In this document: positions 1 through 64,000 of the stretch, piece by piece
How positions within the stretch are numbered: position 1 is the stretch's first letter
How the letters are laid out: every line of letters starts with the position of its first letter
Translations under genes and position numbers: made by a program
The notes under the pieces: generated by a model
Told to the model about the DNA's origin: nothing
The model's input: only the letters and a program-made list of their open reading frames with translations
The model's database searches: none
Assembly (NCBI GenBank): GCA_977018835.1
Contig: OZ361257.1
Span: forward strand, 4,712,001 to 4,776,000
Direction of reading: 5' to 3'
DNA: 64,000 nt
DNA from: Minutocellus sp. GHC0000111
Lineage: Eukaryota

Positions 1-3000
1 CCACAAAGATGCATGCTTTGGCTGCAGTGCAATCACAGGACACTGCTCACCACATGCATTCCTTGCTGCTCTCACATGGCAATGAAGGAACATAAGCTTT
101 GGTATAGATCAGGGTGCTCCTATGGTCAAACATGAGTTGCTCCAGTTAGGAGAGCACTGATTTTCCCAACGCTGCTGGCTGGCGACTCCCCAACCACCCA
201 CAAAGATGCATGCTTTGGCTGCAGTGCAATCACAGGACACTGCTCACCACATGCATTCCTTGCTGCTCTCACATGGCAATGAATTGAACTAAGCTTTGGC
301 AGAGATCAGGGCACTCCCATGGTCAAATGTGAGTTGCTCCAGTTAGTACAGCCCTAGTTTTCCCAACGCTGCTGGCGACACCCACACCACCCACAAAGAT
401 GCGTGCTTTGGCTGCAGTGCAATCACAGGACACTGCTCACCACATGCATTCCTTGCTGCTCTCACATGGCAATGAATGGAACATAAGCTTTGGTAGAGAT
501 CAGGGTGCTGCTATGGTCAAATGTGAGTTGCTCCAGTTTGGAGAGCACTGATTTTCCCAACGCTGCTGGCTGGCAACTCCCCAACAACCCACAAAGATGA
601 GTGCTTTGGCTGCAGTGCAATCACAGGACACTGCTCACCACATGCATTCCTTGCTGCTCTCACATGGCAATGAATGGAACATAAGCTTTGGTAGAGATCA
701 GGGTGCTCCCATGGTCAAATATGAGTTGCTCCAGTTTGAGAGCACTGATTTTCCCGACGCTGCTTGCTGGCGACTCCCCAACAACCCACAAAGATGAGTG
801 CTTTGGCTGCAGTGCAATCACAGGACACTGCTCACCACATGCATTCCTTGCTGCTCTCACATGGCAATGAATGGAACATAAGCTTTGGTAGAGATCAGGG
901 TGCTCCTATGGTCAAATGTGAGTTGCTCCAGTTAGGACAGCCCTAACTTTCCCAACGCTGCTGGCGACGCCCACACCACCCACAAATATGAGTGCTTTGG
1001 CTGCAGTGCAATCACAGGACACTGCTCACCACATGCATTCCTTGCTGCTCTCACATGGCAATGAATGGAACATAAGCTTTGGTAGAGATCAGGGTGCTCC
1101 TATGGTCAAATGTGAGTTGCTCCAGTTAGGACAGCCCTAACTTTCCCAACGCTGCTGGCGACGCCCACACCACCCACAAAGATGCGTGCTTTGGCTGCAG
1201 TGCAATCACAGGACACTGCTCACCACATGCATTCCTTGCTGCTCTCACATGGCAATGAATGGAACATAAGCTTTGGTAGAGATCAGGGTGCTCCTATTAT
1301 TGATGTGAGTTGCTCCAGTTAGGAGCGCCCTAGCTTTCCCAAAGCTGCTGGCGACGCCCACAAAGATGAGTGCTTTGGCTGCAGTGCAATCACTGGACAC
1401 TGCTCACCACATGCATTCCTTGCTGCTCTCACATGGCAATGAATGGAACATAAGCTTTGGTAGAGATCAGGGTGCTGCTATGGTCAAATGTGAGTTGCTC
1501 CAGTTTGGAGAGCACTGATTTTCCCGACGCTGCTTGCTGGCGACTCCCCAACAACCCACAAAGATGAGTGCTTTGGCTGCAGTGCAATCACAGGACACTG
1601 CTCACCACATGCATTCCTTGCTGCTCTCACATGGCAATGAATGGAACATAAGCTTTGGTAGAGATCAGGGTGCTCCTATGGTCAAATGTGAGTTGCTCCA
1701 GTTAGGAGCGCCCTAGTTTTCCCAACGCTGCTGGCGACGCCCACAAAGATGAGTGCTTTGGCTGCAGTGCAATCACTGGACACTGCTCACCACATGCATT
1801 CCTTGCTGCTCTCACATGGCAATGAAGGAACATAAGCTTTGGTAGAGATCAGGGTGCTCCTGTGGTGACAACTGAGTTGCTCCAGTTAGGAGCGCCCTAG
1901 TTTTCCCAATGCTGCTGGTGACGCCCACACCACCCACAAAGATGCATGCTTTGGCTGCAGTGCAATCACAGGACACTGCTCACCACATGCATTCCTTGCT
2001 GCTCTCACATGGCAATGAAGGAACATAAGCTTTGGTATAGATCAGGTTGCTTCTATGGTCAAATGTGATTTGCTCCAGTTAGGAGCGCCCTGGCTTTCCC
2101 AACGCTGCTGGCGACGCCCACACCACCCACAAAGATGCGTGCTTTGGCTGCAGTGCAATCACTGGACACTGCTCACCACATGCATTCCTTGCTGCTCTCA
2201 CATGGCAATGAATGGAAAATAAGCTTTGGTAGAGATCAGGGTGCTGCCATGGTCAAATATGAGTTGCTCCAGTTAGGAGCGCCCTAGCTTTCCCAACGCT
2301 GCTGGCGACGCCCACACCACCCACAAAGATGCGTGCTTTGGCTGCAGTGCAATCACAGGACACTGCTCACCACATGCATTCCTTGCTGCTCTCACATGGC
2401 AATGAATGGAACATAAGCTTTGGTAGAGATCAGGGTGCTTCTATGGTCAAATGTGAGTTGCTCCAGTTTGGAGAGCACTGATTTTCCCAACGCTGCTGGC
2501 TGGCGACTCCCCAACCACCCACAAAGATGCATGCTTTGGCTGCAGTGCAATCACAGGACACTGCTCACCACATGCATTCCTTGCTGCTCTCACATGGCAA
2601 TGAATTGAACTAAGCTTTGGCAGAGATCAGGGCACTCCCATGGTCAAATGTGAGTTGCTCCAGTTAGTACAGCCCTGGTTTCCCAACGCTGCTGGCGACA
2701 CCCACACCACCCACAAAGATGCGTGCTTTGGCTGCAGTGCAATCACAGGACACTGCTCACCACATGCATTCCTTGCTGCTCTCACATGGCAATGAATGGA
2801 ACATAAGCTTTGGTAGAGATCAGGGTGCTGCTATGGTCAAATGTGAGTTGCTCCAGTTTGGAGAGCACTGATTTTCCCAACGCTGCTGGCTGGCAACTCC
2901 CCAACAACCCACAAAGATGAGTGCTTTGGCTGCAGTGCAATCACAGGACACTGCTCACCACATGCATTCCTTGCTGCTCTCACATGGCAATGAATGGAAC

Positions 3001-6000
3001 ATAAGCTTTGGTAGAGATCAGGGTTCTCCTATGGTCAAACATGAATTGCTCCAGTTAGGAGCGCCCTAGATAGTTTGTCCAACGCTGCTGGCGACGCCCC
3101 CACCACCCACAAAGATGAGTGCTTTGGCTGCAGTGCAATCACAGGACACTGCTCAACACATGCATTCGTTGCTGATCTCACATGGCAATGAATGGAACAT
3201 AAGCTTTGGAAGAGATCAGGGTGCTGCTATGGTCAAACATGAATTGCTCCAGTTAGGAGCGCCCTAGATAGTTTGTCCAACGCTGCTGGCGACGCCCACA
3301 CCACCCACAAAGATGAGTGCTTTGGCTGCAGTGCAATCACAGGACACTGCTCAACACATGCATTCCTTGCTGCTCTCACATGGCAATGAATGGAACATAA
3401 GCTTTGGTAGAGATCAGGGTGCTCCTATGGTCAAATGTGAGTTGATCCAGTTAGGACAGCCCTAACTTTCCCAACGCTGCTGGCGACGCCCACACCACCC
3501 ACAAAGATGCGTGCTTTGGCTGCAGTGCAATCACAGGACACTGCTCACCACATGCATTCCTTGCTGCTCTCACATGGCAATGAATGGAACATAAGCTTTG
3601 GTAGAGATCAGGGTGCTTCTATGGTCAAATGTGAGTTGCTCCAGTTAGGAGCGCCCTGGCTTTCCCAACGCTGCTGGCGACGCCCACACCACCCACAAAG
3701 ATGCGTGCTTTGGCTGCAGTGCAATCACTGGACACTGCTCACCACATGCATTCCTTGCTGCTCTCACATGGCAATGAATGGAACATAAGCTTTGGTAGAG
3801 ATCAGGGTGCTGCCATGGTCAAATATGAGTTGCTCCAGTTAGGAGCGCCCTAGCTTTCCCAACGCTGCTGGCGACGCCCACACCACCCACAAAGATGCGT
3901 GCTTTGGCTGCAGTGCAATCACTGGACACTGCTCACCACATGCATTCGTTGCTGCTCTCACATGGCAATGAATGGAACACAAGCTTTGGTAGAGATAAGG
4001 GTGCTCCTGTGGTCAAACATGGGTTGCTCCAGCAAGCAGCGCCCTGATTTTCCCAACGCTGCTGGCGACGCCCACACCACCCACAAAGATGAGTGCTTTG
4101 GCTGCAGTGCAATCACTGGACACTGCTCACCACATGCATTCCTTGCTGCTCTCACATGGCAATGAATGGAACATAAGCTTTGGTAGATATCAGGGTGCTC
4201 CTATGGTCAAATGTGAGTTGCTCTAGTTAGGAGCGCCCTAGCTTTCCCAACGCTGCTGGTGACGCCCACAACACCCACAAAGATACGTGCTTTGGCTGCA
4301 GTGCAATCACAAGACACTGCTCACCACATGCATTTCTTGCTGCTCTCACATGGCAATGAATGGAACATAAGCTTTGGTAGAGATCAGGGTGCTTCTATGG
4401 TCAAACATGAGTTGCTCCAGTTAGGAGCGCCCTGGCTTTCCCAACGCTGCTGGCGACGCCCACACCACCCACAAAGATGCGTGCTTTGGCTGCAGTGCAA
4501 TCACAAGACACTGCTCACCACATGCATTCCTTGCTGCTCTCACATGGCAATGAGTGGAACATAAGCTTTGGTAGAGATCAGGGTGCTGCTATGGTCAAAT
4601 GTGAGTTGCTCCGGTTAGGAGCGCCCTAGCTTTCCCAACGCTGCTGGCGACGCCCACACCACCCACAAAGATGAGTGCTTTGGCCGAAGTACAATCACTG
4701 GACACTGCTCACCACATGCATTCCTTGCTGCTCTCACATGGCAATGAATGGAACAGAAGCTTTGGTAGAGATCAGGGTGCTGCCATGGTCAAATATGAGT
4801 TGCTCCAGTTAGGACAGCCCTAACTTCCCCAACGCTGCTGGCGACACCCACACCACCCACAAAGATGCGTGCTTTGGCTGCAGTGCAATCACAGGACACT
4901 GCTCAACACATGCATTCCTTGCTGCTCTCACATGGCAATTAATGGAACGTAAGCTTTGGTAGAGATCAGGGTGCTCCTATGGTCAAATGTGAGTTGCTCC
5001 AGTTAGGAGCGCCCTGGCTTTCCCAACGCTGCTGGCGACGCCCCCACCACCCACAAAGATGAGTGCTTTGGCTGCGGTGCAATCACTGGACACTGCTCAC
5101 CACATGCATTCCTTGCTGCTCTCACATGGCAATGAACGGAACATAAGCTTTGGTAGAGATCAGGGTGCTCCTAAGGTCAAATGTGAGTTGCTCCAGTTAG
5201 GAGCGCCCTGATTTTCCCAACGCTGCTGGCGACGCCCACACCACCCACAAAGATGAGTGCTTTGGCTGCAGTGCAATCACAGGACACTGCTCACCACATG
5301 CATTCCTTGCTGCTCTCACATGGCAATGAATGGAACACAAGCTTTGGTAGAGATCAGGGTGCTCCTATGGTCAAATGTGAATTGCCCCAGTTAGGAGCGC
5401 CCTAGTTGTCCAAACGCTTCTGCTGGCGATGCCCACGCCACCCAAAAAGATGAGTGCTTTGGCTGCAGTGCAATCACAGGACACTGCTCACCACATGCAT
5501 TTCTTGCTGCTCTCACATGGCAATGAATGGAACATAAGCTTTGGTAGAGATCAGGGTGCTCCTATGGTCAAATGTGAGTTGATCCAGTTAGGACAGCCCT
5601 AACTTTCCCAACGCTGCTGGCGACGCCCACACCACCCACAAAGATGCGTGCTTTGGCTGCAGTGCAATCACAGGACACTGCTCACCACATGCATTCCTTG
5701 CTGCTCTCACATGGCAATGAATGGAACATAAGCTTTGGTAGAGATCAGGGTGCTCCTATGGTCAAATGTGAGTTGATCCAGTTAGGACAGCCCTAACTTT
5801 CCCAACGCTGCTGGCGACGCCCACACCACCCACAAAGATGCGTGCTTTGGCTGCAGTGCAATCACAGGACACTGCTCACCACATGCATTCCTTGCTGCTC
5901 TCACATGGCAATGAATGGAACATAAGCTTTGGTAGAGATCAGGGTGCTCCTATTGTCAAATGTGAGTTGCTCCAGTTAGGAGCGACCCCTAGCTTTCCCA

Positions 6001-9000
6001 ACGCTGCTGAAGACACCCACACCACCCACAAAGATGCGTGCTTTGGCTGCAGTGCAATCACAGGACACTGCTCACCACATGCATTCCTTGCTGCTCTCAC
6101 ATGGCAATGAATGGAACATAAGCTTTGGTAGAGATCAGGGTGCTCCTATGGTCAAATGTGAGTTGCCCCAGTTAGGAGCGCCCTAGTTGTCCCAACGCTT
6201 CTGCTGGCGATGCCCACGCCACCCACGAAGATGAGTGCTTTGGCTGCAGTGCAATCACAGGACACTGCTCACCACATGCATTTCTTGCTGCTCTCACATG
6301 GCAATGAATGGAACATAAGCTTCCTGGCGACGCCAACACCACCCACAAAGATGAGTGCTTTGGCTGCAGTGCAATCACTGGACACTGCTCACCACATGCA
6401 TTCCTTGCTGCTCTCACATGGCAATGAATGGAACACAAGCTTTGGTAGAGATCAGGGTAATCCTGTGGTCAAACATGGGTTGCTCCAGCAAGCAGCGCCC
6501 TGATTTTCCCAACGCTGCTGGCGACGCCCACACCACCCACAAAGATGCGTGCTTTGGCTGCAGTGCAACCACAGGACACTGCTCACCACATGCATTCCTT
6601 GCTGCTCTCACATGGCAATGAATGGAACATAAGCTTTGGTAGATATCAGGGTGCTCCTATGGTCAAATGTGAGTTGCTCCAGTTAGGAGCGCCCTAGCTT
6701 TCCCAACGCTGCTGGTGACGCCCACACCACCCACAAAGATGCGTGCTTTGGCTGCAGTGCAATCACTGGACACTGCTCACCACATGCATTCCTTGCTGCT
6801 CTCACATGGCAATGAATGGAACATAAGCTTTGGTAGAGATCAGGGTGCTGCTATTGTCAAATGTGAGTTGCTCCGGTTAGGAGCGCCCTAGCTTTCCCAA
6901 CGCTGCTGGCGACACCCACACCACCCACAAAGATGCGTGCTTTGGCTGCAGTGCAATCACAGGACACTGCTCACCACATGCATTTCTTGCTGCTCTCACA
7001 TGGCAATGAATGGAACATAAGCTTTGGTAGAGATCAGGTTGCTGCTATTGTCAAATGTGAGTTGCTCCGGTTAGGAGCGCCCTAGTTGTCCCAACGCTGC
7101 TGCTGGCGATGCCCACGCCACCCACAAAGATGAGTACTTTGGCTGCAGTGCAATCACAGGACACTGCTCACCACATGCATTTCTTGCTGCTCTCACATGG
7201 CAATGAATGGAACATAAGCTTTGGTAGAGATCAGGGCACTCCTATGGTCAAACATGAGTTGCTCCAGTTAGGAGCGCCCTAGTTTTCCCAACGCTGCTGG
7301 CGACGCCCACACCACCCACAAAGATGCGTGCTCTGGCTGCAGTGCAACCACAGGACACTGCTCACCACATGCATTCCTTGCTGCTCTCACATGGCAATGA
7401 ATGGAACATAAGCTTTGGTAGAGATCAGGGTGCTGCCATGGTCAAATATGAGTTGCTCCAGTAAGGAGCGCCCTGCTTTTCCCAACGCTGCTGGCGACGC
7501 CCACACCACCCACAAAGATGAGTGCTTTGGCTGCAGTGCAATCACTGGACACTGCTCACCACATGCATTCCTTGCTGCTCTCACATGGCAATGAATGGAA
7601 CATAAGCTTTGGTAGAGATCAGGGTGCTGCTATGGTCAAACATGAATTGCTCCAGTTAGGAGCGCAATAGTTTTCCCAACGATGCTGGCGACGCCCACAC
7701 CACCCACAAAGATGAGTGCTTTGGCTGCAGTGCAATCACAGGACACTGCTCACCACATGCATTCCTTGCTGCTCTCACATGGCAATGAATGGAACATAAG
7801 CTTTGGTAGAGATCAGGGTGCTCCTATGGTCAAATGTGAGTTGATCCAGTTAGGACAGCCCTAACTTTCCCAACGCTGCTGGCGACGCCCACACCACCCA
7901 CAAAGATGCGTGCTTTGGCTGCAGTGCAATCACAGGACACTGCTCACCACATGCATTCCTTGCTGCTCTCACATGGCAATGAATGGAACATAAGCTTTGG
8001 TAGAGATCAGGGTGCTCCTATGGTCAAATGTGAGTTGCTCCAGTTAGGAGCGCCCTGGCTTTCCCAAAGCTGCTGGCGACGCCCACACCACCCACAAAGA
8101 TGCGTGCTTTGGCTGCAGTGCAATCACAGGACACTGCTCACCACATGCATTCCTTGCTGCTCTCACATGGCAATGAATGGAACATAAGCTTTGGAAGAGA
8201 TCAGGGTGCTGCTATGGTCAAACATGAATTGCTCCAGTTAGGAGCGCCCTAGATAGTTTGTCCAACGCTGCTGGCGACGCCCCCACCACCCACAAAGATG
8301 AGTGCTTTGGCTGCAGTGCAATCACAGGACACTGCTCAACACATGCATTCCTTGCTGCTCTCACATGGCAATTAATGGAACATAAGCTTTGGTAGAGATC
8401 AGGGTGCTTCTATGGTCAAATGTGAGTTGCTCCAGTTAGGAGCGCCCTGGCTTTCCCAACGCTGCTGGCGACGCCCACACCACCCACAAAGATGCGTGCT
8501 TTGGCTGCAGTGCAATCACTGGACACTGCTCACCACATGCATTCCTTGCTGCTCTCACATGGCAATGAATGGAACATAAGCTTTGGTAGAGATCAGGGTG
8601 CTGCCATGGTCAAATATGAGTTGCTCCAGTTAGGAGCGCCCTAGCTTTCCCAACGCTGCTGGCGACGCCCACACCACCCACAAAGATGCGTGCTTTGGCT
8701 GCAGTGCAATCACTGGACACTGCTCACCACATGCATTCGTTGCTGCTCTCACATGGCAATGAATGGAACACAAGCTTTGGTAGAGATAAGGGTGCTCCTA
8801 TGGTCAAACATGGGTTGCTCCAGCAAGCAGCGCCCTGATTTTCCCAACGCTGCTGGCGACGCCCACACCACCCACAAAGATGAGTGCTTTGGCTGCAGTG
8901 CAATCACTGGACACTGCTCACCACATGCATTCCTTGCTGCTCTCACATGGCAATGAATGGAACATAAGCTTTGGTAGATATGAGGGTGCTCCTATGGTCA

Positions 9001-11801
9001 AATGTGAGTTGCTCTAGTTAGGAGCGCCCTGCTTTTCCCAACGCTGCTGGCGACGCCCACACCACCCACAAAGATGAGTGCTTTGGCTGCAGTGCAATCA
9101 CAGGACACTGCTCACCACATGCATTCCTTGCTGCTCTCACATGGCAATGAATGGAACATAAGCTTTGGTAGAGATCAGGGTGCTGCTATGGTCAAACATG
9201 AATTGCTCCAGTTAGGAGCGCAATAGTTTTCCCAACGATGCTGGCGACGCCCACACCACCCACAAAGATGAGTGCTTTGGCTGCAGTGCAATCACAGGAC
9301 ACTGCTCACCACATGCATTCCTTGCTGCTCTCACATGGCAATGAATGGAACATAAGCTTTGGTAGAGATCAGGGTGCTCCTATGGTCAAACATGAATTGC
9401 TCCAGTTAGGAGCGCCCTAGATAGTTTGTCCAACGCTGCTGGCGACGCCCCCACCACCCACAAAGATGAGTGCTTTGGCTGCAGTGCAATCACAGGACAC
9501 TGCTCAACACATGCATTCGTTGCTGCTCTCACATGGCAATGAATGGAACATAAGCTTTGGAAGAGATCAGGGTGCTGCTATGGTCAAACATGAATTGCTC
9601 CAGTTAGGAGCGCCCAAGATAGTTTGTCCAACGCTGCTGGCGACGCCCCCACCACCCACAAAGATGAGTGCTTTGGCTGCAGTGCAATCACAGGACACTG
9701 CTCAACACATGCATTCCTTGCTGCTCTCACATGGCAATGAATGGAACATAAGCTTTGGTAGAGATCAGGGTGCTCCTATGGTCAAATGTGAGTTGATCCA
9801 GTTAGGACAGCCCTAACTTTCCCAACGCTGCTGGCGACGCCCACACCACCCACAAAGATGCGTGCTTTGGCTGCAGTGCAATCACAGGACACTGCTCACC
9901 ACATGCATTCCTTGCTGCTCTCACATGGCAATGAATGGAACATAAGCTTTGGTAGAGATCAGGGTGCTGCCATGGTCAAATATGAGTTGCTCCAGTTAGG
10001 AGCGCCCTAGCTTTCCCAACGCTGCTGGCGACGCCCACACCACCCACAAAGATGCGTGCTTTGGCTGCAGTGCAATCACTGGACACTGCTCACCACATGC
10101 ATTCGTTGCTGCTCTCACATGGCAATGAATGGAACACAAGCTTTGGTAGAGATAAGGGTGCTCCTGTGGTCAAACATGGGTTGCTCCAGCAAGCAGCGCC
10201 CTGATTTTCCCAACGCTGCTGGCGACGCCCACACCACCCACAAAGATGAGTGCTTTGGCTGCAGTGCAATCACTGGACACTACTCACCACATGCATTCCT
10301 TGCTGCTCTCACATGGCAATGAATGGAACATAAGCTTTGGTAGATATCAGGGTGCTCCTATGGTCAAATGTGAGTTGCTCTAGTTAGGAGCGCCCTGCTT
10401 TTCCCAACGCTGCTGGCGACGCCCACACCACCCACAAAGATGAGTGCTTTGGCTGCAGTGCAATCACAGGACACTGCTCACCACATGCATTCCTTGCTGC
10501 TCTCACATGGCAATGAATGGAACATAAGCTTTGGAAGAGATCAGGGTGCTGCTATGGTCAAACATGAATTGCTCCAGTTAGGAGCGCCCTAGATAGTTTG
10601 TCCAACGCTGCTGGCGACGCCCCCACCACCCACAAAGATGAGTGCTTTGGCTGCAGTGCAATCACAGGACACTGCTCACCACATGCATTTCTTGCTGCTC
10701 TCACATGGCAATGAATGGAACACAAGCTTTGGTAGAGATCAGGGTGCTCCTGTGGTCAAACATGGGTTGCTCCAGCAAGCAGCGCCCTGATTTTCCCAAC
10801 GCTGCTGGCGACGCCCACACCACCCACAAAGATGCGTGCTTTGGCTGCAGTGCAACCACAGGACACTGCTCACCACATGCATTCCTTGCTGCTCTCACAT
10901 GGCAATGAATGGAACATAAGCTTTGGTAGATATCAGGGTGCTCCTATGGTCAAATGTGAGTTGCTCCAGTTAGGAGCGCCCTAGCTTTCCCAACGCTGCT
11001 GGTGACGCCCACACCACCCACAAAGATGCGTGCTTTGGCTGCAGTGCAATCACTGGACACTGCTCACCACATGCATTCCTTGCTGCTCTCACATGGCAAT
11101 GAATGGAACATAAGCTTTGGTAGAGATCAGGGTGCTGCTATTGTCAAATGTGAGTTGCTCCGGTTAGGAGCGCCCTAGCTTTCCCAACGCTGCTGGCGAC
11201 ACCCACACCACACACAAAGATGCGTGCTTTGGCTGCAGTGCAACCACAGGACACTGCTCACCACATGCATTCCTTGCTGCTCTCACATGGCAATGAATGG
11301 AACACAAGCTTTGGTAGAGATCAGGGTGCTCCTGTGGTCAAACATGGGTTGCTCCAGCAAGCAGCGCCCTGATTTTCCCAACGCTGCTGGCGACGCCCAC
11401 ACCACCCACAAAGATGCGTGCTTTGGCTGCAGTGCAACCACAGGACACTGCTCACCACATGCATTCCTTGCTGCTCTCACATGGCAATGAATGGAACATA
11501 AGCTTTGGTAGATATCAGGGTGCTCCTATGGTCAAATGTGAGTTGCTCCAGTTAGGAGCGCCCTAGCTTTCCCAACGCTGCTGGCGACGCCCACACCACC
11601 CACAAAGATGCGTGCTTTGGCTGCAGTGCAATCACTGGACACTGCTCACCACATGCATTCCTTGCTGCTCTCACATGGCAATGAATGGAACATAAGCTTT
11701 GGTAGAGATCAGGGTGCTCCTATGGTCAAATGTGAGTTGCTCCAGTTAGGAGCGCCCTGGCTTTCCCAACGCTGCTGGCGACGCCCACACCACCCACAAA
11801 G

Positions 11802-13300
11802 ATGCGTGCTTTGGCTGCAGTGCAATCACAGGACACTGCTCACCACATGCATTCCTTGCTGCTCTCACATGGCAATGAATGGAACATAAGCTTTGGTAGA
11901 GATCAGGGTGCTCCTATGGTCAAATGTGAGTTGCTCCAGTTAGGAGCGCCCTGGCTTTCCCAACGCTGCTGGCGACGCCCACACCACCCACAAAGATGAG
12001 TGCTTTGGCTGCAGTGCAATCACAGGACACTGCTCACCACATGCATTTCTTGCTGCTCTCACATGGCAATGAATGGAACATAAGCTTCCTGGCGACGCCA
12101 ACACCACCCACAAAGATGCGTGCTTTGGCTGCAGTGCAATCACAGGACACTGCTCACCACATGCATTCCTTGCTGCTCTCACATGGCAATGAATGGAACA
12201 CAAGCTTTGGTAGAGATCAGGGTGCTCCTGTGGTCAAACATGGGTTGCTCCAGCAAGCAGCGCCCTGATTTTCCCAACGCTGCTGGCGACGCCCACACCA
12301 CCCACAAAGATGCGTGCTTTGGCTGCAGTGCAACCACAGGACACTGCTCACCACATGCATTCCTTGCTGCTCTCACATGGCAATGAATGGAACATAAGCT
12401 TTGGTAGATATCAGGGTGCTCCTATGGTCAAATGTGAGTTGCTCCAGTTAGGAGCGCCCTAGCTTTCCCAACGCTGCTGGTGACGCCCACACCACCCACA
12501 AAGATGCGTGCTTTGGCTGCAGTGCAATCACAGGACACTGCTCACCACATGCATTCCTTGCTGCTCTCACATGGCAATGAATGGAACATAAGCTTTGGTA
12601 GAGATCAGGGTGCTGCTATTGTCAAATGTGAGTTGCTCCGGTTAGGAGCGCCCTAGCTTTCCCAACGCTGCTGGCGACACCCACACCACCCACAAAGATG
12701 CGTGCTTTGGCTGCAGTGCAATCACAGGACACTGCTCACCACATGCATTCCTTGCTGCTCTCACATGGCAATGAATGGAACATAAGCTTTGGTAGAGATC
12801 AGGGTGCTCCTATGGTCAAATGTGAGTTGCTCCAGTTAGGAGCGCCCTGGCTTTCCCAACGCTGCTGGCGACGCCCACACCACCCACAAAGATGAGTGCT
12901 TTGGCTGCAGTGCAATCACAGGACACTGCTCACCACATGCATTTCTTGCTGCTCTCACATGGCAATGAATGGAACATAAGCTTCCTGGCGACGCCAACAC
13001 CACCCACAAAGATGCGTGCTTTGGCTGCAGTGCAATCACAGGACACTGCTCACCACATGCATTCCTTGCTGCTCTCACATGGCAATGAATGGAACACAAG
13101 CTTTGGTAGAGATCAGGGTGCTCCTGTGGTCAAACATGGGTTGCTCCAGCAAGCAGCGCCCTGATTTTCCCAACGCTGCTGGCGACGCCCACACCACCCA
13201 CAAAGATGCGTGCTTTGGCTGCAGTGCAACCACAGGACACTGCTCACCACATGCATTCCTTGCTGCTCTCACATGGCAATGAATGGAACATAAGCTTTGG
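11802..13300. repeat. Local 896-bp (4x194 + 120) 5-monomer tandem duplication
   Basis: Offsets 11802/12698, 11996/12892 and 12120/13016; each copy carries the 120-bp deletion monomer. Confidence 0.8.
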
Positions 13301-13708
13301 TAGAGATCAGGTTGCTGCTATTGTCAAATGTGAGTTGCTCCGGTTAGGAGCGCCCTAGTTGTCCCAACGCTGCTGCTGGCGATGCCCACGCCACCCACAA
13401 AGATGAGTGCTTTGGCTGCAGTGCAATCACAGGACACTGCTCACCACATGCATTTCTTGCTGCTCTCACATGGCAATGAATGGAACATAAGCTTTGGTAG
13501 AGATCAGGGCACTCCTATGGTCAAACATGAGTTGCTCCAGTTAGGAGCGCCCTAGTTTTCCCAACGCTGCTGGCGACGCCCACACCACCCACAAAGATGC
13601 GTGCTCTGGCTGCAGTGCAACCACTGGACACTGCTCACCACATGCATTCCTTGCTGCTCTCACATGGCAATGAATGGAACATAAGCTTTGGTAGAGATCA
13701 GGGTGCTG

Positions 13709-16700
13709 CTATGGTCAAATATGAGTTGCTCCAGTAAGGAGCGCCCTGCTTTTCCCAACGCTGCTGGCGACGCCCACACCACCCACAAAGATGAGTGCTT
13801 TGGCTGCAGTGCAATCACAGGACACTGCTCACCACATGCATTCCTTGCTGCTCTCACATGGCAATGAATGGAACATAAGCTTTGGTAGAGATCAGGGTGC
13901 TGCTATGGTCAAACATGAATTGCTCCAGTTAGGAGCGCAATAGTTTTCCCAACGATGCTGGCGACGCCCACACCACCCACAAAGATGAGTGCTTTGGCTG
14001 CAGTGCAATCACAGGACACTGCTCACCACATGCATTCCTTGCTGCTCTCACATGGCAATGAATGGAACATAAGCTTTGGTAGAGATCAGGGTGCTCCTAT
14101 GGTCAAATGTGAGTTGATCCAGTTAGGACAGCCCTAACTTTCCCAACGCTGCTGGCGACGCCCACACCACCCACAAAGATGCGTGCTTTGGCTGCAGTGC
14201 AATCACAGGACACTGCTCACCACATGCATTCCTTGCTGCTCTCACATGGCAATGAATGGAACATAAGCTTTGGTAGAGATCAGGGTGCTCCTATGGTCAA
14301 ATGTGAGTTGCTCCAGTTAGGAGCGCCCTGGCTTTCCCAACGCTGCTGGCGACGCCCACACCACCCACAAAGATGCGTGCTTTGGCTGCAGTGCAATCAC
14401 AGGACACTGCTCACCACATGCATTCCTTGCTGCTCTCACATGGCAATGAATGGAACATAAGCTTTGGAAGAGATCAGGGTGCTGCTATGGTCAAACATGA
14501 ATTGCTCCAGTTAGGAGCGCCCTAGATAGTTTGTCCAACGCTGCTGGCGACGCCCCCACCACCCACAAAGATGAGTGCTTTGGCTGCAGTGCAATCACAG
14601 GACACTGCTCAACACATGCATTCCTTGCTGCTCTCACATGGCAATTAATGGAACATAAGCTTTGGTAGAGATCAGGGTGCTTCTATGGTCAAATGTGAGT
14701 TGCTCCAGTTAGGAGCGCCCTGGCTTTCCCAACGCTGCTGGCGACGCCCACACCACCCACAAAGATGCGTGCTTTGGCTGCAGTGCAATCACTGGACACT
14801 GCTCACCACATGCATTCCTTGCTGCTCTCACATGGCAATGAATGGAACATAAGCTTTGGTAGAGATCAGGGTGCTGCCATGGTCAAATATGAGTTGCTCC
14901 AGTTAGGAGCGCCCTAGCTTTCCCAACGCTGCTGGCGACGCCCACACCACCCACAAAGATGCGTGCTTTGGCTGCAGTGCAATCACTGGACACTGCTCAC
15001 CACATGCATTCGTTGCTGCTCTCACATGGCAATGAATGGAACACAAGCTTTGGTAGAGATCAGGGTGCTGCCATGGTCAAATATGAGTTGCTCCAGTTAG
15101 GAGCGCCCTAGCTTTCCCAACGCTGCTGGCGACGCCCACACCACCCACAAAGATGCGTGCTTTGGCTGCAGTGCAATCACTGGACACTGCTCAACACATG
15201 CATTCGTTGCTGCTCTCACATGGCAATGAATGGAACATAAGCTTTGGAAGAGATCAGGGTGCTGCTATGGTCAAACATGAATTGCTCCAGTTAGGAGCGC
15301 CCAAGATAGTTTGTCCAACGCTGCTGGCGACGCCCCCACCACCCACAAAGATGAGTGCTTTGGCTGCAGTGCAATCACAGGACACTGCTCAACACATGCA
15401 TTCCTTGCTGCTCTCACATGGCAATGAATGGAACATAAGCTTTGGTAGAGATCAGGGTGCTCCTATGGTCAAATGTGAGTTGATCCAGTTAGGACAGCCC
15501 TAACTTTCCCAACGCTGCTGGCGACGCCCACACCACCCACAAAGATGCGTGCTTTGGCTGCAGTGCAATCACAGGACACTGCTCACCACATGCATTCCTT
15601 GCTGCTCTCACATGGCAATGAATGGAACATAAGCTTTGGTAGAGATCAGGGTGCTGCCATGGTCAAATATGAGTTGCTCCAGTTAGGAGCGCCCTAGCTT
15701 TCCCAACGCTGCTGGCGACGCCCACACCACCCACAAAGATGCGTGCTTTGGCTGCAGTGCAATCACTGGACACTGCTCACCACATGCATTCGTTGCTGCT
15801 CTCACATGGCAATGAATGGAACACAAGCTTTGGTAGAGATAAGGGTGCTCCTGTGGTCAAACATGGGTTGCTCCAGCAAGCAGCGCCCTGATTTTCCCAA
15901 CGCTGCTGGCGACGCCCACACCACCCACAAAGATGAGTGCTTTGGCTGCAGTGCAATCACAGGACACTGCTCACCACATGCATTCGTTGCTGCTCTCACA
16001 TGGCAATGAATGGAACATAAGCTTTGGAAGAGATCAGGGTGCTGCTATGGTCAAACATGAATTGCTCCAGTTAGGAGCGCCCTAGATAGTTTGTCCAACG
16101 CTGCTGGCGACGCCCCCACCACCCACAAAGATGAGTGCTTTGGCTGCAGTGCAATCACAGGACACTGCTCAACACATGCATTCCTTGCTGCTCTCACATG
16201 GCAATGAATGGAACATAAGCTTTGGTAGATATCAGGGTGCTCCTATGGTCAAATGTGAGTTGCTCTATTAAGGAGCGCCCTGCTTTTCCCAACGCTGCTG
16301 GCGACGCCCACACCACCCACAAAGATGAGTGCTTTGGCTGCAGTGCAATCACAGGACACTGCTCACCACATGCATTCCTTGCTGCTCTCACATGGCAATG
16401 AATGGAACATAAGCTTTGGTAGAGATCAGGGTGCTGCTATGGTCAAACATGAATTGCTCCAGTTAGGAGCGCAATAGTTTTCCCAACGATGCTGGCGACG
16501 CCCACACCACCCACAAAGATGAGTGCTTTGGCTGCAGTGCAATCACAGGACACTGCTCACCACATGCATTCCTTGCTGCTCTCACATGGCAATGAATGGA
16601 ACATAAGCTTTGGTAGAGATCAGGGTGCTCCTATGGTCAAACATGAATTGCTCCAGTTAGGAGCGCCCTAGATAGTTTGTCCAACGCTGCTGGCGACGCC

Positions 16701-19700
16701 CCCACCACCCACAAAGATGAGTGCTTTGGCTGCAGTGCAATCACAGGACACTGCTCAACACATGCATTCGTTGCTGATCTCACATGGCAATGAATGGAAC
16801 ATAAGCTTTGGAAGAGATCAGGGTGCTGCTATGGTCAAACATGAATTGCTCCAGTTAGGAGCGCCCTAGATAGTTTGTCCAACGCTGCTGGCGACGCCCA
16901 CACCACCCACAAAGATGAGTGCTTTGGCTGCAGTGCAATCACAGGACACTGCTCAACACATGCATTCCTTGCTGCTCTCACATGGCAATGAATGGAACAT
17001 AAGCTTTGGTAGAGATCAGGGTGCTCCTATGGTCAAATGTGAGTTGATCCAGTTAGGACAGCCCTAACTTTCCCAACGCTGCTGGCGACGCCCACACCAC
17101 CCACAAAGATGCGTGCTTTGGCTGCAGTGCAATCACAGGACACTGCTCACCACATGCATTCCTTGCTGCTCTCACATGGCAATGAATGGAACATAAGCTT
17201 TGGTAGAGATCAGGGTGCTTCTATGGTCAAATGTGAGTTGCTCCAGTTAGGAGCGCCCTGGCTTTCCCAACGCTGCTGGCGACGCCCACACCACCCACAA
17301 AGATGCGTGCTTTGGCTGCAGTGCAATCACTGGACACTGCTCACCACATGCATTCCTTGCTGCTCTCACATGGCAATGAATGGAACATAAGCTTTGGTAG
17401 AGATCAGGGTGCTGCCATGGTCAAATATGAGTTGCTCCAGTTAGGAGCGCCCTAGCTTTCCCAACGCTGCTGGCGACGCCCACACCACCCACAAAGATGC
17501 GTGCTTTGGCTGCAGTGCAATCACTGGACACTGCTCACCACATGCATTCGTTGCTGCTCTCACATGGCAATGAATGGAACACAAGCTTTGGTAGAGATAA
17601 GGGTGCTCCTGTGGTCAAACATGGGTTGCTCCAGCAAGCAGCGCCCTGATTTTCCCAACGCTGCTGGCGACGCCCACACCACCCACAAAGATGAGTGCTT
17701 TGGCTGCAGTGCAATCACTGGACACTGCTCACCACATGCATTCCTTGCTGCTCTCACATGGCAATGAATGGAACATAAGCTTTGGTAGATATCAGGGTGC
17801 TCCTATGGTCAAATGTGAGTTGCTCTAGTTAGGAGCGCCCTAGCTTTCCCAACGCTGCTGGTGACGCCCACACCACCCACAAAGATACGTGCTTTGGCTG
17901 CAGTGCAATCACAAGACACTGCTCACCACATGCATTCCTTGCTGCTCTCACATGGCAATGAATGGAACATAAGCTTTGGTAGAGATCAGGGTGCTGCTAT
18001 GGTCAAATGTGAGTTGCTCCGGTTAGGAGCGCCCTAGCTTTCCCAACGCTGCTGGCGACGCCCACACCACCCACAAAGATGAGTGCTTTGGCCGAAGTAC
18101 AATCACTGGACACTGCTCACCACATGCATTCCTTGCTGCTCTCACATGGCAATGAATGGAACAGAAGCTTTGGTAGAGATCAGGGTGCTGCCACGGTCAA
18201 ATATGAGTTGCTCCAGTTAGGACAGCCCTAACTTCCCCAACGCTGCTGGCGACACCCACACCACCCACAAAGATGCGTGCTTTGGCTGCAGTGCAATCAC
18301 AGGACACTGCTCACCACATGCATTCCTTGCTGCTCTCACATGGCAATTAATGGAACGTAAGCTTTGGTAGAGATCAGGGTGCTCCTATGGTCAAATGTGA
18401 GTTGCTCCAGTTAGGAGCGCCATGGCTTTCCCAACGCTGCTGGCGACGCCCCCACCACCCACAAAGATGAGTGCTTTGGCTGCGGTGCAATCACTGGACA
18501 CTGCTCACCACATGCATTCCTTGCTGCTCTCACATGGCAATGAACGGAACATAAGCTTTGGTAGAGATCAGGGTGCTCCTAAGGTCAAATGTGAGTTGCT
18601 CCAGTTAGGAGCGCCCTGATTTTCCCAACGCTGCTGGCGACGCCCACACCACCCACAAAGATGAGTGCTTTGGCTGCAGTGCAATCACAGGACACTGCTC
18701 ACCACATGCATTCCTTGCTGCTCTCACATGGCAATGAATGGAACACAAGCTTTGGTAGAGATCAGGGTGCTCCTATGGTCAAATGTGAGTTGCCCCAGTT
18801 AGGAGCGCCCTAGTTGTCCCAACGCTTCTGCTGGCGATGCCCACGCCATCCAAAAAGATGAGTGCTTTGGCTGCAGTGCAATCACAGGACACTGCTCACC
18901 ACATGCATTCCTTGCTGCTCTCACATGGCAATTAATGGAACGTAAGCTTTGGTAGAGATCAGGGTGCTCCTATGGTCAAATATGAGTTGCTCCAGTAAGG
19001 AGCGCCCTGCTTTTCCCAACGCTGCTGGCGACGCCCACACCACCCACAAAGATGAGTGCTTTGGCTGCAGTGCAATCACAGGACACTGCTCACCACATGC
19101 ATTCCTTGCTGCTCTCACATGGCAATGAATGGAACATAAGCTTTGGTAGAGATCAGGGTGCTGCTATGGTCAAACATGAATTGCTCCAGTTAGGAGCGCA
19201 ATAGTTTTCCCAACGATGCTGGCGACGCCCACACCACCCACAAAGATGAGTGCTTTGGCTGCAGTGCAATCACAGGACACTGCTCACCACATGCATTCCT
19301 TGCTGCTCTCACATGGCAATGAATGGAACATAAGCTTTGGTAGAGATCAGGGTGCTCCTATGGTCAAATGTGAGTTGATCCAGTTAGGACAGCCCTAACT
19401 TTCCCAACGCTGCTGGCGACGCCCACACCACCCACAAAGATGCGTGCTTTGGCTGCAGTGCAATCACAGGACACTGCTCACCACATGCATTCCTTGCTGC
19501 TCTCACATGGCAATGAATGGAACATAAGCTTTGGTAGAGATCAGGGTGCTCCTATGGTCAAATGTGAGTTGCTCCAGTTAGGAGCGCCCTGGCTTTCCCA
19601 ACGCTGCTGGCGACGCCCACACCACCCACAAAGATGCGTGCTTTGGCTGCAGTGCAATCACAGGACACTGCTCACCACATGCATTCCTTGCTGCTCTCAC

Positions 19701-22700
19701 ATGGCAATGAATGGAACATAAGCTTTGGAAGAGATCAGGGTGCTGCTATGGTCAAACATGAATTGCTCCAGTTAGGAGCGCCCTAGATAGTTTGTCCAAC
19801 GCTGCTGGCGACGCCCCCACCACCCACAAAGATGAGTGCTTTGGCTGCAGTGCAATCACAGGACACTGCTCAACACATGCATTCCTTGCTGCTCTCACAT
19901 GGCAATTAATGGAACATAAGCTTTGGTAGAGATCAGGGTGCTTCTATGGTCAAATGTGAGTTGCTCCAGTTAGGAGCGCCCTGGCTTTCCCAACGCTGCT
20001 GGCGACGCCCACACCACCCACAAAGATGCGTGCTTTGGCTGCAGTGCAATCACTGGACACTGCTCACCACATGCATTCCTTGCTGCTCTCACATGGCAAT
20101 GAATGGAACATAAGCTTTGGTAGAGATCAGGGTGCTGCCATGGTCAAATATGAGTTGCTCCAGTTAGGAGCGCCCTAGCTTTCCCAACGCTGCTGGCGAC
20201 GCCCACACCACCCACAAAGATGCGTGCTTTGGCTGCAGTGCAATCACTGGACACTGCTCACCACATGCATTCGTTGCTGCTCTCACATGGCAATGAATGG
20301 AACACAAGCTTTGGTAGAGATCAGGGTGCTGCCATGGTCAAATATGAGTTGCTCCAGTTAGGAGCGCCCTAGCTTTCCCAACGCTGCTGGCGACGCCCAC
20401 ACCACCCACAAAGATGCGTGCTTTGGCTGCAGTGCAATCACTGGACACTGCTCAACACATGCATTCGTTGCTGCTCTCACATGGCAATGAATGGAACATA
20501 AGCTTTGGAAGAGATCAGGGTGCTGCTATGGTCAAACATGAATTGCTCCAGTTAGGAGCGCCCAAGATAGTTTGTCCAACGCTGCTGGCGACGCCCCCAC
20601 CACCCACAAAGATGAGTGCTTTGGCTGCAGTGCAATCACAGGACACTGCTCAACACATGCATTCCTTGCTGCTCTCACATGGCAATGAATGGAACATAAG
20701 CTTTGGTAGAGATCAGGGTGCTCCTATGGTCAAATGTGAGTTGATCCAGTTAGGACAGCCCTAACTTTCCCAACGCTGCTGGCGACGCCCACACCACCCA
20801 CAAAGATGCGTGCTTTGGCTGCAGTGCAATCACAGGACACTGCTCACCACATGCATTCCTTGCTGCTCTCACATGGCAATGAATGGAACATAAGCTTTGG
20901 TAGAGATCAGGGTGCTGCCATGGTCAAATATGAGTTGCTCCAGTTAGGAGCGCCCTAGCTTTCCCAACGCTGCTGGCGACGCCCACACCACCCACAAAGA
21001 TGCGTGCTTTGGCTGCAGTGCAATCACTGGACACTGCTCACCACATGCATTCGTTGCTGCTCTCACATGGCAATGAATGGAACACAAGCTTTGGTAGAGA
21101 TAAGGGTGCTCCTGTGGTCAAACATGGGTTGCTCCAGCAAGCAGCGCCCTGATTTTCCCAACGCTGCTGGCGACGCCCACACCACCCACAAAGATGAGTG
21201 CTTTGGCTGCAGTGCAATCACAGGACACTGCTCACCACATGCATTCGTTGCTGCTCTCACATGGCAATGAATGGAACATAAGCTTTGGAAGAGATCAGGG
21301 TGCTGCTATGGTCAAACATGAATTGCTCCAGTTAGGAGCGCCCTAGATAGTTTGTCCAACGCTGCTGGCGACGCCCCCACCACCCACAAAGATGAGTGCT
21401 TTGGCTGCAGTGCAATCACAGGACACTGCTCAACACATGCATTCCTTGCTGCTCTCACATGGCAATGAATGGAACATAAGCTTTGGTAGATATCAGGGTG
21501 CTCCTATGGTCAAATGTGAGTTGCTCTATTAAGGAGCGCCCTGCTTTTCCCAACGCTGCTGGCGACGCCCACACCACCCACAAAGATGAGTGCTTTGGCT
21601 GCAGTGCAATCACAGGACACTGCTCACCACATGCATTCCTTGCTGCTCTCACATGGCAATGAATGGAACATAAGCTTTGGTAGAGATCAGGGTGCTGCTA
21701 TGGTCAAACATGAATTGCTCCAGTTAGGAGCGCAATAGTTTTCCCAACGATGCTGGCGACGCCCACACCACCCACAAAGATGAGTGCTTTGGCTGCAGTG
21801 CAATCACAGGACACTGCTCACCACATGCATTCCTTGCTGCTCTCACATGGCAATGAATGGAACATAAGCTTTGGTAGAGATCAGGGTGCTCCTATGGTCA
21901 AACATGAATTGCTCCAGTTAGGAGCGCCCTAGATAGTTTGTCCAACGCTGCTGGCGACGCCCCCACCACCCACAAAGATGAGTGCTTTGGCTGCAGTGCA
22001 ATCACAGGACACTGCTCAACACATGCATTCGTTGCTGATCTCACATGGCAATGAATGGAACATAAGCTTTGGAAGAGATCAGGGTGCTGCTATGGTCAAA
22101 CATGAATTGCTCCAGTTAGGAGCGCCCTAGATAGTTTGTCCAACGCTGCTGGCGACGCCCACACCACCCACAAAGATGAGTGCTTTGGCTGCAGTGCAAT
22201 CACAGGACACTGCTCAACACATGCATTCCTTGCTGCTCTCACATGGCAATGAATGGAACATAAGCTTTGGTAGAGATCAGGGTGCTCCTATGGTCAAATG
22301 TGAGTTGATCCAGTTAGGACAGCCCTAACTTTCCCAACGCTGCTGGCGACGCCCACACCACCCACAAAGATGCGTGCTTTGGCTGCAGTGCAATCACAGG
22401 ACACTGCTCACCACATGCATTCCTTGCTGCTCTCACATGGCAATGAATGGAACATAAGCTTTGGTAGAGATCAGGGTGCTTCTATGGTCAAATGTGAGTT
22501 GCTCCAGTTAGGAGCGCCCTGGCTTTCCCAACGCTGCTGGCGACGCCCACACCACCCACAAAGATGCGTGCTTTGGCTGCAGTGCAATCACTGGACACTG
22601 CTCACCACATGCATTCCTTGCTGCTCTCACATGGCAATGAATGGAACATAAGCTTTGGTAGAGATCAGGGTGCTGCCATGGTCAAATATGAGTTGCTCCA

Positions 22701-24170
22701 GTTAGGAGCGCCCTAGCTTTCCCAACGCTGCTGGCGACGCCCACACCACCCACAAAGATGCGTGCTTTGGCTGCAGTGCAATCACTGGACACTGCTCACC
22801 ACATGCATTCGTTGCTGCTCTCACATGGCAATGAATGGAACACAAGCTTTGGTAGAGATAAGGGTGCTCCTGTGGTCAAACATGGGTTGCTCCAGCAAGC
22901 AGCGCCCTGATTTTCCCAACGCTGCTGGCGACGCCCACACCACCCACAAAGATGAGTGCTTTGGCTGCAGTGCAATCACTGGACACTGCTCACCACATGC
23001 ATTCCTTGCTGCTCTCACATGGCAATGAATGGAACATAAGCTTTGGTAGATATCAGGGTGCTCCTATGGTCAAATGTGAGTTGCTCTAGTTAGGAGCGCC
23101 CTAGCTTTCCCAACGCTGCTGGTGACGCCCACACCACCCACAAAGATACGTGCTTTGGCTGCAGTGCAATCACAAGACACTGCTCACCACATGCATTCCT
23201 TGCTGCTCTCACATGGCAATGAATGGAACATAAGCTTTGGTAGAGATCAGGGTGCTGCTATGGTCAAATGTGAGTTGCTCCGGTTAGGAGCGCCCTAGCT
23301 TTCCCAACGCTGCTGGCGACGCCCACACCACCCACAAAGATGAGTGCTTTGGCCGAAGTACAATCACTGGACACTGCTCACCACATGCATTCCTTGCTGC
23401 TCTCACATGGCAATGAATGGAACAGAAGCTTTGGTAGAGATCAGGGTGCTGCCACGGTCAAATATGAGTTGCTCCAGTTAGGACAGCCCTAACTTCCCCA
23501 ACGCTGCTGGCGACACCCACACCACCCACAAAGATGCGTGCTTTGGCTGCAGTGCAATCACAGGACACTGCTCACCACATGCATTCCTTGCTGCTCTCAC
23601 ATGGCAATTAATGGAACGTAAGCTTTGGTAGAGATCAGGGTGCTCCTATGGTCAAATGTGAGTTGCTCCAGTTAGGAGCGCCATGGCTTTCCCAACGCTG
23701 CTGGCGACGCCCCCACCACCCACAAAGATGAGTGCTTTGGCTGCGGTGCAATCACTGGACACTGCTCACCACATGCATTCCTTGCTGCTCTCACATGGCA
23801 ATGAACGGAACATAAGCTTTGGTAGAGATCAGGGTGCTCCTAAGGTCAAATGTGAGTTGCTCCAGTTAGGAGCGCCCTGATTTTCCCAACGCTGCTGGCG
23901 ACGCCCACACCACCCACAAAGATGAGTGCTTTGGCTGCAGTGCAATCACAGGACACTGCTCACCACATGCATTCCTTGCTGCTCTCACATGGCAATGAAT
24001 GGAACACAGGCTTTGGTAGAGATCAGGGTGCTCCTATGGTCAAATGTGAGTTGCCCCAGTTAGGAGCGCCCTAGTTGTCCCAACGCTTCTGCTGGCGATG
24101 CCCACGCCATCCAAAAAGATGAGTGCTTTGGCTGCAGTGCAATCACAGGACACTGCTCACCACATGCATT
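13709..24170. repeat. 5,261-bp (~27-monomer) higher-order repeat, two copies; re-duplicated within ~29761-38885
   Basis: Offsets 13955/19216, 15153/20414 and 18422/23683; marker GCCGAAGTACAATC at 18091/23352 and 32806/38067. Boundaries approximate. Confidence 0.85.
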
Positions 24171-27100
24171 TCTTGCTGCTCTCACATGGCAATGAATGGA
24201 GCACAAGCTTTGGTAGAGATCAGGGCACTCCTATGGTCAAACATGAGTTACTCCAGTTAGGAGCGCCCTAGTTTTCCCAACGCTGCTGGCGACACCCACA
24301 CCACCCACAAAGATGCGTGCTTTGGCTGCAGTGCAATCACAGGACACTGCTCAACACATGCATTCCTTGCTGCTCTCACATGGCAATGAATGGAACATAA
24401 GCTTTGGTAGAGATCAGGGTGCTCCTATGGTCAAATGTGAGTTGCCCCAGTTAGGAGCGCCCTAGTTGTCCCAACGCTTCTGCTGGCGACGCCCACGCCA
24501 CCCACGAAGATGAGTGCTTTGGCTGCAGTGCAATCACAGGACACTGCTCACCACATGCATTTCTTGCTGCTCTCACATGGCAATGAATGGAACATAAGCT
24601 TCCTGGCGACGCCAACACCACCCACAAAGATGCGTGCTTTGGCTGCAGTGCAATCACTGGACACTGCTCACCACATGCATTCCTTGCTGCTCTCACATGG
24701 CAATGAATGGAACACAAGCTTTGGTAGAGATCAGGGTGCTCCTGTGGTCAAACATGGGTTGCTCCAGCAAGCAGCGCCCTGATTTTCCCAACGCTGCTGG
24801 CGACGCCCACACCACCCACAAAGATGCGTGCTTTGGCTGCAGTGCAACCACAGGACACTGCTCACCACATGCATTCCTTGCTGCTCTCACATGGCAATGA
24901 ATGGAACATAAGCTTTGGTAGATATCAGGGTGCTCCTATGGTCAAATGTGAGTTGCTCCAGTTAGGAGCGCCCTAGCTTTCCCAACGCTGCTGGTGACGC
25001 CCACACCACCCACAAAGATGCGTGCTTTGGCTGCAGTGCAATCACAGGACACTGCTCACCACATGCATTCGTTGCTGCTCTCACATGGCAATGAATGGAA
25101 CATAAGCTTTGGAAGAGATCAGGGTGCTGCTATGGTCAAACATGAATTGCTCCAGTTAGGAGCGCCCTAGATAGTTTGTCCAACGCTGCTGGCGACGCCC
25201 CCACCACCCACAAAGATGAGTGCTTTGGCTGCAGTGCAATCACAGGACACTGCTCACCACATGCATTCCTTGCTGCTCTCACATGGCAATGAATGGAACA
25301 TAAGCTTTGGTAGATATCAGGGTGCTCCTATGGTCAAATGTGAGTTGCTCTATTAAGGAGCGCCCTGCTTTTCCCAACGCTGCTGGCGACGCCCACACCA
25401 CCCACAAAGATGAGTGCTTTGGCTGCAGTGCAATCACAGGACACTGCTCACCACATGCATTCCTTGCTGCTCTCACATGGCAATGAATGGAACATAAGCT
25501 TTGGTAGAGATCAGGGTGCTGCTATGGTCAAACATGAATTGCTCCAGTTAGGAGCGCAATAGTTTTCCCAACGATGCTGGCGACGCCCACACCACCCACA
25601 AAGATGAGTGCTTTGGCTGCAGTGCAATCACAGGACACTGCTCACCACATGCATTCCTTGCTGCTCTCACATGGCAATGAATGGAACATAAGCTTTGGTA
25701 GAGATCAGGGTGCTCCTATGGTCAAACATGAATTGCTCCAGTTAGGAGCGCCCTAGAAAGTTTGTCCAACGCTGCTGGCGACGCCCCCACCACCCACAAA
25801 GATGAGTGCTTTGGCTGCAGTGCAATCACAGGACACTGCTCAACACATGCATTCGTTGCTGATCTCACATGGCAATGAATGGAACATAAGCTTTGGAAGA
25901 GATCAGGGTGCTGCTATGGTCAAACATGAATTGCTCCAGTTAGGAGCGCCCTAGATAGTTTGTCCAACGCTGCTGGCGACGCCCACACCACCCACAAAGA
26001 TGAGTGCTTTGGCTGCAGTGCAATCACAGGACACTGCTCAACACATGCATTCCTTGCTGCTCTCACATGGCAATGAATGGAACATAAGCTTTGGTAGAGA
26101 TCAGGGTGCTCCTATGGTCAAATGTGAGTTGATCCAGTTAGGACAGCCCTAACTTTCCCAACGCTGCTGGCGACGCCCACACCACCCACAAAGATGCGTG
26201 CTTTGGCTGCAGTGCAATCACAGGACACTGCTCACCACATGCATTCCTTGCTGCTCTCACATGGCAATGAATGGAACATAAGCTTTGGTAGAGATCAGGG
26301 TGCTTCTATGGTCAAATGTGAGTTGCTCCAGTTAGGAGCGCCCTGGCTTTCCCAACGCTGCTGGCGACACCCACACCACCCACAAAGATGCGTGCTTTGG
26401 CTGCAGTGCAATCACAGGACACTGCTCACCACATGCATTCCTTGCTGCTCTCACATGGCAATGAATGGAACATAAGCTTTGGTAGAGATCAGGGTGCTGC
26501 CATGGTCAAATATGAGTTGCTCCAGTTAGGAGCGCCCTAGCTTTCCCAACGCTGCTGGCGACGCCCACACCACCCACAAAGATGCGTGCTTTGGCTGCAG
26601 TGCAATCACTGGACACTGCTCACCACATGCATTCGTTGCTGCTCTCACATGGCAATGAATGGAACACAAGCTTTGGTAGAGATAAGGGTGCTCCTGTGGT
26701 CAAACATGGGTTGCTCCAGCAAGCAGCGCCCTGATTTTCCCAACGCTGCTGGCGACGCCCACACCACCCACAAAGATGAGTGCTTTGGCTGCAGTGCAAT
26801 CACTGGACACTGCTCACCACATGCATTCCTTGCTGCTCTCACATGGCAATGAATGGAACATAAGCTTTGGTAGATATCAGGGTGCTCCTATGGTCAAATG
26901 TGAGTTGCTCTAGTTAGGAGCGCCCTAGCTTTCCCAACGCTGCTGGTGACGCCCACACCACCCACAAAGATACGTGCTTTGGCTGCAGTGCAATCACAAG
27001 ACACTGCTCACCACATGCATTCCTTGCTGCTCTCACATGGCAATGAATGGAACATAAGCTTTGGTAGAGATCAGGGTGCTGCTATGGTCAAATGTGAGTT

Positions 27101-30100
27101 GCTCCGGTTAGGAGCGCCCTAGCTTTCCCAACGCTGCTGGCGACGCCCACACCACCCACAAAGATGAGTGCTTTGGCCGAAGTACAATCACTGGACACTG
27201 CTCACCACATGCATTCCTTGCTGCTCTCACATGGCAATGAATGGAACAGAAGCTTTGGTAGAGATCAGGGTGCTGCCATGGTCAAATATGAGTTGCTCCA
27301 GTTAGGACAGCCCTAACTTCCCCAACGCTGCTGGCGACACCCACACCACCCACAAAGATGCGTGCTTTGGCTGCAGTGCAATCACAGGACACTGCTCACC
27401 ACATGCATTCCTTGCTGCTCTCACATGGCAATTAATGGAACGTAAGCTTTGGTAGAGATCAGGGTGCTCCTATGGTCAAATGTGAGTTGCTCCAGTTAGG
27501 AGCGCCATGGCTTTCCCAACGCTGCTGGCGACGCCCCCACCACCCACAAAGATGAGTGCTTTGGCTGCGGTGCAATCACTGGACACTGCTCACCACATGC
27601 ATTCCTTGCTGCTCTCACATGGCAATGAACGGAACATAAGCTTTGGTAGAGATCAGGGTGCTCCTAAGGTCAAATGTGAGTTGCTCCAGTTAGGAGCGCC
27701 CTGATTTTCCCAACGCTGCTGGCGACGCCCACACCACCCACAAAGATGAGTGCTTTGGCTGCAGTGCAATCACAGGACACTGCTCACCACATGCATTCCT
27801 TGCTGCTCTCACATGGCAATGAATGGAACACAAGCTTTGGTAGAGATCAGGGTGCTCCTATGGTCAAATGTGAGTTGCCCCAGTTAGGAGCGCCCTAGTT
27901 GTCCCAACGCTTCTGCTGGCGATGCCCACGCCATCCAAAAAGATGAGTGCTTTGGCTGCAGTGCAATCACAGGACACTGCTCACCACATGCATTTCTTGC
28001 TGCTCTCACATGGCAATGAATGGAGCATAAGCTTTGGTAGAGATCAGGGCACTCCTATGGTCAAACATGAGTTGCTCCAGTTAGGAGCGCCCTAGTTTTC
28101 CCAACGCTGCTGGCGACACCCACACCACCCACAAAGATGCGTGCTTTGGCTGCAGTGCAATCACAGGACACTGCTCAACACATGCATTCCTTGCTGCTCT
28201 CACATGGCAATGAATGGAACATAAGCTTTGGTAGAGATCAGGGTGCTGCTATGGTCAAATGTGAGTTGCCCCAGTTAGGAGCGCCCTAGTTGTCCCAACG
28301 CTGCTGCTGGCGATGCCCACGCCACCAACATAGATGAGTGCTTTGGCTGCAGTGCAATCACTGGACACTGCTCACCACATGCATTTCTTGCGAGGAGCGC
28401 CCTGGCTTTCCTAACGCTGCTGGCGACCACACACCACCCACAAAGATGCGTGCTTTGGCTGCAGTGCAATCACTGGACACTGCTCACCACATGCATTTCT
28501 TGCTGCTCTCACATGGCAATGAATGGAACATAAGCTTTGGTAGAGATCAGGGTGCTCCTATTGTTGATGTTAGTTGCTCCAGTTAGGAGCGCCCTGATTT
28601 TCCCAACGCTGCTGTTGACGCCCACACCACCCACAAAGATGAGTGCTTTGGCTGCAGTGCAATCACAGGACACTGCTCACCACATGCATTCCTTGCTGCT
28701 CTCACATGGCAATGAATGGAACACAAGCTTTGGTAGAGATCAGGGTGCTCCTGTGGTCAAACATGGGTTGCTCCAGCAAGCAGCGCCCTGATTTTCCCAA
28801 CACTGCTGGCGACACCCACACCACCCACAAAGATGAGTGCTTTGGCTGCAGTGCAACCACAGGACACTGCTCACCACATGCATTCCTTGCTGCTCTCACA
28901 AGGCAATGAATGGAACATAAGCTTTGGTAGAGATCAGGGTGCTCCTATGGTCAAATGTGAGTTGATCCAGTTAGGACAGCCCTAACTTTCCCAACGCTGC
29001 TGGCGACGCCCACACCACCCACAAAGATGAGTGCTTTGGCTGCAGTGCAATCACAGGACACTGCTCACCACATGCATTTCTTGCTGCTCTCACATTGTAA
29101 TGAATGGAGCATAAGCTTTGGTAGAGATCAGGGTGCTCCTATGGTCAAACATGAGTTGCTCCAGTTAGGAGCGCCCTAGCTTTCCCAACGCTGCTGGTGA
29201 CGCCCACATCCCCCCCACAAAGATGCGTGCTCTGGCTGCAGTGCAACCACAGGACACTGCTCACCACATGCATTCCTTGCTGCTCTCACATGGCAATGAA
29301 TGGAACATAAGCTTTGGTAGAGATCAGGGTGCTGCTATGGTCAAATATGAGTTGCTCCAGTAATTAGCGCCCTGCTTTTCCCAACGCTGCTGGCGACGCC
29401 CACACCACCCACAAAGATGAGTGCTTTGGCTGCAGTGCAATCACAGGACACTGCTCACCACATGCATTCCTTGCTGCTCTCACATGGCAATGAATGGAAC
29501 ATAAGCTTTGGTAGAGATCAGGGTGCTGCTATGGTCAAACATGAATTGCTCCAGTTAGGAGCGCCCTAGTTTTCCCAACGCTGCTGGCGACGCCCACACC
29601 ACCCACAAAGATGCGTGCTTTGGCTGCAGTGCAATCACAGGACACTGCTCACCACATGCATTCCTTGCTGCTCTCACATGGCAATGAATGGAACATAAGC
29701 TTTGGTAGAGATCAGGGTGCTCCTATTATTGATGTGAGTTGCTCCAGTTAGGAGCGCCCTAGCTTTGGTAGAGATCAGGGTGCTGCCATGGTCAAATATG
29801 AGTTGCTCCAGTTAGGAGCGCCCTAGCTTTCCCAACGCTGCTGGCGACGCCCACACCACCCACAAAGATGCGTGCTTTGGCTGCAGTGCAATCACTGGAC
29901 ACTGCTCAACACATGCATTCGTTGCTGCTCTCACATGGCAATGAATGGAACATAAGCTTTGGAAGAGATCAGGGTGCTGCTATGGTCAAACATGAATTGC
30001 TCCAGTTAGGAGCGCCCAAGATAGTTTGTCCAACGCTGCTGGCGACGCCCCCACCACCCACAAAGATGAGTGCTTTGGCTGCAGTGCAATCACAGGACAC

Positions 30101-33100
30101 TGCTCAACACATGCATTCCTTGCTGCTCTCACATGGCAATGAATGGAACATAAGCTTTGGTAGAGATCAGGGTGCTCCTATGGTCAAATGTGAGTTGATC
30201 CAGTTAGGACAGCCCTAACTTTCCCAACGCTGCTGGCGACGCCCACACCACCCACAAAGATGCGTGCTTTGGCTGCAGTGCAATCACAGGACACTGCTCA
30301 CCACATGCATTCCTTGCTGCTCTCACATGGCAATGAATGGAACATAAGCTTTGGTAGAGATCAGGGTGCTGCCATGGTCAAATATGAGTTGCTCCAGTTA
30401 GGAGCGCCCTAGCTTTCCCAACGCTGCTGGCGACGCCCACACCACCCACAAAGATGCGTGCTTTGGCTGCAGTGCAATCACTGGACACTGCTCACCACAT
30501 GCATTCGTTGCTGCTCTCACATGGCAATGAATGGAACACAAGCTTTGGTAGAGATAAGGGTGCTCCTGTGGTCAAACATGGGTTGCTCCAGCAAGCAGCG
30601 CCCTGATTTTCCCAACGCTGCTGGCGACGCCCACACCACCCACAAAGATGAGTGCTTTGGCTGCAGTGCAATCACAGGACACTGCTCACCACATGCATTC
30701 GTTGCTGCTCTCACATGGCAATGAATGGAACATAAGCTTTGGAAGAGATCAGGGTGCTGCTATGGTCAAACATGAATTGCTCCAGTTAGGAGCGCCCTAG
30801 ATAGTTTGTCCAACGCTGCTGGCGACGCCCCCACCACCCACAAAGATGAGTGCTTTGGCTGCAGTGCAATCACAGGACACTGCTCAACACATGCATTCCT
30901 TGCTGCTCTCACATGGCAATGAATGGAACATAAGCTTTGGTAGATATCAGGGTGCTCCTATGGTCAAATGTGAGTTGCTCTATTAAGGAGCGCCCTGCTT
31001 TTCCCAACGCTGCTGGCGACGCCCACACCACCCACAAAGATGAGTGCTTTGGCTGCAGTGCAATCACAGGACACTGCTCACCACATGCATTCCTTGCTGC
31101 TCTCACATGGCAATGAATGGAACATAAGCTTTGGTAGAGATCAGGGTGCTGCTATGGTCAAACATGAATTGCTCCAGTTAGGAGCGCAATAGTTTTCCCA
31201 ACGATGCTGGCGACGCCCACACCACCCACAAAGATGAGTGCTTTGGCTGCAGTGCAATCACAGGACACTGCTCACCACATGCATTCCTTGCTGCTCTCAC
31301 ATGGCAATGAATGGAACATAAGCTTTGGTAGAGATCAGGGTGCTCCTATGGTCAAACATGAATTGCTCCAGTTAGGAGCGCCCTAGATAGTTTGTCCAAC
31401 GCTGCTGGCGACGCCCCCACCACCCACAAAGATGAGTGCTTTGGCTGCAGTGCAATCACAGGACACTGCTCAACACATGCATTCGTTGCTGATCTCACAT
31501 GGCAATGAATGGAACATAAGCTTTGGAAGAGATCAGGGTGCTGCTATGGTCAAACATGAATTGCTCCAGTTAGGAGCGCCCTAGATAGTTTGTCCAACGC
31601 TGCTGGCGACGCCCACACCACCCACAAAGATGAGTGCTTTGGCTGCAGTGCAATCACAGGACACTGCTCAACACATGCATTCCTTGCTGCTCTCACATGG
31701 CAATGAATGGAACATAAGCTTTGGTAGAGATCAGGGTGCTCCTATGGTCAAATGTGAGTTGATCCAGTTAGGACAGCCCTAACTTTCCCAACGCTGCTGG
31801 CGACGCCCACACCACCCACAAAGATGCGTGCTTTGGCTGCAGTGCAATCACAGGACACTGCTCACCACATGCATTCCTTGCTGCTCTCACATGGCAATGA
31901 ATGGAACATAAGCTTTGGTAGAGATCAGGGTGCTTCTATGGTCAAATGTGAGTTGCTCCAGTTAGGAGCGCCCTGGCTTTCCCAACGCTGCTGGCGACGC
32001 CCACACCACCCACAAAGATGCGTGCTTTGGCTGCAGTGCAATCACTGGACACTGCTCACCACATGCATTCCTTGCTGCTCTCACATGGCAATGAATGGAA
32101 CATAAGCTTTGGTAGAGATCAGGGTGCTGCCATGGTCAAATATGAGTTGCTCCAGTTAGGAGCGCCCTAGCTTTCCCAACGCTGCTGGCGACGCCCACAC
32201 CACCCACAAAGATGCGTGCTTTGGCTGCAGTGCAATCACTGGACACTGCTCACCACATGCATTCGTTGCTGCTCTCACATGGCAATGAATGGAACACAAG
32301 CTTTGGTAGAGATAAGGGTGCTCCTGTGGTCAAACATGGGTTGCTCCAGCAAGCAGCGCCCTGATTTTCCCAACGCTGCTGGCGACGCCCACACCACCCA
32401 CAAAGATGAGTGCTTTGGCTGCAGTGCAATCACTGGACACTGCTCACCACATGCATTCCTTGCTGCTCTCACATGGCAATGAATGGAACATAAGCTTTGG
32501 TAGATATCAGGGTGCTCCTATGGTCAAATGTGAGTTGCTCTAGTTAGGAGCGCCCTAGCTTTCCCAACGCTGCTGGTGACGCCCACACCACCCACAAAGA
32601 TACGTGCTTTGGCTGCAGTGCAATCACAAGACACTGCTCACCACATGCATTCCTTGCTGCTCTCACATGGCAATGAATGGAACATAAGCTTTGGTAGAGA
32701 TCAGGGTGCTGCTATGGTCAAATGTGAGTTGCTCCGGTTAGGAGCGCCCTAGCTTTCCCAACGCTGCTGGCGACGCCCACACCACCCACAAAGATGAGTG
32801 CTTTGGCCGAAGTACAATCACTGGACACTGCTCACCACATGCATTCCTTGCTGCTCTCACATGGCAATGAATGGAACAGAAGCTTTGGTAGAGATCAGGG
32901 TGCTGCCACGGTCAAATATGAGTTGCTCCAGTTAGGACAGCCCTAACTTCCCCAACGCTGCTGGCGACACCCACACCACCCACAAAGATGCGTGCTTTGG
33001 CTGCAGTGCAATCACAGGACACTGCTCACCACATGCATTCCTTGCTGCTCTCACATGGCAATTAATGGAACGTAAGCTTTGGTAGAGATCAGGGTGCTCC

Positions 33101-36100
33101 TATGGTCAAATGTGAGTTGCTCCAGTTAGGAGCGCCATGGCTTTCCCAACGCTGCTGGCGACGCCCCCACCACCCACAAAGATGAGTGCTTTGGCTGCGG
33201 TGCAATCACTGGACACTGCTCACCACATGCATTCCTTGCTGCTCTCACATGGCAATGAACGGAACATAAGCTTTGGTAGAGATCAGGGTGCTCCTAAGGT
33301 CAAATGTGAGTTGCTCCAGTTAGGAGCGCCCTGATTTTCCCAACGCTGCTGGCGACGCCCACACCACCCACAAAGATGAGTGCTTTGGCTGCAGTGCAAT
33401 CACAGGACACTGCTCACCACATGCATTCCTTGCTGCTCTCACATGGCAATGAATGGAACACAAGCTTTGGTAGAGATCAGGGTGCTCCTATGGTCAAATG
33501 TGAGTTGCCCCAGTTAGGAGCGCCCTAGTTGTCCCAACGCTTCTGCTGGCGATGCCCACGCCATCCAAAAAGATGAGTGCTTTGGCTGCAGTGCAATCAC
33601 AGGACACTGCTCACCACATGCATTCCTTGCTGCTCTCACATGGCAATTAATGGAACGTAAGCTTTGGTAGAGATCAGGGTGCTCCTATGGTCAAATATGA
33701 GTTGCTCCAGTAAGGAGCGCCCTGCTTTTCCCAACGCTGCTGGCGACGCCCACACCACCCACAAAGATGAGTGCTTTGGCTGCAGTGCAATCACAGGACA
33801 CTGCTCACCACATGCATTCCTTGCTGCTCTCACATGGCAATGAATGGAACATAAGCTTTGGTAGAGATCAGGGTGCTGCTATGGTCAAACATGAATTGCT
33901 CCAGTTAGGAGCGCAATAGTTTTCCCAACGATGCTGGCGACGCCCACACCACCCACAAAGATGAGTGCTTTGGCTGCAGTGCAATCACAGGACACTGCTC
34001 ACCACATGCATTCCTTGCTGCTCTCACATGGCAATGAATGGAACATAAGCTTTGGTAGAGATCAGGGTGCTCCTATGGTCAAATGTGAGTTGATCCAGTT
34101 AGGACAGCCCTAACTTTCCCAACGCTGCTGGCGACGCCCACACCACCCACAAAGATGCGTGCTTTGGCTGCAGTGCAATCACAGGACACTGCTCACCACA
34201 TGCATTCCTTGCTGCTCTCACATGGCAATGAATGGAACATAAGCTTTGGTAGAGATCAGGGTGCTCCTATGGTCAAATGTGAGTTGCTCCAGTTAGGAGC
34301 GCCCTGGCTTTCCCAACGCTGCTGGCGACGCCCACACCACCCACAAAGATGCGTGCTTTGGCTGCAGTGCAATCACAGGACACTGCTCACCACATGCATT
34401 CCTTGCTGCTCTCACATGGCAATGAATGGAACATAAGCTTTGGAAGAGATCAGGGTGCTGCTATGGTCAAACATGAATTGCTCCAGTTAGGAGCGCCCTA
34501 GATAGTTTGTCCAACGCTGCTGGCGACGCCCCCACCACCCACAAAGATGAGTGCTTTGGCTGCAGTGCAATCACAGGACACTGCTCAACACATGCATTCC
34601 TTGCTGCTCTCACATGGCAATTAATGGAACATAAGCTTTGGTAGAGATCAGGGTGCTTCTATGGTCAAATGTGAGTTGCTCCAGTTAGGAGCGCCCTGGC
34701 TTTCCCAACGCTGCTGGCGACGCCCACACCACCCACAAAGATGCGTGCTTTGGCTGCAGTGCAATCACTGGACACTGCTCACCACATGCATTCCTTGCTG
34801 CTCTCACATGGCAATGAATGGAACATAAGCTTTGGTAGAGATCAGGGTGCTGCCATGGTCAAATATGAGTTGCTCCAGTTAGGAGCGCCCTAGCTTTCCC
34901 AACGCTGCTGGCGACGCCCACACCACCCACAAAGATGCGTGCTTTGGCTGCAGTGCAATCACTGGACACTGCTCACCACATGCATTCGTTGCTGCTCTCA
35001 CATGGCAATGAATGGAACACAAGCTTTGGTAGAGATCAGGGTGCTGCCATGGTCAAATATGAGTTGCTCCAGTTAGGAGCGCCCTAGCTTTCCCAACGCT
35101 GCTGGCGACGCCCACACCACCCACAAAGATGCGTGCTTTGGCTGCAGTGCAATCACTGGACACTGCTCAACACATGCATTCGTTGCTGCTCTCACATGGC
35201 AATGAATGGAACATAAGCTTTGGAAGAGATCAGGGTGCTGCTATGGTCAAACATGAATTGCTCCAGTTAGGAGCGCCCAAGATAGTTTGTCCAACGCTGC
35301 TGGCGACGCCCCCACCACCCACAAAGATGAGTGCTTTGGCTGCAGTGCAATCACAGGACACTGCTCAACACATGCATTCCTTGCTGCTCTCACATGGCAA
35401 TGAATGGAACATAAGCTTTGGTAGAGATCAGGGTGCTCCTATGGTCAAATGTGAGTTGATCCAGTTAGGACAGCCCTAACTTTCCCAACGCTGCTGGCGA
35501 CGCCCACACCACCCACAAAGATGCGTGCTTTGGCTGCAGTGCAATCACAGGACACTGCTCACCACATGCATTCCTTGCTGCTCTCACATGGCAATGAATG
35601 GAACATAAGCTTTGGTAGAGATCAGGGTGCTGCCATGGTCAAATATGAGTTGCTCCAGTTAGGAGCGCCCTAGCTTTCCCAACGCTGCTGGCGACGCCCA
35701 CACCACCCACAAAGATGCGTGCTTTGGCTGCAGTGCAATCACTGGACACTGCTCACCACATGCATTCGTTGCTGCTCTCACATGGCAATGAATGGAACAC
35801 AAGCTTTGGTAGAGATAAGGGTGCTCCTGTGGTCAAACATGGGTTGCTCCAGCAAGCAGCGCCCTGATTTTCCCAACGCTGCTGGCGACGCCCACACCAC
35901 CCACAAAGATGAGTGCTTTGGCTGCAGTGCAATCACAGGACACTGCTCACCACATGCATTCGTTGCTGCTCTCACATGGCAATGAATGGAACATAAGCTT
36001 TGGAAGAGATCAGGGTGCTGCTATGGTCAAACATGAATTGCTCCAGTTAGGAGCGCCCTAGATAGTTTGTCCAACGCTGCTGGCGACGCCCCCACCACCC

Positions 36101-39100
36101 ACAAAGATGAGTGCTTTGGCTGCAGTGCAATCACAGGACACTGCTCAACACATGCATTCCTTGCTGCTCTCACATGGCAATGAATGGAACATAAGCTTTG
36201 GTAGATATCAGGGTGCTCCTATGGTCAAATGTGAGTTGCTCTATTAAGGAGCGCCCTGCTTTTCCCAACGCTGCTGGCGACGCCCACACCACCCACAAAG
36301 ATGAGTGCTTTGGCTGCAGTGCAATCACAGGACACTGCTCACCACATGCATTCCTTGCTGCTCTCACATGGCAATGAATGGAACATAAGCTTTGGTAGAG
36401 ATCAGGGTGCTGCTATGGTCAAACATGAATTGCTCCAGTTAGGAGCGCAATAGTTTTCCCAACGATGCTGGCGACGCCCACACCACCCACAAAGATGAGT
36501 GCTTTGGCTGCAGTGCAATCACAGGACACTGCTCACCACATGCATTCCTTGCTGCTCTCACATGGCAATGAATGGAACATAAGCTTTGGTAGAGATCAGG
36601 GTGCTCCTATGGTCAAACATGAATTGCTCCAGTTAGGAGCGCCCTAGATAGTTTGTCCAACGCTGCTGGCGACGCCCCCACCACCCACAAAGATGAGTGC
36701 TTTGGCTGCAGTGCAATCACAGGACACTGCTCAACACATGCATTCGTTGCTGATCTCACATGGCAATGAATGGAACATAAGCTTTGGAAGAGATCAGGGT
36801 GCTGCTATGGTCAAACATGAATTGCTCCAGTTAGGAGCGCCCTAGATAGTTTGTCCAACGCTGCTGGCGACGCCCACACCACCCACAAAGATGAGTGCTT
36901 TGGCTGCAGTGCAATCACAGGACACTGCTCAACACATGCATTCCTTGCTGCTCTCACATGGCAATGAATGGAACATAAGCTTTGGTAGAGATCAGGGTGC
37001 TCCTATGGTCAAATGTGAGTTGATCCAGTTAGGACAGCCCTAACTTTCCCAACGCTGCTGGCGACGCCCACACCACCCACAAAGATGCGTGCTTTGGCTG
37101 CAGTGCAATCACAGGACACTGCTCACCACATGCATTCCTTGCTGCTCTCACATGGCAATGAATGGAACATAAGCTTTGGTAGAGATCAGGGTGCTTCTAT
37201 GGTCAAATGTGAGTTGCTCCAGTTAGGAGCGCCCTGGCTTTCCCAACGCTGCTGGCGACGCCCACACCACCCACAAAGATGCGTGCTTTGGCTGCAGTGC
37301 AATCACTGGACACTGCTCACCACATGCATTCCTTGCTGCTCTCACATGGCAATGAATGGAACATAAGCTTTGGTAGAGATCAGGGTGCTGCCATGGTCAA
37401 ATATGAGTTGCTCCAGTTAGGAGCGCCCTAGCTTTCCCAACGCTGCTGGCGACGCCCACACCACCCACAAAGATGCGTGCTTTGGCTGCAGTGCAATCAC
37501 TGGACACTGCTCACCACATGCATTCGTTGCTGCTCTCACATGGCAATGAATGGAACACAAGCTTTGGTAGAGATAAGGGTGCTCCTGTGGTCAAACATGG
37601 GTTGCTCCAGCAAGCAGCGCCCTGATTTTCCCAACGCTGCTGGCGACGCCCACACCACCCACAAAGATGAGTGCTTTGGCTGCAGTGCAATCACTGGACA
37701 CTGCTCACCACATGCATTCCTTGCTGCTCTCACATGGCAATGAATGGAACATAAGCTTTGGTAGATATCAGGGTGCTCCTATGGTCAAATGTGAGTTGCT
37801 CTAGTTAGGAGCGCCCTAGCTTTCCCAACGCTGCTGGTGACGCCCACACCACCCACAAAGATACGTGCTTTGGCTGCAGTGCAATCACAAGACACTGCTC
37901 ACCACATGCATTCCTTGCTGCTCTCACATGGCAATGAATGGAACATAAGCTTTGGTAGAGATCAGGGTGCTGCTATGGTCAAATGTGAGTTGCTCCGGTT
38001 AGGAGCGCCCTAGCTTTCCCAACGCTGCTGGCGACGCCCACACCACCCACAAAGATGAGTGCTTTGGCCGAAGTACAATCACTGGACACTGCTCACCACA
38101 TGCATTCCTTGCTGCTCTCACATGGCAATGAATGGAACAGAAGCTTTGGTAGAGATCAGGGTGCTGCCACGGTCAAATATGAGTTGCTCCAGTTAGGACA
38201 GCCCTAACTTCCCCAACGCTGCTGGCGACACCCACACCACCCACAAAGATGCGTGCTTTGGCTGCAGTGCAATCACAGGACACTGCTCACCACATGCATT
38301 CCTTGCTGCTCTCACATGGCAATTAATGGAACGTAAGCTTTGGTAGAGATCAGGGTGCTCCTATGGTCAAATGTGAGTTGCTCCAGTTAGGAGCGCCATG
38401 GCTTTCCCAACGCTGCTGGCGACGCCCCCACCACCCACAAAGATGAGTGCTTTGGCTGCGGTGCAATCACTGGACACTGCTCACCACATGCATTCCTTGC
38501 TGCTCTCACATGGCAATGAACGGAACATAAGCTTTGGTAGAGATCAGGGTGCTCCTAAGGTCAAATGTGAGTTGCTCCAGTTAGGAGCGCCCTGATTTTC
38601 CCAACGCTGCTGGCGACGCCCACACCACCCACAAAGATGAGTGCTTTGGCTGCAGTGCAATCACAGGACACTGCTCACCACATGCATTCCTTGCTGCTCT
38701 CACATGGCAATGAATGGAACACAGGCTTTGGTAGAGATCAGGGTGCTCCTATGGTCAAATGTGAGTTGCCCCAGTTAGGAGCGCCCTAGTTGTCCCAACG
38801 CTTCTGCTGGCGATGCCCACGCCATCCAAAAAGATGAGTGCTTTGGCTGCAGTGCAATCACAGGACACTGCTCACCACATGCATTTCTTGCTGCTCTCAC
38901 ATGGCAATGAATGGAGCACAAGCTTTGGTAGAGATCAGGGCACTCCTATGGTCAAACATGAGTTACTCCAGTTAGGAGCGCCCTAGTTTTCCCAACGCTG
39001 CTGGCGACACCCACACCACCCACAAAGATGCGTGCTTTGGCTGCAGTGCAATCACAGGACACTGCTCAACACATGCATTCCTTGCTGCTCTCACATGGCA

Positions 39101-42100
39101 ATGAATGGAACATAAGCTTTGGTAGAGATCAGGGTGCTCCTATGGTCAAATGTGAGTTGCCCCAGTTAGGAGCGCCCTAGTTGTCCCAACGCTTCTGCTG
39201 GCGACGCCCACGCCACCCACGAAGATGAGTGCTTTGGCTGCAGTGCAATCACAGGACACTGCTCACCACATGCATTTCTTGCTGCTCTCACATGGCAATG
39301 AATGGAACATAAGCTTCCTGGCGACGCCAACACCACCCACAAAGATGCGTGCTTTGGCTGCAGTGCAATCACTGGACACTGCTCACCACATGCATTCCTT
39401 GCTGCTCTCACATGGCAATGAATGGAACACAAGCTTTGGTAGAGATCAGGGTGCTCCTGTGGTCAAACATGGGTTGCTCCAGCAAGCAGCGCCCTGATTT
39501 TCCCAACGCTGCTGGCGACGCCCACACCACCCACAAAGATGCGTGCTTTGGCTGCAGTGCAACCACAGGACACTGCTCACCACATGCATTCCTTGCTGCT
39601 CTCACATGGCAATGAATGGAACATAAGCTTTGGTAGATATCAGGGTGCTCCTATGGTCAAATGTGAGTTGCTCCAGTTAGGAGCGCCCTAGCTTTCCCAA
39701 CGCTGCTGGTGACGCCCACACCACCCACAAAGATGCGTGCTTTGGCTGCAGTGCAATCACAGGACACTGCTCACCACATGCATTCGTTGCTGCTCTCACA
39801 TGGCAATGAATGGAACATAAGCTTTGGAAGAGATCAGGGTGCTGCTATGGTCAAACATGAATTGCTCCAGTTAGGAGCGCCCTAGATAGTTTGTCCAACG
39901 CTGCTGGCGACGCCCCCACCACCCACAAAGATGAGTGCTTTGGCTGCAGTGCAATCACAGGACACTGCTCACCACATGCATTCCTTGCTGCTCTCACATG
40001 GCAATGAATGGAACATAAGCTTTGGTAGATATCAGGGTGCTCCTATGGTCAAATGTGAGTTGCTCTATTAAGGAGCGCCCTGCTTTTCCCAACGCTGCTG
40101 GCGACGCCCACACCACCCACAAAGATGAGTGCTTTGGCTGCAGTGCAATCACAGGACACTGCTCACCACATGCATTCCTTGCTGCTCTCACATGGCAATG
40201 AATGGAACATAAGCTTTGGTAGAGATCAGGGTGCTGCTATGGTCAAACATGAATTGCTCCAGTTAGGAGCGCAATAGTTTTCCCAACGATGCTGGCGACG
40301 CCCACACCACCCACAAAGATGAGTGCTTTGGCTGCAGTGCAATCACAGGACACTGCTCACCACATGCATTCCTTGCTGCTCTCACATGGCAATGAATGGA
40401 ACATAAGCTTTGGTAGAGATCAGGGTGCTCCTATGGTCAAACATGAATTGCTCCAGTTAGGAGCGCCCTAGAAAGTTTGTCCAACGCTGCTGGCGACGCC
40501 CCCACCACCCACAAAGATGAGTGCTTTGGCTGCAGTGCAATCACAGGACACTGCTCAACACATGCATTCGTTGCTGATCTCACATGGCAATGAATGGAAC
40601 ATAAGCTTTGGAAGAGATCAGGGTGCTGCTATGGTCAAACATGAATTGCTCCAGTTAGGAGCGCCCTAGATAGTTTGTCCAACGCTGCTGGCGACGCCCA
40701 CACCACCCACAAAGATGAGTGCTTTGGCTGCAGTGCAATCACAGGACACTGCTCAACACATGCATTCCTTGCTGCTCTCACATGGCAATGAATGGAACAT
40801 AAGCTTTGGTAGAGATCAGGGTGCTCCTATGGTCAAATGTGAGTTGATCCAGTTAGGACAGCCCTAACTTTCCCAACGCTGCTGGCGACGCCCACACCAC
40901 CCACAAAGATGCGTGCTTTGGCTGCAGTGCAATCACAGGACACTGCTCACCACATGCATTCCTTGCTGCTCTCACATGGCAATGAATGGAACATAAGCTT
41001 TGGTAGAGATCAGGGTGCTTCTATGGTCAAATGTGAGTTGCTCCAGTTAGGAGCGCCCTGGCTTTCCCAACGCTGCTGGCGACACCCACACCACCCACAA
41101 AGATGCGTGCTTTGGCTGCAGTGCAATCACAGGACACTGCTCACCACATGCATTCCTTGCTGCTCTCACATGGCAATGAATGGAACATAAGCTTTGGTAG
41201 AGATCAGGGTGCTGCCATGGTCAAATATGAGTTGCTCCAGTTAGGAGCGCCCTAGCTTTCCCAACGCTGCTGGCGACGCCCACACCACCCACAAAGATGC
41301 GTGCTTTGGCTGCAGTGCAATCACTGGACACTGCTCACCACATGCATTCGTTGCTGCTCTCACATGGCAATGAATGGAACACAAGCTTTGGTAGAGATAA
41401 GGGTGCTCCTGTGGTCAAACATGGGTTGCTCCAGCAAGCAGCGCCCTGATTTTCCCAACGCTGCTGGCGACGCCCACACCACCCACAAAGATGAGTGCTT
41501 TGGCTGCAGTGCAATCACTGGACACTGCTCACCACATGCATTCCTTGCTGCTCTCACATGGCAATGAATGGAACATAAGCTTTGGTAGATATCAGGGTGC
41601 TCCTATGGTCAAATGTGAGTTGCTCTAGTTAGGAGCGCCCTAGCTTTCCCAACGCTGCTGGTGACGCCCACACCACCCACAAAGATACGTGCTTTGGCTG
41701 CAGTGCAATCACAAGACACTGCTCACCACATGCATTCCTTGCTGCTCTCACATGGCAATGAATGGAACATAAGCTTTGGTAGAGATCAGGGTGCTGCTAT
41801 GGTCAAATGTGAGTTGCTCCGGTTAGGAGCGCCCTAGCTTTCCCAACGCTGCTGGCGACGCCCACACCACCCACAAAGATGAGTGCTTTGGCCGAAGTAC
41901 AATCACTGGACACTGCTCACCACATGCATTCCTTGCTGCTCTCACATGGCAATGAATGGAACAGAAGCTTTGGTAGAGATCAGGGTGCTGCCATGGTCAA
42001 ATATGAGTTGCTCCAGTTAGGACAGCCCTAACTTCCCCAACGCTGCTGGCGACACCCACACCACCCACAAAGATGCGTGCTTTGGCTGCAGTGCAATCAC

Positions 42101-44475
42101 AGGACACTGCTCACCACATGCATTCCTTGCTGCTCTCACATGGCAATTAATGGAACGTAAGCTTTGGTAGAGATCAGGGTGCTCCTATGGTCAAATGTGA
42201 GTTGCTCCAGTTAGGAGCGCCATGGCTTTCCCAACGCTGCTGGCGACGCCCCCACCACCCACAAAGATGAGTGCTTTGGCTGCGGTGCAATCACTGGACA
42301 CTGCTCACCACATGCATTCCTTGCTGCTCTCACATGGCAATGAACGGAACATAAGCTTTGGTAGAGATCAGGGTGCTCCTAAGGTCAAATGTGAGTTGCT
42401 CCAGTTAGGAGCGCCCTGATTTTCCCAACGCTGCTGGCGACGCCCACACCACCCACAAAGATGAGTGCTTTGGCTGCAGTGCAATCACAGGACACTGCTC
42501 ACCACATGCATTCCTTGCTGCTCTCACATGGCAATGAATGGAACACAAGCTTTGGTAGAGATCAGGGTGCTCCTATGGTCAAATGTGAGTTGCCCCAGTT
42601 AGGAGCGCCCTAGTTGTCCCAACGCTTCTGCTGGCGATGCCCACGCCATCCAAAAAGATGAGTGCTTTGGCTGCAGTGCAATCACAGGACACTGCTCACC
42701 ACATGCATTTCTTGCTGCTCTCACATGGCAATGAATGGAGCATAAGCTTTGGTAGAGATCAGGGCACTCCTATGGTCAAACATGAGTTGCTCCAGTTAGG
42801 AGCGCCCTAGTTTTCCCAACGCTGCTGGCGACACCCACACCACCCACAAAGATGCGTGCTTTGGCTGCAGTGCAATCACAGGACACTGCTCAACACATGC
42901 ATTCCTTGCTGCTCTCACATGGCAATGAATGGAACATAAGCTTTGGTAGAGATCAGGGTGCTGCTATGGTCAAATGTGAGTTGCCCCAGTTAGGAGCGCC
43001 CTAGTTGTCCCAACGCTGCTGCTGGCGATGCCCACGCCACCAACATAGATGAGTGCTTTGGCTGCAGTGCAATCACTGGACACTGCTCACCACATGCATT
43101 TCTTGCGAGGAGCGCCCTGGCTTTCCTAACGCTGCTGGCGACCACACACCACCCACAAAGATGCGTGCTTTGGCTGCAGTGCAATCACTGGACACTGCTC
43201 ACCACATGCATTTCTTGCTGCTCTCACATGGCAATGAATGGAACATAAGCTTTGGTAGAGATCAGGGTGCTCCTATTGTTGATGTTAGTTGCTCCAGTTA
43301 GGAGCGCCCTGATTTTCCCAACGCTGCTGTTGACGCCCACACCACCCACAAAGATGAGTGCTTTGGCTGCAGTGCAATCACAGGACACTGCTCACCACAT
43401 GCATTCCTTGCTGCTCTCACATGGCAATGAATGGAACACAAGCTTTGGTAGAGATCAGGGTGCTCCTGTGGTCAAACATGGGTTGCTCCAGCAAGCAGCG
43501 CCCTGATTTTCCCAACACTGCTGGCGACACCCACACCACCCACAAAGATGAGTGCTTTGGCTGCAGTGCAACCACAGGACACTGCTCACCACATGCATTC
43601 CTTGCTGCTCTCACAAGGCAATGAATGGAACATAAGCTTTGGTAGAGATCAGGGTGCTCCTATGGTCAAATGTGAGTTGATCCAGTTAGGACAGCCCTAA
43701 CTTTCCCAACGCTGCTGGCGACGCCCACACCACCCACAAAGATGAGTGCTTTGGCTGCAGTGCAATCACAGGACACTGCTCACCACATGCATTTCTTGCT
43801 GCTCTCACATTGTAATGAATGGAGCATAAGCTTTGGTAGAGATCAGGGTGCTCCTATGGTCAAACATGAGTTGCTCCAGTTAGGAGCGCCCTAGCTTTCC
43901 CAACGCTGCTGGTGACGCCCACATCCCCCCCACAAAGATGCGTGCTCTGGCTGCAGTGCAACCACAGGACACTGCTCACCACATGCATTCCTTGCTGCTC
44001 TCACATGGCAATGAATGGAACATAAGCTTTGGTAGAGATCAGGGTGCTGCTATGGTCAAATATGAGTTGCTCCAGTAATTAGCGCCCTGCTTTTCCCAAC
44101 GCTGCTGGCGACGCCCACACCACCCACAAAGATGAGTGCTTTGGCTGCAGTGCAATCACAGGACACTGCTCACCACATGCATTCCTTGCTGCTCTCACAT
44201 GGCAATGAATGGAACATAAGCTTTGGTAGAGATCAGGGTGCTGCTATGGTCAAACATGAATTGCTCCAGTTAGGAGCGCCCTAGTTTTCCCAACGCTGCT
44301 GGCGACGCCCACACCACCCACAAAGATGCGTGCTTTGGCTGCAGTGCAATCACAGGACACTGCTCACCACATGCATTCCTTGCTGCTCTCACATGGCAAT
44401 GAATGGAACATAAGCTTTGGTAGAGATCAGGGTGCTCCTATTATTGATGTGAGTTGCTCCAGTTAGGAGCGCCCT
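15046..44475. repeat. Tandem duplication of a 14,715-bp satellite block (15046-29760 and 29761-44475)
   Basis: Identical ORF-track entries and rare variants recur at offset 14,715 (15153/29868, 20414/35129, 24451/39166, 28275/42990). A unique out-of-register junction lies at 29760/29761. Confidence 0.92.
21200..28300. repeat. 3,824-bp (~20-monomer, includes one 120-bp deletion monomer) higher-order repeat; re-duplicated at ~35900-43000
   Basis: Offsets 21455/25279, 22370/26194 and 23683/27507; marker GCCGAAGTACAATC at 23352/27176 and 38067/41891. Boundaries approximate. Confidence 0.8.
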
Positions 44476-47400
44476 AGTTTTCCCAACGCTGCTGGCGCCG
44501 CCCACACCACCCACAAAGATGCATGCCTTGGCTGCAGTGCAATCACAGGACACTGCTCACCACATGCATTCCTTGCTGCTCTCACATGGCAATGAATGGA
44601 ACATAAGCTTTGGTAGAGATCAGGGTGCTGCTATGGTCAAATGTGAGTTGCTCCAGTTAGGAGAGCACTGATTTTCCCAACACTGCTGGCTGGCGACTAA
44701 CCAACAACCCACAAAGATGAGTGCTTTGGCTGCAGTGCAATCACAGGACACTGCTCACCACATGCATTCCTTGCTGCTCTCACATGGCAATGAATGGAAC
44801 ATAAGCTTTGGTAGAGATCAGGGTGCTCCTATGGTCAAATGTGAGTTGCTCCAGTTTGGAGAGCACTGATTTTCCCAACGCTGCTTGCTGGCGACTCCCC
44901 AACAACCCACAAAGATGAGTGCTTTGGCTGCAGTGCAATCACAGGACACTGCTCACCACATGCATTCCTTGCTGCTCTCACATGGCAATGAATGGAACAT
45001 AAGCTTTGGTAGAGATCAGGGTGCTCCTATTATTGATGTGAGTTGCTCCAGTTAGGAGCGCCCTAGTTTTCCCAACGCTGCTGGCGACGCCCACAAAGAT
45101 GAGTGCTTTGGCTGCAGTGCAATCACAGGACACTGCTCACCACATGCATTCCTTGCTGCTCTCACATGGCAATGAAGGAACATAAGCTTTGGTAGAGATC
45201 AGGGTGCTCCTGTGGTGACAACTGAGTTGCTCCAGTTAGGAGCGCCCTAGTTTTCCCAATGCTGCTGGTGACGCCCACACCACCCACAAAGATGCATGCT
45301 TTGGCTGCAGTGCAATCACAGGACACTGCTCACCACATGCATTCCTTGCTGCTCTCACATGGCAATGAATGGAACATAAGCTTTGGTAGAGATCAGGGTG
45401 CTCCTATGGTCAAACATGAGTTGCTCCAGTTAGGAGAGCACTGATTTTCCCAACGCTGCTGGCTGGCGATTCCCCAACCACCCACAAAGATGCATGCTTT
45501 GGCTGCAGTGCAATCACAGGACACTGCTCACCACATGCATTCCTTGCTGCTCTCACATGGCAATGAATGGAACACAAGCTTTGGCAGAGATCAGGGCACT
45601 CCTATGGTCAAATGTGAGTTGCTCCAGATAGTACAGCCCTAGTTTTCCCAACGCTGCTGGCGACACCCACACCACCCACAAAGATGCGTGCTTTGGCTGC
45701 AGTGCAATCACAGGACACTGCTCACCACATGCATTCCTTGCTGCTCTCACATGGCAATGAATGGAACATAAGCTTTGGTAGAGATCAGGGTGCTGCTATG
45801 GTCAAATGTGAGTTGCTCCAGTTAGGACAGCCCTAGCTTTCCCAACGCTGCTGGCGACGCCCACACCACCCACAAAGATGCGTGCTTTGGCTGCAGTGCA
45901 ATCACAGGACACTGCTCACCACATGCATTCCTTGCTGCTCTCACATGGCAATGAATGGAACATAAGCTTTGGTAGAGATCAGGGTGCTGCTATGGTCAAA
46001 TATGAGTTGCTCCAGTTAGGACAGCCCTAACTTTCCCAACGCTGCTGGTGACGCCCACACCACCCACAAAGATGCGTGCTTTGGCTGCAGTGCAATCACA
46101 GGACACTGCTCAACACATGCATTCCTTGCTGCTCTCACATGGCAATGAATGGAACATAAGCTTTGGTAGAGATCAGGGTGCTCCTATTGTCAAATGTGAG
46201 TTGATCCAGTTAGGACAGCCCTAACTTTCCCAACGCTGCTGGCGACGCCCACACCACCCACAAAGATGCGTGCTTTGGCTGCAGTGCAATCACAGGACAC
46301 TGCTTAACACATGCATTCCTTGCTGCTCTCACATGGCAATGAATGGAACATAAGCTTTGGTAGAGATCAGGGTGCTCCTATTGTCAAATGTGAGTTGATC
46401 CAGTTAGGAGCGACCCCTAGCTTTCCCAACGCTGCTGGCGACACCCACACCAGCCACAAAGATGCGTGCTTTGGCTGCAGTGCAATCACAGGACACTGCT
46501 CAACACATGCATTCCTTGCTGCTCTCACATGGCAATGAATGGAACATAAGCTTTGGTAGAGATCAGGGTGCTCCTATGGTCAAATGTGAGTTGCCCCAGT
46601 TAGGAGCGCCCTAGTTTTCCCAACGCTGCTGCTGGCGATGCCCACGCCACCCACATAGATGAGTGCTTTGGCTGCAGTGCAATCACAGGACACTGCTCAC
46701 CACATGCATTTCTTGCGAGGAGCGCCCTGGCTTTCCTAACGCTGCTGGCGACCCCACACCACCCACAAAGATGCGTGCTTTGGCTGCAGTGCAATCACTG
46801 GACACTGCTCACCACATGCATTTCTTGCTGCTCTCACATTGTAATGAATGGAACATAAGCTTTGGTAGAGATCAGGGTGCTCCTATGGTCAAATGTGAGT
46901 TGCTCCAGTTAGGAGCGCCATAGCTTTCCCAACGCTGCTGGCGACGCCCACACCACCCACAAAGATGAGTGCTTTGGCTGCAGTGCAATCACAGGACACT
47001 GCTCACCACATGCATTCCTTGCTGCTCTCACATGGCAATGAATGGAACATAAGCTTTGGTAGAGATCAGGGTGCTCCTATGGTCAAATGTGAGTTGCTCC
47101 AGTTAGGAGCGCCCCCTAGCTTTCCCAACGCTGCTGGCGACACCCACACCACCCACAAAGATGCGTGCTTTGGCTGCAGTGCAATCACAGGACACTGCTC
47201 ACCACATGCATTCCTTGCTGCTCTCACATGGCAATGAATGGAACATAAGCTTTGGTAGAGATCAGGGTGCTGCCATGGTCAAATATGAGTTGCTCCAGTT
47301 AGGAGCGCCCTAGCTTTCCCAACGCTGCTGGCGACGCCCACACCACCCACAAAGATGCGTGCTTTGGCTGCAGTGCAATCACTGGACACTGCTCACCACA

Positions 47401-50400
47401 TGCATTCGTTGCTGCTCTCACATGGCAATGAATGGAACACAAGCTTTGGTAGAGATAAGGGTGCTCCTGTGGTCAAACATGGGTTGCTCCAGCAAGCAGC
47501 GCCCTGATTTTCCCAACGCTGCTGGCGACGCCCACACCACCCACAAAGATGAGTGCTTTGGCTGCAGTGCAATCACTGGACACTGCTCACCACATGCATT
47601 CCTTGCTGCTCTCACATGGCAATGAATGGAACATAAGCTTTGGTAGATATCAGGGTGCTCCTATGGTCAAATGTGAGTTGCTCTAGTTAGGAGCGCCCTG
47701 CTTTTCCCAACGCTGCTGGCGACGCCCACACCACCCACAAAGATGAGTGCTTTGGCTGCAGTGCAATCACAGGACACTGCTCACCACATGCATTCGTTGC
47801 TGCTCTCACATGGCAATGAATGGAACATAAGCTTTGGAAGAGATCAGGGTGCTGCTATGGTCAAACATGAATTGCTCCAGTTAGGAGCGCCCTAGATAGT
47901 TTGTCCAACGCTGCTGGCGACGCCCCCACCACCCACAAAGATGAGTGCTTTGGCTGCAGTGCAATCACAGGACACTGCTCAACACATGCATTCCTTGCTG
48001 CTCTCACATGGCAATGAATGGAACATAAGCTTTGGTAGATATCAGGGTGCTCCTATGGTCAAATGTGAGTTGCTCTAGTTAGGAGCGCCCTGCTTTTCCC
48101 AACGCTGCTGGCGACGCCCACACCACCCACAAAGATGAGTGCTTTGGCTGCAGTGCAATCACAGGACACTGCTCACCACATGCATTCGTTGCTGCTCTCA
48201 CATGGCAATGAATGGAACATAAGCTTTGGTAGAGATCAGGGTGCTGCTATGGTCAAACATGAATTGCTCCAGTTAGGAGCGCAATAGTTTTCCCAACGAT
48301 GCTGGCGACGCCCACACCACCCACAAAGATGAGTGCTTTGGCTGCAGTGCAATCACAGGACACTGCTCACCACATGCATTCCTTGCTGCTCTCACATGGC
48401 AATGAATGGAACATAAGCTTTGGTAGAGATCAGGGTGCTCCTATGGTCAAACATGAATTGCTCCAGTTAGGAGCGCCCTAGATAGTTTGTCCAACGCTGC
48501 TGGCGACGCCCCCACCACCCACAAAGATGAGTGCTTTGGCTGCAGTGCAATCACAGGACACTGCTCAACACATGCATTCGTTGCTGATCTCACATGGCAA
48601 TGAATGGAACATAAGCTTTGGAAGAGATCAGGGTGCTGCTATGGTCAAACATGAATTGCTCCAGTTAGGAGCGCCCTAGATAGTTTGTCCAACGCTGCTG
48701 GCGACGCCCACACCACCCACAAAGATGAGTGCTTTGGCTGCAGTGCAATCACAGGACACTGCTCAACACATGCATTCCTTGCTGCTCTCACATGGCAATG
48801 AATGGAACATAAGCTTTGGTAGAGATCAGGGTGCTCCTATGGTCAAATGTGAGTTGATCCAGTTAGGACAGCCCTAACTTTCCCAACGCTGCTGGCGACG
48901 CCCACACCACCCACAAAGATGCGTGCTTTGGCTGCAGTGCAATCACTGGACACTGCTCACCACATGCATTCGTTGCTGCTCTCACATGGCAATGAATGGA
49001 ACACAAGCTTTGGTAGAGATAAGGGTGCTCCTGTGGTCAAACATGGGTTGCTCCAGCAAGCAGCGCCCTGATTTTCCCAACGCTGCTGGCGACGCCCACA
49101 CCACCCACAAAGATGCGTGCTTTGGCTGCAGTGCAATCACTGGACACTGCTCACCACATGCATTCCTTGCTGCTCTCACATGGCAATGAATGGAACATAA
49201 GCTTTGGTAGAGATCAGGGTGCTGCCATGGTCAAATATGAGTTGCTCCAGTTAGGAGCGCCCTAGCTTTCCCAACGCTGCTGGCGACGCCCACACCACCC
49301 ACAAAGATGCGTGCTTTGGCTGCAGTGCAATCACTGGACACTGCTCACCACATGCATTCGTTGCTGCTCTCACATGGCAATGAATGGAACACAAGCTTTG
49401 GTAGAGATAAGGGTGCTCCTGTGGTCAAACATGGGTTGCTCCAGCAAGCAGCGCCCTGATTTTCCCAACGCTGCTGGCGACGCCCACACCACCCACAAAG
49501 ATGAGTGCTTTGGCTGCAGTGCAATCACTGGACACTGCTCACCACATGCATTCCTTGCTGCTCTCACATGGCAATGAATGGAACATAAGCTTTGGTAGAT
49601 ATCAGGGTGCTCCTATGGTCAAATGTGAGTTGCTCTAGTTAGGAGCGCCCTAGCTTTCCCAACGCTGCTGGTGACGCCCACACCACCCACAAAGATACGT
49701 GCTTTGGCTGCAGTGCAATCACAAGACACTGCTCACCACATGCATTCCTTGCTGCTCTCACATGGCAATGAATGGAACATAAGCTTTGGTAGAGATCAGG
49801 GTGCTGCTATGGTCAAATGTGAGTTGCTCCGGTTAGGAGCGCCCTAGCTTTCCCAACGCTGCTGGCGACGCCCACACCACCCACAAAGATGAGTGCTTTG
49901 GCCGAAGTACAATCACTGGACACTGCTCACCACATGCATTCCTTGCTGCTCTCACATGGCAATGAATGGAACAGAAGCTTTGGTAGAGATCAGGGTGCTG
50001 CCATGGTCAAATATGAGTTGCTCCAGTTAGGACAGCCCTAACTTCCCCAACGCTGCTGGCGACACCCACACCACCCACAAAGATGCGTGCTTTGGCTGCA
50101 GTGCAATCACAGGACACTGCTCACCACATGCATTCCTTGCTGCTCTCACATGGCAATTAATGGAACGTAAGCTTTGGTAGAGATCAGGGTGCTCCTATGG
50201 TCAAATGTGAGTTGCTCCAGTTAGGAGCGCCATGGCTTTCCCAACGCTGCTGGCGACACCCCCACCACCCACAAAGATGAGTGCTTTGGCTGCGGTGCAA
50301 TCACTGGACACTGCTCACCACATGCATTCCTTGCTGCTCTCACATGGCAATGAACGGAACATAAGCTTTGGTAGAGATCAGGGTGCTCCTAAGGTCAAAT

Positions 50401-52999
50401 GTGAGTTGCTCCAGTTAGGAGCGCCCTGATTTTCCCAACGCTGCTGGCGACGCCCACACCACCCACAAAGATGAGTGCTTTGGCTGCAGTGCAATCACAG
50501 GACACTGCTCACCACATGCATTCCTTGCTGCTCTCACATGGCAATGAATGGAACACAAGCTTTGGTAGAGATCAGGGTGCTCCTGTGGTCAAACATGGGT
50601 TGCTCCAGCAAGCAGCGCCCTGATTTTCCCAACGCTGCTGGCGACACCCACACCACCCACAAAGATGAGTGCTTTGGCTGCAGTGCAACCACAGGACACT
50701 GCTCACCACATGCATTCCTTGCTGCTCTCACAAGGCAATGAATGGAACATAAGCTTTGGTAGAGATCAGGGTGCTCCTATGGTCAAATGTGAGTTGATCC
50801 AGTTAGGACAGCCCTAACTTTCCCAACGCTGCTGGCGACGCCCACACCACCCACAAAGATGCGTGCTTTGGCTGCAGTGCAATCACTGGACACTGCTCAA
50901 CACATGCATTCCTTGCTGCTCTCACATGGCAATGAATGGAACATAAGCTTTGGTAGAGATCAGGGTGCTGCTATGGTCACATGTGAGTTGCCCCAGTTAG
51001 GAGCGCCCTAGTTGTCCCAACGCTTCTGCTGGCGATGCCCACGCCATCCAAAAAGATGAGTGCTTTGGCTGCAGTGCAATCACAGGACACTGCTCACCAC
51101 ATGCATTTCTTGCTGCTCTCACATGGCAATGAATGGAGCATAAGCTTTGGTAGAGATCAGGGCACTCCTATGGTCAAACATGAGTTGCTCCAGTTAGGAG
51201 CGCCCTAGTTTTCCCAACGCTGCTGGCGACACCCACACCACCCACAAAGATGCGTGCTTTGGCTGCAGTGCAATCACAGGACACTGCTCAACACATGCAT
51301 TCCTTGCTGCTCTCACATGGCAATGAATGGAACATAAGCTTTGGTAGAGATCAGGGTGCTGCTATGGTCACATGTGAGTTGCCCCAGTTAGGAGCGCCCT
51401 AGTTGTCCCAACGCTGCTGCTGGCGATGCCCACGCCACCAACATAGATGAGTGCTTTGGCTGCAGTGCAATCACTGGACACTGCTCACCACATGCATTTC
51501 TTGCGAGGAGCGCCCTGGCTTTCCTAACGCTGCTGGCGACCACACACCACCCACAAAGATGCGTGCTTTGGCTGCAGTGCAATCACTGGACACTGCTCAC
51601 CACATGCATTTCTTGCTGCTCTCACATGGCAATGAATGGAACATAAGCTTTGGTAGAGATCAGGGTGCTCCTATTATTGATGTAAGTTGCTCCAGTTAGG
51701 AGCGCCCTAGTTTTCCCAACGCTGCTGGCGACGCCCACACCACCCACAAAGATGCGTGCTTTGGCTGCAGTGCAATCACAGGACACTGCTCACCACATGC
51801 ATTCCTTTCTGCTCTCACATGGCAATGAATGGAACATAAGCTTTGGTAGAGATCAGGGTGCTGCTATGGTCAAATGTGAGTTGCTCCAGTAAGGAGCGCC
51901 CTGCTTTTCCCAACGCTGCTGGCGACGCCCACACCACCCACAAAGATGCGTGCTTTGGCTGCAGTGCAATCACAGGACACTGCTCACCACATGCATTCCT
52001 TGCTGCTCTCACATGGCAATGAATGGAACATAAACTTTGGTAGAGATCAGGGTGCTCCTATGGTCAAATGTGAGTTGCTCCAGTTAGGAGCGCCCTGATT
52101 TTCCCAACGCTGCTGGCGACGCCCACACCACCCACAAAGATGCGTGCTTTGGCTGCAGTGCAATCACAGGACACTGCTCACCACATGCATTCTTTGCTGC
52201 TCTCACATGGCAATGAATGGAACATAAGCTTTGGTAGAGATCAGGGTGCTCCTATTATTGATGTAAGTTGCTCCAGTTAGGAGCGCCCTAGTTTTCCCAA
52301 CGCTGCTGGCGACGCCCACACCACCCACAAAGATGCGTGCTTTGGCTGCAGTGCAATCACAGGACACTGCTCACCACATGCATTCCTTGCTGCTCTCACA
52401 TGGCAATGAATGGAACATAAACTTTGGTAGAGATCAGGGTGCTCCTATGGTCAAATGTGAGTTGCTCCAGTTAGGAGCGCCCTGATTTTCCCAACGCTGC
52501 TGGCGACAACCACGCCACCCACAAAGATGAGTGCTTTGGCTGCAGTGCAATCACAGGACACTGCTCACCACATGCATTTCTTGCTGCTCTCACATTGTAA
52601 TGAATGGAGCATAAGCTTTGGTAGAGATCAGGGTGCTCCTATGGTCAAACATGAGTTGCTCCAGTTAGGAGCGCCCTAGCTTTCCCAACGCTGCTGGTGA
52701 CGCCCACATCCCCCCCACAAAGATGCGTGCTCTGGCTGCAGTGCAACCACAGGACACTGCTCACCACATGCATTCCTTGCTGCTCTCACATGGCAATGAA
52801 TGGAACATAAGCTTTGGTAGAGATCAGGGTGCTGCTATGGTCAAATATGAGTTGCTCCAGTAATTAGCGCCCTGCTTTTCCCAACGCTGCTGGCGACGCC
52901 CACACCACCCACAAAGATGAGTGCTTTGGCTGCAGTGCAATCACAGGACACTGCTCACCACATGCATTCCTTGCTGCTCTCACATGGCAATGAATGGAA

Positions 53000-55900
53000 C
53001 ATAAGCTTTGGTAGAGATCAGGGTGCTGCTATGGTCAAACATGAATTGCTCCAGTTAGGAGCGCCCTAGTTTTCCCAACGCTGCTGGCGACGCCCACACC
53101 ACCCACAAAGATGCGTGCTTTGGCTGCAGTGCAATCACAGGACACTGCTCACCACATGCATTCCTTTCTGCTCTCACATGGCAATGAATGGAACATAAGC
53201 TTTGGTAGAGATCAGGGTGCTGCTATGGTCAAATGTGAGTTGCTCCAGTAAGGAGCGCCCTGCTTTTCCCAACGCTGCTGGCGACGCCCACACCACCCAC
53301 AAAGATGCGTGCTTTGGCTGCAGTGCAATCACAGGACACTGCTCACCACATGCATTCCTTGCTGCTCTCACATGGCAATGAATGGAACATAAGCTTTGGT
53401 AGAGATCAGGGTGCTCCTATGGTCAAATGTGAGTTGCTCCAGTTAGGAGCGCCCTGATTTTCCCAACGCTGCTGGCGACGCCCACACCACCCACAAAGAT
53501 GCGTGCTTTGGCTGCAGTGCAATCACAGGACACTGCTCACCACATGCATTCTTTGCTGCTCTCACATGGCAATGAATGGAACATAAGCTTTGGTAGAGAT
53601 CAGGGTGCTCCTATTATTGATGTAAGTTGCTCCAGTTAGGAGCGCCCTAGTTTTCCCAACGCTGCTGGCGACGCCCACACCACCCACAAAGATGCGTGCT
53701 TTGGCTGCAGTGCAATCACAGGACACTGCTCACCACATGCATTTCTTGCTGCTCTCACATTGTAATGAATGGAGCATAAGCTTTGGTAGAGATCAGGGTG
53801 CTCCTATGGTCAAACATGAGTTGCTCCAGTTAGGAGCGCCCTAGCTTTCCCAACGCTGCTGGTGACGCCCACATCCCCCCCACAAAGATGCGTGCTCTGG
53901 CTGCAGTGCAACCACAGGACACTGCTCACCACATGCATTCCTTGCTGCTCTCACATGGCAATGAATGGAACATAAGCTTTGGTAGAGATCAGGGTGCTGC
54001 TATGGTCAAATATGAGTTGCTCCAGTAATTAGCGCCCTGCTTTTCCCAACGCTGCTGGCGACGCCCACACCACCCACAAAGATGAGTGCTTTGGCTGCAG
54101 TGCAATCACAGGACACTGCTCACCACATGCATTCCTTGCTGCTCTCACATGGCAATGAATGGAACATAAGCTTTGGTAGAGATCAGGGTGCTCCTATGGT
54201 CAAATGTGAGTTGCTCCAGTTTGGAGAGCACTGATTTTCCCAACGCTGCTTGCTGGCGACTCCCCAACAACCCACAAAGATGAGTGCTTTGGCTGCAGTG
54301 CAATCACAGGACACTGCTCACCACATGCATTCCTTGCTGCTCTCACATGGCAATGAATGGAACACATGCTTTGGCAGAGATCAGGGCACTCCTATGGTCA
54401 AATGTGAGTTGCTCCAGATAGTACAGCCCTAGTTTTCCCAACGCTGCTGGCGACACCCACACCACCCACAAAGATGCGTGCTTTGGCTGCAGTGCAATCA
54501 CTGGACACTGCTCACCACATGCATTCCTTGCTGCTCTCACATGGCAATGAATGGAACATAAGCTTTGGTAGAGATCAGGGTGCTCCTATTGTCAAATGTG
54601 AGTTGATCCAGTTAGGACAGCCCTAACTTTCCCAACGCTGCTGGCGACGCCCACACCACCCACAAAGATGCGTGCTTTGGCTGCAGTGCAATCACAGGAC
54701 ACTGCTCAACACATGCATTCCTTGCTGCTCTCACATGGCAATGAATGGAACATAAGCTTTGGTAGAGATCAGGGTGCTCCTATTGTCAAATGTGAGTTGA
54801 TCCAGTTAGGAGCGACCCCTAGCTTTCCCAACGCTGCTGGCGACACCCACACCAGCCACAAAGATGCGTGCTTTGGCTGCAGTGCAATCACAGGACACTG
54901 CTCAACACATGCATTCCTTGCTGCTCTCACATGGCAATGAATGGAACATAAGCTTTGGTAGAGATCAGGGTGCTCCTATGGTCAAATGTGAGTTGCCCCA
55001 GTTAGGAGCGCCCTAGTTGTCCCAACGCTGCTGCTGGCGATGCCCACGCCACCCACATAGATGAGTGCTTTGGCTGCAGTGCAATCACAGGACACTGCTC
55101 ACCACATGCATTCCTTGCTGCTCTCACATGGCAATGAATGGAACATAAGCTTTGGTAGAGATCAGGGTGCTGCTATGGTCAAACATGAATTGCTCCAGTT
55201 AGGAGCGCCCTAGTTTTCCCAACGCTGCTGGCGACGCCCACACCACCCACAAAGATGCGTGCTTTGGCTGCAGTGCAATCACAGGACACTGCTCACCACA
55301 TGCATTCCTTTCTGCTCTCACATGGCAATGAATGGAACATAAGCTTTGGTAGAGATCAGGGTGCTGCTATGGTCAAATGTGAGTTGCTCCAGTAAGGAGC
55401 GCCCTGCTTTTCCCAACGCTGCTGGCGACGCCCACACCACCCACAAAGATGCGTGCTTTGGCTGCAGTGCAATCACAGGACACTGCTCACCACATGCATT
55501 CCTTGCTGCTCTCACATGGCAATGAATGGAACATAAGCTTTGGTAGAGATCAGGGTGCTCCTATGGTCAAATGTGAGTTGCTCCAGTTAGGAGCGCCCTG
55601 ATTTTCCCAACGCTGCTGGCGACGCCCACACCACCCACAAAGATGCGTGCTTTGGCTGCAGTGCAATCACAGGACACTGCTCACCACATGCATTCTTTGC
55701 TGCTCTCACATGGCAATGAATGGAACATAAGCTTTGGTAGAGATCAGGGTGCTCCTATTATTGATGTAAGTTGCTCCAGTTAGGAGCGCCCTAGTTTTCC
55801 CAACGCTGCTGGCGACGCCCACACCACCCACAAAGATGCGTGCTTTGGCTGCAGTGCAATCACAGGACACTGCTCACCACATGCATTCCTTGCTGCTCTC

Positions 55901-57250
55901 ACATGGCAATGAATGGAACATAAGCTTTGGTAGAGATCAGGGTGCTCCTATTATTGATGTGAGTTGCTCCAGTTAGGAGCGCCCTAGTTTTCCCAACGCT
56001 GCTGGCGCCGCCCACACCACCCACAAAGATGCATGCCTTGGCTGCAGTGCAATCACAGGACACTGCTCACCACATGCATTCCTTGCTGCTCTCACATGGC
56101 AATGAATGGAACATAAGCTTTGGTAGAGATCAGGGTGCTGCTATGGTCAAATGTGAGTTGCTCCAGTTAGGAGAGCACTGATTTTCCCAACACTGCTGGC
56201 TGGCGACTAACCAACAACCCACAAAGATGAGTGCTTTGGCTGCAGTGCAATCACAGGACACTGCTCACCACATGCATTCCTTGCTGCTCTCACATGGCAA
56301 TGAATGGAACATAAGCTTTGGTAGAGATCAGGGTGCTCCTATGGTCAAATGTGAGTTGCTCCAGTTTGGAGAGCACTGATTTTCCCAACGCTGCTTGCTG
56401 GCGACTCCCCAACAACCCACAAAGATGAGTGCTTTGGCTGCAGTGCAATCACAGGACACTGCTCACCACATGCATTCCTTGCTGCTCTCACATGGCAATG
56501 AATGGAACACATGCTTTGGCAGAGATCAGGGCACTCCTATGGTCAAATGTGAGTTGCTCCAGATAGTACAGCCCTAGTTTTCCCAACGCTGCTGGCGACA
56601 CCCACACCACCCACAAAGATGCGTGCTTTGGCTGCAGTGCAATCACTGGACACTGCTCACCACATGCATTCCTTGCTGCTCTCACATGGCAATGAATGGA
56701 ACATAAGCTTTGGTAGAGATCAGGGTGCTCCTATTGTCAAATGTGAGTTGATCCAGTTAGGACAGCCCTAACTTTCCCAACGCTGCTGGCGACGCCCACA
56801 CCACCCACAAAGATGCGTGCTTTGGCTGCAGTGCAATCACAGGACACTGCTCAACACATGCATTCCTTGCTGCTCTCACATGGCAATGAATGGAACATAA
56901 GCTTTGGTAGAGATCAGGGTGCTCCTATTGTCAAATGTGAGTTGATCCAGTTAGGAGCGACCCCTAGCTTTCCCAACGCTGCTGGCGACACCCACACCAG
57001 CCACAAAGATGCGTGCTTTGGCTGCAGTGCAATCACAGGACACTGCTCAACACATGCATTCCTTGCTGCTCTCACATGGCAATGAATGGAACATAAGCTT
57101 TGGTAGAGATCAGGGTGCTCCTATGGTCAAATGTGAGTTGCCCCAGTTAGGAGCGCCCTAGTTGTCCCAACGCTGCTGCTGGCGATGCCCACGCCACCCA
57201 CATAGATGAGTGCTTTGGCTGCAGTGCAATCACAGGACACTGCTCACCAC
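53000..57250. repeat. ~2,145-bp (11-monomer) imperfect higher-order repeat near the retrotransposon
   Basis: Offsets 53174/55318, 54250/56395 and 54668/56813. Internal monomers are partly replaced; boundaries approximate. Confidence 0.7.
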
Positions 57251-58594
57251 ATGCATTTCTTGCGAGGAGCGCCCTGGCTTTCCTAACGCTGCTGGCGACC
57301 CCACACCACCCACAAAGATGCGTGCTTTGGCTGCAGTGCAATCACTGGACACTGCTCACCACATGCATTTCTTGCTGCTCTCACATTGTAATGAATGGAA
57401 CATAAGCTTTGGTAGAGATCAGGGTGCTCCTATGGTCAAATGTGAGTTGCTCCAGTTAGGAGCGCCCTAGCTTTCCCAACGCTGCTGGCGACGCCCACAC
57501 CACCCACAAAGATGAGTGCTTTGGCTGCAGTGCAATCACAGGACACTGCTCACCACATGCATTCCTTGCTGCTCTCACATGGCAATGAATGGAACATAAG
57601 CTTTGGTAGAGATCAGGGTGCTCCTATGGTCAAATGTGAGTTGCTCCAGTTAGGAGCGCCCCCTAGCTTTCCCAACGCTGCTGGCGACACCCACACCACC
57701 CACAAAGATGCGTGCTTTGGCTGCAGTGCAATCACAGGACACTGCTCACCACATGCATTCCTTGCTGCTCTCACATGGCAATGAATGGAACATAAGCTTT
57801 GGTAGAGATCAGGGTGCTCCTATGGTCAAATGTGAGTTGCTCCAGTTAGGAGCGCCCCCTAGCTTTCCCAACGCTGCTGGCGACACCCACACCACCCACA
57901 AAGATGCGTGCTTTGGCTGCAGTGCAATCACAGGACACTGCTCACCACATGCATTTCTTGCTGCTCTCACATGGCAATGAATGGAACATAAGCTTTGGTA
58001 GAGATCAGGTTGCTGCTATGGTCAAATGTGAGTTGCTCCAGTAAGGAGCGCCCTAGTTGTCCCAACGCTGCTGCTGGCGATGCCCACGCCACCCACATAG
58101 ATGAGTGCTTTGGCTGCAGTGCAATCACAGGACACTGCTCACCACATGAATTTCTTGCTGCTCTCACATTGTAATGAATGGAGCATAAGCTTTGGTAGAG
58201 ATCAGGGTGCTCCTATGGCTAAACATGAGTTGCTCCAGTTAGGAGCGCCCTAGTTTTTCCAACGCTGCTGGCGACGCCCGCACCACCCACAAAGATGCGT
58301 GCTTTGGCTGCAGTGCAATCACAGGACACTGCTCACCACATGCATTTCTTGCTGCTCTCACATGGCAATGAATGGAACATAAGCTTTGGTAGAGATCAGG
58401 GTGCTCCTATTATTGATGTTAGTTGCTCCAGTTAGGAGCGCCCTGATTTTCCCAACGCTGCTGGCGACGCCCACACCACCCACAAAGATGCGTGCTTTGG
58501 CTGCAGTGCAATCACAGGACACTGCTCACCACATGCATTCCTTGCTGCTCTCACATGGCAATGAATGGAACATAAGCTTTGGTAGAGATCAGGG

Positions 58595-58790
58595 TGCTAA
58601 GAGGTCCTAAAGCTAAGCTAGATAGATATAGCTAGTAGAGGTTAGTAGGACCTACGTAGATGAAAAATGGGCCATCGGAGATGTCGTTGGCCCATGGATC
58701 AATTGTCAGGAGAGGGCACTGAGTCAGTGGTCTGATCACCGTAAGTACTGTACGAATATATACGTACGTACGTATCCCACGGTGTCAACA
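58595..58790 (-). repeat. 3' LTR, 196 bp (minus strand TGTTGACACC...CTCTTAGCA)
   Basis: Begins with canonical TGTTG directly after the purine tract and ends in CA at the satellite junction. Imperfect terminal inverted repeat TGTTGA/TTAGCA. The 5' LTR is outside the window, so the ends are not cross-checked. Confidence 0.8.
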
Positions 58791-58799
58791 CCCCCTCGC
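58791..58799 (-). promoter_or_regulatory. Polypurine tract (plus-strand primer) GCGAGGGGG
   Basis: Purine run immediately 5' of the TG of the 3' LTR on the element strand. Confidence 0.75.
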
Positions 58800-58838
58800 A
58801 GATCAATGACTAGTGCCATTGAATCTACATGTAGAGTC

Positions 58839-61800
58839 CTAATTGGAATCTACATGTAAGTAGACTGGTCGCATGTCGTCATGGTAGCGGGCGGGATTGT
58901 GCTTTTTAAAATAATTTGCGCTCCTTTCCGCCAGCACACCTGGAATTGTCGTTGCTCCATGCGATCTTGGACCCAGTAGAATCTCATGTCCATAGCCTTA
59001 GACCGTCTTTGCTTGACGGTTTTATTGGCGATTCCAGATGCTGTAGAGTTGTCAACGACGACAGCAGTAGGGGGTTGCGGGTGACCCATTTCTTCTAGTG
59101 CTGCCCGGATTGGTGCTGCATCTTTCATGTTGAAAAATAGTCCTCCCAATTCGGCTTCAGCGGCTGAGGACATTGCATGCTTGATGATGTTGGCATTGAC
59201 GAGGATGGCTCCATTCATTGGTGGCATGGGATCACTTGAGTCAGGCTGGCGGTGCGGGTCCTTAGGTCGGGAGCTTAGGTAGAAGTGCCCTCTGAGCTTG
59301 CTTCTTGATTTCGGGGCTGATAAGTGGGAGGCGTCGCTATGTACATGTGGGATCATGTCTGACTTGACGTGTCGAATGACTGCGTCGGGATGGGTTGCAA
59401 GGTAATCTAGAAGCTTCTTGGCATCTTGTCGAGTGCGCTCGGTAGCTTTGGATTGTTCCGCTGAGATGCTGTTGAGCGCCGGTAAAATTGTTGAATCAAT
59501 TGCTCGACCATAGCACAAGGAGCTGCCCACCACCTGTTGAATTTTGTTGATGCCTTTGGCGTCGAGTGGTGGTGAGTCGTCTTCCGGTTCTGGCAGCTGG
59601 GGTCCCGGGCCATACGTCGGATGATTCCATCGACATGGCGCATGCTCGGGCCGTGAGGGGCGGTCGTGTTGGAACTTGTGGCGCATCTCCTTGACGTAGT
59701 TAGGCATAGATAGATCCACCCATTTGGCCTCGTAGTTCCACTCGAGTTGAACACCACAATAAAGTCGGCCTTCCCAATCGGTAGTGATCTTATACTTGGA
59801 GTTGAGGGCCTGAATGAGATGGTCTGCATGCTCTTTCCCGACATGCTTTGCTCCAAAATCGTCAACGGTTAGGCAAAAGGTAATTGGGCGGGTTTTGTGC
59901 CTCCAAAGGCCGGCAGTTCGCTTGCATGGGAAATAGCCATGGGGTTTGAGATGCTTGACAAGTTGATCGTAGGCTAGGCGCCCTGCCTGGGGTAATCCAT
60001 GCATTCCGCCATCGATTCTGACCAATACTCGACCATTCTTTACTTTGTCGTGGAGGTCGTAGGCTTCCATGACTTTGTCGGGGATGAGAGCTACTGGCGC
60101 CCACATCCATTCTGGCTCTGGCATGGTGCTATTGAGATAGAAGTCACTGATATCAATTCCCATGAAACGAGCGTTGTCTGTAGAGATGACGCTGTTGAAA
60201 AGTAACTTTGCAGTCAACATTTCAGCGGTCGGGGTCGAGACTGTACCAGGGTAATGAATTTTGTCGCCTCCTGCAGTCCATCGAACTCGATTGGGATTTG
60301 GTTTATGGGAGCGATAGTCGGCGACAATGCGGAGGTATGTGGCTTTTTTCCCCCGAGGCAGTTCGGACCAGTGGACGAAAGCCATTGTATTGGAGGGAAT
60401 GCTAGCACTGTTTCCAACTCGGCCGTCCGTTAGCCGTCCAATTTCATCGATGTTTGCTTGAATGAATTGGTCCCTCATGTTCGTTTTGAGGAGGTCGCGG
60501 TATTCAAGCATTGCACCAGTGTCGGGATGGACGACGGCGTTAGCAAAGTGTTGGAGGTTTGGTAAAGGCGAGAAAGCTGCCATGTTGGCCACGTGGTGGG
60601 TGCTACGACGAGATGATGGCCGTGGGGGAGGGTTCCGATGTGGAATGTACCCTCGCTGACGGTATGATCGTCGTCGAGGTGGTTTGGCGGTCGATGGTTT
60701 GGACTTGCTTGTCGATTTTGCTGGAGCTGGTAATGTTGGAGTGGCATCGATCGTTGGAGACTTGCGTTTACGTTGCCGACGGGAGGTGGGGGCATTGGAA
60801 CTTTGATTGGATGTTACGACGGTTGCATCGTCGCCGTTGGGCTCGTCTACTGCAACCAAAGGATCGTAGCAGTTGGAAGAAACTGACGAGCGAGGTGGCG
60901 CGTTGGATCGACGTGATCGACGGCTTTTAGTGGTGGCTGCATCATATGTGGAGGATTTTGCCACCCTCGGAGGTTGCTGGGGCTGAGGTAACGGAGCGTT
61001 GGGGTTGGAGACAAGGTGACGGCCTGCTTCAGTCTCGTTCATCTCTTCTACGTCGTCGTCCTCGTATTTGATTTTGTAGTGCTTATACTTCTTGTCAAAT
61101 GCAACGACTCTACCCTTGTAATTGCGATCTCCAAACACTTTGGCGACGATGGTACCGTGGCCGAATCGTTGGGAGTCGTCATCGTTCTCCAGCACCCTCG
61201 GAGCTGCGGTTGTCTGCATCGTCTCATCAGAGGCGGAGGTGGCAGATTCTGCTGGGGTCACTCTGTTGAAAATCTCGGAGAGCTTTTCTAAAGCTTGACG
61301 ATGCTCGTCTCGAAGGGGAGCAAGGGGTGCCGCTGGATGTGGATTCTGTAGAGCGTGCAGGAGTTCATGAGCTGCGACTATTGCTGCATCGGCCGACGAC
61401 GTTTTGGGTACCGGAATCATTTTGGGGAGCCAGACGAGTGTGTTACCAGTGCGTTCCGCCCGAGTTTCCTCAATCCAAACCTTGTAACACCGGTAGTGTT
61501 CCATGGCTGGACCGACATAGTACCCATCAACGCCATGCGGGGACCAAGAGCCGCGTGCCGAGGGCATCTCGTGAAAGATGACCTTGCATCCGAGGGGGCC
61601 GAGAGGCGTGCGATTGAAATCAAAGCCGCCATTGAGTTGCTCGTACGCTGATAGTCGAGGGTTGACTCGGGATGCTCTCAGGAAATTGAGGGTCATTACC
61701 GCCTGCTCCAGCAATTTATCCCACAAGATGAGGGGAAAGTCGGGATCGGTACCACAGAGAATCGCAATGAAATGATTCTTAAAGGTTCGAATGGCTCGTT

Positions 61801-62989
61801 CGGCCGCATTTCGGCGGTGGGAGTGCGTTGGGGTCAATTGAAAATCTACATCCTTTTCTTCCATGAACTCCTTCAGCTCTCGACTCACTTCATTATCCAA
61901 TCGTTGCAATTTTGGGCGAAATCCTCGCTTGGAGAGGTATTCGAAAATAGTTTGGTACGCTCGGCGCATTTCCGTTCCCGATCGGCTTTTCATTGGTTCG
62001 GCCAAGATGCTGTTGGAGTCATAGTCATAGACGACCATTATGTGCTGGTGGCCAGAAATAGACGATACCAAGAAACGGCCGGGCTGATCTGAGAAGATCT
62101 GGCCCGTTATGTCATGACAATCAGCAAAGACATAGTTGGTGCGCTGTTGGTGTTGTGCCGGGTGGAGATCCTGCTCGGTTTCGTCCACCCCAGGGAGAGA
62201 TTTTGGCGTAGCCATCGACCGTTTGGGCTTGGTCGACCTGATGTTCTTGCGCTGCTGGTCTAAGTGACCTTTAATCATCGGCATCGACTGTGGCATGTGC
62301 TTACGTACAAGCTTTGATGTGAGGCCTGGCCAAGATCTATAAAATCCCGCATCGATTGCTTTGCACCAGGTAGATAGCTGAGGACTGCCAGCGCACCAAT
62401 GTAAAAAGGCTACACGTTCCGGAACCGTCTCCTGGGCAATTGCGGCGTTGGCAGCATGTTGGATGACGTTGGGGCCGGGGAGCGGCGACATGGTGGGCGA
62501 GCAATTAAGATCTACCATCCACAATTTCGTTGAGGGGTCTCGTTTACCTTGCAAAATGACGGTGTTGTCCTTGGCGATGACTACCGAATCCTTATCGAAA
62601 GTGGCAACACATCCATCGTCACACAGCTGCCCAATCGATAGGAGCGATGATGCCATATTGTTGAAAATATAGGCCTTGCTAGCCGATGGGGAAACCCCAG
62701 GGAGGCGAAGCGTGGCCTCGTGGGTGTTCGTCATTGTGCTGTTATCCGGAAGGGTGACGCTGATAGGAATTGCTGTCTGTTGGACGCTGAAAATAGGGCC
62801 ATCGTACGATAGGTATTGGGGCTTCTGGACAAAATGTCCCGTCGTTCCAGTATCTGCTGCGAGGACGATTGGCTCTTGAGTTGGAGGTTTGCTTTTTGAC
62901 GTAAGAAAAGCTAACGAAGGCGGGGAGGAGGTGGATTCAGATATGCTATCCTCTGTTTTATACTGATTAATATCCACCGTCCCTCCCGC
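58839..62989 (-). pseudogene. pol: pol polyprotein (aspartic protease, GAG-pre-integrase, rve integrase, Tudor-like domain, RT, RNase H); long ORF open but probably inactivated
   Basis: PR motif ADTGTTGHF (~62831-62860); IN D-D-E in FSDQPGRF / RLDNE / NAAERAIRTFKNHF; SH3-like GCKV...GYYVG...HYRCYKVW; RT motifs DISDFYL, GLPQAG, TVDDFG; RH motifs SDAS, SSAAEAE, DNSTA, SKAMDMRFYW. Frameshift at ~58920 and many substitutions at conserved residues. The ORF-track start (62977) is GTG, not ATG. Confidence 0.9.
61013..61165 (-). other. Tudor-like (royal family) domain within the integrase C-terminal extension
   Basis: FGHGTIVAKVFGDRNYKGRVVAFDKKYKHYKIKYEDDDVEEMNETEAGRHL fits the Tudor pattern G-x-x-V-x-K-x-F...Y-x-G-x-V...Y-x-I-x-Y-x-D-(G/D)-D-x-E. 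Recognised by eye; no HMM run. Confidence 0.7.
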
Positions 62990-64000
62990 TCAGTTACGAC
63001 GCGAGCTACCACCGCAAGGATTGTACTTGGTGGCGTTATCAACGTGGTTGGGCCCTTTGCAAGTGCATTCAAAGCTGGGGTGGTTGGACGAATAGCCGCA
63101 CGTGTGGCAATAATGGCCTCTGGGGAGGATCGACTGCAGTTCCCGCTTCTCCTGGTGGTTGAGGTTAGGACCTTGGCCTGGGAAGTGGCCGGCGCCGTTC
63201 TGCTGGCCACCGCCGCGGTAGCCTCCACTGCCACCAGTGTGGTTGCGTCCCTCACGCAGAACGCGGTTCTCGGCCTTGAGTGAAGCTATTTCTTGGCGAA
63301 GTTTGGCAATGGTGTCATCCTTCTCGTTGCTCTTTTTGGCGAGGTTCGCCATCATGGCTTGGTTGGTCTTGAGGGCTTCGGTGGTATCAGCCAAAAGGAG
63401 ATCGGCTCGAGAAAGAAATGGATCGTCCGAGGCCGATGAGGCCAAATTCGCGCCATGATATCCTGCCGCTTCGGTGGTGGTATTGGCCATCTTCTTATCA
63501 CACCAATCGCGGAAGTCCGACTGCATGTTGGCCCACGTGCGTTCGGCCTCCGGTCTGTCGTCCCAGTCCTCGCATGCCTTCTTTGCCAATGAGAACCTGC
63601 GCACGGAGCGGTAGAACTTGGAGACCTTTTGCTTGTTGGTGAAGGGTTCGCCGGCCGTTTCAAACGCCTTGAAGACTTTGTTGAATATGGCGATGTGGGT
63701 GTCGATGGGTCCCCCGTCGTGCTGCTTCTCGAGCTGCTTCTCTAATTCCTCCTTCTGAGTCTCGTTGAATTTCAAGTAGCGATCGGCAATGCTGTCGATG
63801 ATTTGGCGGATGGTGACTGGCTGGAAACCGAGCATGTCATCTTCGAGATGATTGATGTAGACGGCGTCGATCGAGTCGAGGAGGAGATTCTTGATCGCCG
63901 TGTTGACTTGCTCGTGCAAGTTGTAGTGGCCCTTTTCGATGTGATGTCCCCGGATTGCACGATCGCGTTGGTCTAGATTGGCCACGGCGGGAATGGTGGG
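62990..64000 (-). CDS. gag: gag (capsid/nucleocapsid), 5'-truncated by the window edge
   Basis: The frame stays open to 64000 (PTIPAVANL...). It has the motif W...P...RTW.N....F, a coiled-coil, a Gly-rich linker and a C-terminal Cys/His cluster YCHTCGYSSNHPSFEC...H...AT..N..GGS, and ends at TGA 62992-62990. Confidence 0.85.
   Translation of the reverse strand, partial: PTIPAVANLDQRDRAIRGHHIEKGHYNLHEQVNTAIKNLLLDSIDAVYINHLEDDMLGFQPVTIRQIIDSIADRYLKFNETQKEELEKQLEKQHDGGPIDTHIAIFNKVFKAFETAGEPFTNKQKVSKFYRSVRRFSLAKKACEDWDDRPEAERTWANMQSDFRDWCDKKMANTTTEAAGYHGANLASSASDDPFLSRADLLLADTTEALKTNQAMMANLAKKSNEKDDTIAKLRQEIASLKAENRVLREGRNHTGGSGGYRGGGQQNGAGHFPGQGPNLNHQEKRELQSILPRGHYCHTCGYSSNHPSFECTCKGPNHVDNATKYNPCGGSSRRN

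Follow-up and report, generated by a model that had tools for sequence, protein, structure and literature searches.

RIP, known from filamentous ascomycetes, places a dinucleotide-specific load of transitions on both strands of repeats and cripples transposon genes. A-to-I editing of RNA by ADAR or fungal Tad2-Tad3, and the DNA editors derived from TadA, act on an A with a 5' U/T neighbour to give A>G, and TAG is the optimum of ADAR. The closest described system is that of Bigelowiella natans, for which a preprint (Mettrop et al. 2026, bioRxiv 10.64898/2026.01.13.699255) describes TpA-only hypermutation of integrated NCLDV and virophage DNA, at a de novo rate that in some lines exceeds background ~1000-fold. 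The same source also found TpA-depleted coding sequences with RT and DDE domains, and proposed an ADAT2-type deaminase. The original prediction for the locus studied here, namely that no system of this kind had been described, has to be withdrawn, since the preprint holds the same signature. Our literature search, which had most subscription papers outside its scope, found, apart from this preprint, no report of hypermutation at TpA, whether for diatoms or for LTR retrotransposons, and nothing on Tudor-bearing copia elements or on CoDi elements in sponges.

The locus lies in a window of 64 kb (the whole stretch of DNA that was analysed). Like the B. natans process as the preprint presents it, which acts on genomic invading DNA, the changes are TpA>TpG and TpA>CpA, on both strands and GC-ward. 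That process concerns single-copy silent viral DNA in a rhizarian, whereas here, probably in a diatom, an LTR retrotransposon present in many copies is targeted and, to a weak degree, a satellite; saturation is partial and CpG decay runs alongside. A preference for RTA/TAY is seen here, while the main text of the preprint reports none, and the magnitudes are different quantities (only an 80-fold context excess was measured here, and the ~1000-fold of B. natans is a de novo rate). RIP likewise produces dinucleotide-specific, both-strand transitions on repeats. However, its C>T at CpA creates TpA and stop codons, whereas in this copy TpA is consumed and the RIP-type class (CpA>TpA) is empty (0/241 CpA targets).

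The copia element and its surroundings

The features of the window, in the order of their coordinates, are as follows.

1..58598, no strand: satellite array with a 194-bp unit in ~300 units (TpA O/E 0.42, CpG O/E 0.33, CpA/TpG 1.78)
58595..58790, minus: 3' LTR of 196 bp with TG...CA ends, TA-rich (22 TA, O/E 1.54), directly adjoining the satellite
58791..58797, minus: short putative polypurine tract just inside the 3' LTR, read from the sequence, its role being that expected from copia architecture
58850..62989, minus: pol ORF of 1379 codons stop to stop, with protease, integrase, Tudor-like domain, reverse transcriptase and RNase H
58934..62608, minus: region holding the 18 nonsynonymous TpA>CpA/TpG changes scored at conserved columns (aa 128-1352)
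59669..60259, minus: reverse transcriptase core (Pfam RVT_2, aa 911-1107, 24.4 bits, under the curated cut-off of 31.6)
61028..61156, minus: Tudor-like domain (Pfam PF21743, aa 612-654, E 7e-11), between integrase and reverse transcriptase
61460..62100, minus: integrase core and SH3-like region (weak Pfam DDE_3 and SH3_retrovirus matches)
62990..64000, minus: gag-like ORF, truncated by the window end, in the same frame as pol with one TGA between them

The edge of the LTR is marked by varied loose ends at 58790-58791 in three of the four compared runs, and the 5' LTR lies beyond the window. The pol copy is broken: relative to three of the four compared runs it has a 10-nt gap near 58914, because of which the pol tail is out of frame with its relatives.

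The diatom Ty1/copia elements known as CoDi are described as PR-IN-RT-RH, with gag and pol separated by no more than one stop or frameshift and with TG..CA LTRs of 153-844 bp (Maumus et al. 2009, PMC2806351). The element shares these features (gag, one stop, a PR-IN-RT-RH pol and a short TG..CA LTR), but differs in the Tudor-like domain after the integrase. For gag and for RT-RNase H, two of the best three Atlas clusters each are Bacillariophyta and one is Rhodophyta, with the phylum known for 1-4 members of each cluster. It is likely that the element is a copia retrotransposon of a diatom. The best-matching relatives occur partly in sponge metagenomes.

TpA-confined change in the window copy

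The main reference consisted of protein columns where three related subfamilies agree, at which nonsynonymous T>C was counted on either strand. In the window copy, 18/145 TpA targets (~12%) were changed as T>C or A>G compared to 1/655 other T targets (Fisher p 3e-13), that is, a frequency ~80-fold over other T. The ten codons named in the original prediction as TpA-specific A:T->G:C changes were all located where it had placed them in the minus-strand pol ORF (58850-62989), and all ten are among these 18; the predicted TpA enrichment of the polarised spectrum is borne out. As seven of the ten are codons for Tyr, in which TA is always present, non-Tyr TpA targets were counted separately, with a similar outcome (7/68 vs 1/655, p 4e-7). 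With two subfamilies as the reference, the counts were 22/162 TpA and 9/813 other T (p 1e-11). Polarising by distant relatives alone was dropped, as multi-letter changes dilute the signal (with only the 117 distant relatives as reference, 6 sense TpA T>C in 51 differences, 19 of them multi-letter).

The copy differs from the reference at 49 columns, of which 8 ambiguous and 1 multi-letter were excluded from the class counts. TpA-type changes make up 18 of the 40 classed; the remainder includes CpG decay and transversions, with older lineage substitutions among them. The two strands are balanced, as had been predicted (11/72 sense T>C, 7/73 sense A>G, p 0.33). This distinguishes the pattern from plain RNA editing by ADAR, for which sense A>G only is expected, since 11 of the 18 changes are sense T>C. 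APOBEC-type change was also rightly set aside, with 4 sense G>A outside CpG among the 49 changes vs 18 TpA changes. The flanking base matters: RTA was changed at 16/90 targets and YTA at 2/55 (p 0.017), which is to say that RTA/TAY is favoured, and TAG is disfavoured (2/33).

Conserved tyrosines illustrate the effect on the protein. In the window copy, 11/44 were lost to His or Cys, with 0 changes in reverse, while two sister-subfamily proteins have no such loss (P0127 0/42, P0128 0/23). Two close copies, P0126 and P0130, lose different tyrosines (4/12 and 2/5), and at two positions the same Tyr column reads His or Cys depending on the copy. A weak test, restricted to Tyr columns with conservation of >=90%, gave a loss of only 3/21 in the window copy and of 0 to 2 in each of 119 relatives. 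The absence of premature stops that the original prediction relied on is true, but as an argument it is near-empty, for the observed CpG decay would itself be expected to create only ~1 stop.

That decay is a second, minor process in the same copy, CpG>TpG of the 5mC type, which the original prediction overlooked. C>T was found at 8/233 CpG targets compared to 6/701 other C (p 0.01), ~3.6-fold weaker than the TpA process. CG methylation focused on TEs is described for a diatom (DNMT5; PMC9998398), and decay of 5mC at CpG, as in diatom TEs, is present here as this minor component; it cannot yield T>C at TpA.

Sibling copies, direction of change and the satellite

Sibling copies in public runs bear changes of their own, and a single TA can be CA in one and TG in another; among four records, 6/15 variable TA-class steps show both. 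Of the 28 polarisable TA-class differences, 27 go AT>GC, which upholds the predicted polarity opposite to RIP. Over 59300-60020, where all 32 rows are covered, TA-class differences account for 21/27 transitions (~22% expected), and 8/23 window TA steps vary compared to 1/40 CG steps. For adjacent CA/TG double differences we considered CpG decay as the cause, and rejected it where outgroup residues decide: the 16 such rows comprise 10 polarised AT>GC, 0 opposite, 4 silent and 2 left undecided by the outgroup. In the TA-rich 3' LTR, comparison with a deep contig over 58600-58742 gave 3 letter differences, none at TA; as ~2 TA differences were expected by a hand estimate, the zero is not significant.

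Contigs from RNA libraries are changed at 9/13, 10/15 and 3/4 variable TA-class steps, vs 7/15 in the window. Not all of the altered residues are private to the copy. Among distant relatives the window residue is found in 0/117 at eight of the cited sites, 0/98 at the integrase site and 1/117 at the one left, but some TpA-type changes are common to several copies, and at 59514 the window state is also that of a protein with 91% identity and of two RNA contigs. The DNA-level comparison of sites applies to those other than 59326 and 60001, each within 30 letters of an end of the compared stretch, and 58935, which falls outside the 40 rows (of 145) that were covered. Some changes have likely passed from copy to copy or arisen repeatedly at hot spots. 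DNA of close relatives was not found in one metagenome scan and one viral scan; a locus from a second metagenome scan (L001), with 76% identity over 312 bp and apparently rearranged, was set aside as too distant to polarise.

The flanking satellite shows a weaker version of the TpA signal. The relative rate of T>C is 1.4-1.5 at TpA and 0.27-0.38 elsewhere, an excess of 4-5 fold that equals in size the satellite's CpG excess; this estimate rests on 5 TA steps per unit, with non-independent events. C>T at CpG is in modest excess too, and the GTA preference was not repeated in the satellite. Taken as an observation, the element carries a TpA-confined T:A>C:G change on both strands, which is derived, strand-balanced and 5'-TAY-3'-favoured, and which differs from copy to copy.

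Candidate mechanisms and their meaning

Our preferred reading, to which we give a probability of roughly 0.55, is that a TadA/ADAT-type adenine deaminase of the host, which silenced repeat chromatin likely attracts, made the changes in genomic DNA once the element had inserted. Acting on the A of TpA, the candidate enzyme would produce hypoxanthine, to be copied as G. TpA being self-complementary, a change on either strand would give TG or CA, and the target would be lost on both strands. Such a target explains why one site can show CA and TG but not CG, and why Tyr codons disappear while no new stops arise; the copy would have been caught part-way, with ~12% of scored targets changed. A>G after a 5' U/T is shared with ADAR, Tad2-Tad3 and TadA, and the TAC/TAT preference is one that we take to fit TadA-family enzymes. 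That the targets carry CpG methylation as well is suggested by the weaker CpG decay found alongside. On the other hand, the sequence provides no evidence of the enzyme itself, and RNA-library contigs as changed as the window, together with the shared changes, are awkward for a strictly post-insertion, inactivating defence.

Sequence-wise, a deaminated A and a modified T that mispairs give identical letters. A modified thymine at TpA in repeats (e.g. 5-hydroxymethyl- or formyl-uracil) would pair with G and produce T>C without an adenine deaminase, and hydroxymethyluracil does occur at TpA and TpC in dinoflagellate DNA. We regard this as unlikely, if the best survivor among the alternatives, given that TpC shows no excess at conserved columns (0/243) and that no report of hydroxymethyluracil in diatoms was among the matches listed, as judged by titles and abstract openings.

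Also unlikely, and next in order, is a polymerase-eta-like origin (A>G at WA) in error-prone synthesis during repair of heterochromatin, by which the changes would be a by-product of silencing with no dedicated editor. Polymerase eta prefers TA among WA sites, and the modest parallel excess at TpA and CpG in the satellite would fit repair at methylated DNA. The signal in the element is far narrower than a WA signature, however, with AA/TT changed at 1/197 conserved-column targets against a TpA frequency ~80-fold over other T, and other change classes are not raised.

Improbable in turn is a genome-wide TpA mutator bias of the host, which would show up here because the dead element escapes selection. 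In its favour, the 64-kb window holds no single-copy host gene for comparison. Against it, the excess is ~80-fold in the element and 4-5 fold in the adjacent satellite, the signature in B. natans is limited to two integrated viral regions according to the preprint (bioRxiv 10.64898/2026.01.13.699255), and the baseline mutation bias of the diatom Phaeodactylum is GC>AT (PMC6604790).

Quite improbable is editing within the retrotransposition cycle, in which A-to-I on element RNA (sense A>G) would combine with editing of the RNA:DNA hybrid on its minus-strand cDNA (sense T>C), to be fixed at insertion and inherited by copy lineages. It would be consistent with changes shared among copies and present in RNA-library contigs, and with a non-significant lean of the TpA changes to RT-RNase H (12/70 targets vs 3/54 in protease-integrase, p 0.06; 3/21 in the linker). 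Yet it requires two substrates to give balanced strands (p 0.33), and TAG is disfavoured despite being the ADAR optimum. An excess is present in the satellite as well, for which no reverse transcription is known. In B. natans, the preprint describes the changes as arising de novo in silent single-copy integrated DNA (bioRxiv 10.64898/2026.01.13.699255).

An artefact of assembly or polishing, or a wrong polarity (CA>TA in the relatives), is largely refuted already: although all compared runs are contigs and none raw reads, the window letters recur in independent runs at 59175, 59349, 59371, 59514, 59845 and 59850, other assemblies carry independent changes of their own, and polarity is fixed by 117 distant relatives.

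Returning to the deaminase, we infer by analogy that it may belong to the same pathway as the B. natans process and may serve as defence. The interpretation in the original prediction is partly supported, its adenine-modifying enzyme directed to repeats or heterochromatin being a candidate. More tentatively still, and with the odds somewhat against it, a TadA/ADAT-like deaminase reading 5'-TAY-3' in methylated heterochromatin could be a defence common to stramenopiles and rhizarians, a mirror image of RIP that erodes retrotransposons and satellites copy by copy without stops, with a recently spread Tudor-bearing copia family caught mid-process. It is unlikely that the host is the sponge rather than a diatom, in which case an animal genome would have the process.

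The observation itself is confirmed as real, and joins a barely known process whose signature is so far in print as one preprint, on one species (B. natans) and its integrated viruses. That it turns up in another lineage, in a family of LTR retrotransposons and with both strand and direction established, suggests a wider, unrecognised DNA-editing defence. A partly edited multi-copy family lets the motif (RTA/TAY) and the hot spots be measured, which narrows the class of enzyme. In such genomes, TE ages, dN/dS and 'intact ORF' calls are biased, because motifs die without stops.

A copia element beside a satellite array

Next to a satellite array lies, on the minus strand, the 3' portion of a Ty1/copia LTR retrotransposon. 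The features are listed below (positions in the window).

1-58598: satellite array, 194-bp unit
58595-58790, minus strand: LTR, 196 bp, TG..CA ends
between pol and LTR, minus strand: short purine tract
58850-62989, minus strand: pol ORF, 1379 codons, in frame with the gag-like ORF; protease, integrase, Tudor-like domain, RT and RNase H
61028-61156, minus strand: Tudor-like domain PF21743 (E 7e-11), downstream of integrase
62990-64000, minus strand: gag-like ORF, truncated where the window ends

The gag/stop/pol layout and the LTR agree with those reported for diatom CoDi elements (PMC2806351). A single TGA (62990-62992, minus strand) parts gag from pol, both in the same frame; pol may be translated by readthrough or from a start of its own. 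Compared with other copies, the window copy lacks an in-frame segment of 21 nt at 60825. It also lacks 10 nt near 58914 relative to three of four runs, a frame-shifting gap that throws the pol tail out of frame, so the copy is broken whatever the stop-codon argument says. That argument, advanced in the original prediction, stands only in part: premature stops are absent, as expected of TA loss (zero stop-making opportunities), but this carries little weight because CpG decay alone predicts only about one stop.

Among 120 listed relatives the PF21743 label is found in three, the closest ones, and the segment is absent from four aligned distant elements. By analogy with the chromodomains of chromoviruses, the Tudor-like domain could guide integration to heterochromatin such as the adjoining satellite; among the papers listed in a literature search for Tudor-bearing copia elements, none dealt with it. 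The satellite is possibly centromeric or heterochromatic. Its ORF positions recur at spacings of ~5.3 kb and ~14.7 kb (higher-order duplications), and truncated units of 112 and 120 bp also occur. Loose ends at the LTR edge vary among contigs, which suggests several insertions. A distant-subfamily metagenome contig (L001, 1-1079) carries the end motifs of the window LTR followed by an integrase piece; its assembly is probably collapsed or rearranged.

Changes at TpA in pol, sibling copies and satellite

An RT-RNase H protein search returned 1245 relatives; the 120 listed were used, supplemented by 44 sequences from the clusters of nine of these. With three subfamilies (~85, 81 and 69% identity) as outgroups, the window departs at 49 of the 892 columns where all three agree: 18 T>C at TpA (either strand), 8 C>T at CpG and 14 other single changes, 9 ambiguous or multi-letter columns being excluded from the class counts. 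TpA was changed at 18/145 targets and other T at 1/655 (p 3e-13). The excess persists without Tyr codons (7/68 TpA, p 4e-7) and with two subfamilies as reference (22/162 TpA versus 9/813 other T). C>T affected 8/233 CpG versus 6/701 other C (p 0.01). All ten codons cited in the original prediction fall within the 18 changes, and the window's residues at those sites, claimed to be non-ancestral, are almost never present in distant relatives. Both strands are affected, as had been claimed (sense T>C 11/72, sense A>G 7/73, p 0.33), and a purine ahead of T is favoured, equivalent to 5'-TAY-3' on the A strand (16/90 versus 2/55, p 0.017).

Public contigs were aligned to the element in two sets (40 of 145 rows; all 32 rows for 59300-60020). 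Within 59300-60020, TA/CA/TG steps hold 21/27 transitions versus ~22% expected, and 8/23 window TA steps vary versus 1/40 CG steps; over 66 pooled rows, such TA-class changes make up 39/53 transitions. By direction, 27/28 outgroup-polarisable TA-class differences are AT>GC, 14 of these in other copies. At 6/15 variable TA-class steps one record has CA and another TG, two columns have His in one copy and Cys in another, and two close proteins (97%) from other assemblies have lost Tyr residues other than those lost in the window copy; sister-subfamily proteins have lost none. The changes are therefore largely independent copy by copy. Some hits are also shared between copies: at six cited sites, independent runs carry the same letters as the window, which excludes assembly error as the source of these letters. 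The state at 59514 is common to two RNA contigs and one 91%-identical protein, and at 59845 the entire depth of one deep run agrees with the window. Such common states could stem from hot spots, from inheritance through transposition, or from exchange between copies by recombination. RNA-library contigs, which are no proof of transcription, carry a hit load equal to the window's.

TA is frequent in the LTR (22 per 196 bp; O/E 1.54, versus pol 0.60, gag 0.41 and satellite 0.42), and 143 bp of it (58600-58742) showed zero TA differences from a deep contig, which is not significant. Selection on the cis-acting LTR or shielding from editing is possibly responsible.

In the satellite, 291/304 units (119 distinct) were aligned and rates taken from a parsimony tree. 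CpG O/E is 0.33, and the commonest states of three strongly polymorphic steps are TG, CA and TA, never CG. T>C at TpA has a relative rate of 1.41 on terminal branches (8 events, nominal p 0.003) and 1.49 over the whole tree (21 events), other T>C changes having 0.27-0.38; C>T runs at 1.65-1.92 at CpG versus 0.30-0.47. That the tandem repeat is affected as well has modest support, given gene conversion and the five TA steps that each unit offers.

A candidate deaminase and its rivals

Context, polarity, strand balance and copy independence are shown by the data. We infer, at a probability of about 0.55, that a putative TadA/ADAT-type enzyme deaminates the A of TpA in genomic DNA; its substrate would be silenced, CpG-methylated repeats, and the deaminated A would be taken as G when replicated. 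The TAY preference agrees with TadA-family enzymes and does not fit the ADAR optimum, UAG. As diatom background, TEs of Phaeodactylum carry CG methylation by DNMT5 (PMC9998398), and the baseline mutation bias there is GC>AT (PMC6604790).

Each rival is improbable. A modified T that mispairs comes foremost, followed by an error-prone polymerase. A TpA bias across the whole genome is less likely again. Editing in the course of reverse transcription is doubtful, and an artefact is scarcely credible. The element also fails the tests for RIP (0/241 CpA targets changed in conserved columns), ADAR-type RNA editing and APOBEC editing.

Host and relation to a published system

The likeliest host is probably a sponge-associated diatom. 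Bacillariophyta predominate among the closest Atlas clusters of gag and RT-RNase H, as judged from very few members on record. The stretch turns up in public runs from sponge metagenomes and metatranscriptomes, from marine metatranscriptomes and from coded organisms. The host may instead be the sponge itself or another protist. The element (58700-64000) occurs at ~97-99% identity in runs from several sponge and marine studies, and in one of these runs the word depth is 5000-30000.

A study of mutation-accumulation lines of Bigelowiella natans (Mettrop et al., bioRxiv 10.64898/2026.01.13.699255) reports a mutation rate raised ~1000-fold in two integrated viral regions, where every A>G and T>C change lies at TpA. 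It also finds RT and DDE domains enriched among CDS depleted in TpA, and puts forward an ADAT2 homologue as the enzyme. The window element matches that process in the three features compared (context, both strands, direction) and works like it. The original observation is thus confirmed and its interpretation partly supported; the belief that no such system had been described gives way to this one earlier case. The words 'diatom', 'satellite' and 'retrotranspos' are absent from the main text of that preprint, and among the papers listed in literature searches none dealt with TpA hypermutation in diatoms or LTR retrotransposons. Relative to the published case, the LTR retrotransposon is a new target class and the lineage is probably new, and the family is seen at partial saturation, with the RTA/TAY bias measurable.

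What the first reader, a model, noticed from the sequence alone, without database searches (positions are those of the whole stretch)
61013..61165. Copia integrase with a C-terminal Tudor-like reader, in an element abutting a satellite array
Seen: a ~50-aa beta-rich, aromatic-rich module (F, Y, F, Y, Y, Y, then acidic EDDDVEE) lies between the integrase core/SH3 region and RT, flanked by low-complexity linkers. Known: Ty3/gypsy chromoviruses use an integrase C-terminal chromodomain, and Ty5 a Sir4-binding motif, for targeting. Tudor domains (LBR, 53BP1, plant PTM/DIR17-type) are related royal-family folds that read methyl-Lys/Arg or nucleic acid. Inference: a copia analogue of chromoviruses whose Tudor domain tethers integration to centromeric or heterochromatic nucleosomes, consistent with its position at the satellite.
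Basis: partly seen in the sequence, partly recalled or inferred. Interest (0 to 1): 0.82.

Follow-up and report, generated by a model that had tools for sequence, protein, structure and literature searches.

The report
Copia retrotransposon carrying a Tudor reader
A copia-type jumping gene, likely from a marine diatom, carries a Tudor domain between its integrase and reverse transcriptase that keeps the pocket a plant protein uses to read a methylated histone, so it likely helps steer where the element inserts, though nothing here shows that it aims at the neighbouring satellite or at centromeres.

Summary
Confirmed: pol aa 607-659 (61013-61171, minus strand) is a PTM/DIR17-type Tudor domain (Pfam 42 bits, cut-off 27.2; predicted barrel matches Tudor structures), inserted in frame behind the integrase of a CoDi-type Ty1/copia element. 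It is conserved above its linkers, present in all 45 spanning members of seven clusters and absent from sister elements. A second, distant copia lineage carries it at the same place (one clade rejected, AU p 0.005). Five residues of the H3K4me1 pocket of Arabidopsis RDM15, the closest solved relative by sequence, are kept. That points to low-methyl lysine rather than centromeric chromatin. The satellite argument is weak: the 58.6-kb array holds no other insertion, listed LTR flanks are non-satellite, and copies lie on at least 12 large contigs. This copy is decayed. Reader capture is known (CoDi-A chromodomain, CopiaMBD, a Tudor-bearing Gypsy in Ectocarpus); a Tudor in copia was not found in print, though this scan noted PHD-Tudor copia elements on other DNA. 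New variant of a known kind; binding and targeting are untested.

The parts
61013..61171 (-). PTM/DIR17-type Tudor domain, pol aa 607-659; pocket F619, Y624, Y642, D644, D646, E648
   Evidence: Pfam, model and fold searches, RDM15 alignment, coordinates
58850..62989 (-). pol frame, 1379 codons, order protease, integrase, Tudor, RT, RNase H; decayed copy
61799..62401 (-). integrase zinc-finger start to catalytic D301, D365, E397 (motif labels recalled)
   Evidence: homology to relatives
60542..61012 (-). basic, P/S/T-rich linker after the Tudor, ending in two H-x-x-AN motifs (aa 799, 814) like the one at the protease/integrase border (aa 178); likely cleavage sites, which would leave the Tudor on integrase
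   Evidence: cleavage role inferred
58931..60544 (-). reverse transcriptase and RNase H; frame broken near 58914 by a 10-base deletion relative to contigs of two runs
62990..64000 (-). gag (5' part outside the window), in the same frame as pol and separated from it by one TGA
58595..58790 (-). 3' LTR, 196 bp, TG...CA, preceded by a purine tract; holds the 9-base complement (58649-58657) of the sequence that follows the 5' LTR in relatives
1..58594 (+). 194-bp satellite array, one orientation, no interruption of 30 bp or more

Best explanation
This is a host-type Tudor domain inserted in frame between integrase and reverse transcriptase of a CoDi-type copia element, kept in its whole subfamily, and it likely stays on the mature integrase and likely binds a low-methylated histone lysine (best guess H3K4me1), which would bias insertion towards nucleosomes with that mark rather than towards the satellite. 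Shown: the fold family, the position, the clean insertion relative to sister elements, conservation above the linkers, the intact pocket residues, and presence in at least two separate copia lineages. Inferred: protease cleavage behind the Tudor, histone binding, the identity of the mark, any effect on target sites, and the diatom host.
For: Pfam above cut-off; model and Tudor-dominated fold hits. Best solved relative by profile is 7DE9, E 6.6e-5, the RDM15 Tudor bound to H3K4me1 (PMC8184781, passages). By offset in that alignment RDM15 Y623, Y641, D643, D645 and E647 equal Y624, Y642, D644, D646 and E648 here. Across 15 copia-borne domains: Y641 15/15, D643 15/15, D645 15/15, E647 14/15, F at the inferred W616 place 15/15, and Y 8 / H 5 / W 2 at Y623. 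P0004 vs P0006 identity: Tudor 66%, flanking linkers 31% and 45%. All 45 listed members of the seven Tudor clusters that span the site keep it; 0 of 10 long members of three sister clusters have it. Sisters keep the flanking motifs without the domain. The Tudor-bearing pols fall in two clades, monophyly rejected at AU p 0.005. H-x-x-AN motifs lie at aa 178, 799 and 814, none between integrase core and Tudor.
Against: No binding or insertion map. The pocket residues are a signature of the whole PF21743 family (for example D643 in 247 of 257 other domains), so their presence is weak evidence for one ligand. The W616 place holds F with a loop two residues shorter (mapping inferred; outside the printed alignment), and RDM15 Q654 was not aligned. 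7DE9 is not among the listed rows of either fold search; best VIA Z is 6.7 (a PWWP) and 6.6 (PHF1 Tudor, rmsd 2.7, 54 aligned), a middling range. Conservation was measured as protein identity, not dN/dS. Five lineage-B domains have His at the Y623 place. The H-x-x-AN pattern was not found at the RT border in P0009 or P0257-P0259. Where H3K4me1 lies in diatoms was not established (listing only). Most relatives manage without the domain (116 of 121).
Confidence: 0.5

Rival explanations
1. One reading: the Tudor tethers integration to centromeric or heterochromatic nucleosomes of this satellite.
For: This copy is joined directly to a 58.6-kb satellite. One run whose joints all fall at GATC/GANTC sites (11 of 11 places checked, background 11%; likely Hi-C) shows satellite-element joints. 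A centromere-enriched copia exists in an oomycete (CoLT, PMC7082073, passages). One distant relative lies near degenerate TTAGGG repeats (L001).
Against: No other insertion in 58.6 kb of array. In the listed rows, 11 contigs from four samples carry non-satellite flanks at LTR ends, and no listed joint links an LTR end to satellite (5 of 5 joints shown; 15 of 22 shown). The 15 listed of 113 near-identical copies lie on 12 contigs of 0.58-3.3 Mb. The pocket resembles a monomethyl-lysine reader. Caveats: 127 and 71 loose-end rows were hidden, short-read contigs under-report repeat-repeat junctions, the flanks seen may belong to more diverged subfamilies, and positions on the large contigs are unknown.
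Confidence: 0.15
2. The domain is functional but not a site selector: it grips nucleosomes, nucleic acid or a methylated non-histone host protein to aid nuclear retention, integration efficiency or escape from silencing.
For: Conservation and repeated gain need a function, not this one. Second-best sequence relative is the LBR Tudor, which is recalled as not binding methyl marks. The domain has 11 K/R and is followed by a very basic linker.
Against: The acidic pair and aromatics that define RDM15's methyl-lysine pocket are the invariant positions, and the site is where other LTR elements carry targeting modules.
Confidence: 0.27
3. A neutral passenger picked up in a tolerant linker.
For: The linker varies from 107 to 308 aa among 121 relatives and most lack the domain.
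Against: Kept in frame with an intact pocket while flanks fall to 31-45% identity; 45 of 45 spanning members keep it; found in separate lineages.
Confidence: 0.08

Closest known systems
Gypsy-10_Ec32 of Ectocarpus (PMC12477816, passages read)
   Same: LTR retrotransposon of a stramenopile with a Tudor domain on pol; the authors call it the first reported TE with a Tudor domain.
   Different: Ty3/Gypsy, domain at the C-terminus of pol; here Ty1/copia, domain internal between integrase and RT. Whether the Tudor subtype is the same was not tested.
CoDi-A Ty1/copia elements with a putative chromodomain (PMC2774666, passages read)
   Same: Diatom-type copia with a royal-family module at the integrase C-terminus.
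   Different: Chromodomain rather than Tudor; no Chromo family hit here at E up to 1. Their alignment is a picture in the supplement and could not be read, so identity with this domain is not formally excluded.
CopiaMBD of arthropods (PMC6673714, abstract and passages)
   Same: Copia that captured a host epigenome reader next to integrase, under purifying selection, with biased insertion.
   Different: Reads methyl-CpG DNA; binding and insertion bias were shown there, not here.
RDM15/PDS5C Tudor of Arabidopsis, PDB 7DE9 (PMC8184781, passages)
   Same: Closest solved sequence relative; Y623, Y641, D643, D645, E647 have identical counterparts.
   Different: Host chromatin protein; W616 appears as F with a shorter loop; Q654 not aligned; not among listed fold-search rows.
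Ty3/gypsy chromoviruses (MAGGY; as summarised in 10.1101/2021.11.30.470311 section 10)
   Same: Working principle: a histone-mark reader on integrase that would tether integration.
   Different: Other superfamily, other fold, and a heterochromatin mark (H3K9me) as ligand.

Membership tests
Tudor domain, PTM/DIR17 type (PF21743) | Profile score above the curated cut-off | tested here: met
   42.1 bits in pol, 48 bits alone, cut-off 27.2
Tudor domain, PTM/DIR17 type (PF21743) | Small antiparallel beta-barrel like solved Tudor domains | tested here: met
   Strands 19-24, 27-37, 42-47, 52-56 and a short helix, pLDDT 85-92; 29 of 32 listed Foldseek rows Tudor, best E 6e-3; VIA Z 6.6, rmsd 2.7, 54 aligned to PHF1 Tudor
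RDM15-type H3K4me1 reader | Cage tyrosines Y623 and Y641 plus acidic pair D643/D645 and E647 | tested here: met
   Y624, Y642, D644, D646, E648 by alignment offset
RDM15-type H3K4me1 reader | W616 of the cage and Q654 of the H3R2 pocket | tested here: inconclusive
   Both lie outside the printed alignments; F619 is the inferred counterpart of W616
RDM15-type H3K4me1 reader | Selective binding of H3K4me1 | not testable with these tools
   Needs peptide array or ITC
Ty1/copia, CoDi type | pol order PR-IN-RT-RH with RVT_2-type RT | tested here: met
   (RVT_2 E 2.5e-5, below its cut-off in this decayed copy)
Ty1/copia, CoDi type | TG...CA LTR with polypurine tract | tested here: met
   58595-58790; 5' LTR and target duplication are outside the window
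Ty1/copia, CoDi type | Close kinship to diatom copia pols | tested here: met
   About 51% identity over half the query to two pols named Fragilaria crotonensis, the only named organisms among 120 hits; trees. The label CoDi is recalled
Ty1/copia, CoDi type | Assignment to a named CoDi clade (A-D or CoDi1-7) | not tested
   No reference CoDi sequences were in the trees
Chromovirus | Ty3/gypsy order RT-RH-IN | tested here: not met
   Integrase precedes RT
Chromovirus | Chromodomain at the integrase C-terminus | tested here: not met
   The module scores as Tudor; no Chromo family at E up to 1
Centromere- or satellite-targeted retrotransposon | Most copies in satellite or CENH3 chromatin | tested here: inconclusive
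   One copy at the array; listed flanks elsewhere non-satellite, with hidden rows and assembly bias; no genome held

The most novel reading that the evidence does not exclude
Diatom-type copia elements have repeatedly (two, perhaps three times) captured the same H3K4me1-reading Tudor domain into the same slot of integrase and use it to aim integration at monomethylated nucleosomes: a retrotransposon tether to a gene-body-type mark, opposite in logic to heterochromatin-seeking chromoviruses, and part of a wider traffic of this domain onto mobile-element recombinases.
Probability: 0.25. Interest if true: 0.75.

Novelty: new variant of a known kind. Interest (0 to 1): 0.5.

Why it matters
Target-site choice of copia elements is mostly explained by short integrase motifs that bind host proteins (recalled). 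Here a 53-aa foldable reader with a predictable ligand is present in one subfamily and absent from close sisters (66% identical integrase core), which is a natural paired test of whether a captured histone reader redirects integration. Repeated gain at one site suggests selection. If the ligand is H3K4me1 it would be a tether to a mark for which the searches made here found no TE-encoded reader.

Tried and rejected
Whole-genome mapping of copies: no genome held. Single-sequence search of solved structures gave only chance hits; the profile search was needed. The wide VIA search never ran; 7DE9 was not among listed rows, which does not exclude similarity. Viral contigs: one chance hit (L002, a tailed-phage region) and none for P0258. 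Metagenome scan with the LTR end gave one locus. Satellite-element joints in run X4 look like Hi-C ligations; two abundant repeats would ligate often by chance, so they were not used as support. The loose end shared by X1, X7, X17 and L001 at 58595 is the element's own leader, not an insertion site, and was left out of the flank count. The satellite is not derived from the element (best match 12 bp, E 0.53). A tree of the Tudor domains alone (52 columns, 230 rows) cannot tell independent capture from transfer between elements. The first full IQ-TREE run timed out; FastTree on all rows and IQ-TREE on 34 chosen rows were used instead. Contig depths were not used as copy numbers. No complex prediction was run: a methylated peptide cannot be modelled there. 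One search found nothing relevant. Papers on self-priming diatom copia and on TpA mutation in diatoms were not found by those searches.

Full report
Anatomy. Bases 1-58594 are a 194-bp satellite in one orientation, 99.8% covered by one unit with no gap of 30 bp or more. A minus-strand LTR element follows: a 196-bp 3' LTR (58595-58790, TG...CA) with a purine tract, a 1379-codon pol frame (58850-62989) and a gag frame that runs off the window. The order is protease, integrase, RT, RNase H, so this is Ty1/copia. The only named organisms among the 120 best relatives are two pols of the diatom Fragilaria crotonensis. Runs holding the element are labelled sponge metagenome, marine metagenome and coded organisms. 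A sponge-associated diatom is the likeliest host; this is inferred and was not tested with marker genes.

The domain is real. Pfam PF21743 matches aa 612-654 above its cut-off. A search of 1.84 billion representatives gave 134 hits; all 80 that were scanned carry PF21743. The model from a 46-sequence alignment has mean pLDDT 79.6 with four strands and a short helix. Foldseek gave no match at E 0.001, but 29 of 32 listed rows are Tudor structures, two are PWWP and one is ribosomal. VIA-align gave Z 6.7 for a PWWP and 6.6 for PHF1 Tudor (rmsd 2.7, 54 aligned), a middling range. Sequence and fold evidence agree on Tudor.

It is an insertion kept by a subfamily. Of 121 pols (the window's plus the best 120 of 728 hits), five carry the domain and form one clade with full support. 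Their nearest Tudor-less relatives are 66-67% identical in the integrase core and keep the motifs on both sides of the site without the domain. Between P0004 and P0006 the Tudor is 66% identical against 31% and 45% for the linkers, 84% for the integrase core and 76% for RT-RNase H. Of the listed members of seven Tudor clusters, all 45 that span the site keep it; none of 10 long members of three sister clusters has it.

It occurs more than once. A profile search among longer proteins gave three more full-length copia pols with the domain (P0257-P0259), only 47-52% identical to P0004 in the integrase core, again behind the post-core helix and a PRV motif. In an IQ-TREE tree of 34 chosen rows built without the linker, the label needs two changes in all 200 bootstrap trees, and a single clade is rejected (AU p 0.005; the second lineage sits on a long branch, and the group was defined by domain content after an earlier FastTree had been seen). 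Fragments P0205 and P0247 suggest a third lineage. Two gains, transfer between elements, or one old gain with many losses all remain possible; the 52-column domain tree does not decide. These three pols were found by searching for the domain, so 8 of 125 is not a frequency.

Likely ligand. A profile search of solved structures ranks 7DE9 first (E 6.6e-5), then two LBR Tudor entries. 7DE9 is the Arabidopsis RDM15 Tudor with an H3K4me1 peptide: W616, Y623 and Y641 form the cage, D643 and D645 coordinate the monomethyl-ammonium protons and confer selectivity for the monomethyl state, and E647 and Q654 hold H3R2 (PMC8184781, passages). The aligned stretch places Y, Y, D, D, E at exactly these spacings in the element: Y624, Y642, D644, D646, E648. 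F619 is the inferred counterpart of W616. Among 15 copia-borne domains the second tyrosine and both aspartates are invariant, E is kept in 14, and the first tyrosine is Y 8, H 5, W 2. The same residues dominate the 257 other domains, so this is a family trait, not proof of ligand. Plant MSH6 Tudor also binds H3K4me1, a gene-body mark in plants, and MSH6-Tudor occurs in some stramenopiles (10.1101/2024.10.15.618488, passages; 10.1101/2025.06.06.658275, passages). I did not establish where H3K4me1 lies in diatoms (listing only).

Position after processing. H-x-x-AN motifs occur at aa 178 (protease/integrase border) and at 799 and 814 (before RT), none in between, in P0001, P0004 and P0291; an AN-type motif lies at the RT start in 59 of 121 pols against 7 in a same-sized stretch after the integrase core. 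Reading these as cleavage sites is inference; if right, the Tudor stays on integrase.

The satellite link is weak. The array holds no other insertion in 58.6 kb. In read-contig layings, the listed loose ends at LTR termini that are not the element's own leader come to 11 contigs from four samples (X3/X5 are one sample and counted once, 7; X17 2; X7 1; X1 1), all unlike the satellite unit that was included in the stretch. No listed joint links an LTR end to satellite (5 of 5 joints shown; 15 of 22). 127 and 71 loose-end rows were not shown, and such contigs under-report junctions between two repeats. The cluster nearest this copy has 113 members; the 15 listed lie on 12 contigs of 0.58-3.3 Mb, presumably the same genome, at unknown positions. 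Nothing shows that the satellite is centromeric (listing only). One adjacency does not show targeting, and centromeric clusters on each chromosome are not excluded.

State of this copy. It is decayed: a 10-base deletion near 58914 shifts the end of RNase H, and a 21-base in-frame deletion lies at 60825. Of 82 amino-acid differences from two agreeing relatives, 22-24 are single TA to CA or TA to TG changes; across 16 copies of this cluster 193 of 457 tyrosine positions read Cys or His, against 0 of 224, 3 of 141 and 0 of 152 in three related clusters. TpA-specific hypermutation was described in Bigelowiella natans (10.64898/2026.01.13.699255, abstract). The pocket residues of this copy are intact.

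Comparison with what is known. Ectocarpus Gypsy-10_Ec32 was reported in 2025 as the first TE with a Tudor domain (PMC12477816, passages). CoDi-A copia elements were reported with a putative integrase chromodomain (PMC2774666, passages; the supplementary alignment is a picture and was unreadable). Arthropod Copia carry a functional MBD (PMC6673714, abstract and passages). A survey of reader-TE fusions names mainly PHD and Chromo (10.1101/2021.11.30.470311, passages and section 10); its Supplementary Table 6 was not seen and might list Tudor fusions. Searches listed no paper on a Tudor in a copia element; subscription journals and Repbase reports are not covered. This scan noted PHD-Tudor, PDZ and chromodomain inserts at the same slot in copia elements of other genomes (unchecked notes); nothing matched this domain by sequence. 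PMC2806351 (passages) and PMC7082073 (passages) gave background only.

Verdict. It works like a chromovirus or CopiaMBD module by inference, is not a chromovirus, and is a new variant of a known kind: a stand-alone RDM15-like Tudor in copia integrase, present in at least two lineages. Targeting through low-methyl lysine 0.5, other function 0.27, satellite or centromere tether 0.15, passenger 0.08. Interest 0.5.

Noticed in passing
window 58850-62989 and cluster members P0003, P0263-P0276: Both-strand TpA to CpA/TpG hypermutation: 193 of 457 Tyr positions read Cys or His in 16 copies; the satellite also has TA o/e 0.42 and CG o/e 0.34. Signature like that reported in Bigelowiella natans.
   Followed up: partly
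window 58649-58657; L001 626-706: The 9 bases right after the 5' LTR pair with a site 54-63 bases before the LTR end, closing a hairpin of -20 kcal/mol (no shuffle control); same leader start in three runs and L001. Suggests Tf1-like self-priming.
   Followed up: partly
window 62990-62992: gag and pol share one frame, separated by a single TGA; pol proteins of relatives start at about the same place. Possible stop read-through or separate initiation.
   Followed up: no
proteins P0198, P0193, P0214: The same Tudor type sits behind an integrase-like domain (P0198, by eye), before a resolvase domain (P0193, Pfam) and in a transposase-like protein (P0214, by eye): other mobile elements may have captured it too.
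   Followed up: no
proteins P0136, P0170: PF21743 Tudor repeats fused to a 5-hmdU DNA kinase helical domain, a base-modification family, in two probably eukaryotic proteins.
   Followed up: no
L001 1095-1135: A related element's 5' LTR lies about 200 bases from degenerate TTAGGG repeats; single case.
   Followed up: no
protein P0109: A Tudor-less relative carries CCCH zinc-finger families (PF00642, PF18044), another accessory domain in this group.
   Followed up: no
window 57992 (runs X1 and X7): One contig in each of two runs leaves the satellite here into the same unrelated sequence, possibly another insertion in, or an end of, the array elsewhere in the genome.
   Followed up: no
window 61240 (run X7): An RNA-run contig joins the first bases of the LTR end directly to pol just upstream of the Tudor, as an internally deleted derivative lacking Tudor and RT would.
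   Followed up: no
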